NCBI RefSeq assembly: GCF_016432865.1
Contig: NC_067403.1
Location: 256,246,001 to 256,310,000 of the forward strand
Length of the DNA stretch: 64,000 bases
Reading direction: 5' to 3'
Source of the DNA: Antechinus flavipes
Taxonomy: Eukaryota
Positions 1-64,000 of this stretch are shown piece after piece. Both the position numbers and the translations under genes were made by a program. Numbering within the stretch: the stretch's first letter is position 1; each line of letters begins with the position of its first letter. The notes beneath the pieces were generated by a model that saw only the letters and a program-made list of their open reading frames with translations, was not told the DNA's origin and made no database searches.

Positions 1-1290
1 GGGCTTGTCCCACAGGGGTGCGGAGACGGCCGCGCGCCCGCGGGCCTCCCAAGGCGTGCGCTCGTTTGCAAAGCCGACAAATGTACAGATAGTAATATAT
101 TTTTGGTGCTAATGGAGATCTTTTTCAAAGATGGAAAGAGCTAGCTCTTGCCCATCCCTACCTCCTCTGTGGCTCATCACTGTGGGCCGCTGTTCGGCCG
201 CCCTGTCCGGCCCCCACCCCTTCCCGGGGACCGTCTCCCGTCGCTTTCCCAGCATCGCCTGGACAAGGCAGGAGCCTCGTGGCCTCTGCCGCCCCCCCTT
301 GTGCCCCCCGACAGCTCCTCACCCCCCCATAAATAAGCAACAAGTCGGGCACTCACCACTCCGTAGCTTCTCCTGCCTCAGGCCGGGGGTGGGTGAGCTG
401 CGATGTTCGGGCCTTCGTCACCCACCTGAAAGCGAGAGCGCAGATGGGGCTCAACGGAGCGAAAGGTTCATCTGCTCCGGACGCTGAAGCTCTGGGGGCT
501 GGGGCGCGGGGCGGGCAGGGCCCTTGGTTTCTGGGAAGGCCCCACTCCCTCCGGGACAGAGAGGAAGGCCCAGGGCCCATCAGGCCAGAAGGAGCACTCC
601 CCTCGCTGAAGCCGGGGCTCCTCCCTCCCCAAGTCTCAGTTTACAGATGGAGATGCGCTCGCTCAGTTCTCAACTGTTTCTACTGTTTAAGTTAGAAAGG
701 ATATTCATTTGCCTTCTCCACCAATAAAGGGGGGTGGGCGCTGCCAGTTGGCGTGCCCCATCGCCAGAATCGTACTTGAGAGTGGGGATTTTTCTGAGGG
801 TTTTCTTCCTTTGTGCCCGGGGCGGGGGCCGGGGGGAGCTGTTGCCGAGACTAATCCCCCAGAATTCGGACCTTGCTGTGAGGGCCGCTCAATGGCCAGG
901 CTCAAGCTGAGCAGACGCCCGGCCAGTCCCCGGGCACCCGTCGTCAGTCTGCAGTCCGTGTCAGCCGGGAGTTCACGAGGGACAGAGGCTTCCTCCATCT
1001 CCTGGACAGTAACTGGGCAGTGGGCGAAGGCCCGAGAGCCCGAGCTGGGACGGGCGCCCGAGGCCCTTTGTCCATCTTCCTCGCGGTTGCCTGTGCGTCC
1101 AGGTTACCTCCCCGGGAGCTTGTTCGGATGCCCCTGTTGGGAATGGGGCTGGGGTCCCAGCAGCAGCCTCGGTTTGTTTACATGTTTTCGTCACTACGCG
1201 CTGGCTCTGCGTGCCAGTCACAAGGTTCTGTATTTCTGTTTGATTTTGTAACTGTTTTTCTGTTCGTTATTAAAATCTAAGACCTTCTCG
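1..1290 (+). other. OVOL1: 3'UTR / transcript end of the upstream plus-strand gene, probably OVOL1
   Basis: No credible ORF. AATAAA at 723-728 and ATTAAA at 1269-1274, the latter preceded by U-rich UTR-like sequence; TGTTTACA (miR-30 8mer) at 1175-1182. Gene identity is inferred only from conserved OVOL1-SNX32-CFL1-MUS81-EFEMP2 order and orientation; no coding sequence is in the window. Confidence 0.5.
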
Positions 1291-2519
1291 GTGCCGTGTG
1301 TGCCTTGCCGCCGCCCCTCCCCACCCCCACTGCCTGATCCCCAGACCGTTGCTAAGCCGTACTGGCATCCCAGAACCAGAACCAGAACCAGGGGGGGCCC
1401 AAGAGTTCCTCCAGCTCCAGCGCCGACTTGTGTCGCTGGGAAAGTTCCGGCTCCAAGAGAGGAAGGGCCTTGACCAGCGTCCCAGAGCCAGAGACCGAGC
1501 TGGGGCCGCCCTGCCCGGTGTGCCCCAGTAGAGCCAGCGCCCGCCAGGACCCCTCTTACACAACGAGCTGTTTGCTGTTGGAACCACAAAAGCGGGGGCA
1601 GCGTCCACGCCGACGGGGTCACGGCACCAGAGGGACAGGGTTCGGGATGACCAGGTCCGGGGGCAGTGACGTGTCATGGTGACGACTAAGGGCTGGGGGG
1701 CTAGGAGGGTGAAGCTGATCCGAGGCACCCCGTCCCTCCCCTGGAAGGCCGCCCCCCAAATCTGTTGTCCCAGGATCAGTCCCAGCTCCCCGTTGGGGAG
1801 GATGGGTGACCAAGGGGCATTCGGACTCCCTGATGAGGCTCCTGCAGGTTGGCAGGGTTCCCTGGGCCAGTCAGAGGTCACCCTCCTCCTCCTCCTCCTC
1901 CTCTTCCTCCTCCTCCTCCCAGCTAGCCCTGACCACACCCTCTGAGGCAGACGCTTATTATCCTCCCATTTTAAGGATTAGGAAACTGAGAAGATGTGAC
2001 TTGACCGAGGTCACATGGTCAGCGTGAGGCAGGCTGTGAGTGCATATTTTCCGACTAGACCCAGATCCTACAGGGGGACAAGGGAGATGCAGTGGAGGTC
2101 CCGGCGCAAGGAGGGAAGCGCTGGTTCCGGCGGGATGAGCACGGGGCCTGGGACGACATAGCAAAGCAAAGGACGAAAAACGAGGTCCTGCCATCGGGCC
2201 CTGGGTGCAAATCCTGCTTCTGCTCGTTGTGGCCTGCGAGTAGTTACTTAATAACGAAGAACTATATAAAGCGCAGGAGCCTTGGTTGTTTACATGTGTT
2301 TGTCACTACGCGCTGGCTCTGTGTGCCAGTCACAACAGTCCTGGGAGGGAGGGAGGGAGGGGCCATCATTATCCCCATTTTACAGATGGAGGGAATGATG
2401 GCAAACAGGTTAAATGGCTTGGCCAGGGCCACACAGCTGGTTCTGAGGTCACATTCAAATTCAGATCTTCCCGACTCTAAGCCGCCCGGCTGGCTCTAAC
2501 ATTCTGTTGGAAGAGACCC

Positions 2520-2610
2520 TAGATAGATGGATGGACAGATGGACAGATGGACCAACGGATGGGTGGGTGGACGGACGGACGGATGGGTGGGTGGGTAGAT
2601 GGATACACAG
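2520..2610. repeat. (GGAT/GGAC)n-type simple repeat
   Basis: Degenerate tetranucleotide run gatagatggatggacagatggacagatgg...ggacggacggacggatgggtgg. Confidence 0.8.
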
Positions 2611-4591
2611 ATATAGAATACAAGGTAATTTGGGGAGCAGGTACAAGCAGCCGAGGGCCACAGGTCAATAAACACTCTAGGTCATGGGAACAACAAGGCG
2701 GCTCCCACGAGCTCTCAAACTTCTGCTAAACAAAAATGAGGCACCAAAGAGAAAGCACCAGAACAGTCTCCACGGTCTAGAATGTTCAGAATCCAAAATA
2801 AGGTTAAATAAAAATCCCCAAATCCAGCAGCTCTTCTCACTGACCCCCCCCCCCCCCCAGGTATGGTCAGAGAGGCGGTGAGCAGACCCAAGGACACAAC
2901 AGGTTTATGCCCAAACCCACTTCCGTAGCCTGGCCCCCCTCCCTCCAGCTCCAGGCTCTGCTTAAGCTCCGACCTCCGGCTTGTCCACAGCCCACCAGGA
3001 GCCAAAGCCTGCCAGGGGCCGCGGCCCAGAAGCCCCAAAGCTGCCGAGGTCTGAGTGCTGACGCTGGGCCGCGATCTGAGGTGGAGCAGGTTACCACGAC
3101 AGGACACGGGGGGGAAGGAGGGGGGCATTTAATACATCGCGTTCTGCCCAGCCCCAGGGAAAGAGGGCAGCATCCGGCCGGGGCTGGTTCTGACCCCCCA
3201 AAATCAGTGCGTCCGAGACCGAGGCTGGCGAACGTGACTGCCCGGCGTGGGAGAAGACTGAGGCGCTTTGAGATCCAGTCCCCAAGGAAACCACAAGCAG
3301 AGAGGAGGGAGTCAGGAAGTGAGTGATAAGGAAAACTGGCCGTGGGGTGGGGGGGACACGGAAAGATATCAGGAAGAGAAATCTCAAGGACTTTGAAAAT
3401 AAACAGATAAATCAGCAGGAAAAACTACAGAAGGAAATGACCTCCAGGTAGGCAANNNNNNNNNNNNNNNNNNNNNNNNNNNNNNNNNNNNNNNNNNNNN
3501 NNNNNNNNNNNNNNNNNNNNNNNNNNNNNNNNNNNNNNNNNNNNNNNNNNNNNNNNNNNNNNNNNNNNNNNNNNNNNNNNNNNNNNNNNNNNNNNNNNNN
3601 NNNNNNNNNNNNNNNNNNNNNNNNNNNNNNNNNNNNNNNNNNNNNNNNNNNNNNNNNNNNNNNNNNNNNNNNNNNNNNNNNNNNNNNNNNNNNNNNNNNN
3701 NNNNNNNNNNNNNNNNNNNNNNNNNNNNNNNNNNNNNNNNNNNNNNNNNNNNNNNNNNNNNNNNNNNNNNNNNNNNNNNNNNNNNNNNNNNNNNNNNNNN
3801 NNNNNNNNNNNNNNNNNNNNNNNNNNNNNNNNNNNNNNNNNNNNNGAGAGGGGGAAGGAAGGAGGGGAAGAAGGAAGGAAAGGAGGGAGGTTGGGGGAGA
3901 GCAAGGTAAGGAGGAAGGAAGAAAATGATTCAACATTTAATGAGACAGAGGATCCTGTGGAATTAGAGAACACACTGTTTCTGAATGTTTTTTGTTTTTT
4001 TAATGAGAATTATGAGAGCAGTATTTGTGGTCTGCACAGCAAAAATAATAGAACAGAAAATTTGACTCTCCAACGTCAGCCTCACCAAAGAAACGAAGGA
4101 AAGAACAATAGATGGGAAATAAAAATATGAAGAACTGAAAAATGATCTAGAAGAGGAGAAACACAAAATGAGAACATTCAAAGAAAACTTGCTCACTGTG
4201 CAAGCAAACGTACTGAATTCAAAGACTCTGTGTGTAGAGACAACCTAAGGATCATGGGATTACCAGAAGAACATGACAGGACAAAAACGCTTAAGACCTT
4301 CATGAAGAAAGTAATAGAAGAAAACCGTCCAGAACTTCTGAATATCTAAAATAAAATCCCAAAGAATTCACAGATTGCCTCCAAAAAAAAAAAAAAAAAT
4401 CCAAAGCTGCTTTGATCCAGCGGTATCACTACCTACTGTCTGTCACCCAAAGGGATCATAAAAGAAGAAAAATGTCCCACAGGTGCAAAAGTGTGTAGCA
4501 GCTCTTTTTGTAGTGGCAAAGAATTGGAAATTGAGTGGATGCCCATCAGTTGGGGAATGGCTGAAGGCATATAAATATGATGGAAGACACT

Positions 4592-4735
4592 GTGCTAGAT
4601 GGTATAGTAGATAGAGGAGCAGCCCTGAAGTCAGGAGGACCCGAGTTCAAATGTGATCGGAGACACTTAACACTTAACTAGCTGTGTGACCCTGGGCAAG
4701 TCACTTAACCTCAATTACCTTGCCAAAAGAAATAA
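4592..4735 (+). mobile_element. tRNA-derived CORE SINE (WSINE1/SINE1-like) inserted in L1
   Basis: A-box-like tggtatagtagatag, B-box gttcaaat, core ctgtgtgaccctgggcaagtcacttaacc, A-rich tail. Confidence 0.8.
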
Positions 4736-7019
4736 ATATTTAATAGGATTGTATATGTTTAACCTATATCAGATTGCTTGCTGTCTTGGGAAGGGAAGGA
4801 ACACAAAATCTTACAGAGATGAATGTTAGAAACTATCTTTATGTGAATTTGGGAAAAATAGAATACTATTGAGGGAGGAAAAAAGAATATTTCCTTACAT
4901 TTCAGCTTCAAAAAAATCCAAGGCTGCAATTCCCAAAACTACAGTGATTATATTTAATGATTTAATTAATTAAAAAAAAAGAGTTCTGAAAGGAAACAGG
5001 AAAAGGACTTTGAAAAACAAAGAGCATGCGAATAAAGCAAGACTATTCTATACTCATTAGAAAAAGAGGAGAGAATGGAATAACATTTTCTGAAGAGCCA
5101 GAGCTCAGGAAGAGTAGCCCAGGGTATCCTATCCTGCAAATCTAAACTTAACCATATAATACCAAAGATGGAAGTTCAATAATAAAGAAGAGTTTGAAAC
5201 TTATCTATAGAAAGAAAGCCAGAATTGAAGAGAGGATTTGCATCTTAAACACCCCAAACAACAAACATGAAGGAGAGGTAAATAAATGCAGCGGGAAAGG
5301 CCAACAACAACAGTGACCATGGGAAAACCAGGAAGAGTCCACAGGGAAACTGTGGATCTGATAGATTATGAAAGGGTGGGCAGGGAACATTATGGACAGA
5401 CCCTGCAGGCCCTCTGCCTGTAGAAGGATGCTGCTGCTTTGGGACTACATTACAACACGGCAGAGTGCATAAAGGGGGGAGAGGAGCAGGAGGATAAAGA
5501 GGAAGGAATGATGCACCAGAAGGAACCTTTGAGACCTCAGAAAGAGCCTCCAAAGAGTGGACGAGAAGAAGGGGGGACATTTGAAAAAGGGAAGGGGGAA
5601 GGAAAGAGGCTTTATTTTGGAGGTAGAAGGGAGTTTCTGATGATTGTAGGAATGAATAGAGAGATGAAGGGAGATGGGGGGGCTTTGGTTCTTGATTTGG
5701 TTCTTGAAAAATCCACTTGTCCAGAAAGGGTCAGGAACCTCTGGAGGAGCTTTCTAGGCAAATGTAGAAAAAGATTCAGGAAGGCCCATCAACTGAGGAA
5801 TAGTGATGATACGGATTGTGGTAGAGTATTACTGCACTGTAAGAAATGGTGAGCTCAGTGGTTGTAGAAAAACACAGAAAGACATGCATAAAACAATGAA
5901 AATCAGCAGAACCGAGAGAACATTGTGTACAACAAAGCAATATTGTCGAAAGGATGACTGTAAATGGCTATTCTGAGTATTATACTCGGATCAACTACAA
6001 AGGACCTACGAAGGAAGATGCTATCTACCTCCAGAGAACGAACTGATAAGTAGAAGTATACAATGATCTTATAGATAAATAGATAGGCACTATCTCTGTG
6101 TCAGATGGGGAGGAGCAAGGGAAGACAGTTTGGAATTTAAAATGTAACTAAAAAATTTGAAGAAAAAATAGAAAAACAAAAAGGAAAAAAAATGTTATTA
6201 AGAAAGGGTATAGATCAACGGTGGGCTGCATAATCAGAGGCATGGGAGGGATAGGGCAATCATTGACTTATTCTGANNNNNNNNNNNNNNNNNNNNNNNN
6301 NNNNNNNNNNNNNNNNNNNNNNNNNNNNNNNNNNNNNNNNNNNNNNNNNNNNNNNNNNNNNNNNNNNNNNNNNNNNNNNNNNNNNNNNNNNNNNNNNNNN
6401 NNNNNNNNNNNNNNNNNNNNNNNNNNNNNNNNNNNNNNNNNNNNNNNNNNNNNNNNNNNNNNNNNNNNNNNNNNNNNNNNNNNNNNNNNNNNNNNNNNNN
6501 NNNNNNNNNNNNNNNNNNNNNNNNNNNNNNNNNNNNNNNNNNNNNNNNNNNNNNNNNNNNNNNNNNNNNNNNNNNNNNNNNNNNNNNNNNNNNNNNNNNN
6601 NNNNNNNNNNNNNNNNNNNNNNNNNNNNNNNNNNNNNNNNNNNNNNNNNNNNNNNNNNNNNNNNNNNNNNNNNNNNNNNNNNNNNNNNNNNAAGGAAATT
6701 TCAAAACTAAGGGACAGGATTAGTTGAAGGGGAGGAGAAAGAGAGGGAATATTAAATGAGAAAAGGGGATCAGGAGTGAGGGGAAGAGAACCAAGAGGAA
6801 CAAGGTTCCCCTAAAATTATGAATTATCAAGGTTCATAATACTAGGTCTATAGCAGAAGAGGCAACTTGGAACTGAAAGGCTTCTGCCCAGACAACATTA
6901 AGGCGTCTAGGATAAAAAGGGAAACAAATGGGAGAAATATCTTTGTAACAAATTTCTCATATGTGGGTTTGGTATCGAAGATATAGCAGTAAGTATTAAT
7001 TATAAGAATAATAGCCATT

Positions 7020-7688
7020 CTTATACCCCTAAGAGATACTAAAGAAAGGAAAGGGACCTGTATGTGCCAAAATGTTTGTGGCAGCCCTGTTTGTAGTGGC
7101 CAGAAGCTGGAAAATGAAAGGATGCCCATCCATTGGAGAATGGCTGAGTAAATTGTGGTATATGAATGTTATGGAATATTATTGTTCTGTAAGGAACGAC
7201 CAGCAGGATGAATACAGAGAGGACTGGCGAGACTTAGATGAACTGATGCTGAGTGAAATGAGCAGAACCAGGAGATCATTATATACCTCAACAACGATAC
7301 TGTTTGAGGCTGTATTCTGATGGAAGTGGATCTCTTCGATAAAGAGAGCCTTAATTGATCAAAGATGGACAGAAGCAGCTACACCCAGAGAAAGAACACT
7401 GGGAAATGAATAGAAACTGCTTGCATTTTTGTTTTTCCTCCCGGGTTATTTATACCTTCTGAATTCAATTCTCCCTGTGCAACAAGAGAACTGTTCGGTT
7501 CTGCACACATATATTGTATCTAGGATATACTGCAACCCATTCAACATGTAAAGGACTCTTGCCATCTGGGGGAAGGGGTGGAGGGAGGGAGGGGAAAAAT
7601 CGGAACAGAAATGAATGCAAGGGATAATGCTGTAAAAAATTACCCTGGCATGCGTTCTATCAATAAAAAATTATTTAAAAAAAAAAAA
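7020..7688 (+). mobile_element. Young 5'-truncated LINE-1 with polyA tail and 16-bp TSD, nested in an older L1
   Basis: ORF2 end (MFVAALFVVARSWKMKGCPSIGEWLSKLWYMNVMEYY), 3'UTR, AATAAA and polyA. Perfect TSD AAGAATAATAGCCATT at 7004-7019 and 7689-7704. Confidence 0.9.
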
Positions 7689-8269
7689 AAGAATAATAGC
7701 CATTTCCCAACAAATGAAAGATCAAAGAAAGGATATAAACTAATAGTTTTGGAAAATAGAATTGTAAAGTATTTCCAACCACATAAAAGAAAATCACTAG
7801 ACGATAAGAGAAATAAACACAAACTACTAAAACTACCCCAGCTTTTACCTCATATCCTAGAAACTCCCCAAAATGACAAAAAAAAATCTAGCAGAAGTAA
7901 GCAGGTGGGAAGGCAGGCACGCTAATACATTGTTGGAGGAGCTGAGACATCGTCCAACCATTTTGAAAAGCAATTTGGAATTATGCAAAGAGAATGAATA
8001 AAATGTCTGAACCAGAGACCATTTTACTGGGCCAACAAAGACCCCATTGAGAAGGCGCCTCAAGGAAGCCACTGGTGAGAAAAAAGTCGCCATAGACTCG
8101 GTTATACTAACAGCACTGTTGGGGATAGCTAAGAATTGGAAACAGAGTAAACAACCATCAATTGGAAAATGGCTAAACAAATTGTGGTACACGAATGTGA
8201 TAGAATATCACTATATTTTATATGTACACACACACACACATATATGTGCTACAAGAAATGATGTAAAAA

Positions 8270-9010
8270 AAGGAGAAGTGATGGGTGAGGGGCGGCTGGG
8301 GGCACGTCCACACGGACAGCCGGGCTGTTGCGGGCAGATGGCTGTGCCCCCGGTGCCGCCTCTGGAGCTGGGCCCGAGCACCGAGAAGACACAGGCTCTC
8401 CGCAGCCATGAGTGGAAGCCTCGGGTACATCGGAGATGGGGAGGTGCCCGTCCCCTGGCTGCAGACTCTGCAGGGAGCACACACGGTCCTGGCACTGATG
8501 CCCATGTTGCCAAGGCTAATACAGGCTTCGGGAGGATCCAAAGGGAAGTGCCAGAGAGAGGAAGAAGAGCCCACTGGAAGGCCTCCAGGGCCCTTGGGCT
8601 GACCTTGGGGCTGTATGTCGGGAAATCTGCTGGAGCACCTCCATTTGTTGCCTTAGGAAGATGCTGACAGCCCGGCAGGAGGAGGGAGCGGACACTGAGG
8701 TCCCTTCTTGAGCCAAACACCCGAGCACCCGATTAAGTGCAGGGAGCGGCTCTAATGGGCTGGTCGTGGTGCTCTCGGGCCCACCATGCACCTGCCTGGG
8801 AAGAACCTACACAAGGCCGCGCTCACAGAGGGAGGATGCTCCCCGGGGTCTCTGGGAAGAGCTCTGGAAGCCCATCAAAGGGGCTGCCTCTGTCAACAAA
8901 ATCAGTGGCCCAAACTGAACCAAACCGAGTGGAAGGCATCCATTCAGAGCAGCCTCGGGACCTCTGGTCCATCAGCCATAGTCGCACTCACTGCCCCTGA
9001 TCCCGACATC
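8270..9010 (+). mobile_element. Degenerate RTE-clade LINE, 3' part of ORF2
   Basis: Translation DAHVAKANTGFGRIQREV...ALGLTLGLYVG resembles the RTE motif DARIAKASSAFGRL...VLTSLLY. Downstream ccttaggaagatgctga, gacactgaggtccctt and atcagccatagtcgcactcactg match RTE 3' sequence as recalled. Confidence 0.7.
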
Positions 9011-9224
9011 CGGCTGCCACAGTCAGACCCGGCCCCTAGCCAGAGCACCTTGACCATGAGGGTGGACTGGAGGGGTCTGGGTACTGGCAGGAAGATTCAC
9101 CAGAGCCTGAGGCGCCAGATCTAGGTCAGAGGAGACAGGTGAGCGTCCAGGAAAGCTTCCAAAGCTTTCCAGGCAGCTCAGAGGCACAGCCAGTAAGAGC
9201 CAGGGGCCGGCAAGCAGGGAGGCC

Positions 9225-9395
9225 TGAGCCAAATCCGGCCTCCGACCCGGACTAGTTGGGTGACCCTGGGCGAGTCACTTAACCCTGTGTGCCTCAGTTT
9301 CCTCCTCTATAAAATGGGCAATTCTTCCAATATCTGCTAAGAAAACCCCCAAACGGGGACCAAGAGTCGGACCTGACAGAAATGACCCAACACAG
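9225..9395 (+). mobile_element. MAR1-like CORE SINE with RTE-type tail
   Basis: Core gtgaccctgggcgagtcacttaacc...cctcagtttcctcctctataaaatggg followed by gctaagaaaacccccaaacgggg...gagtcggac. Confidence 0.7.
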
Positions 9396-10036
9396 AGGCC
9401 TTGGCAGCAGACTGGGTATGGGGCACCAAAGGTGCCAAGAGGATGGTGGAGTCCTGCACAGGGATGGGCGCCTCTGGGAGTTTTGGGGACAGATAATGCA
9501 CTTTTGTCCTTGATGTTTGAGCTTTCCAGGAAGAGTCACTTCAAGTGTCTAAGGGGCCTTGGAGAGGAGACCGGAGGTCACGGAGAGGTCAGGACTGGAT
9601 AAGTAGATTTGAGAATCATTAGCATTGAGCTGATGGGATCACCAAGAGAAGTCACTGAGAGGGAAGGAAAGGGGCCGGAATGGGGCCGGAACCTGATCTG
9701 GGGGACAATCCTGCCCAAGAAACAGAGGGAGCCGTCTGCCGGGGGGAGGAGAGCCAGGAAAAGGGGGTCCCCGAGAGGAGAGATTGGGGACAAGAAGGTG
9801 ATGGGCGGGGCAGGCCAGAGGTCTGGGCCTGAGAGGATTAAGGAAAGGCCAGGGGGGATGTGGAGGGAGGCCGGCCTCTTCTTATGCAATTGAGCTTTTC
9901 TGACTCTTGGGTGGGGATGTCTACTTTGCATCCAAGGTTTCCCCTTTATATCTCAAGCTTTTGGAGTCCGGAAAAGAATCTTCTTGTGACTCAGCAAATG
10001 TTGGTCTGAAAAAGTGCAGAAAGACTTGGGCCTCCC

Positions 10037-10615
10037 CTGGAGAGACTGACAGGAACTGATGCTGAGGGAAGTGAGCAGGACCAGGAGGTCATTATCCACA
10101 GCAACAAGACGACATGAGGATCAATTCTGAGGGACCTGGCTCTCGTCACCAATGAGAGGATCCAAATCAGTTCCATTTGTTCAACAATGAAGAGAACCAG
10201 CTACACCCAGAGAAAGAACTCTGGGAAATGAGTGCGGACCGCGACAGAACATTTCCACTCCCGGTTTTTGTCCGCTTGCGTTTTGGATTTCCTTCTCAGG
10301 TTATTTTTACCTTATTTCTAAGTCTGATTTTTCTTGTGCGGCAAAATAACTGTATGGACGTGTATACATACATTGTATTTAACATATACGTTAACATATT
10401 TAACATGTATTGGTCAACCTGCCATCTGGGGGAGGGGGTAGGGAGAAGGAGGGGAAAAGTTGGAACAAAAGGCTTGGCCATCGTCAATGCTGAAAAATTA
10501 CCCATGCGTATGTTCTGTAAATAAAAAGCTACATAAAAAAGAAGAAATTGTAAACATTTTTATCTAGTTTTTTTAAGTATAAATAAATTTAGCAGGTGTT
10601 AACAACAACAACAAA
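10037..10615 (+). mobile_element. 5'-truncated LINE-1 3' end with extra 3' segment, flanked by a 17-bp TSD
   Basis: L1 ORF2 end and 3'UTR to an A-rich tail at ~10535-10547. TSD AAAGACT(T/C)GGGCCTCCC at 10020-10036 and 10616-10632. Confidence 0.85.
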
Positions 10616-13600
10616 AAAGACTCGGGCCTCCCAAAGAAGAGAGAAATGATGGGCGGAATATGTGTGAGAGTGTCTGGGAATATGTATGTGCCTGGGTGTG
10701 TCTATTGTTTGTGTATGGGTGTGCAGGGGAGTCTATCAGTAATGCATGTACTATACACATGTTTACGGTCTGTAATAGCCGTTAGTGTGTACGCGTATGT
10801 CTGCACTCATGTATGGGGGCATCCGCATCGTGGGTATCTAAATGCATCTATGAGTACATTTGTGTGTACAGATAGGCTGGTCAGAGTTGGAGGCCACGCT
10901 TGGGACCCATAGGAAGGCATTAAAAGGGGAGAAGGACCTCATCGTCCTTATCCGATTGATCATAGGGGTTTTTTTACCTGGAAAAAATGGAAGGAAGCCT
11001 GGGGTCCAGTATATGCACGTATGTGAGTGTTTATCTTTCTATATGTATAAATATCCACCCTTAATTGCAGCCTTCTCTGGGGAGAGGAAAGGGGCAAAAA
11101 CGGACACGGCCGAGAAGAAGAGCAAACGCTTCGGGAAGCAAAGAACAACCGGCAGCTTTGAAAATAATGTCGACTATTTTTTATATCCATTTCTTCATAC
11201 TGTTTTCAGTCGAATCGTCTCTTCTGGTCCGCTGTCAACTGGGCAAGAAAAGAAAGTTTTTCTTTTCTCATTTTGTAGTCAAGTGAAAAATAAAAATGTT
11301 TCCCAAGACCCCAGCACGTCAACATCTCTGTATGTTAACTCCACTCGGCCATGGGGAAGTCTCCGGCCGACTCCTTGGAGAACAGAACTTCTTTATCTTG
11401 TTTGTTTGTTTGTTTTTGAGGGGGTTATTTTTCAATGAATGTTGTCCTGTGGTTTTCCTGGATTTCCAGCTAAAGATTTCCATTGGACAACATCACTCAG
11501 GGTGAAGCCGGAAGGACTCAGGGAGCCCCACGGGGGATCGGGGCTTTTCTGCTGCTTAATGACTGGAGCCAGAGGCCTGGATGTGCCCATCAGATTTTCA
11601 GGCAACCCAGGGCGGACAGTGTGGAGATCCTGTTGTTCAGTGCAGTGGTCGGCCATTTCCTTCTCCAGCTGATTCTACAGATGAGGAACTGAGGCGGTCG
11701 GGAGGAAGGACTTGTCCAGGGACACACGACTAGGCAGGATTTGCACTCAGAGGAGCCTGAGGCCCTGGCCACCCTGTAGAATGTGGGGGCACGTGGAGTC
11801 CAACGGGAACAAAGGGCAAAGTGGAAGGGACACATTTCAGCTTAATATTTTTAACATCCCAAGGCAGAATGGGCTGCCCTGGATGGTAGTGAGCTCCCCA
11901 TCCTAGGAGGGCTCCAAAGAAAGGCACTCCATGGGTATCCTCTGTTCCGTTTTTATTCATCTATTTGGCCACTGAAGTCCTGGAGGTTCTGTGATTTTGG
12001 GAAACAGCATATTGCTGTCAGTGATCCGGACCCCGGCTTGTCTGTTTACTGTCAAGTCATTCCATCCAAGCCTCCTTTTCCGATCTCTGAAGATGAATCC
12101 CTCCCTTGCCGGAGAGGAGCCCGAAGGAAACCACTGCTTAAAAAGGTATAGATGGATGCGCAAGCGTCCCCCCATCGGGGGGATGGGGAGGCAGGTCATC
12201 CTGGAGTAGCGCGGAAAAAAATCTGGGGGTCTCAGGGGATGGCAAGCCGAGGACGAGTCAGGAGTGGGAAGGGGCAGCCAAGAAGGCTCACGGACTTGGG
12301 CTAAATCAGGAGGGGCTGGGCTTCCAGTAAGGAGGCAGCCATCCCTGCCGCCGTCCCCCTCTCCAGGAGCCCTCACCACACCCTTGGGCTCCACACGTCG
12401 GAGGATGCTCTTCCCTCTAACTGGATCGCTCCTCCCCAAGCCCCACTTTGAGGAGTCAGCTGGGGCCAGTCAAGCCTCCTTCCTGTTCCAGAGCGGTTCT
12501 TCCGAGAGGCCGGAGCAGGCCCGAGGAGGGCCTGGGGGTCCGGGGCAAGAGGGGCCAGAGAAAGGAGGCCCAAGCCGTGGCTGCTGGGGGGGGGGGTTCT
12601 CTTTTTAAGCTTACATCGGAAAGAGAAGAAAGTAGGGGGGAAGCTCGTTTCAGGCGGACGTGATATTTTGGTATCCCCAGCGCTGCGCGGTTCTCCTCGG
12701 TTTACGCTGAGGGACCTGGGGCCATGAGCCAGTCCAACCCTCGCATTTTACAGAAGAGGAAACTAAGAGATGAGCCCGGGAAGAGAGTGACCGGGCTCAC
12801 AGAGGCCAGGCCGGCCAGAAACAACGGCGGCCGGAGGCTCAGTCCAGTGCTCAGACCACAGGCAGCACCGTCCGTTAGCATCCCCGGCCGCCTGTTCCGG
12901 GGCCTGCGGCTCCCAGCTGCCGCCAAGCTGAGATTCCACGGAGCCTGAGCCCAATATACAGACTTCTGAGCAGTCGGTGACCTAAACCTGCCGCCCCATG
13001 AGAGGCCTTCCAGCCGCCCCCAGAGCAGCCGGGTCGCAAAGCTTCTCTGAACACGCGGGGAAGTCTGTTGAAANNNNNNNNNNNNNNNNNNNNNNNNNNN
13101 NNNNNNNNNNNNNNNNNNNNNNNNNNNNNNNNNNNNNNNNNNNNNNNNNNNNNNNNNNNNNNNNNNNNNNNNNNNNNNNNNNNNNNNNNNNNNNNNNNNN
13201 NNNNNNNNNNNNNNNNNNNNNNNNNNCAAGAGTTTCTGCTGAGGAGAAGTGGGGCAGACTTGGCCTGGAGCGGGGCACTCTTGGAGGAGGGGGCGGACTC
13301 TGGGCCAGGGACCCCTCTTCCCTCCCCCCACCCTGGGGTCATTCCCCACCCAGGCGGGCTGCAGGTTCTGAGAGGTTCAGGCCCACCTGACAGGAGGAGG
13401 CTGCTGCCAGCTCAGGGGAAGAGCTTTTGGGTGAGCCCGCCTCCCCTGACCTCCTCCCCACCCCCCTCTGCTCCTCCCTGGGGGGACTCCGGGTAACAGG
13501 CCCCAGCAGCTCCTCCCCCCCACGGAGGATGAGCTGGACCAGGAGAACTGGAAGGACTCGAGCGGCTCCTCCCCGAGGCACAAACAGACCTGCCCGCTTC

Positions 13601-15454
13601 TCCCTGTGCCAGCGGTAATAACAGGGCAAAAGGAGCGGGCCCCGCCTGGCACTCGGAACAAGAGGGAGGAGCCGGCGCGGGCCGACGAGGAAGCCTGTGG
13701 CCGGCCGGCGGCCCTTCCTCGGGCCTGGCGCTGGACGCCAACGCGCTCTTGCTTCAGCGCCTCCGCCCCAAGCCGGACCGGTATTTCCTGCCCCTTCCCC
13801 GAGGGAGCTCCCCCACTAAGCCTGGGTGGCCCCCAACCCTTGGGCGAGCGTCTCTGAGCCCTCGCCGGGGGCCGTCTGGGTAGCGAGGGTCCCAGAGGCC
13901 TGGTGGGAGGAGCGGGAGCGGTCCCACTGTGTGCACACGCGGGTGTCTGGCTCTCCTCCCCCTCTCCCAGAGCCGCCCAATGCCCCCCAGTCCGGTTGCC
14001 CTCCTGCCAGCCTCCCGGACTCTCCTGCTCGCCCTGTTATTACTGGGCTGCCTTTAGTCACCAGAGCCTGTGACTGTCAACAACATGCTTTCCTTGCCAG
14101 GGGCCCGTGAGGCGGCGCAAGCCCCACTGTGGCCAGCTGAGGAAACCGAGGCGCATAGAGGGGAACTGGCCAGTGGGCCAGAGGCCGGAGCCGTCCGGGA
14201 AGCTGTGGAAGAGGCCATGGGGGCGGGACTCCGGGGGTCCCTGAACCCGTCCTCCCCCTGCTGAGAGCCGCCTGTGCTGCCTCCTCCCGGGCCCCCAAAG
14301 GGCTGTGCCCGAGGGGCCGGAGACCAAGTCTCCTTTGGAGAAGCCGGGAGCAGACTCGGGCTCCTGCCTAGAAGGCGCCAGGGAAGCCGGTGGCTGGGGA
14401 TGGAGAGGGGGCCAGGCTGGGTCAGGAGGGCCCAAGTTCAAATTCAGATTCAGATGCTTGACAGTCACCTGCTGTCATAGGGAGGGGAAGGGGGAGGGGA
14501 AGGGGGTTTCCGGGCCCTGGAGGGCTTTCCTAACCATTCCAATTGGCCGAGAGCTTCCCCTCAGTGGGGTCTTCAGGGGCCGCGACCATTTGCCCCTGAC
14601 TCGGGCTCTCTGGGGCCCTTCTGGAGCCGGGGTTCGGGACTCAGAAATCAGGCGATTTTCCGGGAAATCCTAGCGCTCCTGGAGGCACTTTGACTCTCGC
14701 CTCGGAGCCGGGCCTGCTCTCCCACTGCCTCCTTGGGCCTCCCGGAGAGTCGGGGCCGCTTGTTTACTGCTTTCTTGGCCCGAGGCTTGGGGGGGGGGGG
14801 GGGCGGGGCGGGGATGCCGGGCCTGTCATCTGCCTCCCGAGCCACAGGAGGCCAAGCTGTCACTCAGGTTCGGTGGGTCCCGCCCTCCCCCAGACGGCCG
14901 GGGAGACAAACACGGGCTGACTCATGGAGCCTCTCCACTTCTCCAAGGGCTCTCGGGCGGAAGATGCCCCGGAAAGCCCAGTTCCCATCCTCGTCTTCGC
15001 CCGCCCAGGACGGAGGGTCCCCGAGGAGCGGAGGCCCCTGAATGCCCCCTGCACCAGGGGAAGCAGCGGGAGCCGGGCCGGCCCAGGAGGAGGCCGCGTC
15101 CGGCCTCGGGCAGCCAGGAAGGGGCCAGGGACTGGCCTCTCCCCCGCCCTGGGAGCCACGGGAGCCTCCAGGGGCTCCCACCCTCCCGGGCTTTCTCAGC
15201 CCCGTCAGGCTTGGAGCGCTTCCACGGCTTTCATGCGGCCCCTCCCACTGGGGCTTTTTTCTAACCCAAATCTCTTTCGAAATCTCCTGCCCGAGGGATT
15301 TTCCGACACCTCCCAGCTTGGAATCAACCTGCTGTTTACTGGGCCAGAGAGCTGCCCCCCCTCCCCCAGTGCCCGAGTCCTGGGCGGCCGATCCCAGCAC
15401 CCCGGGGGCGCCCCTGCAGGGAACACAGGCCAGGCCAGAAGGGGAAGGGTCTGA

Positions 15455-15520
15455 GAGGAGCCAGTCAGTCAGTCAGTCAGCAAACCCTTACTGAGCGCCT
15501 ACTGTGGGCGGCACTGGGGA
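15455..15520 (-). mobile_element. L2 3'-end fragment
   Basis: (agtc)4 followed by caaacccttactgagcgcctactgtgggcggcactggg, the typical reverse-strand L2 tail. Confidence 0.6.
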
Positions 15521-18500
15521 GCTGGAAAACGTGGCGCCCACGGGACAGACCGGCCTCCGCCGCGGAAAGGAAGGCCCCAGCACGCCGGGACCGCAAAGGC
15601 CTCCTGTAGGGAGGACTTGAAGGAAGCCTGGAGGGGGAGGGGGGTGCCGGGCCCAGGGGTCACAACCCCTACACGGGGCTCCCCTTCCCCATGGGGACGG
15701 GCCCACGAGGATCCCTGACCCACTTCTCCCTGCCCGGAGCAGCCAAGGCCCGGAGAACTGGGTCAGTGTCTCATTATCTGAGTGAACCGAGAGGGCCGTT
15801 GCCTTGGAGCCGACAGTGCCCCCGGCTCGTGGTGCCCCTGCCCCGGGGGGAGGGCTGCCCGCAGTGGGGGGCGCCTGGGCCGCGGTTTCTCCCCACAAAG
15901 TCCGAGAACATTGTTTTTAGGTCAGTCGCGATGCCCTCGCCCAGGGACTTGCCCAACTCTGATGTTAAACACCTGTTTCCCAAGTGCAGGGGAAAGAGCA
16001 CTGGAAGCAAAGGTGCCCGTCCTGGCCTGCGGGTCCCGCTTTATCATCTGTCCCACGGCGCCTTCTGAAGGGCCCGGCTGGGACCCGAGAACAGCCCTGA
16101 GCTCGGCCCAAGCTCCTTCGCCCTCCAGCCGAGGCTCCTTCTAGGGGACGGGGAGGAAGGAGGGCCGCCTGCTCCTCCCACTCACACCCAGGGAAAGGCG
16201 CCGGCTCCGCTCCTGGCACCCGGTGCTTGGGGAAGCGGAAAGTCCTGGGCTGGGGCTGCGGGGGCGGGCGCCTGGGGGACCAGGAGGCTCCGGAGGTGCC
16301 GCGAACCTCACTGGGCCGGGGCGCAGCCTCGGACAAACATAGAGCAGCCGCAAGAGACACACTAAGCGCCGACGCCTGGCACACAGTCAGTGCTGCTGGG
16401 GGCGAGACCCACGCGGGCAAGGGAGTGACGCAACATCTCCAGTCACCTGGGTGGGGGTGGGGAACCCCCCACGACGGGATGAGTTGGACTTGGGTCTTCT
16501 GGGAATGTTCCTCAACTCGTTGCCCGGGAATGCTCCTGGATGCCCTAAAGATGGTGAGATCACAGGGGAAGGGGGCGGCCCGCCGGGCCTGCTCTGCCCC
16601 TTTAATCCCCAAATGGGTGCTCCCACCCAGAGCAAGGACTGAGTGATCTGGGGGGGGGGGCGGCTCCAGGTCTGTTGGGAATCCCCCACTCCCAGTCAGC
16701 GGGGGACGTCCCCCAGGGGGCCTCCTTATTGCTCCACATAGAGGTTCCCAAAGCCACTGCTCCCGGGAGCCCTTTCTCCTTCCTTGGGCTTGATAATTAC
16801 GGGCTGCTCAGGCAGAACCGGCCCGGGGACTGAGGCTGCTCCTCCACCTTTGGTGGCCGCTGTCCGGCTCTCCCCGGGGCTCCCGGAGCTGCAGCCACAC
16901 CCACGGGCTAACGGGGGGCGGGAGGTGGGGGTGGGGACTTTCCGGGGGAGGGGGTCGAGAACAGTGGCTCCGCGAGGCAGGCGGGCGGCTGCAGACCTGG
17001 GGTCGCCCGCTGCATCTCGGGGCAGTCGCCCCGGACTTCATGCCTCGGAAGAGACCTCGTCCACCCGGAGGGAAGACCTGCCCTGGGACTCCCTCGGCCC
17101 CTTTTGAGAACCAAGGGCAGACCACCATGAGATGTCCCCTCCGGCTCCTCGGGCTCCTCCAAATGTCACTGATTCTCCTTCCAAAGCAGGCAGACCGGGG
17201 CCGGTCCCGTTACCTTTCCCTGCCCACTGATCTCCCTTGCCTCAGGAGCTCCGAGGACCCCCGGGGGGACAATCAGTTCCTGGGGGACCCGCCGAGCGTG
17301 GAGCCTCCGAGGGGAGCGGACTCCCCGGCCAGGCTCTCCCGGGAGGCCACAGTCACACTGGAGGCTGCCCGGTCCCTGGGCAGAGGTCGCCTTCTGCCCC
17401 TCTGTCCCCACTGAACTTTGACACCTGGTTGACCTTGCGTCCCATCAGGCTGAGTCAGTCCCTCCTGTCCTCCCTGGAACACGCTCCCATCAAAGGGGCC
17501 CAGAGGAAGCCCATTTCTCATCCAACCTGTGATTAGCTCCTGTTACAAGGGATGACATGGACCCATGCGTCAGAGTCCCAAGATGGCGGAGGCTTTCCAT
17601 GAAGACACGGGCTCCCTCCTGCGCCATCGTTCCCCTCGTCCTGGGCCGCAGAGCCCGCCGCGGAGCCCAGAACGGGTCAGAACGCTGCCCTCTGCCACAC
17701 ACGGGCACTCGTGCCCCCCTTTCCCCGTTTGCCAAAAACTTAGGGCAACAGAGGCGAAGCGATCACCTCACACCCCCGGCTAAATCGGGGTGAAAAAAAG
17801 CAGGGGCCCCACCTGCCGGTGCCGGGCCTGAGGTGCCGCCGTCCTTCCGCCTGACGCCAGGTGTCTGGGAGCTCGGCCCCTGGGGCAAAGCCCGGCTCTG
17901 GCCAGGGAGTCAACCTGCCTGGTCCCGCCCCCGAACAGGATCCGGGCCGCGTTCTTCCCCAAACTCTGTAAATAACTGAGACGCTGGGGCCGGAGTCCCG
18001 GCAGCCAAGGGCTTCACTGTGGGGAGAGCCCGGAGGCGTGGCTCCTGTCCTTCGGCGGGACACCCATCAACCGCTTTAACGAGCCCATAAACTCCCGAGG
18101 GACTCCTCACATCTGACAGTGAGGTCTGGGGTTCAGAGGCTTCCTCGGGAAATCAAAGCGGCTGCCCCTGACTCACTCCTGGCTGTTTCCTCTAAGGTCA
18201 GCTGCCTCCTCTTCTCGGCAGCCGGGTAACAGATCTCGGCCGGGGACCCTCCTCCTCCTCCTTCTCCTTCCTCCTCCTCCTCCTCCTCCTGCTTCTCTCC
18301 TGTGTAGACGGCTTCGCTGGCCACCAGCCTTTTCCGGGCCTTCCCTGGGAGATGGCGGTCCCCAAGCCCCCTGTGGATCCTGGCTGCCGCTAACGGTTGT
18401 TTCTGCGTGGTCTCTCCCGTCAGACCGGGTGCTCCCTGAGGGCAGGGGCCGTGTCCTTGTCTCCCTCGCCCTTAGCACAGTGCCTAGAACAGGCTTGTTC

Positions 18501-20029
18501 TTACCCAGGGAAGTTCGGGGCCCCTCTCCTCCAAAATGTGGTGGAAAGGCCCGAAGGCCTGGAGGGTGGAGGGGAGGCCGTTTCTCCTCTGTCCCAATGT
18601 TCTCCTTGGCCCCCTTCTCTGGAAGGCCCCGGGCTGCCCCCGACCCCGTTCTGCGGAGCCTTAGTCCTTAATATCAGAAACCGATCGGAGGCTTCCGAGC
18701 GAGACCCTGCCCTCCCCCTCCCCCCCATGAAAGCCTCGGCCCTCGTGGCCGGGCCCTGGAGCTGCCCGGATTGCGCTGCCCTCGGTAAGGCCGCTCGAGT
18801 GACTGTGACTGATCCAAGGGCATCTTCCCTCTGGGCCCAGCAATGACTCCCCTCCTCCCCCACCTGATGGCCCAAGACCAGGAGTCGGCCCAGATGAGGA
18901 CGGCCCTTCCTGGATCGTCCCATGCTCGTCTCACAGCTCAAGCCAGACTCTCATCCTTTGAAGAAACTGAAACAGAGCTGGTGACCTGCCCGGGGTCATT
19001 CGGCTAGTCAGTGTCTGAAGCAGGATTTGAATTCAGGTCTCTCCAGGGATCCCGGGGGGCCCCCCTGGGCAATGGAAAAAGCTTAGTGTGTAGACTGGGG
19101 GGATCATGGAGTCCTGGACGGTCCCCCAGGCACAAGGGGCGGCTGCTTGGGCGGGCAGCCCAGGGAAGCCCAGATCCCGGGCAGCCGCCATGGGCTTGGG
19201 GAGCTTTTTCAAGTTTGCCAAGCATTCCCAGCCCCTCTAGAGAGAAGGGCCTCCCTCCTGACTAGAGCCGAGTGTGGGGGCGATCCCAGTTTCACTCCTT
19301 GCCTCCTCCTCCAAACCCCTCCAGGGCACATGCCAGGCCCTTGTCTGGGCCCATCTCAAAGGCTGCCGGGAGGGTGGAGGGGCAGGGCACCAGAGTGCCC
19401 CCAGAGGGCCGGGGGGGCATGAAAAGCGTGCCAGGGGCCGTGTCTCATCCGGGCTCTCGGGCCCTTGCCCACCCTCCCACAGAAGCACCTCCCCGTGCGG
19501 GTATCTCCCCTTACCTGGACCTCTTCCCATCCTTCCCCTCTGGGTAAGTGCTCTCACTTGCTTCCTTCTTCTTTTCTTAAATGTAAGAAAAGCCAGGGTG
19601 GGATCCTTCGCCTTCCAGTCCCACGGAAGCTGCAAACACAAGAGAAGGTAGATTTGGGGTCAGAACTCTGGGGCTGCAGCCAGGGACCACGGAGGCTTCT
19701 CCTGTGAGCCCCCGACTGAGCCCCTGCCCCCGCCCCTCCCCGAGAGCGTGGGACCAGCTCCCCTTTGTTTTGGGAATTCCCCCGGAATATCCCAGACAAT
19801 GGCTAGCGGGTGCCCCCGGCCAGCAGGAGACTGTGAGCTGCATGAGGGCAGGCCCCGGCCCCGCTGATGCCCAAACAGTGCTCGGCACATGCTCGGTGCA
19901 GGGCGAAGGATGCAGAGCCAGGAAGAGCCGGCCACCCACATTACGGGTCGGGGCGAACCAATCAATCCCAGGGCCTGGTGCTGAGGGCTTCTGCCGCTTC
20001 TCCCCAGAGACAATCTCTCAGCACTCAAG

Positions 20030-20515
20030 TTCCTTTTCTTTTCTTTCTTTTAAATTATTAAAGCCTTTTGTTTTTAAACAGAAACCCGGATAATTTATCA
20101 ACATTGACCCTTGCATAGCCTCGTGTTCCAAACGTTCCCCACCCCCTCCCCTAGACGGTAAGCAATGCAATATATGTTGTACGTGTTAAAATATACGTTA
20201 AATCCAATATGTGTAAATATATTTATACAGCGATCTTGCTGCACAAGAAAAATCAGATCAAAAAGGAAAGAAAAGTGGATGCAAGGAGAGTGAGAATGCC
20301 AGGCTGTGAGCCGCACTCAGTCCCGGGAGGCACAGACGGCTCTCTCCATCCCGAGATCATCGGAACCGGCCCAGACCGGCTCATTGTTGGAGAGCCACTA
20401 CCGGCAGAATTGATCGAGGTGTAATCTTGCTGTTGCCGTGGACAACGCTCTCCGGGTTCTGCTTCTTTCCCTCAGCATCAGTTCCTGGAGGTCTCTCCAC
20501 GCCTCTGTGCAATCC
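20030..20515 (-). mobile_element. LINE-1 3' end
   Basis: T-rich tail at 20030-20055. Reverse complement contains aactgatgctgagggaaagaagcagaacc and gatcaattctg, homologous to the L1 copies at 7240 and 10060. Confidence 0.85.
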
Positions 20516-22980
20516 TCCTTCAGCATTCAAGTTTAAACAAGGGCCCCCGTGTCCATTAAGATGCAGCTAAAGCCTTCTGGCCACAAAGCCTCCAGAGGCA
20601 CCAGCCCGAACAAGACCGTCCCACCCCAAGGCTGTGCTGCCACCTGGAGAAGCGGGGCTGGGGGAATGAGCAAGCCGGCTACGTGTCAAGATTCCCCCGG
20701 AGCTCAGGGACAGTGTTTCACGGTCTGGGGAATCCCCAGGTGAAGGAGCCCAAGGATCCTGGCACCCATGCTTGGGCGACTGGACCAGAACCCCGGAGGC
20801 CACTCTGACCAGGGAGCTCTTCCTCTCCACTATCTCCAAGGCAAACACTCAGCCCAGCTTGATAGGCCGCAGGGGCAAAGCTTTCAACATCTTCGAGGTC
20901 ATCTGGTGCCCGATGGGCATTGGCTGCCTTGTCTAGACCAACGTCCTTTCCAAAGGGTCTCCTAGAGACCTTCCAGCGGTGAATTCACCTGAACATGTGT
21001 GGGCCCTTCGGGGAAGAGCAGCCCAGGGGCTGAATTGTGCTCCGGGTCCCAGAGAGATGACTTTGAGCATTGGAGATCTGGGTTGTTTGGAGAGATGGGG
21101 ACAGAGGGGCAGAGGGGGTGGGGCTGGGGTGAGATGGCACCCCCCAGCCTCAGGCCTGGGAAAGATTCCCCCCCCTCCCCTCCCCCTGCCTCCCAGCCCT
21201 GCAGCCTTACAAAGAGCAGCTCCCCTTGGAGTTGAGCTCAGAGTTTTGGCGCCTTCCAGACCAAAGGGCCGGCCACTGACAGGTCCCAGAGGTCAGGTGA
21301 TAGACCCTCGTCCCCCACTCCCGATGACCTCTCCCATTTCTCCCTATTCCCTTCCTTTTCTCACATTTGACTTTATTTTTTTCACCTACGAGATGGTTTC
21401 CAGCATGCATTTCGATCAGATTCTGAGCCCCCCCTCGCTCCCCCTTCCCCAATCAGGAAGCAATCTGCATAAATCACACACGGACAACGCCAGCGGCTGT
21501 TAGCGCCCCCTTGGGGTGAGCCCCAGGAAGGAGCAGCGTGGCCCCAGCCCACCGAGATTGGGCGTGGGGCAGATAAAGGGGCTCCGGCCGGGGGCCCGGG
21601 GCTGTGAAGTCCCTGCCCCAGAGGGGTGGGCTCGGGCCCAGATCAATCTGCTGCATAAAAATCCTGTCCCCACTCAAGTAGGCAGGGCAGGAGCAGAGGT
21701 CCTGGGGCCAAGAACAGTGGGATTCAAATCTGACCCAGCTAGGGGATTCTGGGCACGTGCTGACCCCCTCTCGGCCTCAGTTTCCTCATCTGTAAAACAG
21801 GGATCACGAAGGTCCCTTTCTCCCAGGTGTGGGGAAGAACAAAGGCAGCCCTGAAAAGGTGGTCACGGTGCCCTCCTTGCCTCCATGCCCCTCCCCCACG
21901 CGGCCAGCTCTGGCTCTTAAAGCCTCGGACCTGAGTTCTGAAGCCGTGTCCTTCGTGGACCCGGACCTCGTCCTCCCGAACTGTGACAGGACTCGGGGAG
22001 GGGGGCAGCACGCACCCCCCCATTGCACACTCGAAGCCCAGCTCTTGTGCATCTCTGCCCCCCAAACCCCAGCACCCCCCAGGTTCTTAATGCCCGGATG
22101 AGGGAGTGAATGAGCCAAAGGATGAATGGGGGGAGGGGAGCAGGAGGTGGGGAGGGATGGGAGGGGAGCAGAGGCAGGAAGGGGCAGGAGCCAGGGGCCA
22201 GCTGCACCTTCTCCAGGGCAGAGATCGCACTTGGGGAAGAGAGAATGGGAGCAAATGCTCAGCCATAAGTCCTGGCCCCTTGGAGAGAAGGGGAGAGCCG
22301 CCCACCCCCACAGCTGTGGGGAGGAGCAGCAGCGCCCCCTGCTGGGAGGGCCCGACGTAGACAGGGCAGCACTGGGCAGGGAGATGGGGAATGCGAGTAT
22401 GTGCGCATATGTGCTTCGGTGGCATTTTCCGGCCTAAAACAGCAGCCCCGCCTGCGAGGGGGCACCAAGCCCTGGGACACAGCCCGGAAAAGCTGTGCTT
22501 GCCGTGGCCAGCCTGCCCTCGGTCCACCCAGGGCTGCCCACAGGCCTTTTCCTGGCAGCAGAGAATTGGAAGCGGGCTGCTGGCCCCTGATGCCGGCCGG
22601 CCCCCGATGCCCGCCCTGCAGGAGCCTGCTGAGGGGCTGAGGGACCTTGGGGGCCCGGGAAGCCCGGGAAGATTTGCCTGAGGTGATGTGGCCTTGTGGG
22701 AGTGGAAAGCCCAAGCTTCCCAGAAGAGCTGTGGGGGGAAGGGGGGGTGCCGTGGTCAGGTGGTCCTTCCTCCCATGACCAGGACTCGAGGGAGCTGAGG
22801 CCGCCACCAGCAGGTGGAGCAGACCCAAGGGGGTAGGGCTGGGGTCACCGGCCTCACTTTCCCCTGCAGAGCCAGAGGGTCCAGGGGCCAGAAACAGATC
22901 CGGACGCAGTGGGAGGCCTGGGCCTGCATAGGATAAGGCCTTAAATCTGTGATTGTGGCTGGGTAAGAAAGGAGGCGGAA

Positions 22981-23400
22981 TGTAAGGGTCAGGGGAGGAG
23001 CCTCCCAGAGCAAAAGAGGAAGTACTGAGACCTTGAAGCCCGAGGCAACCGGAAGTAATCTCTGCAGCCAGCAGGCACCGCCTCTTGAGCGGGAGCTCTG
23101 GTGGGATTGAGAATTCCCTTATTGGCTGCGCCTGTGACCTCACAGACCCTATGTAGCAGTGGGGACCAGGAAGTGGGTGGAGGTCGTTAGCAGTCGAGGC
23201 TGGAGGGAGGGCAGGGGGAGTGCAGGGCGTGAGCCCATGGAATAAAGACTTGTGCTTGCAAGCCGCTGTGTCCAGGCCCCCCCACCCCCACCCCCACCCC
23301 GAACAAGAACCGCTGCGCAGAGGTGGCAGGGCCCGGGACGGCCAAGGCCAGGGGTTGGTAAGCTGGCAATCAGTAACCTGGGGGGGGGGGGGGGGCTGCA
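22981..23400 (+). mobile_element. Putative 5' LTR of the ERV
   Basis: Begins TGTAAG (22981), AATAAA at 23241-23246, ends CA (~23400). Followed by a degenerate tRNA-Lys-type PBS (gcgccaacgtcggggg, ~23404-23419) and a gag-like start ATGGGTCCGGGCCTAAGT at 23472. Boundaries are inferred. Confidence 0.45.
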
Positions 23401-23471
23401 GCAGCGCCAACGTCGGGGGCAGGAGGGGAAGGTTCCCCAGACTCTGAGAGATGAGAAGGCAGAGAAGCATT

Positions 23472-26400
23472 ATGGGTCCGGGCCTAAGTGTCTGAGCCCT
23501 AGAGTATCGTTGTGCAGGCAGCTCAGGCAAATAAGTTAGAAAGGCCGACGGCTGATTCTCTGGCGGACACCTCTGGTGAGGGGCCCAGGGCTGGCTCCCA
23601 AGCTCCCAGGCCTTTACTCCCACATCCCCCTCAACCCGGAAAAAATCCGGAGGTGAATGAGGGGATTAGGCCTTTAGAAGCAAAGGGGCCAGAACCTCCT
23701 CTGGAGGCTGAGCTAGGGGAGAAACACAAAACAGGAAGTGCGAGAGCTCCACCTACAGGCTGAGCCAGAGAAGAGACTAAAGATTACAAAGACCTGTTAC
23801 TTTCCCAATGGAGCTCAGAAAGAGCCTCCCCCGCGGGCCTTGGCAGGAAGCTTTGATAAAGGCAGCCTCGGAGGGGGAGGATGTGATTCCATGGGATTCT
23901 GATTGGGGCCTCCAGGCCTACCCAGGGGAGGATGACGGGGCCCCGAGGCCAGATGTATGGCCCAATCCCATTCCAAATGTTGAAGGAAGTGAAAGAAGCT
24001 TGTGTTAATTATGGCCCCAATGCTCCCTAGACCATACAGATGTTCCAGCTGATAGCAAGTACGCATGCCCTCACCCCGAGTGACTGGAAATCCGTGGCAT
24101 CTGCCTGTTTTACTCCTGGCCAATCAGTTTCACGGCTATCAGAATTTACTAAAGCAGCTCGGAAATATGCTGTGGCCAGTGTTCCTCAGGAGCCAGAAGA
24201 GTCTGTGCTTATAATGACCGGCACTGGCCGCTGTTCCACAACTCAGCCGTTCTACGATGTGACTTATTTCCACCGATTGCACACTGCGCTCCACAGGCTC
24301 GGAAGACAATAGATATAGAGGGGTTGGTACAGCAATATCTTACTTCAATAAAACAGGACCCCCGAGAACCTATTGCGTCCCGATTAAGAACAGCGGTTGA
24401 CAGAATTATAGAGGAAGGTGTCGCTTCTGACCTTCTTTTGAGAAACTCTTAAAAGAGGGAATGAATAAAGCGTGCAGCCGTAGAGTGCGTGGACTTCCTA
24501 AAGAAGCTCCTATCTCCGAAATCAGAGACAAATGCTATGAAGCAGATGATGAGGCTGTTAATGCAGAGGCACTGGCCTCAGCTATAACTCAAGGAATAAC
24601 ACGGGGAATAAGCAGGAGGGATGAAGGAAAGAAGTGTTACAGTTGTGGCAGGAAAGGACACGTCCAAGCCCAATGCCGTCCACGGCCACCAGGGGGCGGA
24701 AAGCCCGTTTGCTCTGTTTGTGGCAAGATAGGGCACATTGCTAAATTTTGCAAGGCCAAGATGAGAAATAATTTTGCAATCCAGGAAAACGGGAGCAGGG
24801 ACCTCAAATGCATAACCAGTAGATCAGGGACCTACTCAGAGAGGAACTACACGATTCAAAGAGAATTATCAAGCCCCGATGAGGAATATGGACAGCACTT
24901 GGTGAATGCAGTTGAGGGTTTTGATACTGCTCCATGGCCTACTGTACATGTTGAGATAACAACCCAAGGGTGGAGATAGATTAGTGATTGGACTCTCAGA
25001 CTATGCCCCTGGAATTGTACATACGATGATATTAAAACATATGAAACCATTTATCTTGGTCACCAATCCTCACCCATATCCTGGGAACTTAAAGGGAGAT
25101 CATCCAATTGCCAAAGCACTCCCATTATATCCCTTTGGTGAGGGGAATTTTATTCAGATTATGGGGAATAGAGAGATAAAGTGAAGAACTTACAAGAATG
25201 TATGAATTCTTTTTCTGTCTTTTATTTTCATTATTTCTGTGTTTCCCCTCTGACCTGTATAATATGTGCAGGCTCCTATCTACTTGAGCCTTGGCCGGCT
25301 AGAAACATATTTACTTAACCTGAGCTGATGACATTTATCGATATTTATTCTATTAGCTGGACCACTGTCTGCTTGATTAAGTCTGAAGGCCTGACTTTGT
25401 TTCCCAGAAATCAGGAGATTTCGGGGAAACAGAAACCTTCCATTCCAGTGTCCCCAAATAGCAACAACCAATTAGCTGCCTCCCCCTCCCCTTCTCAATG
25501 CTCCCTTACTTGGGATGTAATCTCTTGTATAAAAGCTATGTATCTTTCCTACTTCTTTAGCCCTCCTCCTGCGAGCTTTCGAGCTTTCTCTTTCTTATCT
25601 CGCGATGGGACGGTTCATCCTCCGGAGGTTTTCAATAAACAACTTTTCTGCCTTCTACGGAGTGATCTCTGAGTAATCATTTTGGGTAAGGGTCTTCTAC
25701 GTCCCTCACAAGATGATTGGACAAAAGGCCCATGTGTACTATGTATATAGAAAATAGGCCATTTCAAGGAATGATTGATACAGGGGCTGATAATATCCAT
25801 TATAACAAAACTTGATTGGCCTCCTGAACGGCCGCTACAAACCCAAAGAGTAACAGTTAATGGGGTGGGCGGCAGGCAGCACGCTTCCCAGTCTATTAAG
25901 AAATGTCATTGGAAATTTGAAGATCAGAAGGCTCTTTAGGCCTCTTGTCATCGCTGGATTTAGAACCTCCTTGTGGGGAAGAAACTCACTGAAAACCCTT
26001 CAGATAACACTAGACACTGAGGAAAACTAACGGGGCCAATGAGAAGGTGCCACCTTTAAGATGGAAACATGACCCTCCTGTATGGGTGGATCAGTGGCCC
26101 CTCCCAGATGAAAAACTCACTGCCTTGAGATCCCTCATTATGGAACAAAAAAAACTGGATCATACTGAGCCCTCCTTTAGTGCTTATAACTCGTCTGTTT
26201 TTGTCATTAGGAAAAAGAACAAAGCATGGCGCATGTTAATTTGAGAGCTGGGAACGCCGCCACGCAGCCCATGGTGCCCTACAACCAGGCCTCCCATCTC
26301 CTAACATGGTCCTATATCATATGGTGGTGATTGACCTAAAGGGTCGCTTCTGTTCTGTTCCTTTACATCCTACCGACAGGGAGAAGTTTGCCTTCTCTGT

Positions 26401-27820
26401 CCCAGCTGCTAGTTTACAAGCTCCTGCCACTAGGTGGCAGTGGAATTACCACAAGGGATGGCTAACAGTCCCACCCTCTGTCAGTGGTATGTAGAGTTCT
26501 TGCACCGTCAGAAGTCTACACCAGATGTTTCTATTCTCCACTACAGGGAGGCCATACCGGTGGCCACTAAGGAAGAGGCGAGGTTACAGCACGTTGTGCA
26601 ACACATCACCTTGTGGTGGCGCCACATAAGATACAGACTCAGCCTCCGGCACGTTCTTCAAGGCCTCCCTGTGTCCGAGGCACACCCTCAGGTGGACGAG
26701 GATGAATATAAAATTCTTCGTGACTTCCAACAGCTGGTGGGGACCTTACAGTGGCTGTGCTCCACCCCCCCATCCCCCCTTCTGTTATCCGCCCCTTTTA
26801 CGGCATCTGCCCTGACATCACCTCGCCCGAGGTCTGTACAATCCATTCCCCTGCTGGGCGCTTGTCCTGCCTCCAGAATCGATCCCTCACAGCCCCTGAT
26901 GCCGTCAGCATTTGTTGACAAGCCCTTTCTCCCCGCCCTGCACCACAGTGAGCCCCCATAGCATTGCACCCTGCCAGACCTTCACGCATCCTCACCAATT
27001 AGACCGAGGGGCTTGGTTCCCTCTTGGGCAATGTTGCCATCGGGCCGTACTTATTGCGGGGCCGCCCCCTCCATTGGCTCAGCAGGTGCCTGCTATTGCC
27101 CAGGATAATGTAATGTGGGCTGTCCTGCTACAGTTCTGCCCCCCAGGACCTCTGCGGACTTCTCAGCCACTTGGGCAGTTGTACAAAAGAGGAAGAGTAA
27201 GGGTCCCCGCTGGGTCTTTCCTCAGAGCCAGTGCAAGGCCCCGGTGTTTTCACCGATGCTCCCAAAGGTCACAGGGCCACAACATACGGGGAGGACACTC
27301 CAGACACATGTTCTTGACATCCCTATGGCTCCACACAGAAGAATGGGTTGTATGCCATCATGCACGCTGTGCAACGGTATCAATGGGCTATTCATATCAT
27401 CGGGGGCAGTCTTTATGTCTAGCAGCTACCACCTGCGTGCCTAGGTGACAGGCGCCCCACCATCACTGAGCTCCTCCTCAGGATGCACTGAACAGCACTG
27501 ACCAGCAGAGCCGCAGCCCTGCTCATCCTGCATGTCAGGTCTCACACTGACGCCGGTCCCGTGTTTGGGGGCAGTGGGGTAGCCGATGCCCTCCTTTTCC
27601 CTTGGTGTGGCCTCTGCTCTGATTCCGCTGCCCACGGGCACATGCTCTTTTCATTTATCTGCCATCATTGCAGAGGCTGCGTGGCATCTCTAAGGCAGAA
27701 GCTGCAGCTGTTGTTCGCCGCTGCACTACTTGTGCTCCTTCAGTCCTGCTCCTCGAAATACTGGGAGGAATCTTCTTTGCGAGTCCCCCAACGTCCCGCG
27801 GCAAATGGTCGCACTCTCAA
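23472..27820 (+). mobile_element. Decayed betaretrovirus-like (ERV2) gag-pro-pol, truncated within integrase; no env or 3' LTR seen
   Basis: CA-like YGPNAP and LTPSDWKSVASACFTPGQ (~24010-24125). Two CCHC knuckles CYSCGRKGHVQAQC and CSVCGKIGHIAKFC (~24635-24750). dUTPase-like remnant at ~24980-25130. Protease RPMCTMYIENRPFQGMIDTGAD (~25720-25790). [39 protein letters not shown]. RNaseH HVRSHT. Integrase zinc-domain CTTC (~27720-27735). Many stops and frameshifts. Confidence 0.9.
25137..25710 (+). mobile_element. Solo LTR of a different family nested in the ERV pro gene
   Basis: AT-richer block interrupting pro between the dUTPase remnant and protease. CCAAT at ~25469, TATAAAA at 25528-25534, AATAAA at 25634-25639, end ccctcaca at 25710. 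The 5' edge is uncertain (gtgaggg at 25138-25144 is complementary to the 3' end, or a start near 25181); no clear TSD. Confidence 0.7.
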
Positions 27821-28039
27821 TTCCTCGTGGCTGAAACCTTCCCAACTCCCATCCAGCCATCTCTGCTGCTGCCCCCAGCTGCCTCCCCTGTTGGGTGAAT
27901 GGCCATTGAGCTCTCGTGAGAAAATGAACATGAGGGCGGCTGAGCCTGGAGGGGAGAAGCTAAATCCCAGCCCTGCCTTGGCCCCAGCTGCTCTAGGTGG
28001 AGCGGAAGGTGTCAGATGCTCATGTGCAGGTAATCGTTT

Positions 28040-29700
28040 ATGAATGAGAACGAGAAAGCCTTTACTGGGTACAAAGCCCAGTGTGCTAAGCTCTGGGGAG
28101 ACGGAGAAAAGCCCTTCAGTCCCTGCTCTCATATTGCGGAGCCCAGGGAAGGCTTTGGCTGCTGATTGGCCAGGACCCAAGGTGCCGGGGTCACTGCCGG
28201 CATCTGGTCATTCAGTCTGTCGAATGTTTATTAAACATTTGGGAATAGAGGGAGGAGTCCCTGCCCTCAGGAAGCTCTCAGTCTAGAGGGGGACACCATA
28301 TACAAACAACTAGGTCGGATCCAAGACTTTGAGGGAATCAGCCTTGGACAGAAGGCACCAGTCAAGGAACTGGAAAGGATTCTTGCAGAAGCTGAGATTG
28401 GAAGAGAAAGTAGAAGGAAACAGGGGAGCCTGGAGGAGGGGGGGAGCAGGAGGAGTCTGCAGGAATGGAGGCCAATCAAGGGAAATGGGGAGATAAAGCA
28501 GCAAGAGGCCACTAACGTTGTCGCAAGAGTAAGATATCTGGAGAAGTCGGAGCCAGTCAGGAAGGTCCTGGAGGTGATCTGAAGCCACCAGACCCTACTG
28601 ATCAGGGAGAACAGGAGGAGGAAACCCCAGCGGAGGCCGGGACCATGGTTCAGGAGTAGGAGCTGAGAGCCTGCACTAAGGGGAGAGCAGAGCAGGGGCC
28701 GAGACACAGTGGGAGGGAATGTAGGGGAAAGGATGACGTCTGGGTGCATGAATTTCTTCTGTGTTTATAGGAATAGAGGAGGCCGATAGTGGGAGAAATA
28801 CAAGGCTGGGGTTTGGTTAGAGAAGAATGACCAGGCAGGGAGGCAAAGAACAGTCTAGAATTGAAATGGCTAATTATCATGCCAGGGTTGGGGGGGAGGG
28901 AGGCAAGTCTGCATAGGGTGATGACCTAAGAAAGTACTGAGGGAGAGAAGGGTCGAAGGGGGATCATTAAAGGCAAACAATAGTTTGGGGAGAATGAGGC
29001 AAAGGGAGGGTTGGAGTGATGGGATGCTCCAGTCAGGGCACGCCTGAGTTCTTAATTAGGGAAATGGAACACATGGACAAATAGTGAGCTCTAGGGAATG
29101 ACCCAGATAAAGGGCTGGAATGGAGCATCTACATCAAGAGTTGGGGAAGAAAGATGGTGGCAGGAACTTCTGGAGAAAGGAAGGAGAATGGCCACGACTT
29201 ACAGTGGGCAGAAAGTTTTGACCAAGTGGGTTTCAAAGGAGGTGAGGGTGCTGAGAGAGGTAAAGGGATGACTGTGGGGAGCAAAATGTTCTGAATGGAG
29301 CTCGGGTCAATTCATCAGCGACCTAGGAGCGGTACAGAGAGAGAGAGAAGGCCGGGGAGCCACATTGTTGGAGGCCTCGGGAGCCTCAGCAGAGCGGGAG
29401 GGACAGGAAGCTAGATTGCGAAGGGGAGAGAAGGGAGTGGGAGAGGAAGTTTAGCAACAAGGCTGACTGGAGGAGAGAATACAGGACAGCAGCTTGAGCA
29501 GAAGAGTTCCGGGCACCTTTGTAGGCTGTGGGGGGAGGTGCCAGTGACTTAAAAGAGAACAGAGGCCAGGGAGCCTGGAGAGGATGGGACTGAGGGTATA
29601 AGAAGGGAGGTTCACCTTGGCTAGGAGGAACCGGGAGAATGTCAAAGTTTCAAGGTGAAGGAGATTGCCCGCTACCACCCCCCACACTGAGGAAACTCCT
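28040..29700 (-). mobile_element. L2 LINE fragments (3' ends and ORF2 body)
   Basis: Reverse-strand L2 tails at ~28045-28130 and ~28205-28300 (gtccctgccctcagg). Purine-rich body; reverse complement near 28800 resembles the L2 KPQPW motif. Confidence 0.65.
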
Positions 29701-30344
29701 CAGACTGCATTCTGCCAGCCAGGTGCTTTTAAAAATAGTCGGCAAACAATCAACACACCAAGGCCTCGTGGTCTTAACACCCTTTTAGCAGTGATTTGAC
29801 TGTGAAGATCACAGTGTTCTCGTGAAAGCCTATCTCCATACCTGAGTGTCATTCAACCAAGTCAAAAGCATTTATTAAGCACCTGCTGCATGCAAGATAC
29901 AGAAAAGAAAATAATTCCTACTCACTGGGAGCTCACATTCTAACAGGAAAATCACAAATATATATCACCATCTACTAACCAGGTTAAAGGACACATCCTT
30001 TCTTTCTGGGAACACTGATAAGCTATTTTATTAGGGAGTGTACTTCATAGAGACGGTTGTTTCAGTGTTTACCGAGAAGCGTCCGTTTGTGTCAAACAAA
30101 ACTCATCGTTTGATGGATACACAATCAGTCGTATCCATACCAGCCAGGTAGATCATTAGTCATCTACACATGCTCATCCTGGGCAATGCAGGTATCCCAG
30201 GCCTCCCATGAGCTCTCCACATGGGGCTCCCCAAATTGGCTGGGCTCTCCATTAAGCTTGCTCTTTCCTCTCATTCTGAGGATGGTCCACCTTCCTGCAA
30301 GGACATTTTCCTCATTGCTTTCTTTTCTTTTGCTTCTTTATTAA

Positions 30345-30493
30345 GGTTGTTTGTTTTTTGCAAGGCAATTGGGGTTAAATGACTTGGCCAGGGCACACAT
30401 CGAGGAAGTGTTAAGTATCTAAAGTCCGATTTGAACATGGGTCCACCTGACTCCAGGTCCGGTGCTCTATCCATTGCGCCATTTAGCTGCCCT
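30345..30493 (-). mobile_element. tRNA-derived SINE (WSINE1-like), near full length
   Basis: Reverse complement gggcagctaaatggcgcaatggatagagcaccggacctggagtcagg...gttcaaatcgg...aagtcatttaaccccaattgccttgc plus A-rich tail. Confidence 0.85.
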
Positions 30494-31029
30494 CTGTTAA
30501 ATTGTGACAGCCAGACTGATCTTCTCACCCCTTCTCATAGCATCTTTTCTTTGCCCTCTGAGTCATCCTCAACTGGTGACCTGTTCTCTGACCTGAAGCC
30601 TTACTGCTTCCAACTGCTGACATCCTCAGTTGCAGGCCTTTCTTTGAGGAAAAAGCTCATCATCAAAAGTACTGCAGTGTTCCTGAGGCAATCCAGCTAG
30701 TCCTCCTTTCCCTGGTTAACCTTGGGTCCACCTCATTGTCCACTGGCAGTATTTGTTATCGACCTACGTTCTTATGTAGAAACTCCGTGTGTTGCCCATC
30801 CACCTATGGAATACAGCATGAACAACAGCGTTTTCCATTCACTCATCCACTTAGTGTTTCTTCTTGAGTTGTCAGGAGACTCTGAAACGATTGGGAGCTC
30901 GATGCAATCGGCACACCACCATCCACAAACACTGAAGGCCCTCACCTCTCATTGGGACTCTTGGGTTGAACCCCCTCCATGATGATGACAAACACATCTC
31001 CCTGTTTCCCGGCTCATCTGATACTAATA

Positions 31030-31330
31030 CTATCCTGATCTAAACAAATTATCTATTATTTCTTTAAGAAATCTTTTATTATTTTGGCAGATACATGAGA
31101 GACGTACTGGATGAGAATCCCTAAGGTGCTGTTTGCTTTGCCAATTCAAATGCCTTTTTAAAAGCAACATAAAAGCATAATGGGATCTTATATTCTGGAC
31201 GATTTTCAATCAATTCAGTATCTATAAAGATATGGTCTATTAAAGGCTATCACCTGCAAAAGTCTGCTTAGTCCTTTAGTAAAATGGACTTTAAAAGATG
31301 TAGGGGGACCGTGTGCTCAGAAAAGGTGAT
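31030..31330 (-). mobile_element. RTE-clade LINE reverse-transcriptase fragment (element may extend to ~32100)
   Basis: Minus-strand translation gives IDHIF, LIENRPEYKIPLC and FKKAF, matching the RTE RT motif DHIF...EYxIPLxLxFVDYKKAFD, with stops. Confidence 0.6.
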
Positions 31331-34300
31331 GGGCTGATCAGAGAGGAAGAAAGCTAAATGATACAAACTGAGTGTGCCCCGATCTCTACTCTATAAGAAG
31401 GTCTCCATTACATTGGGTGGCTTTTTGGCGGCAGATTCATTAAAGACAAACAAGAATTATCCTATTTGATGATCTGTGAGCCTTGCCCCGAGAGAGCTTT
31501 CATACATCAGTGAGATCACATGTTCATTGAATTTTCCGAGATGGCTTTTGAGGGAATGGTGACAATCACTTCTAATGATCTAGACTTCTTCTGTAGATTA
31601 GATTATCTGCCAAGCAAATCATTCACAGCAACAGCTGGGAACTTGAGGATAGCGGAGAGTTTAGCATACTCTAGGAGGAAATCAACAAGGGAAGATTAAA
31701 AAGAAGGGGCAGAACATGGAAAGTTCATGAGAAGTAATGAATCCTGAAGGTCTGTCCTGATAACCCAAAGTGGGGAAATGAACAAAGACCCTTTCTGGCT
31801 TTCCTGAGTGGGGGAAAAGGCAAAAGGGCAGCAAGTCAGAGAAAGCTGAACAGAAATCTTTGTGGGCATTCGCTCTGCACGAGCAGCTCCCTCTTTCCAG
31901 GCATCCGAACCACACCAGGTTTTTGACTGGTATAGACAGAGGGCTCGGGGTAGAAGCAGCAGCAGGTGTTCTCTTGCCTGGCCCGGATATATAACCGGGC
32001 CCCCAGGGAAGGGATACAATCTATCTGCACCAAATTGCAGAGAGATGTTGGGTCCAAGATGAATGCGGTAGACATTTTTGGACAGAAGACAACATGAGAA
32101 TGGTTTTCTGGATTATGGATATTAGCAATAAGGGTTTGGTGTTTCTTTTTAAATGGGAGTGGGAGGAAATTAAGTTAATTAAATAAATGGATCTAAAAAG
32201 AAAGAGAATGGCTATGAGAAATACTTTGGTTTTAAATCTCTGAGTTTCCCTTTACCATGAGCCTTTTACAGATTGAAGTTGAAAAGGCACAAATTTCCAA
32301 TAGATTTTATTGGACCCAAAGGTTCACTGTCTGGAATGACATTTGTCGATCTTTTGCCATTTCTGAAATTCTTCCCCACACAGTTCTGGAAATGACTTTC
32401 TGCTGAGATGCTAAGCAGAGAAAACTGGGGTGGGTAAAAATAGATGGGTTCGGGGGCTTGTTTTTAATCTGGTCAGCAACACAGACTGAAAGCCAAGCCT
32501 GTTACTAGTGCCCCCAGTGGGGAGCGGGAGCGTTGCAGCTGAGGGTGTGTGGGGCCAGCCTGAGGTCCTCCAAGGGGAAGAGGGGGGGGCCTCAGGCCAG
32601 TCTCCAGCTCAGGCTTTGCATCTGTCCGGTGATGGTCGAGTTCTCTAGCTGCCATCACCCCTCTTCCAGCAGGGACCCAAACTTGGCAGGGTCTTGTCCA
32701 CTTCAGAATTCTCATCCCCCTGAGGGGGAGGGGGGAGAAAGCATGGCGGGCTCTTTCATGCCTCAATTAACATTTGCCTCTCCCACCTGAAAGAAAGCCA
32801 AGACTGGTAAGAGGTGGAGCAAAAAGCATTGCTTGCCTTGACAGAATTCACCTCAATCAAAATTCAACCACATATCGCTTGCCTTTCTTTCAATCAAAAT
32901 CACTGCAGATGTGAACGAATTTCCCCCAAATCAAAGCTCAAGTGTTTGTCAGGCAATGAAATCTAATAGAACTAAATTAGAAACAGACAAGGAGCCGTGA
33001 AGTGTCTGACCCGAGACCTCTCTAGGAATACGGGGGATATTCCTAAAATTTCTTCCCAAAGCCATCTAGCGCAGCAGGACCCTCGCTGCAACTCAGGAGC
33101 CTGTGCAAGAGAGGCAGACCGCCCGTCCTAAACCGCCACCAAGAAGTCTCGCACACCGCCCTCCCGCAAGGCCCGTTTCATATTTGGGGACTCCGAGGCC
33201 ACGGGGTCTCCTGGGACGGGCGTTCTCACCCCCCACTACAGGTCAGAGCTCCCAGTCAGAGTGGTTGTGGCCCACTCCAGGATAAGGGAAACACGGTGTT
33301 GAGCCAGACCCGGGGCTAGGAGAGAAGAGAGCCCTTTCCTAGGGCTGGGGAGGCCACATCTTGGCTTTATTGACCCAGCTAAACTACCACAATCTTCCAA
33401 AAGTGCTAGAAACCCATCAAACCCATAGAGTCAACAGAGGCCTCAACGACTTCTAGAAATAAATCAGGCATCAGGCGCTATTTTGTGCCTCATTTCATTT
33501 TCGTTCGGTGCCTTTTGGCAGGGCTTTTGGATCACTGGTCACACTAATCAAGAACACGAGGGCCTAGGTATTCAGCTCCAGAATTCCAGAATGTCAGAGA
33601 AGGGAGCCTACTTTGGGGTCATGTGCTCCGAGCTTCTCATTCAGCAGAGAAAGAAACTGAAGTTTAGAGGAAGAAAAGTGACTTCCCCAAAGTCAAACAG
33701 CTAACGAGGAACAAAGCAAGGCCCCGAATCCAAGTCTGGCAACTCCAGGTTAGCTTTTCCTTCTTCTAAGTTCTAGGAAATTGTCTTGTACCAGTGGCTA
33801 GACCCAGCCCGAGGCTTAGTTCGCTTAATTAATGTGATGATGAATGTGAGGTAAATCTTAATGTTTAACCAAAATCAGCTAGAATTTAAAGGCCAATAGA
33901 TGAAATAATGAAGATAATTTTATATCATTCTGAGTATTATAGACTTAGAACTGGAAGGAACTTTTAGGGGCCATGAAGTCCAAAGCCCTCATTTAACAGA
34001 GAAGGAAACTGAGACCAGAGTTGGGATGTGCTCTGCCTGAGTTCACACAGATACAAGGTGAGAGAGGGAGGGTTTGAACTCAGATCTTCTGAATCCAAAG
34101 CCAGGGTTTTCCCACTATGCCATGATGCTTGTCCAGTCTATCTGCAAACAACCCGGGGCTGCCCAAGACCCTCCCAAAAGGGCAGGAAGCCACTGACACC
34201 AAACAGAATGGCCTTCACCATGCCTGTGCTCCTTTTCTATTGGGCCCACTGTCTTTCACTGTGCTCGCTTTCCCAAGTAACCTTGTAATTGTAACCTTTT

Positions 34301-35269
34301 GTATTTTACTTCTTTATTTTTACACAGCAGTGGGGTTAAGTGATTTGTACGGGTCACGTTTAAACTCAGTCTTCCTACTCCAGGGCCAGTGCTCTCTCCA
34401 CTTTATCCCCGAGTGCCCCTCTGTCCACTTGAAGGGCTGCCCAAGGAGCCAGGACGTGGCTGAGGTGAAGAAGTCTCGGATTAACTCGGTGTCACCAGGA
34501 CATACATGACAGCACGAGTCTGACAAGTCCTGTGCTCTTGGAGCAGGACAATGAGAGCTCGGGGTCCAATTCCCTCATTTCAGAGAGGAGGAAACGGAGG
34601 CCCAGGGCCTGAAAGGTCACACATCATCCCAAAAGCAAAACCAAGATTTGAACTCTGGACTCTGGACTAGAGATTCTCAACTGTCTCTCCAACAGATTCC
34701 ACTGCAAATGAATAATGTATTGGAATCTAGAGAGGGCTTTGGAAGGGGCAGATTAAGTGCTGGTAACTGAGGAAAGGCAATTTCCATTCCGACGATCCCA
34801 AGGACCAGAATCAAGGACAAGAATCCTCATCATTCCCACCTTGGGATAATGGTTCCAGCAGGGGGCAGCACCAAAGACCAAGGTGGCTACTTAAGGGAAC
34901 GCTGGTTGCACTTACAAGGCTTTGACCGGAAGCTCCTTTGCCCTTGTGTGGCCTTCCTTTGCTGGGGTTACTCTGCCGATCATTGGACAAATTGTAGGAT
35001 GCTGGATTAGGCAGTTGGTAAATCAGAAAAGCAAAGCTCCATACTCCCCGGGGCCAGGGAATCTCAGAATGCCGGGGCTGCCATCCCGGCAAGGCAGGGA
35101 TCTGTGGAAAGGAGGAAAATAGTGTCGTTGGCATTTGTGTTTTTGAATTCTTGCTAATTAATGTTCAGGGAGCTTTTGTCTATCTGGTAAGTGGTTTATG
35201 TCCACCTTCTCCTCGCACCGCAGGACTGGAGAGGCATTAGGGGACTGGGGTGTCCAGAAAGATGTGGAT

Positions 35270-35405
35270 AGGGAACAGTAGGCACAAAAATACCATCAAA
35301 AGGGAAAGAGAAAAAAGGCAAAAGGAACAAAAGGTTTTGCAAAAGTGTACGTGGAAAACCGTCTTTGCATGTTTGGAAAAATAAAAAGCTATTAAAAAAA
35401 AAAGG
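35270..35405 (+). mobile_element. LINE-1 extreme 3' fragment
   Basis: gtctttgcatgtttggaaaaataaaaagctattaaaaaaaaaa, an L1 3'UTR terminus. Confidence 0.6.
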
Positions 35406-36173
35406 CAAAAGGGACCAATGAACATCAATTGGCTGAAGTAACGGTGGGCGATGGGGACAATGATAGAACTGAGGAAGGGTGGCTTGGGACACAGGCCAGC
35501 TTTGGTTTGATAAGGCATGGAAGTACCGGGAGAAATCATCTTTTTGTCAGATGAGGTCATGGAAAAATGGACCATTATCATTTTTTGTAGTTGTTGTCGA
35601 AAGAAGAGGGGTGTGGAAAAGCAAAGGCTGGGGAAGGTCTGTTGGGACCCCTGATGGCTCTTGGGCCTGGCTAGGGATTTGTCTAAGCAGGCAGGTGCAC
35701 TGGCAATGTGGGGGAGAGGAGGAGTCCCAAAGGGTACCATTAGCTAGGGGGAGGCTTCCTAATCCTCACCTTGCAGTTCTTTTATCACTTCATTCTTTCT
35801 CCTTAAGCATGCTTAGAGACATACACCAGGCACCCAGTCTGCAATCCTCCACAAGGTTTCTTCATTCTCCATTCTTTGATTCTCTAGAATTTCCATCAGA
35901 ACCTGCCTTCTCCAGGCCTGCTCTCTCCGCCCCTCATTCTTCCCCTCGAAAGGCCTGGCAGATGGCATCTCCTTCCTTCTGTGTAGCCCCACTTTGGGGG
36001 CACCTGTCAATAATACTGAAACCCACTTTTCTGGGTCCCTTCTAGAGTCCCACACTTCCATCTTCTTCCCTTGCAAAGCCCCATCAAGTCCATTCTTTCT
36101 AAGTTCCCCCACCCCTAATGGCTCGATGCCTTCCTTCATGCCATTGGTTGCTTCAGCCACAATCTCTCTCCCT

Positions 36174-38807
36174 CTATTCCCCTTCAGGCTCCTTCTCCCC
36201 CTCTCCCCCTTCAGGTTCCTTCTCCCCTTCTCCCCCTTCAGGTTCCTTCTCCCCCTCTCCCCCTTCAGGCTCCTTCTCCCCTTCTCCCCCTTCAGGCTCC
36301 TTCTCCCCCTCTCCCCCTTCAGGCTCCTTCTCCCCCTCTTCCTCTTTCTCCCCGCCTTGAAGGACTTCCTTCTTTTCCTCAGCCCCTTGACCAGGCTGCT
36401 CTCCTTCCATCATTTCTTGGGCTTTTACAGGGCTCGTCTTCCTGTTGGCTTCTTCTCCTTCGTTGGCTATGTCGGCTGTGTTATCCATGGCGTTCTCAAA
36501 GTTGGTTTCTGAGAATTGTGTCTTACTCTTTTCGGTAGGGTTACCTTCCTCAGCAGATAATGATTTTTTCTTTTCGTAACCTTCTGACCCTTCTTCTTTT
36601 GGAAGTGTCTCAGTCATTTCCTCGTCTTTGCTCTTTGCGACCCCTTCAATCACCAGCCATAAGGCTTTGCCGTGGTCCAGGGGCTCATCACCTTCAGGAG
36701 TCTTCACATCTAGAGTCTGCTCATCTTCTGTGGCCAGAAGCTGATCAAGTTCTGCTCCTGAGGTCAGCTCCCCTTCTGTTCCTGAGGTCAGCTGGCCTTC
36801 TAGCGTGGAGGTCAGCTCCTCTTCTGCCCCTGGAGTCACCTGGCCTTCTGGCCCAGAAGTCAGCTCGTCTTCTGCCACTGAGGCCTGCTGGCCTTCTGCC
36901 TCTGAGGTCAGCTCACCTTCTGCCGCTGAGGCCTGCTGGCCTTCTGCCTCTGAGGTCAGCTCCTCTTCTGCTCCTGGGGTCACCTGGCCTTCTGCCTCTG
37001 AGGTCAGCTCCTCTTCTGCTCCTGGGGTCACCTGGCCTTCCAGCCCAGAGGTCAGCTCGTCTTCTGCCACTGAGGCCTGCTGGCCTTCTGCCTCTGAGGT
37101 CAGCTCACCTTCTGCCGCTGAGGCCTGCTGGCCTTCTGCCTCTGAGGTCAGCTCACCTTCTGCCCCTGAGATCTGCTGGCCTTCTGCTTCTGAGGTCAAC
37201 TGGCCTTCTGGCCCTGAGATCTGCTGGCCTTCTGCTTCTGAGGTCAACTGGCCTTCTGGCCCTGAGATCTGCTGGGCTTCTTGCTCTGAGGTCAGATCCT
37301 CTTCTGCCTCTGAGGTCGGCTGCTCTTCTGAGGTTTGTGGGCCTTCTGGCCCTGAGGTCTCCTCCCCTTCTGCTCCTGAGATCTCCTTGCCTTGGGCCTC
37401 TAAAATCTCCTCACCTTGGGCCTCTAAGATCTGCTTGCCTTCTGTCTCTGAGGTCTCCACTTCTACCCCTGAAGGGGGCTTGCTTTCTGACTCCGAGGTC
37501 TCAACCTGTACCCCTGGGGTCTGCCCTGCCCTGGAAGGCCGCCTGCTTTCTGACCTTGAGGGCCGCTTGCTTTCTGCCCCTGAGGGCCGCCTGCTTTCTG
37601 TTCCTGAGGGCCGCCTGCTTTCCGCAAGCGAGGGCCGCCTGCTCTCCGCAAGCGAGGACCTCCTGCTTTCCGCTAGTGAGGGCCGCCTGCTTTCCGCTAG
37701 TGAGGACCGCCTGCTTTCCGCAACCGAGGGCCGCCTGCTTTCCGCAACCGAGGGCCGCCTGCTTTCCCCTAGTGAGGGCCGCCTGTTTTCCGCAACGGTG
37801 GGCCTCCTGCTTTCCGCAACGGTGGGCCTCCTGCTTTCCGCAACGGTGGGCCTCCTGCTTTCCGCAACGGTGGGCCTCCTGCTTTCCGCAACGGTGGGCC
37901 TCCTGCTTTCCGCAACGGTGGGCCTCCTGCTTTCCGCAACGGTGGGCCTCCTGCTTTCCGCAACCGAGGGCAGCTTGCTTTCTACACCGGAGATATCCTC
38001 ACTTTCAGGGGCACCTTCTGCTCCTGAGGTTGGCTGGCTTGCCTCACGAGACAGTTTTCCTTCTGTAGCTGGAGTCTGCTCTCCTTCTACGCTCGAGGTC
38101 TTGTCAGGTTCAGTGGCGGGGGTCTTGTCGGGTTCAGTGGCGGGGGTCTTGTCGGGTTCAGTGGCGGGGGTCTTGTTGGGTTCAGTGGCGGGGGTCTTGT
38201 TGGGTTCAGTGGCGGGGGTCTTCTTGCTTTCTGACTTTGAAACCTTCCCTGGATGCCCCTCTTCTGCCTGGACAGCTTCAACCGTGGGGGGATGCCCTAT
38301 TGGCCCTGCAGCCCCAGCCTCAGGGGGATGATACCTTTCTTCTGGCCGGGCAGCCCCAGCCATCGGGGGATGCTTCCCTTTGGCCCTGGCAGCCTCCGGT
38401 GTCTTGATTTCTTGTGGCTGGCCGCCGCCCTCCTCTCCGCTGAGCTCCCGTCCGGCGGGGCCTTCGGTGGACTCCTTGGAAGCGGGTGAGGGCGGCGGGG
38501 GCGGCGGGGCTGCCGGCTGGGCCGAGACTTTTATTTGAGGCTTCAAGCTGTGGCCCCTCACCTGCAGCGGCTCCCAGCTGAACCACAGCCTCTGGTGCAG
38601 GATCTTCACGCATTTCCGGGACTTGGTGCCCCTGCCTGGGGATCGGGAATGGGTCGGGGTCGGAGACGGCGAGCGGGAGGACAGCTTCTTGACCTGCAGG
38701 GTGTCCCGGATGCTGTCGACCTCAGGGATGACGCTGGCCCACGGCGGCGCCTTTGGCCGCGTCCGGCCCTGCTGTCTGCTCGCCAAGCGGCGGCCCTTCA
38801 CCTGCAT
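36174..38807 (-). CDS. Uncharacterised low-complexity tandem-repeat protein (877 aa from the first in-frame ATG; frame open to 39287)
   Basis: 3.1 kb without a stop. Four repeat blocks, all with units that are multiples of 3 nt (24, 24, 24/48, 27). Protein-like unique segments (EGLTPQSWWSIDPW, KCVKILHQRLWFSW, LWLVIEGVAKSK). GC-box/NRF1 promoter directly upstream. The tracker's start at 39287 is TTG; the first ATG is at 38807. No family recognised. Confidence 0.75.
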   Translation of the reverse strand: MQVKGRRLASRQQGRTRPKAPPWASVIPEVDSIRDTLQVKKLSSRSPSPTPTHSRSPGRGTKSRKCVKILHQRLWFSWEPLQVRGHSLKPQIKVSAQPAAPPPPPPSPASKESTEGPAGRELSGEEGGGQPQEIKTPEAARAKGKHPPMAGAARPEERYHPPEAGAAGPIGHPPTVEAVQAEEGHPGKVSKSESKKTPATEPNKTPATEPNKTPATEPDKTPATEPDKTPATEPDKTSSVEGEQTPATEGKLSREASQPTSGAEGAPESEDISGVESKLPSVAESRRPTVAESRRPTVAESRRPTVAESRRPTVAESRRPTVAESRRPTVAESRRPTVAENRRPSLGESRRPSVAESRRPSVAESRRSSLAESRRPSLAESRRSSLAESRRPSLAESRRPSGTESRRPSGAESKRPSRSESRRPSRAGQTPGVQVETSESESKPPSGVEVETSETEGKQILEAQGEEILEAQGKEISGAEGEETSGPEGPQTSEEQPTSEAEEDLTSEQEAQQISGPEGQLTSEAEGQQISGPEGQLTSEAEGQQISGAEGELTSEAEGQQASAAEGELTSEAEGQQASVAEDELTSGLEGQVTPGAEEELTSEAEGQVTPGAEEELTSEAEGQQASAAEGELTSEAEGQQASVAEDELTSGPEGQVTPGAEEELTSTLEGQLTSGTEGELTSGAELDQLLATEDEQTLDVKTPEGDEPLDHGKALWLVIEGVAKSKDEEMTETLPKEEGSEGYEKKKSLSAEEGNPTEKSKTQFSETNFENAMDNTADIANEGEEANRKTSPVKAQEMMEGEQPGQGAEEKKEVLQGGEKEEEGEKEPEGGEGEKEPEGGEGEKEPEGGEGEKEPEGGEGEKEPEGGEGEKEPEGE
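36178..36345 (-). repeat. 27-nt coding repeat (EGGEGEKEP) about x6
   Basis: Unit ccccttcaggctccttctccccctctc on the + strand. Confidence 0.95.
36760..37400 (-). repeat. 24/48-nt coding repeat (LTSEAEGQ / QASAAEGE / VTPGAEEE)
   Basis: Recurrent ggccttctgcctctgaggtcagctc units with higher-order duplication. Confidence 0.9.
37533..37975 (-). repeat. 24-nt coding repeat RRP(S/T)xxES x18
   Basis: Seven identical gcaacggtgggcctcctgctttcc units (37792-37959) plus 11 diverged units. Confidence 0.95.
38098..38223 (-). repeat. 24-nt coding repeat KTPATEP(N/D) x5
   Basis: Unit ggttcagtggcgggggtcttgt(c/t)g. Confidence 0.95.
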
Positions 38808-39169
38808 CGGGACGCGGCGGCGGAGGTAGCCACGGGCGCGCGTCGAGGGCCGCAGGCCCGGCCGTTTGGCCCCCGGGGCCCAGGGTGAGGACTGCAACCA
38901 CGGGTCGATGCTCCACCAGCTCTGAGGGGTCAAGCCCTCCTCTTCCGCCGCCAGCCTGCGGCCCCACACGGCCACCCCCCGCTGCCGGACCGAAGCGCGG
39001 CGGCTGTAGCCTTGGTGCCGGCAGCTGGGGCCCGCATCCCAGCGCCAGGTGCCCACCTCCCCGCCCCAGGGCCATGGCCACACCCGCACCCAGGCCAGTC
39101 GGCCAGGCCTCCAGCCCAGGCACACCCTTATCCTCCACCCCGTCGCCTGCGCCCGCCCGCCCCGGCATC

Positions 39170-40102
39170 GGACCCGGCGACGCCCCCTCCCCCGCCCCAG
39201 CCCCAGCGCGCCCCCAGTCCCGCCCTTGCCCCGCCCCTGATCCGCCCGCGGACCCGCCCCTGGCCTCCCTGCCCTCCGCCAGCCCAAAGGCGTGGGGCTG
39301 GAGGGCGGAGGGGCGGCGCAGGCGCAGCAGCTCGAGGTCCGCTGCGCGCCCCGCCCCTGCGCCGAGGGGCGGGTCTACGCCTGCGCACCAGCTGCTCTGG
39401 GACGGCTCGGGGAGAAAGGCGAGTGAAGGGGCGGGGCAAGAGATGGGCCCTGGAGGCTGGGGAGACCCGGGACTGTTTCCGTTTTGTTATTCCATCTGAG
39501 CATCCCCAGCACCTAGTAGAGTGCACGACCATTAGTAGGTGCTTTATTGAGCACTGTTCATTAATGCTTGTGCAATGATTGGCGAGGAATGGGGGTAGGG
39601 CGCGAGAGAGGAGGGACGGAAAGAAGGGGATGGGGACTTAGCGGAAAAGAGCCTCGAGGCGTGGGAACCCTGCCTGTCCGGAGGGGGCAGCGCTCGGCCC
39701 CCAGCTCCTCTCTCTTCGGTTTCCCCCGCCCGCTAACTGCGACCTGCATTCCCCCTTAAGAGGCAGCGCCCGCTGCCGGGAAAGACGGCCAGACAGGCCA
39801 ATGGAAGCACGGAGGCCGGGCCCTCGGTCCATTCAGAGCGCATTGGGGGCGGAGCCTCGAGATCTACGCCTCTCTCTAAATTACTCTCTCGAGGGCAGGG
39901 GTGGAAGACTGGGCCGGCGCGGTCCCTGCAGGCTCCATTCATTCTTCATCAGAGCGGGGCGGGGTAGGAGGGCTGCAGGGGTGGCGAGAGTCTCCCAGGG
40001 CCGGGAAGGGGTCGAGGCGGACGAAGCGCCCAGGCGGCCAGAAGCTAGCCCTCGCCCTCCCTCTCGTAGGAGCAGGAGAGTGGAGGTGTCAGAGGACCAG
40101 TG
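39170..40102. promoter_or_regulatory. CpG-island bidirectional promoter between the repeat ORF (-) and SNX32 (+)
   Basis: Dense GGGCGG boxes at 39180-39430; NRF1-like GCGCAGGCGCA at 39316-39326 and CGCCTGCGCA at 39378-39387; CCAAT/ATTGG at 39578, 39798 and 39842. Confidence 0.65.
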
Positions 40103-43100
40103 ATGGAGGAGAATCCCGACCCCGGGGAGGAGCGCNNNNNNNNNNNNNNNNNNNNNNNNNNNNNNNNNNNNNNNNNNNNNNNNNNNNNNNNNNNNNNNNN
40201 NNNNNNNNNNNNNNNNNNNNNNNNNNNNNNNNNNNNNNNNNNNNNNNNNNNNNNNNNNNNNNNNNNNNNNNNNNNNNNNTATGGCTGTCAGATGCCTTGG
40301 CTGGGGCCCGGCTTCCAGGAAGGGTCCCTCGGGCTTTCAGAGAATGGGGAAGGGGCCCCTGAACAGGCAGTAGAGTGAGGGCCAGGGCAGCTCTCCGAGG
40401 GAAGGCGGGGATGGGGAGGTCACAGAAGACCGGGGCCATCACTAGCCCAAGCTCAGTTTACAGATGAGAGTCAGTGTGCTCAAAGCCAGGCAAGACGAAA
40501 TCAGCAGAGCCATGGTTGGGCCTCCACATCTCTGGCTCCAGGCCCTTTGCTCCTCCCTCCTCCTGAGTCAGTCACATCCTGAGGGAAATCCCTGAACTGA
40601 GTGGCCTACGGGACCCCAGGATCCCCCCCTCCCCCCCTCTTCTGCCTTCTCAGGCTGATCCCATGTGAGTGTCTGTGTGTGTCCATGTGTATCTGTGTGT
40701 GTGTGTCCGTGTGTGGTGTATGTGTGTCCATGTGTGTCCGTGTGTGTCCATGTGTGTCTCTGTATGTGTCCGTGTGTCCATGTGTATCTGTGTGAGTGTC
40801 TGTGTGTGTCCGTGTGGTGTATGTGTGTCCATGTGTGTCCGTGTGTGTCCATGTGTGTCTCTGTATGTGTCCGTGTGTCCATGTGTATCTGTGTGAGTGT
40901 CTGTGTGTGTCCGTGTGTGAGTGTCTGTGTGTCCGTGTGTGGTGTATGTGTGTCTCTGTGTGTGTCCGTGTGTGGTGTATGTGTGTCTGTGTGAGAGTGT
41001 GTGTGTGTCCATGTGTGTCCGTGTGAGAGTGTGTGTGTGTCCGTGTGTGGTGTATGTGTGTCCGTGTGTGTCCGTGTGTGTCCATGTGTGTCTGTGTGAG
41101 AGTGTGTGTGTCCGTGTGTGTCCATGTGTGTCTCTGTATGTGTCCGTGTGTCCATGCGTGTCCGTGTGTGAGTGTGTGTGTCCGTGTGTGGTGTATGTGT
41201 GTCCATGTGTGTCCGTGTGTCTCTGTATGTGTCCGTGTGTGAGTATCTGTGTGTCCGTGTGTGAGTATCCGTGTGTGTGTCCGTGTGTATGTCCATGTGT
41301 GAGTGTCTGTGTGTCCGTGTGTGGTGTATGTGTGTCCATGTGTGGTGTATGTGTGTCCATGTGTGGTGTATGTGTGTCCATGTGTGGTGTATGTGTGTCC
41401 ATGTGTGTCTGTGTGTGAGTATCCATGTGTGTGTCTGTGTGTGTGTCCGTGTGGACAGGCAGAGAGCAATGGCTGACAGCAGGCCCAGCTAGTCTCCAGG
41501 GACCCTGCCTTGCACTGACCGTCACAGAGAGAACAGACCCAGGGACTCGGGACACTGAGACAGGGAGGGCAGGAGAGAGGCGGTCTCCCGGTGGCTGCAG
41601 AAGTCAAAAACGTTCTCAGAGCAGGAGCACAAGTTGAGCGGCCTGAGCCTCCCCGGAGGAGACAGGAGCGCAGGGCCCTGGCGGGTCCCGTGGCGTGGAG
41701 TGCAATTGAAACCAGTCTGGCCCAACTAGAAGTTATTGAAGGCCCACGTAGGGTGCCGTTGTGGGGGGTCTTGGGGTCCTGCCCCTGGTGTGTTTCTGTC
41801 TGTGTGAAGAGGTCTGGGCCCTCTTAAGTTGCAGTGCAGCCCCCTGCTTGAGAGTAGTGGGGGGCGAGCCCCCCTTCTGTGGGCGGCTCTTTTCCATCCC
41901 TAATGAATGCCTTGGCTGGTGGGATTCCTTAGTCTGTCGGAGTGTTCCTCAAACCCCTGCCTGCCGTCCACGGCCTCCAGGTGAAAAGGAAGAGGCCAGT
42001 TGTTCCACCACAAGAGGACACCTGTCACCCCTCCCCTTGGGCCAGGGGTGCTCCCTCCCCCCCGCTGTCTTGGTCTCTGTCATGGAGGGGACTTGAAGGA
42101 AGAAGGAAGGATACCACCATCTGTGTCCCCCTTTTTGATTGGTAACCTTCACAGACACAGATCCTTATGGAAACCTTCCTGGTGGGTCTCAGGCTGATCA
42201 TACCCATTTCACAGATAGAGAAGGCTGACAGATGTGGAAAGGGAACTGCCCTGGAAGGCTTGGCTCCTGACAGTGAGCCTTTATTTATGTAGCTCCTTCA
42301 ATATGCTCTGCACTTTGACCTCCTATCTCTGGGGAGCCCCACCCCAGTGGTGTAAGGTGAACGACGCAGAGACCCCAGCTCCCCAGGCCAGTCTCTAGGA
42401 TCCAGGTCTCACCAGTTCCCTGCCTGAAAGCCAGCTTGCGCCCGGGCGGACAGCCAGCCTCCCGAGTGAGGGAAGGGGAGTCCTAGGAGCACGGGCCAGT
42501 TTCGTGTCCACTTCTGAAGGATGTTCTTGGATCGTTCTGGAGACTCGGGGCCACATGAGGGACTGGGGCAGGGGCAGTGAGGACGCGTGAGCTTAAGGAG
42601 ACACGAGAGCCCCAAAGTGGGGCGGGATCCGAGGTCCCCGCCCAGCCCCCACCGCTTTGGTGACCGTGGCCATGGGCCCCTCTGTAAAACCTGAGAGGGC
42701 CTTACTAAGGGCTTTGCTGCGAGGATTCTCGGGCCGCGGGGGAGCGGTGGGCAAGGAGGGCAGATGGGCCGGCCAGGGGCCCCGCCCCAGCGCCCCCTCC
42801 TCAGCCCCGCTGTTTCCGTGGGTCTGCAGGGAGATGGCGCCTTGCAGGTGGAGATCTCCGATGCTGTGAGTGAGAGGGACAAGGTGAAATTCACAGTTCA
42901 CACCAAGGTGAGGTCGTCACTCCCCCCCACAGAGACTGGTTCCGAGGTCAGGGGCCTCTAGGCCGGGCCTTGGGCCTCCTCCAACCGACCCGGGTTCTGG
43001 CTCCCCGAGCCCCATGGGGATTGTGGGAAGCATCCCAGAGCAGAGCATGGGGGAGGGGGGGAGGGTGCCCGAGGGGGGAGGCGAGGTGGCCAGGGCGCCT

Positions 43101-46100
43101 CAGTGGGGCCCCTTCCTTTCAGAGCTGCCTCCCCCACTTCAGCCAGACCGAGTTCTCCGTCGTCAGGCAACACGAGGAGTTCATCTGGCTCCACGACGCT
43201 TACACTGACAACGAGGACTACGCGGGCATCATTGTGAGGCCCTGGACTCGGACCCCAGGGCTGCCCCGGGAGCTGGCAGGGACCCCTGGAGGCCGAGTGC
43301 AGCCGGGGAGGGGGGAGGCGGACCGGGCCCCGGGAGCCCGCCGCAGCCGTCTCAGCTCCTTTCTGTTCTGAGCAGATCCCCCCGGCTCCCCCCAAACCAG
43401 ACTTTGAGGCTTCGCGGGAAAAGCTGCAGAGGCTGGGGGAGGGGGACAGCTCGGTCACCAGGGAAGAGTTTGCCAAAATGAAGCAAGAACTAGAGGGGTG
43501 AGACACCCCCTCCCCTCCTGCGTCTACCCTCCCTCACCCCTCGGCTCCCGTATCCAGGGGTGTGTCATAGTGGCTGGGGCGGTCTGGCACCAGGAAGCCC
43601 CGAGTTCTAGCCTGCAGCAGTCACCAATCCTCGCTCCTTCCGGCCTCTGACCCTTCTCACAGAGGGGCTAGCCAAGGCTCCTCTGTCACAAAGCAGTCGG
43701 GGAGGCCCTGGGGCCCGGGGAAGACTCCGCTCCTTTGGAGAGAAGTTGGGGCACGCTGATCAGCCCCTTGGGTTAACAATGGGAGGAACGACAGGAGAGC
43801 TCATCTCCTCACAGAGGATTCAGGACCTTGGGCAGCGGGGGATAGAGCAGCAGGTGCAGCAGTGGTTAGAGCATCAGGCCGGGAGTTCAGATTTGGCCTC
43901 AGACACTCATTAGCTGCAGCACCCTGGGCAAGTCCCCCCCCCCCCCCCCCTCCCTCGGTCTGCCCCATTTTCCTCATCTGTGAAATGAGCTGGGAAAGGC
44001 AATGGCCCACCGCCCCAATCTGCTGAGAACCCCAAATGGGGCCCCGAGCTACCAAAAACCTCCGTTTTATGGCCCAAGTAGATTAAGGGACTGGAGCAGG
44101 TCAGGGAGCAAGGCAGGTGGGCCTGCACCACTCAGGCTTCAGGGCTCCCTGGTGGCCCACTTGACCCCAGCCTGCAGGGAGTGGCGCCCTGGCTCCAAGT
44201 GGGGCAGCTGATGTAGGCAGTGTTGGACCCGAGTTCCAATCTAGCCAGATAGTGAGACCTTGGACAGCTCACTAACCTTTGCTTCTACTACAAAAGGGGG
44301 ATAATTCAGCCTCTGCCTTCCTCAATGGTGACAAACAGGATTTGTAAAAGCACTCAGTGCTTATACACACTAAATGGGAATAATTGGCCATAGTGCCTGG
44401 CACACAGTAAGTAGGTGCCTTATAAATGGGACTATTTGGCCATAGTTCTTGGCATGCAGTAGGTGTTGTATAAATGCTTCCCTCAGGGACTTTTTTGACT
44501 ATAGTGTCTGGCACACAGTAGGTGCTGTATAAATGGGACCGTTTGGCTATAGTGCCCAGCAAGCAGTAGGTGCTGTATAAATGCTCCTTCCCTAAGAGTC
44601 TGTCTGGTCCTAGTGCCCAGCACACAGTAGGTGCTATATAAATGCTTCTCCTTCCCTCAGGGAGTACCTGGCCATCTTTAAGAAGACAGTAGCCATGCAC
44701 GAGGTGTTCCTCCAGCGCCTGGCTGCCCATCCCACGCTGCGCCGGGACCACAACCTCTATGTCTTCTTGGAGTACGGCCAAGATGTGAGTTGCCCCCAGA
44801 CCCTCCGAGCAGCCCGGAGGGGCCTGGCCAAGGCTGACCCTGCCCCCATCCCTGTGGGAGGGGCCTGGCCAAGGCTGACCCTACCCCCATCTCTATCCCA
44901 GCTGAGTGTTCGTGGGAAGAATAAGAAGGAGCTGTTCGGGGGGTTCATCAGGAACATTGTGAAGTCGGCAGACGAAGCCCTCATTACCGGAGTGTCAGGA
45001 CTGAAGGTGAGGGCCTGGGGGGGCTGAGTGGGCCAATGTCCAGTGGGAGCTCAGGCCTCCTCTGGCCTAGTCGGTCCCAGAGACCCTGGGGGCCGGGTTT
45101 CCCTAGTGGAGGCCCTTGGGCCTCACCCTGCAGGCCTCTCCCCTCCACCTCTGCCTGCCTCCTAGGAGGTGGACGAGTTCTTCGAGCACGAGAGGACCTT
45201 CTTGCTGGAGTACCACGCTCGAATCCGGGACGCCTGCCTGCGAGCCGACCGCGTCATGCGCTCCCACAAGTGTACGTGGGGACCCCCGGGGCCCCTCCTG
45301 AAGGCCCAAGCGGGGACGAGCCAAGGTGTGGTCTTTCCCCGTTGCCCACAGCCCCCCGCCAGGCTCTGATGGCGGACACGCCCCTAACAGGCTTGGCCGA
45401 GGACTACATCCCCATCTCCGCGGCGCTGAGCAGCCTGGGCACCCAGGAAGTCAACCAGTTAAAGACGTGAGCTGCCCCTTGCCCCTTTTGCCTGTCACTC
45501 TCCCCCAGGCCACTAGGCCCCAGGTAACCGGGGGTGGGGGGTGTCCAACAGCCTCGCCCACGCCGCTTCTGCCAGAGGGATGCCAGGGCACCCCCGGGCA
45601 AAGGCCTGCCCCTCTCCTTTCCCAGGAGCTTTCTAAAACTGGCTGAACTCTTTGAACGTCTGAGGGTGAGAAGTCCTTCCTGCTTTTGACTTGGCCCCGT
45701 CCGTGGGAGGGCACCTTGGGGAGGTGGGGGGCAGGCACAGGGCCCAGAGATCCAAGTGGCTGCCGAGACCCTGGGGTGGGGACCCGCAGGGGAGATGGGC
45801 CCCGCGCTGCCCCAGTGTCCCAGGGCGCGGAGCCTCCCCCCAGGGCCAGGCCCTCCCTCGTCCGCCCCACAGAAGCTGGAGGGCCGGGTGGCCTCCGACG
45901 AGGACCTGAAGCTCTCCGACATGCTCCACTACTACATGAGGGATGCCCAAGCAGCCAAGGTGAGAGGCCCTTCTGGGCGCTGCCCGGGCCCGGCGCTCGG
46001 CCCCAGCCTCGGGGGGCCTAGCCTCGCCTGGCTCCCGGTCTCCCTCCCCTCAGGACCTGCTCTATCGGCGGCTGCGGGCGCTGGCCGACTACGAGAATGC

Positions 46101-46615
46101 CAACAAGGCCCTGGACAAAGCCCGGATGAGGAACCGCGAGGTGCGGTCGGCGGAGACGCACCAGCAGCTGTGCTGCCGCCGCTTCGAGCGCCTCTCGGAC
46201 TCGGCCAAGCAGGGTGAGTGAAGGGCCGGGCCGGACCCCCCCCACCCCACCGGAGCGGGCCAGTGCAACCCGGTCTCCTGTCCCTTTCTTTGGCTCAGAG
46301 CTCACTGACTTTAAGGCTCGCCGAGGCTCTGCTTTCCGAAAGAACCTCATCGAGTTGGCTGAACTGGAACTCAAACACGCCAAGGTAACGCTGCCTGCCG
46401 GTGGGGGAGGCGGAGGACCACGCCCAAGATGGCGGGCAAGGTCGGCCCCCTGGCTGAGGGTGGGGAACTGAAGAGCTCACTCTGATGGCAACGGCTCATC
46501 CACCCCAAGTCGTCCTGGGCCCTGCCTCCCCACCCAGAGCACCCCCTTCTCTCTTCCCCAGGCCAGTACGCTTCTTCTAAGAAACACCCTCATTGCCCTC
46601 AAGGGGGAACCCTAG
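40103..46615 (+). CDS. SNX32: Sorting nexin-32 (PX-BAR), 13 coding exons, ~407 aa
   Basis: Exons: 40103-(gap; [11 protein letters not shown]), 42791 (or 42805)-42907, 43123-43233, 43376-43497, 44661-44784, 44902-45006, 45166-45271, 45391-45466, 45626-45665, 45873-45959, 46054-46213, 46299-46384, 46562-46615. GT-AG junctions with consistent phases. Motifs [47 protein letters not shown] and C-terminal LKGEP*. AATAAA at 46831-46836. Confidence 0.95.
40660..41452. repeat. Complex (TG)-rich satellite in SNX32 intron 1
   Basis: About 790 bp of gtgtgtcc/atgtgt/gtgtggtgtat variants. Confidence 0.95.
43845..44045 (+). mobile_element. MAR1-like SINE in SNX32 intron 4
   Basis: gcagtggttagagc...gagttcagatttggcctcagacac...ccctgggcaagtc...ttttcctcatctgtgaaatg plus RTE-type tail gagaaccccaaatggg. 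Confidence 0.7.
44389..44660 (+). repeat. Tandem array (x5) of an L2-3'-end-derived unit ending at the SNX32 exon 5 acceptor
   Basis: Core (a/c)tagtg(c/t)(c/t)(t/c)(g/a)gca..cagtaggtg(c/t)t.tataaatg, with alternating ~50 and ~60 bp units. Confidence 0.85.
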
Positions 46616-47754
46616 CATCCTCCCCTACCCGCCAATCCACAGCCTTCCCTACTCTGGACACGTGGACCACGAGGGGCTGCTGGGGGTGACGGGCATCCAC
46701 CACCCCTGAACCTAGAGTGGCCCTCAGCCAGGGCTGCAGGAACAGCCCGGGGGCTTCTGGACAGTAACTGCCCTGGCCCTCCAGAGGTCAGCCCCATCCA
46801 CACCCGTGTAAACTTCCCTTCACTAATGGAAATAAAAGTTCTTGCTCTGAATCCAGTGTGTCCTGTGCTCTCTTTGAGGCTGGCCATGGGGGGGGGGGGA
46901 GGCGCTAGCCTCCATCCCAGGGTTTCCCATCCAGATTAACTGGGGCTCACTTGGCAGTTACTTCTGGTCCTTCTCCAGGGATCCCCAGTCAGCTGGGGAG
47001 GGGCGGGGCAGGCTCAGAAGAGTCCTTCTCTCCCTCCAGGCAGGGCTGCAATCACTGCCCCCTCTCCCTGGACACCCAGAACAGAGGGACTGAGCCTCAA
47101 GCCAAGCTGTGCCGGGCGGCCTCCTCTGCAGCTACCACATGCCCCAGGTGACGGCTGTGCAGACCAGAGGGGCGAAGGCAGCCTGCTGTGTTTAGCCCCC
47201 CCCCCTTCCACCCATCCCAGAAAAAACCAGCCTTCGAAGCAGCTCACCTTTTTATTTATTTGTCTTTTTTTTAATTGAACTTTCCTTTTTACTGGCGCTG
47301 TAACTTTCCTTTATACTGGCCACATGAGTAACTGGGGGGAGGGGAGCCGGCTGTGTGGGGGGAAGGGGTCTCCACAACATTCCATTTATACACAAAACTA
47401 AACAACAAGCACAAAGCCACTATTGCAGTTAGAAGTTGGCAGCACCGGGGAAGGGGGAAAACTGGGGGCATCAGTTAAAAAAAATACTGGCCTCCCCCCC
47501 ATCTGGGCGTCTGGGAGGGGCTTGGTCTGCTACAACTCAAGAGGAATGAGAAGATCAAAGGCGGTTTGGGAAGGCCAGAGCCACTGGGGTGAAGTGGGGG
47601 AGGTCAGGGGTCGGGGGGCGGTTTGGCAAATGGGTGAAGGGATTGCCCTGCCCCTGCTGGGATCCCCCCAGCCCCTCGGGTCTGGCAGGAAGGGGGCAGC
47701 CTGCTCTCCCGCTGGGCTTGGCCAGCCCCAGCAGGGGAGCCGGAGGTGGGAGAC

Positions 47755-49967
47755 TCACAAGGGCTTCCCCTCCAGGGAAATCACGGCATTGCCCCCCAGT
47801 TTCTCGGCCAGGGTACAGCGATCCTTCACTTCCTCGTAACAGTTGGCTTGTAATTCGTGTTTGATCCCTGTGAAAAGGAATTGGGAGGGGGGTCAGAGCC
47901 AAGGAAGGCTTAGACCCACCCCCGCTTTACAGATAAAACCCAACCCCAAGCTTCAAAGGTCCCACCACAGTCAATCAGGCTCCTCACCCAGTTCTTCAGA
48001 CCCAACGAAATTCGGCCTTGCGCGCCAAAGAGGGTTACGCTATTGGAAATGCCATCTCACACACGCACGCGCATACACACACCTGTCAGTTTCTTCTTGA
48101 TGGCGTCCTTGGAGCTCGCATAGATCATTTTGCTCTTGAGGGGGGCACACTCGGGGGCCCTGGGAGGAGAGACAAGAGTTAGAAAGCTGGGGAGTGCGTC
48201 CTTGGCTCTGGGCCCAGCCTCTCCAGGGGATCGGCACCCCCCAGACTCACCAGAAGATGAACACGAGGTCCTCCTTCTTGCTCTCCTTGGTCTCGTAGGT
48301 AGCATCATAGAGGGCGTAGCGGCAGTCCTTGTCTGGTAGCATCTTGACAAAGGTGGTATAGGGGTCATCCACGGTCTCCCCCACGTCACCCACCAGGATC
48401 TCCTTGCCCTCTTCCAGCACAATGTTCTTCTTGTCCTCGCTCAGGCAGAACAACACGGCCTTCTTGCGCTTCTTCACCTCCTCGGGTGTGGAGGACTTGC
48501 GAACCTTCATGTCGTTGAACACCTTAATCACTCCATCTGAGACTGCGACCCCAGAGGCCTGTGGGCACGGAGAGCTCAGTGAGGGAGATGGGACGCTCTT
48601 CCCGGGGCCCGTCCCATCAGACTCAAAGAACAAGTGATTGGCTTAGTAACAAAGGGGAGTAGTTAGAAGAATACTTCCAGTGTTTTCTCATTTGATATTC
48701 TTAACAGAGGAAATAGCTGGGTCCCATTTTACAAAAGCATAAACAGAGGCCAAATGATTTTTGCCCCAAAGCAAAAACTAACCAGTCTCAAAAATTGCAT
48801 TTATACTCAGGTCTGCCTCACTCCCAAGCCTTAGCTGCTGCTTTCTCCCTAACCCTAGTACCTCAAAAACATAGAATGGGGCAGATCACCAAGTAGTAAG
48901 GTTTCATTGTTGATTGAGATTCCCTGGCTCCTACCCTGGGCAAGGAGGTCCTGACCCTGAGAACCCTGGCCTGGCCAGCTGGGAAATCCACTTTGGATTC
49001 GGGACCCCAAGAACCCAGTTGGGCAAGCCCACCTTTCTTTGGTACCAAGAATCAGGGGGAACAGCTACTGCTTTAAGGGGCCGCAGATTGGGGGCTGATG
49101 GGAGGCCTGGCCTAGAGGTCACCGAATCACTGAGGACACCTACTCCCCAAAAGATTTGAACTAAAGGGACAAGATCACGGCCTTTCCAGGCTAGGACCAC
49201 GTGGACTGTGGGGCTCCACGGGGGTCCTGCTCTAGCGTCCCTCCTTGGGGTTGGGGGGCAGGCTTTCAGCAGCTAGGCTGCTGCTTCCTGAGTTCGAGGG
49301 GAAGGAGCCTACCCGAGGAAGACGAGCACAGCAACCATTCAGGAAGGGGAGGGCACGTCGGGCGGGGACTACCCCCTTCCGGACCTACTTCCCCAAACTG
49401 GGCCCAGGCCTTAGAGGTTCTCCTGCCCCCCCGCCCCCAGCCTGGGGTGGTCTTGAAATGCCAACACCCCGCCCTCCTTCCAGCTGCTGGGCCGCGTGCT
49501 CAAGGCCCAGCGTGAGTGCGCCCCCTCCCTTTCTCTCCCTCCCCCTCCCCAACTGTCCTTCGCTTTGCTTCAGCTCTCGGAAGGAACGCGCATGCGCGAC
49601 GCCCCCGGGTACAGGAGCCGCGCGCGCCACTAACCCCCCCTTTCCAAGCACCACTTAACGGTTGGGGAGGGTCGCGCGCGTGGCCACTTCGCCCAACAAC
49701 CGTCAACGTCAGACGAGCGCGCGCAGGGAGAGGGGGCCCGCCGGCGCGCGCGCGCCCGCCCGCCCGGCCATCCGCCTGGCGCACGAGCCCCTCCATCGCT
49801 GCCGGTCTCGCCCGCGGCGTCCCAGGAGGGGGAGGGGAAGAGATGGAGAGGATGGAGAGGAGGATGGAAAGGAGGATGAGGACACCGCCCCGCCCGCTGC
49901 ACCGCCTACACCACCCCCGCTCCCGGGCGCCGGTCCCCCGCGGAGCTCTCTGGCCCGCGCTCACCAT
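47755..49967 (-). CDS. CFL1: Cofilin-1, 166 aa, 4 coding exons
   Basis: Exons 49965-49967 (ATG), 48251-48558, 48083-48159 and 47755-47867 total 501 nt. Sequence [21 protein letters not shown]...[33 protein letters not shown]...EGKPL*. AATAAA (minus strand) at 47251-47256. Confidence 0.98.
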
Positions 49968-51000
49968 GGTTCCGGAAAGGAGCGAGCGAGCGAGCGAGGG
50001 AGGGAGGGTGAGGGAGGAAACGAGGGCCACAGGAGAGGAGGGAATCGCTCCTTCGCCGCCGCTGCCTGGAGCCGACTGAACGCGGCCTCTCCCGGCCCCT
50101 TCCGTTTAGTAGGAGCCGCACAATGAGAGGCGGGGCGAGCTTCCGGCGCTTCGGGGACGGGGCCGACGGGAAATGGAGTTCCGTCGCGCTGCGCCGCCCC
50201 GGGGCACGCCGGGAAGTGGAGTCTCCCCTTCTCCTCCACTGCGGGTCTAGCTCGGGCGTTCGGCCCCTGCGGAGAGGGGCGGGGCCAGAAGCGCCGGGAG
50301 CGCTCCTCCATTGGTCTATGTCTCGGCCTCTGCTGCCCTGCTGATGCCTGCTCGGGCTCCCGGGGCGAGAGACTGGAGTCCAGGTCCTTGTTACAGCTCT
50401 AGGTCCCATTTTACAAAGAGGAAAGCGGAGGCCCAGAATGGCCTCCATATACGGCAGACGGAGAAACTGAGGCTCTCTGCCTCAGAAACCACAAGCCCAA
50501 GAACTTGGGCTTCCACATGAAGCCTTTTTTCGAGGGGCCGGCCAGAGACCTAGGGGGGCACACTACGCTGGACGGGTTACCGTGGTGTGGGAATGGGGGG
50601 AAGGAGCAGGGGGTTGTGTCCCCATCTCATTCCCTCGGATATGCGGATGGCTGAGGTTTGCAGAACTGTTAACGGAGAAAACAGACCCCCATTTTGCAGA
50701 TGGCAAAACTGAGGCCCAAAACATAGGCAGTGATTTGTCTCGGGTAATCGGCGGACGGAAACCTCAAAGCAAAGGCAAGGCCAAAGCAAGGTCGCCCCCG
50801 CCCTCGCGGCAGCTCTCCCCGCCTACTTCCAGCTAGGACAGAGCCCGCGACTCGAAGCGGCCAAGGAGAGTTGCGCTGTCGCTGGGGAGGCGGGCCCCGA
50901 GCCTTCCCCGTGGGAGGGGAGGGGGCGCGAGACTCGCGGTCGCCATGGAGACCGGCCCCCACCCACCCGTTAGCCTGCAGCTTCGGGATGCCCCAGATCG

Positions 51001-51086
51001 CCTTATTAGGACAAGAGCCGGGAGGGGGCGGAGCCAGGGAGAATGCTCGTTCACCTCGCCTTATATGGAAACTGAGCCTTATTTGG
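51001..51086. promoter_or_regulatory. Triple CArG (SRF) box cluster upstream of CFL1
   Basis: Perfect CC(A/T)6GG at 51001-51010 (CCTTATTAGG), 51059-51068 (CCTTATATGG) and 51077-51086 (CCTTATTTGG). Confidence 0.8.
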
Positions 51087-51259
51087 AAACTGCGGGAGGT
51101 CGGGCGAAGCCTAGCGTGTGCTTGGGGGAGGGGGGGGGGGGCTCGGCTGAGGGTGGGGGCGGGGAGGGGGCCAGCTGGCCTGGCCGCGGCTCTGCTTGCC
51201 CCGGACTCATCGATCAGTCGCATGCCAGCCTTTCCTGCCCGGCTCCTCTCTCTGTATAT

Positions 51260-51860
51260 ACCCAGGGCTCTATCCAGGGAGTTTCCTCTGCGGGTTTCCC
51301 AGGTTCTATCGGTCTCTAGACATTTCCCGGAAAACACTGCGGATTTCCCGGGGACTATCCGGCCTTCTCTCTGGACATTTTCCAGTCCCCTCTGCTCATT
51401 TCCAAGGTTCTATCCAATATTACCCCCTCCCCCGCTCCATCCGGTGTCGTTTGCAGAACTCTCGGGCTCTATCCAGAATGCACAGCCCCCAGGCTCTATC
51501 CTGTCCTTTTTTGCCCAAGCTCTATCCATAATGCATTTTTGCAGATCTCCCGAGCTCGATCCAGAATGCTCATCCCCCAGTTCTATTTGGTCCCCTTTGC
51601 AGCTCTCCCAAGCTCGATCCAGAATGCACCCAGCTCTATCCTGTCCTTTCTTGCAGATCTCCCAAGCTCGATTCAGAATGCACCCAGCTCTATCCTGTCC
51701 TTTTTTGCAGATCTCCCGGGCTCTATCCAGAATTCACCCCCCCTCCCCGCTCCCGGCTCTATCCGGTCCCCTTTGCAGATCTCCCAGGCTCTATCCAGAA
51801 TGCACATCCCCCACTTCTATCCGGTCCCTTTTGCAGATGTCCCGGGCTTTAGCCAGTCCC
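51260..51860. repeat. Degenerate ~54-58 bp minisatellite between the CFL1 and MUS81 promoters
   Basis: Recurrent ttgcagatctcccaagctcgatccagaatgcacccagctctatcctgtccttt; cagaat at 51562, 51620, 51674 and 51728. Confidence 0.85.
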
Positions 51861-52455
51861 GTCTGCGGGTCTTCCGGGATTCCGTCCCCTTTGTGAATTC
51901 TCCAGGTTTTATCCGCCAAGCTTCAGTCCCCTCTGCTTTTCTAGGCTCAGTCGCTTCTCCATGCCCCCTAGAGGATAATGCCCTTTCTTGCAAGTGCTCG
52001 GGCCTCTAGTTCTCTCTGCACGCCCCCTAGAGGCTCCTATCCTTCCTGCAGATGCCCAGGCCGATCCCGCTCAGTGTAGAACCAATGGAACCCAGGTCAG
52101 AGCGGCTTTTTCTGCCCTCCGACCACAGGAGACGCTGTTGCCGTTTTCCCCACCCCCCCACACAATACTCCTCGCTCCTTCCTTTTTCCTAGTGCCAGAA
52201 TGCGGAAGAGGTGGAGCCTTGACTCGGGTTCCCCAGTAGGAAGAGCCCAAATACTGACTGCCGGGGGCGGGGGGGAGGGAAGGGCGGAGGCAGGGGGCGG
52301 CGTGAGAGCCTTTGTTCAGAAGCCCAGGAATAGTTGGGCTGGGGGGAGTAGTGTTACACCCTCAACTCCGGCAAAGCCCGAGAGCCAGGGCGGGGCCTCG
52401 GGGTCACGTGCGCCGCCCCCAGCCTGCTCCGGACGGCCTGGGCCTGGGCTGGCTC

Positions 52456-55400
52456 ATGGCTGCGACCGCGCCCCGCTTGGGCCGGAAGCGGCCCCTGCCC
52501 GCCTGTGCCAACCCACTTTTCGTGCGGTGGCTCCGCGAATGGCGGGACGAGGCGGCGGACCGGGGCCTGCGGACGCGCTTCGTCTACCAGAAGGTGGGCT
52601 GAGGGGAGGGGTGATGGGCGGGGCCTAGAGCGGGGCGGGGCGAGTGGAGGCTTTTCGAAGGTGGGCGGGGTGAGACAAGGAAGGGGGCGGGGTGTTTGGT
52701 CTGGGAAAAGGGGGGGCTCTCACAACCCGGGTGGTGGAGGGGGCGTGCCCGGGGTTTCGGGGAGCCCCCCGGGGCAGATTCAGGGGGCCCTCACAGATCC
52801 AGCCCGTGGCCCTGCAGGCCTTGCGCTCCCTGCTGCGGTACCCCCTGCCCCTGAGGAGCGGCAAGGAAGCCAAGATCCTGCAGCACTTCGGGGATGCTCT
52901 GTGCCGGATGCTGGACCGGCGGCTGGAGCAGCACCGGGCGTCCGGCCCGGCGGACCTGGGTGAGCAGCGGGCTCCGGCGGGGACCTCCCTCCGCACGGCC
53001 CCCACGGCTCCACAAACCGGCTCCTCGTGGGCCCAGAAGCCTTGGGCTGGGGGAACGGTGTTGGGTGGGAGAGGTGAGGGACGGGCCCCCCCAGGCCAAG
53101 TCTGCAGGGGTCCGTGCTGCCCGGAGCTCTCCTCAGAGTCCAGACAGTGGGGCAGCCCTAGCTGGTTTCCGAAGGTGTTACACCCCCCCACCCCCCCACC
53201 CCCACCCCTGCGCCTCCCTCCCCCACCGCACCCCCCCTGAGGCCAGGGTTCTTCCTCCAGGCCTCAGCCAGCCGCCGGACCCGGGGCTCCCACCAGGAGA
53301 GTTGAGCAGACCCCCCAAGGAGTCGGTGAGGAGGCCCCCCCAAGGCTCGCTGGGGACGTGGGGCTCTGGGCTGCCGCCCCTACAGCTGGCATTTCTTCAG
53401 CACTTGGGGGGTGGACACAATCCCCTCCTTGGAGGAGCTGGGGGGGGCAGGGATCCTTTGCTTCTTCAGGGTCCCCACCAGCTGAGTTTAGAAAGAAGCT
53501 CAGATCCTGAGAAGGGGTAGGAAGGAACGGATGCTGGGGCGCAGAGAGGGGCCTGTCCTGGGTTATCGAGGACACTAGGGGGAAGGTGGTACAAAGCAGG
53601 AGAGGCAGCTCTGGTTTGGGGGGGTCTGGGGAGAGGGCCGATGGGGGGATGTGGCTCTGGCGGGCAGTGAAGGAGATCAGGATGACCAGGAGGGGGCAGC
53701 CATGGGGGAGCTCAGGTGAGAGGTTGGGGCCACGAGGGCACCGAGACGGGTGTAGACAGGGAGAGCGTGCGGCCTGCGACAAGGCCCCCTGGGGCCAGCA
53801 AAGCTCCTGAGGCTCAGGGGTGACCCCCCCTCGGGAGGGGGGCAGCTCTGCGAGTCAGGGTCCTCTGGCGGAAGGCAGGACCGAGGCGGGGTGGGCGCTT
53901 GGGGCCAGGACGCTCTTTTTGACTGTTGCAGGGACCAGGCCGGCCCAAGGCTGGTGGCCGCGGCAGCTACAGGCCTCCCCGCCACTCGGCCGCTCGGGCA
54001 GTGCTGCTGATTCTCTACAGGGAGCAGCTGGTGAGCCCGGGGTGGGTGTGGGGAGGACGAGAAACCGCTGCTAGGGGTCGGCGGCAGCGCCCGGGTGGCC
54101 AGGCTGTCCCTGGGGGCCCTGACCCTCCTTCTGCCCCTTTCTTCAGGATCCTGAAAGCCCAGGGTCCCTGAGCAAGGAGGAGCTGCTGCAGAGGTGTGAG
54201 CAGGAAGCCCCCAGGGTAAGAGTAGGGGTGGCCGGGTTCCCCAAGAGGCCTGATGGGAGGCTCGCCTTGGCCTTTGGGCCCGGGAGCTGGCACACTGACT
54301 GGCATCTCTGCCAATCTGGGGGCGGGGAGGGGGCCTCCTGAGAGAGGAGAATCACTCTGGGCCCCCTCCCCACTCTGGTTTGAGGCCCTTGCTGCTTCTG
54401 CCTCTCATGCCTGCCCTGTGTCTGGTCAGGGGGTCCCGAGTGGCCGCGGCGAGCCATGGCCGGCCCTGCGCTCTCTCCTTCACAGAAACCTCATCCAGAG
54501 CTCCCAGTGGCCAGCCAGGTAAGGCCCGGGGCTCCGTTTGCCGCCGCGACCCTCGGAGGGCTCGGGCCTGGTGCACCAGGGGCCACCCCCTCCCTCGGCT
54601 CTTCTGCCTTCTGCAGGTACTCGCTGACCCCCGCAGGCCTGGAGCTGTCCCGGGAGCTGGCAGAAGCCGAAGCTCAGGAAGAGCCGCCTGCCAGCCTCCG
54701 GCCGAGATCCACCCAGCCCCCTGGCAGGGAGGCAGAGGACGGGCCCCAAGGAGCGGTGGCTCGGCTGTGAGTGCCAGGTCCTTGGCCCCTTGCCTTCTGG
54801 GCCGGCTTCCTCTGGGCCGAGCAGCCGTCCTCTTCCCGGAACAACTCCCTGACCCCTCAGGCCCCAGAGGAGGGTGTGGTGGTCTGGGCGCCCCCTCACA
54901 GGCGCCTCTGTTCCCACAGAGTCCGGGCTCCAGAGCTGCCCCTCGAGCTGCGGCCAGGGGAGTACAGGATCCTCTTGTGTGTGGATGTCAGCGAGACCAC
55001 AGGGTGAGGGGGAGGGGGAGGGGGAGGAGGCAGAACCAGGAGGGAGGCTGTGCCAGGGAGTGCCAAGGGCTGCGTGGGGGGGCACAGACTCCACTGTTTA
55101 CCAAGTGTCAGTTGCTTTCCTCAGGCTTTAAAAAAGCCCCTCCCAGCTCTGACCCCCACTGTTCTAAAACACCCCCCCAGCTCTGACCCCCCCCCCGATT
55201 CTAAGGCCCCTGCTCTCTTTGTGCCCACAGGGGCAGCCGTCGACCAGACATTCTGAGGGAGCTGCAGCGCCTGGGAGTCCCCCATGATGTTCGGAAGCTG
55301 CACGTTGGGGACTTTGTTTGGGTGGCTCAGGAGACCAGGCCAAGAGAGCTGAGTAAGGCGGGGGAGGGCTGCACGGGGTGGGGGCTGCACAGGGGGGTGT

Positions 55401-57351
55401 ACGGCAGGGGGGCGGGCAGAACCAACCCAGCTCCTGCCCCCAGCCCGGCCTGCTGAGCTGGTCCTGGACCACGTGGTGGAGAGGAAGCGTCTGGATGACC
55501 TGTGTGGCAGCATCATCGACGGACGCTTCCGGGAGCAGAAGGTACGGGGCCCTCGGACACGAACGGTCCCTTGGTCCCTTGGACTCTGGATCTAGACTCG
55601 GTTCTCCTTCAGCTGGGTTCGAATCCCGCTCTTGTCGGGGCTCGGCCGCGGGCTCTCGGCCCGAGGGAGGTGGCAGGGAAAGCTCTGGAGGCCGGAGCAG
55701 GGGGGCAGGGCCCCGGCCTTGACGCTGCCCCCGCTTCCCTAGTTCCGCCTGAAGCGCTGTGGGCTCAGCCGCAGGGTGTACCTGGTGGAGGACCACGGCT
55801 CCGCCCACAACCTCAGCCTCCCGGAGAGCACCCTGCTGCAGGCGGTCACCAACACACAGGTGAGCTGGGGGGGCGGCCCGGGAGCCCTGGCAGGCCCTCC
55901 CCTCCCCCCTCTAACCCCTGCCCCCCTCAGGTGATCGACGGCTTCTTCGTGAAGCGCACTGCGGACCTCAAGGAGTCGGCCGCCTACCTGGCCCTGCTCA
56001 CTCGGGCTCTGCAGAAGCTCTACGAGGTAACGGGCCGCTGTGGGGCAGGGAGGGTGGGGGTGGGGCTGATGGATGGCTGTCTGCAAGCGCCCGCCCGGGT
56101 TTGTCTTTTCTAGGGTCAGACTCTGCGATGCCGGCCCTGGGGGGATGAGGGAGAAGACCCTGGGGCCCAGACGCCCCCCTGCTCCCTCTTCGCCTTCAGC
56201 TCCTTCAACGACGCAGCCATGAAGAACAAGGTGAGCGCCCTCCTCGCTCCCCCTGCCCGCCCCCCGCGTCTCAGGGGCTTCCTCCTGACCCCTTTTCTTC
56301 CCGGCCAGGCTCAGTCGGTGAGGGAGGTGTTTGCCCGGCAGCTGATGCAGGTTCGGGGCGTGAGCGGGGAGAAGGCCGCCGCCCTGCTGGAGAAGTACCA
56401 GACCCCCGCCAGGTAGGCTGGCTGCCCCCTCCCGCCGCTTATCCTGGGCTGTGGGCCCTCGGCTCTAAGTCCAGGGCGTCCCAAGGGGTGGGTGGAGCCA
56501 CGGCTCCCGGAGCTGCTGTGGGTGGGGGCGAGATCTGGGGGCAAGGGGCTGAGCGGGGGCACCTGGGAAATCCAGAGAGGAGGTTTGGGGGGAAAGAGGC
56601 TGAGGTCAGCTCTGAGTGTCCGTGAACTTGGGAGAGCTGAGCTGCAGTGTTGGGGTGTCTGCTCCCTGGGGGGGGGCACATAGGAGAGGGCCCAGGATGG
56701 GGTCCTGGGGAGCCCAGCCAGGTGAGGGCGAGGAGCCGAGGAGGAGCGGTCAGACGGGCAGGAGGAGGGCCGACCCCCGGGTCTGGCAGCCAGTGGGTCA
56801 CTGTGGGAGCCGTTACGAGACTGGAGAGAATGGGGGAAGCGGCGAGAGCAGACGTGGAGCGGTCAGTGTAGACGGGAAAGGGCAGAGAGACTCGGGCACA
56901 GGGAAACAGCAGCTTGGTTTGCTGGTGGGCTCTCCCTCAGTTCCCCTCATCAGACTGAGAGCCCTGGGCGCAGGGATGGCTGACCCTTCTCCACCCGCCC
57001 CTTAGCACGCCAGCCTTGCAGGGGAAAATGGCGGCCCTTGGGGGGGGAGGGGCCGCGGCACGTCCACGCCGCTTCCCAAAGACTGACTGTCCCGTCTCGC
57101 GCTCAGGCTCCTGGCCGCCTATGACGCCTGCGCCAGCCCCCAGGAGCAGGAGAAGCTGCTGAGCTCTGTCAAGTGCGGGCGCCTGCAGAGGTGAGGGCTG
57201 GAGGCCGGGGCGGGGGGGAGGGGTGGGTGGGTGGCAGGGGCCTGGGGGCTCTCCCGGTCACCTCCCTCTCCTCTTGCCTTGCAGGAACCTGGGCCCAGCC
57301 CTGAGTCGGACCCTGTGCCAGCTTTATTGTACCCCTGGACCACTGCCCTGA
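52456..57351 (+). CDS. MUS81: Crossover junction endonuclease MUS81, 16 coding exons, 546 aa
   Basis: Exons 52456-52593, 52818-52959, 53261-53325, 53932-54030, 54147-54215, 54430-54518, 54617-54766, 54920-55003, 55231-55352, 55444-55541, 55743-55859, 55931-56026, 56114-56230, 56309-56412, 57107-57190 and 57285-57351; phases consistent, 1641 nt. ERCC4 active-site motifs GDFVW and VERKRLDDL; Hh[21 protein letters not shown] at 57418-57423. Exon 3 is the least certain. Confidence 0.96.
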
Positions 57352-57781
57352 GCCTGGAGGAGACGCAGCGCGGGGCTGGGGGACTGGGTGGGGACGGGAC
57401 CACAAACGTTTGCATTTAATAAACGTCTCAGACCGCTGGGGTATGGAGTCTGCGGGGGGCGGGCACCGGGGGGCACTAGGCCCCTCTCAGTGTTGTCCAT
57501 GCAGACGCTTCTCCGGGCCCACGAGGGCACCAGCAGTTGGGGCGTCCTTGGACGGGGCCAGTGCTTGGGGGCAGCTGAGGGGGCTCGGCCAGGACCGGGG
57601 CCCAGGGACCAGGAGGCCGTCAGCTGCCAGGCGCCGTGCTCCCTTCCTTCTCCAGTCTGCGCGCTCCCCCCAAGGGCCCCGCAGCCCTCCGTCCGCTCGT
57701 GTTTTTCTCTTTTTATTGATTTTTTCTCTTCCTGAATGGCTTCGGATGGTTTCACGGGGCAGCCCCCCTCCCCCCAGGCCC

Positions 57782-63932
<6,151 letters not shown>

Positions 63933-64000
63933 CTAGAGCGGCACAAGGGAAGCGAGAAGCCTGGTCACGGGCAGGGAGGCCCGAGCTTCACCGAGACAAG

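Follow-up and report, generated by a model that had tools for sequence, protein, structure and literature searches.

Gene neighborhood

The window (the complete stretch of 64,000 nt from Antechinus flavipes that was analyzed) carries a long open reading frame (ORF) on the minus strand at 36.2-39.4 kb. Over the 2381 nt compared, the window has 100% identity with the Antechinus flavipes record GCA_016432865.2. The ORF is positioned head-to-head with SNX32 (40.1-46.6 kb, plus strand), which lies to its right, with PX/BAR exons at 42.7-46.5 kb and a start codon at 40103-40105, as mapped from the annotation of that record. CFL1 is found at 48.3-48.6 kb (minus strand). An earlier note, made from the sequence alone, had described the locus as that of an unrecognised tandem-repeat protein gene between OVOL1 and SNX32. 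SNX32 is indeed one neighbor. OVOL1 as the left neighbor rests on published synteny (PMC3380836), and scans for an OVOL1 exon and for C2H2 finger, SNAG and linker motifs found none anywhere in the window. An Rfam search of 30-44 kb of the window returned no matches.

The same interval was located in other marsupials with CFL1 as an anchor. The gene order MUS81-CFL1-SNX32-ORF is the same in nine other assemblies, and the orientation is conserved. Additional 5' exons of SNX32 were rejected as an explanation, the ORF being on the opposite strand, as was a transposable-element ORF, given the lack of a Pfam match and a single-copy syntenic locus. The two genes are separated by a putative regulatory region:

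39378..40102, no strand: CpG-rich divergent promoter region common to SNX32 and the gene (putative), GC 0.69

A CCAAT box lies near 39805 (minus-strand sequence ATTGG), and the region aligns at 72-76% with the loci of two non-dasyurids (Dromiciops and a second one, L002).

Structure of the ORF

The ORF at 36174..39287 (minus strand) has 1037 codons when counted from a TTG. Its first in-frame ATG (38805-38807) leads to a product of 877 aa. At least from this ATG to the stop, it is one uninterrupted, exon-sized ORF, which fits the single large exon that had been postulated. Repeat arrays were called by Tandem Repeats Finder (indels within arrays 0-1%). The unit lengths of all four (24, 24, 24/48 and 27 nt) are multiples of three. 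The segments, all on the minus strand and in the direction of the gene, are as follows:

39375..39377, minus: in-frame TAG closing the frame upstream; common to Antechinus and a devil-type locus (L004)
38808..39374, minus: open stretch in the same frame upstream of the first ATG; 78% G+C, without ATG in dasyurids
39057..39092, minus: invariant Trp-rich block WVRVWPWPWGGE, identical across four lineages
38223..38807, minus: N-terminal unique segment, 195 codons from the first ATG, basic; contains an RKCVxIxHxRxWxSWEPLxVRG block
38097..38222, minus: KTPATEP(N/D) array, 24 nt x 5.2, five units (Tandem Repeats Finder and in-register reading)
37983..38096, minus: linker 1; dN/dS 0.31 against L004
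37533..37982, minus: ESRRP(S/T)(V/L/G) array, 24 nt x 18.6, eighteen units (Tandem Repeats Finder: 37537-37982)
37331..37532, minus: linker 2, acidic and degenerate, with weak 24/48-nt periodicity; dN/dS 0.46 against devil, one 3-nt indel
36750..37330, minus: acidic array, 48/24 nt x 12, LTSEAEGQ/QxSGAEGE type; net charge about -13 per 50 aa
36347..36749, minus: C-terminal unique segment, 134 codons; 0 stops (shuffle P=0.001)
36177..36346, minus: C-terminal (E/G)EGEKEPEG array, 27 nt x 6.7, six units (Tandem Repeats Finder: 36167-36346)
36174..36176, minus: stop codon TAG; in the devil, gene model and ORF both end at the orthologous stop, L005:20281

The earlier description of an open 3.1-kb frame with four frame-preserving arrays is borne out by these data, as is, in register, its layout of KTPATEP x5, RRP(S/T)-type x18, an acidic TSEAEGQ block and a 27-nt array x6. 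Two degenerate units follow downstream of the KTPATEP(N/D) units. The 18-unit array reads (A/G/T/S)E(S/N)(R/K)R(P/S)(S/T)x throughout. Full 27-nt units of the last array vary by third-position GAG/GAA, and all of these changes are synonymous; there are six units in the devil too. The only hydrophobic patch in the C-terminal half of the product is GKALWLVIEGVAKSK, within the C-terminal unique segment.

Evidence for coding function

An open frame over repeats could have a trivial cause. The locus might give rise to a non-coding divergent transcript (promoter-upstream or lncRNA), or it might be untranscribed, minisatellite-rich DNA. In that case, repeats rich in purines and poor in T would have left the frame open incidentally, and what is annotated in other marsupials would amount to longest-ORF calls on such a transcript. 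The arrays are compatible with this: two plus-strand frames (502 and 508 aa) are open over them as well, so that openness inside the arrays alone has little meaning. Among the possible changes in repeat units, only 0.7-5.6% create stops. Unit-to-unit variation in the repeats of the window is synonymous in 27 of 67 cases; this bias is not significant, and thus within-array variation is no proof of coding.

The unique segments tell against a non-coding origin. They are stop-free in the frame of the ORF alone: this frame has no stop in any of the nine segments, and across the remaining five the unique segments contain 1-13 stops. In dinucleotide-preserving shuffles, the probability of finding no stop is 0.001 for the C-terminal unique segment, 0.08 for the N-terminal one, and 0.09 and 0.2 for the linkers. 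When the four segments are taken as independent, these values multiply to about 1e-6.

Further evidence comes from comparing Antechinus with devil-type sequence. All indels inside the ORF (9/9) are multiples of three, including lengths of 39, 3 and 45 that do not correspond to a repeat unit, while none of the seven indels in the first 500 nt past the stop is. In a permutation test that kept base and CpG context, no stop-creating change was found against 5.45 expected (P=0.003), and 80 synonymous changes were found against 62.8 expected (P=0.005). Both signals are confined to the frame of the ORF. Its dN/dS within dasyurids is about 0.5, compared to 0.7-1.9 in the other two frames. The N-terminal unique segment has a dN/dS of 0.41, and 38475-38807 alone has 0.25. 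Over the 134 residues of the C-terminal unique segment there are 14 differences from the devil and no indel. The acidic array has indels of 24 and 45 nt, both multiples of three. Stops or frame-breaking repeat changes in a close relative, which the earlier note had named as evidence against a gene, do not occur in the devil-type sequence. Nucleotide divergence is 6-10% in the ORF, no lower than in the flanks (3-4%).

As judged from these comparisons, with indels in multiples of three and deficits of stop-creating and replacement changes, it is supported that the frame behaves as protein-coding under weak purifying selection. Constraint over longer distances is weak (dN/dS 0.65-0.9 for the N-terminal part against Dromiciops and L002), which suits the non-coding explanation, as does the absence of a called gene in both the Antechinus record and L004. 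Against it stand, besides the indel and substitution patterns, the stop position and the number of units in the last array, both kept between Antechinus and devil, and the finding that two distant marsupials have no frame open other than this one (see below). We regard a non-coding locus as unlikely.

Counterparts in other marsupials

The earlier note had considered the gene unrecognised, and this holds for the Antechinus flavipes record, the annotation of which has no gene model at the ORF; the devil-type locus L004 likewise has none. However, eight marsupial assemblies (devil, Dromiciops, brushtail possum, tammar wallaby, wombat, bilby and two others) have an annotated gene here that is divergent from SNX32 and has no Pfam domain, with products of 807, 682, 626, 1067, 532, 591, 654 and 928 aa. 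Their N-termini vary from species to species, which is a further point in favor of longest-ORF calls.

The complete 928-aa model is that of the Tasmanian devil (L005:17300-20281; GCA_902635505.1), and its last codon is the orthologous stop. This locus holds the 3' half of the gene up to the common stop. Over the C-terminal 218 aa, the two species have 90% identity. In L004, the same frame is open for 850 codons and collinear with Antechinus, and tblastn aligns residues 1-800 in a single alignment with 76.6% identity. The loci compared for the non-dasyurids reach 0.8-1.4 kb into the gene. Dromiciops and L002 show 43% identity over about 300 aa in a single frame, and the frame of the ORF is the only open one at the locus in both (361 codons in Dromiciops, 277 in L002). 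The RKCVxIxHxRxWxSWEPLxVRG block is also present in Dromiciops.

The devil gene has the same position and orientation as that of Antechinus, and shares the collinear frame, the four repeat types and the stop. It differs in having one KTPATEP unit instead of five (a 96-nt indel accounts for this), repeat units that are mostly RKPS rather than RRP(S/T), and a 13-codon insertion. In the annotated devil model, the start is an out-of-frame ATG, and 195 nt are left out. These features are probably artefacts, because the older assembly has many small indels there that are absent from L004 and Antechinus. Assembly errors thus seem to have distorted the devil model, both at the 5' end and within one of its repeat arrays.

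From these alignments and the synteny, we conclude that the ORF is an unannotated ortholog of predicted, uncharacterized genes of other marsupials. Orthologs were found in marsupials only, so that the gene is probably restricted to this lineage, as had been anticipated. The Antechinus flavipes record lacks a gene of at least 877 codons, which should be added to its annotation.

Start of the coding region

The devil shares the first in-frame ATG (38805-38807); Dromiciops and L002 have a GTG (Val) codon in its place. The context of this ATG is weak, and out-of-frame ATGs precede it (e.g., at 39168). Upstream of it, the frame remains open in Antechinus and is collinear and open in Dromiciops and L002. 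Compared to L004, the stretch 38808..39374 has 2.8% divergence and no gaps, with 8 synonymous changes against 3.5 expected (P about 0.01), an excess limited to the frame of the ORF. The codons of the WVRVWPWPWGGE block have five synonymous changes and no replacement changes across the four lineages. The frame upstream of the first ATG thus looks coding by its substitution pattern, and its true beginning is probably upstream of 38807, via a spliced leader or a non-AUG start.

A different interpretation is that the gene is real elsewhere, and that dasyurids have lost the original start, leaving an N-terminally truncated or pseudogene-bound copy in Antechinus. This could explain why the TAG at 39375-39377 is found in Antechinus and the devil-type locus, while Dromiciops and L002 have no stop at this position and have in-frame ATGs upstream; it would also be consistent with the out-of-frame ATGs that precede 38807 and the missing gene model in the Antechinus record. 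The TAG is older than the split between Antechinus and devil. Both lineages have nevertheless kept some 850-1060 codons open since then, with the frame preserved, and the stretch between TAG and ATG retains its in-frame synonymous excess. A spliced leader or non-AUG start fits these observations better than decay, to which we assign only a slim chance.

The predicted product

No Pfam domain reaches the gathering threshold in the ORF product, and only low-complexity matches were obtained; two of these, to Cornifin/SPRR (PF02389, 17.5 bits against a cut-off of 34.8) and the T4 gp5 C-terminal repeat (PF22178, 21.7 bits against 30.9), fall on the RRPS array and were rejected. The product has no match in the PDB and the 877-aa sequence has no record by exact look-up. 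Word-index searches with the whole ORF and, separately, the N-terminal region gave no matches. An exhaustive phmmer search of 1.84 billion representatives, with a 142-aa C-terminal unique segment as query, gave no match either and missed even the devil model; this blank is a false negative because an annotated devil ortholog exists. Three large protein searches were blank despite this 90%-identical ortholog, which calls for caution with such results. By Pfam, word-index, phmmer, PDB and ESM Atlas searches, no similarity outside the marsupial orthologs was found.

The proposal of a largely disordered protein agrees with the composition of the product (86% disorder-favoring residues, pI 4.6), with the absence of a Pfam domain and with the lack of a confident fold. 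AlphaFold2 returned a mean pLDDT of 35.7 for the N-terminal 384 residues, based on a four-sequence alignment that is too shallow to weigh much; this low value is compatible with disorder.

Every unit of the 18-unit array has the basophilic-kinase (PKA-type) consensus R-[RK]-x-[ST]. Eighteen such sites exist in Antechinus and also in L004, where the unit is mostly ESRKPSV. A hydrophobic residue (V/L/I/F/M in Antechinus) follows in 14 of 18 and 13 of 18 cases, respectively. At the motif level, the array thus has the conserved R-[RK]-x-[ST]-hydrophobic pattern of a putative multi-site PKA-type substrate. The long acidic tail is rich in S/T-x-x-E (CK2-type) motifs.

Two known systems offer analogies. 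FSCB (fibrous sheath CABYR-binding protein) and similar sperm proteins are repeat-rich, encoded by a single large coding exon and phosphorylated by PKA. They share with the ORF product the large single exon, low complexity, short tandem repeats and many basophilic-kinase sites. However, the searches found no sequence similarity to FSCB, and the published AKAP helix pattern (amphipathic, RII-binding), applied as a regular expression, has no match in it. Without this helix motif and without a Pfam or PDB match, an assignment as AKAP-like or fibrous-sheath scaffold is not supported. The resemblance to FSCB and TEX55, which had been suggested as analogies, would be one of architecture only. The second analogy is from the ESM Atlas, where the nearest cluster is of the Treacle (TCOF1) type, with an uninformative top score of 0.65 (lead threshold 0.9). 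Treacle-type proteins have acidic, S/T-E-rich repeats with CK2-type motifs beside basic segments, as has the ORF product, but they do not align with it, neither a LisH nor a Treacle domain is present, and the locus is another one.

We consider it rather probable that this is a real antechinus gene, the unannotated ortholog of a predicted marsupial gene, with a disordered, PKA-consensus repeat product and a promoter in common with SNX32. It would be transcribed from the CpG-island promoter that both genes share head-to-head and translated from one exon into at least 877 residues, counted from the first ATG. The predicted product is intrinsically disordered and strongly polarized, with a basic N-terminal part, followed by 18 ESR(R/K)P(S/T)-hydrophobic units and the acidic tail. 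We speculate that it acts as a multi-site phosphorylation substrate or scaffold, its net charge being set by basophilic kinases; this putative mechanism is derived from the consensus motifs alone. A more elaborate version, to which we attach little probability, is a marsupial-only, fast-evolving disordered scaffold of ~90-110 kDa, in which the PKA array and acidic tail would form a phosphorylation-dependent charge switch, e.g., in sperm or in a different structure specific to the lineage, and the Trp-rich part would be translated in dasyurids from a non-AUG start or leader exon.

Antechinus males invest in reproduction to an extreme degree, for which the genus serves as a model. The interest in testis for a fast-evolving putative kinase substrate comes from this male biology alone. 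Fast evolution of the gene may be due to whole-codon gain and loss of repeat units, combined with weak constraint between short motifs. It adds a case of a probably lineage-restricted, repeat-driven and weakly constrained protein gene that shares its putative promoter with a conserved housekeeping-type gene. Such genes are useful for studying the birth and turnover of disordered proteins.

The open frame and its repeat arrays

The minus-strand frame at 36174-39287 most likely belongs to a real gene, which has so far turned up in marsupials alone (Dromiciops, diprotodonts, bilby and dasyurids). Starting with a TTG at 39287, the frame stays open over 1037 codons until the TAG at 36174-36176, within a stop-to-stop span that starts at 39374; from the first in-frame ATG (38807), it codes for 877 aa. 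Tandem Repeats Finder detects four arrays, with 0-1% indels.

Tandem arrays inside the minus-strand ORF (Tandem Repeats Finder)
Array 1: 27 nt x 6.7
Array 2: 48/24 nt x 12
Array 3: 24 nt x 18.6
Array 4: 24 nt x 5.2

Read by codon, the arrays are KTPATEP(N/D) x5, ESRRP(S/T)x x18, an acidic LTSEAEGQ-type block and (E/G)EGEKEPEG x6. The earlier note had described frame and repeat layout accurately, as judged by ORF reading, Tandem Repeats Finder and codon register. Open reading within the arrays is, however, cheap, because two plus-strand frames are likewise open (~500 codons) and only 0.7-5.6% of the possible point changes in the repeat units create a stop. The weight is carried by the unique segments.

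38223-38807 (-), N-terminal unique segment
37983-38096 (-), linker 1
37331-37532 (-), linker 2
36347-36749 (-), C-terminal unique segment

These have no stops in the ORF frame versus 1-13 in the other five frames. In dinucleotide-preserving shuffles, the C-terminal segment comes out free of stops with a probability of 0.001 and the N-terminal segment with 0.08; for the linkers, the values are 0.09 and 0.2. Within the window, the repeat units show no significant bias towards synonymous variation (27 of 67 distinct variants), so that the window alone makes coding status likely, short of proof.

Comparison with the Tasmanian devil

The devil-type locus L004 (GCA_048593225.1) matches the devil record wherever the latter is clean, and was treated as the same species or nearly identical. 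Its orthologous frame is open for 850 codons, up to the locus end. The 3' half of the comparison was taken from the Tasmanian devil locus L005 (GCA_902635505.1), where the frame stops at the same codon as in Antechinus; the C-terminal 218 aa are 90% identical, and both have six terminal repeat units.

All nine indels inside the ORF are multiples of three (39, 96, 24, 24, 48, 3, 24, 45 and 45 nt), several of them not being multiples of the repeat unit. The 500 nt past the stop contain seven indels (1, 1, 1, 1, 19, 1 and 5 nt). Between Antechinus and devil, the ORF frame has a dN/dS of ~0.5, with 0.25 across 38475-38807, compared with 0.7-1.9 for the two shifted frames. A permutation test reassigned every observed substitution to a different site, matched for base and CpG class. 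Synonymous changes are in excess (80 observed versus 62.8 +/- 6.5 expected, P=0.005) and stop-creating changes are absent (0 versus 5.45 expected, P=0.003); the other frames have neither a synonymous excess nor a stop deficit. Together, these results are what would be expected of a frame that is translated and weakly constrained by purifying selection. Indel lengths, missing stop-creating changes and synonymous excess bear out the claim that the frame is protein-coding, and the devil-type comparison revealed neither stops nor out-of-frame repeat changes within the ORF.

In the 500 nt past the stop (36173-35672, -), identity of Antechinus to devil is 96%. This exceeds the ORF itself, so the stretch may be a 3' UTR under constraint; the closest AATAAA lies at 34318, 1.86 kb downstream of the stop.

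Compared with L004 and Antechinus alike, L005:17017-17640 and 18436-18686 contain numerous indels of 1-7 nt. These shift the frame and occur solely in repeats and where the sequence is very GC-rich. Being absent from both other sequences, they are probably assembly errors. The odd start of the devil gene model and its 195 skipped nt coincide with these stretches; thus, the indels seem to have shaped the annotated protein, which starts in another frame.

Neighbouring genes and orthologues

Neighbours of the ORF are as follows.

40103-40105 (+), SNX32 start codon (annotation of GCA_016432865.2 mapped onto the window)
42695-46468 (+), SNX5/6/32-type exon series with the PX and BAR exons of SNX32 (six-frame reading)
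48250-48642 (-), cofilin (CFL1) exon 2, with 98% identity to cofilin-1 of marsupials (six-frame reading)
about 50-58 kb, MUS81 (alignment to annotated loci of other marsupials)

Pfam confirmed Cofilin_ADF and a split PX domain in the window, and SNX5 and SNX32 are the best solved-structure matches of the plus-strand exons, which establishes SNX32 as a neighbour. SNX32 looks complete in the window. An N run at 40136-40279 probably masks the remainder of its exon 1, since the start codon sits just ahead of the run. Outside its four N runs, the window has no visible OVOL1 exon, and all frames lack C2H2 fingers, SNAG motifs and finger linkers. The proposed position next to OVOL1 as well as SNX32 is thus taken from published synteny, according to which SNX32-MUS81 flank OVOL1 in mammals, opossum among them (PMC3380836).

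Orthologous loci were reached via the CFL1 exon, from marsupial cofilin-1 proteins to the surrounding DNA and its gene calls. The order MUS81-CFL1-SNX32 was found in every assembly examined. Eight assemblies have an extra Pfam-less gene call directly past SNX32; it runs opposite to SNX32, as the ORF does.

Gene calls beside SNX32
GCA_019393635.1, Dromiciops: 807 aa
GCF_003287225.1: 682 aa
GCA_011100635.1, which we take to be brushtail possum: 626 aa
GCA_028372415.2, tammar wallaby: 1067 aa
GCA_028583685.1: 532 aa
GCA_900497805.2, wombat: 591 aa
GCA_037893015.1, bilby: 654 aa
GCA_902635505.1, Tasmanian devil: 928 aa, L005:17300-20281, complete within the locus

The gene is thus not unrecognised, as had been supposed: eight marsupial assemblies already have pipeline predictions of it. 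In the Antechinus record (L003, GCA_016432865.2; 100% identity to the window over 2381 nt), no gene is called past SNX32, and the exact 877-aa product is not on record. The RefSeq protein of this record carries the species name Antechinus flavipes, which identifies the window as that species. Protein searches with the whole ORF and the N-terminal region returned no matches, nor did an exhaustive search of the C-terminal unique segment against a representative protein library. These blanks are misleading, because the coding range of the annotated devil product includes a 90%-identical copy of that segment; this product or its cluster representative is evidently outside the reach of the protein libraries. 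Novelty should not be inferred from blank searches with low-complexity proteins. A limited literature search found no publications on the gene. What is new is that the Antechinus record lacks it, along with the evidence of selection on the ORF frame, the conserved array of predicted kinase sites and the start-codon question. This is a useful correction to annotation, and the gene is a tidy case of a repeat-driven, fast-evolving disordered protein rather than a new kind of system.

Deeper comparison and start of the coding frame

In Dromiciops (L001) and a second distant marsupial locus (L002), the orthologous frame is the sole open one (361 and 277 codons, as far as each locus extends) and aligns with the Antechinus frame at ~37-46% identity. 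Conservation is patchy, with an overall dN/dS of 0.65-0.9, and short blocks stand out. A Trp-rich block, WVRVWPWPWGGE (39057-39092), does not vary, all five changes in it being synonymous; a block RKCVxIxHxRxWxSWEPLxVRG is common to Antechinus and Dromiciops.

The Trp-rich block is upstream of the first dasyurid ATG (38807), which is a Val codon in L001 and L002. In this upstream stretch, in-frame synonymous changes between Antechinus and devil number 8 versus 3.5 expected (P ~0.01). The two dasyurids have in common an in-frame TAG (39375-39377), and neither has an in-frame ATG between it and 38807. Annotated starts vary by species (L001:21049 and L005:17300 in another frame, L002:21558 in frame). 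Because of this conserved upstream frame, the shared TAG, the lack of an ATG and the differing starts, the true 5' end could involve a spliced leader, a non-AUG start or translation from 38807 alone.

Product and proposed role

The product (~93 kDa from the ATG, pI 4.6) has 86% disorder-favouring residues. Its first 100 residues are basic, and ~400 acidic residues are rich in S/T-x-x-E. It has 18 R-[RK]-x-[ST] sites, spaced by 8 residues and followed by a hydrophobic residue in 14 cases. The devil-type sequence also has 18, in units that are mostly RKPS, not RRPS; by this comparison, the motif is kept while surrounding residues drift. The product has no Pfam domain and no AKAP-type helix, and no solved-structure relative was found. 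Structure prediction gave no confident fold (mean pLDDT 35.7, shallow alignment). As a working model, the product would be a disordered multi-site substrate or scaffold, on which, going by consensus motifs, PKA-type and CK2-type kinases would act. Its suggested likeness to sperm fibrous-sheath proteins stays an analogy.

Promoter and other features

The gene and the SNX32 start codon are 0.7-1.3 kb apart. They likely use a shared divergent promoter, because the intervening stretch is rich in CpG and has a CCAAT box that is conserved. The promoters of Antechinus (39490-39560, -) and Dromiciops (L001:21290-21370) also have a short conserved element, …aataaagcacctacta…tgcactctactaggtgctgggga…, in the same position; in L002, the annotated start codon falls within it. 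It presumably resembles a MIR/core-SINE fragment.

SNX32 intron 1 contains a degenerate (TG)n / 10-nt microsatellite (40664-41446, ~780 nt), which yields spurious ORFs of 240-330 aa ('HTDTHT' and 'CVSVCV') on both strands. The longest ORF in the window apart from the repeat-protein ORF, 22262-23665 (-), has 468 codons without a stop, rich in Pro, Leu and Ser; with 60-65% G+C, it may be a composition effect.
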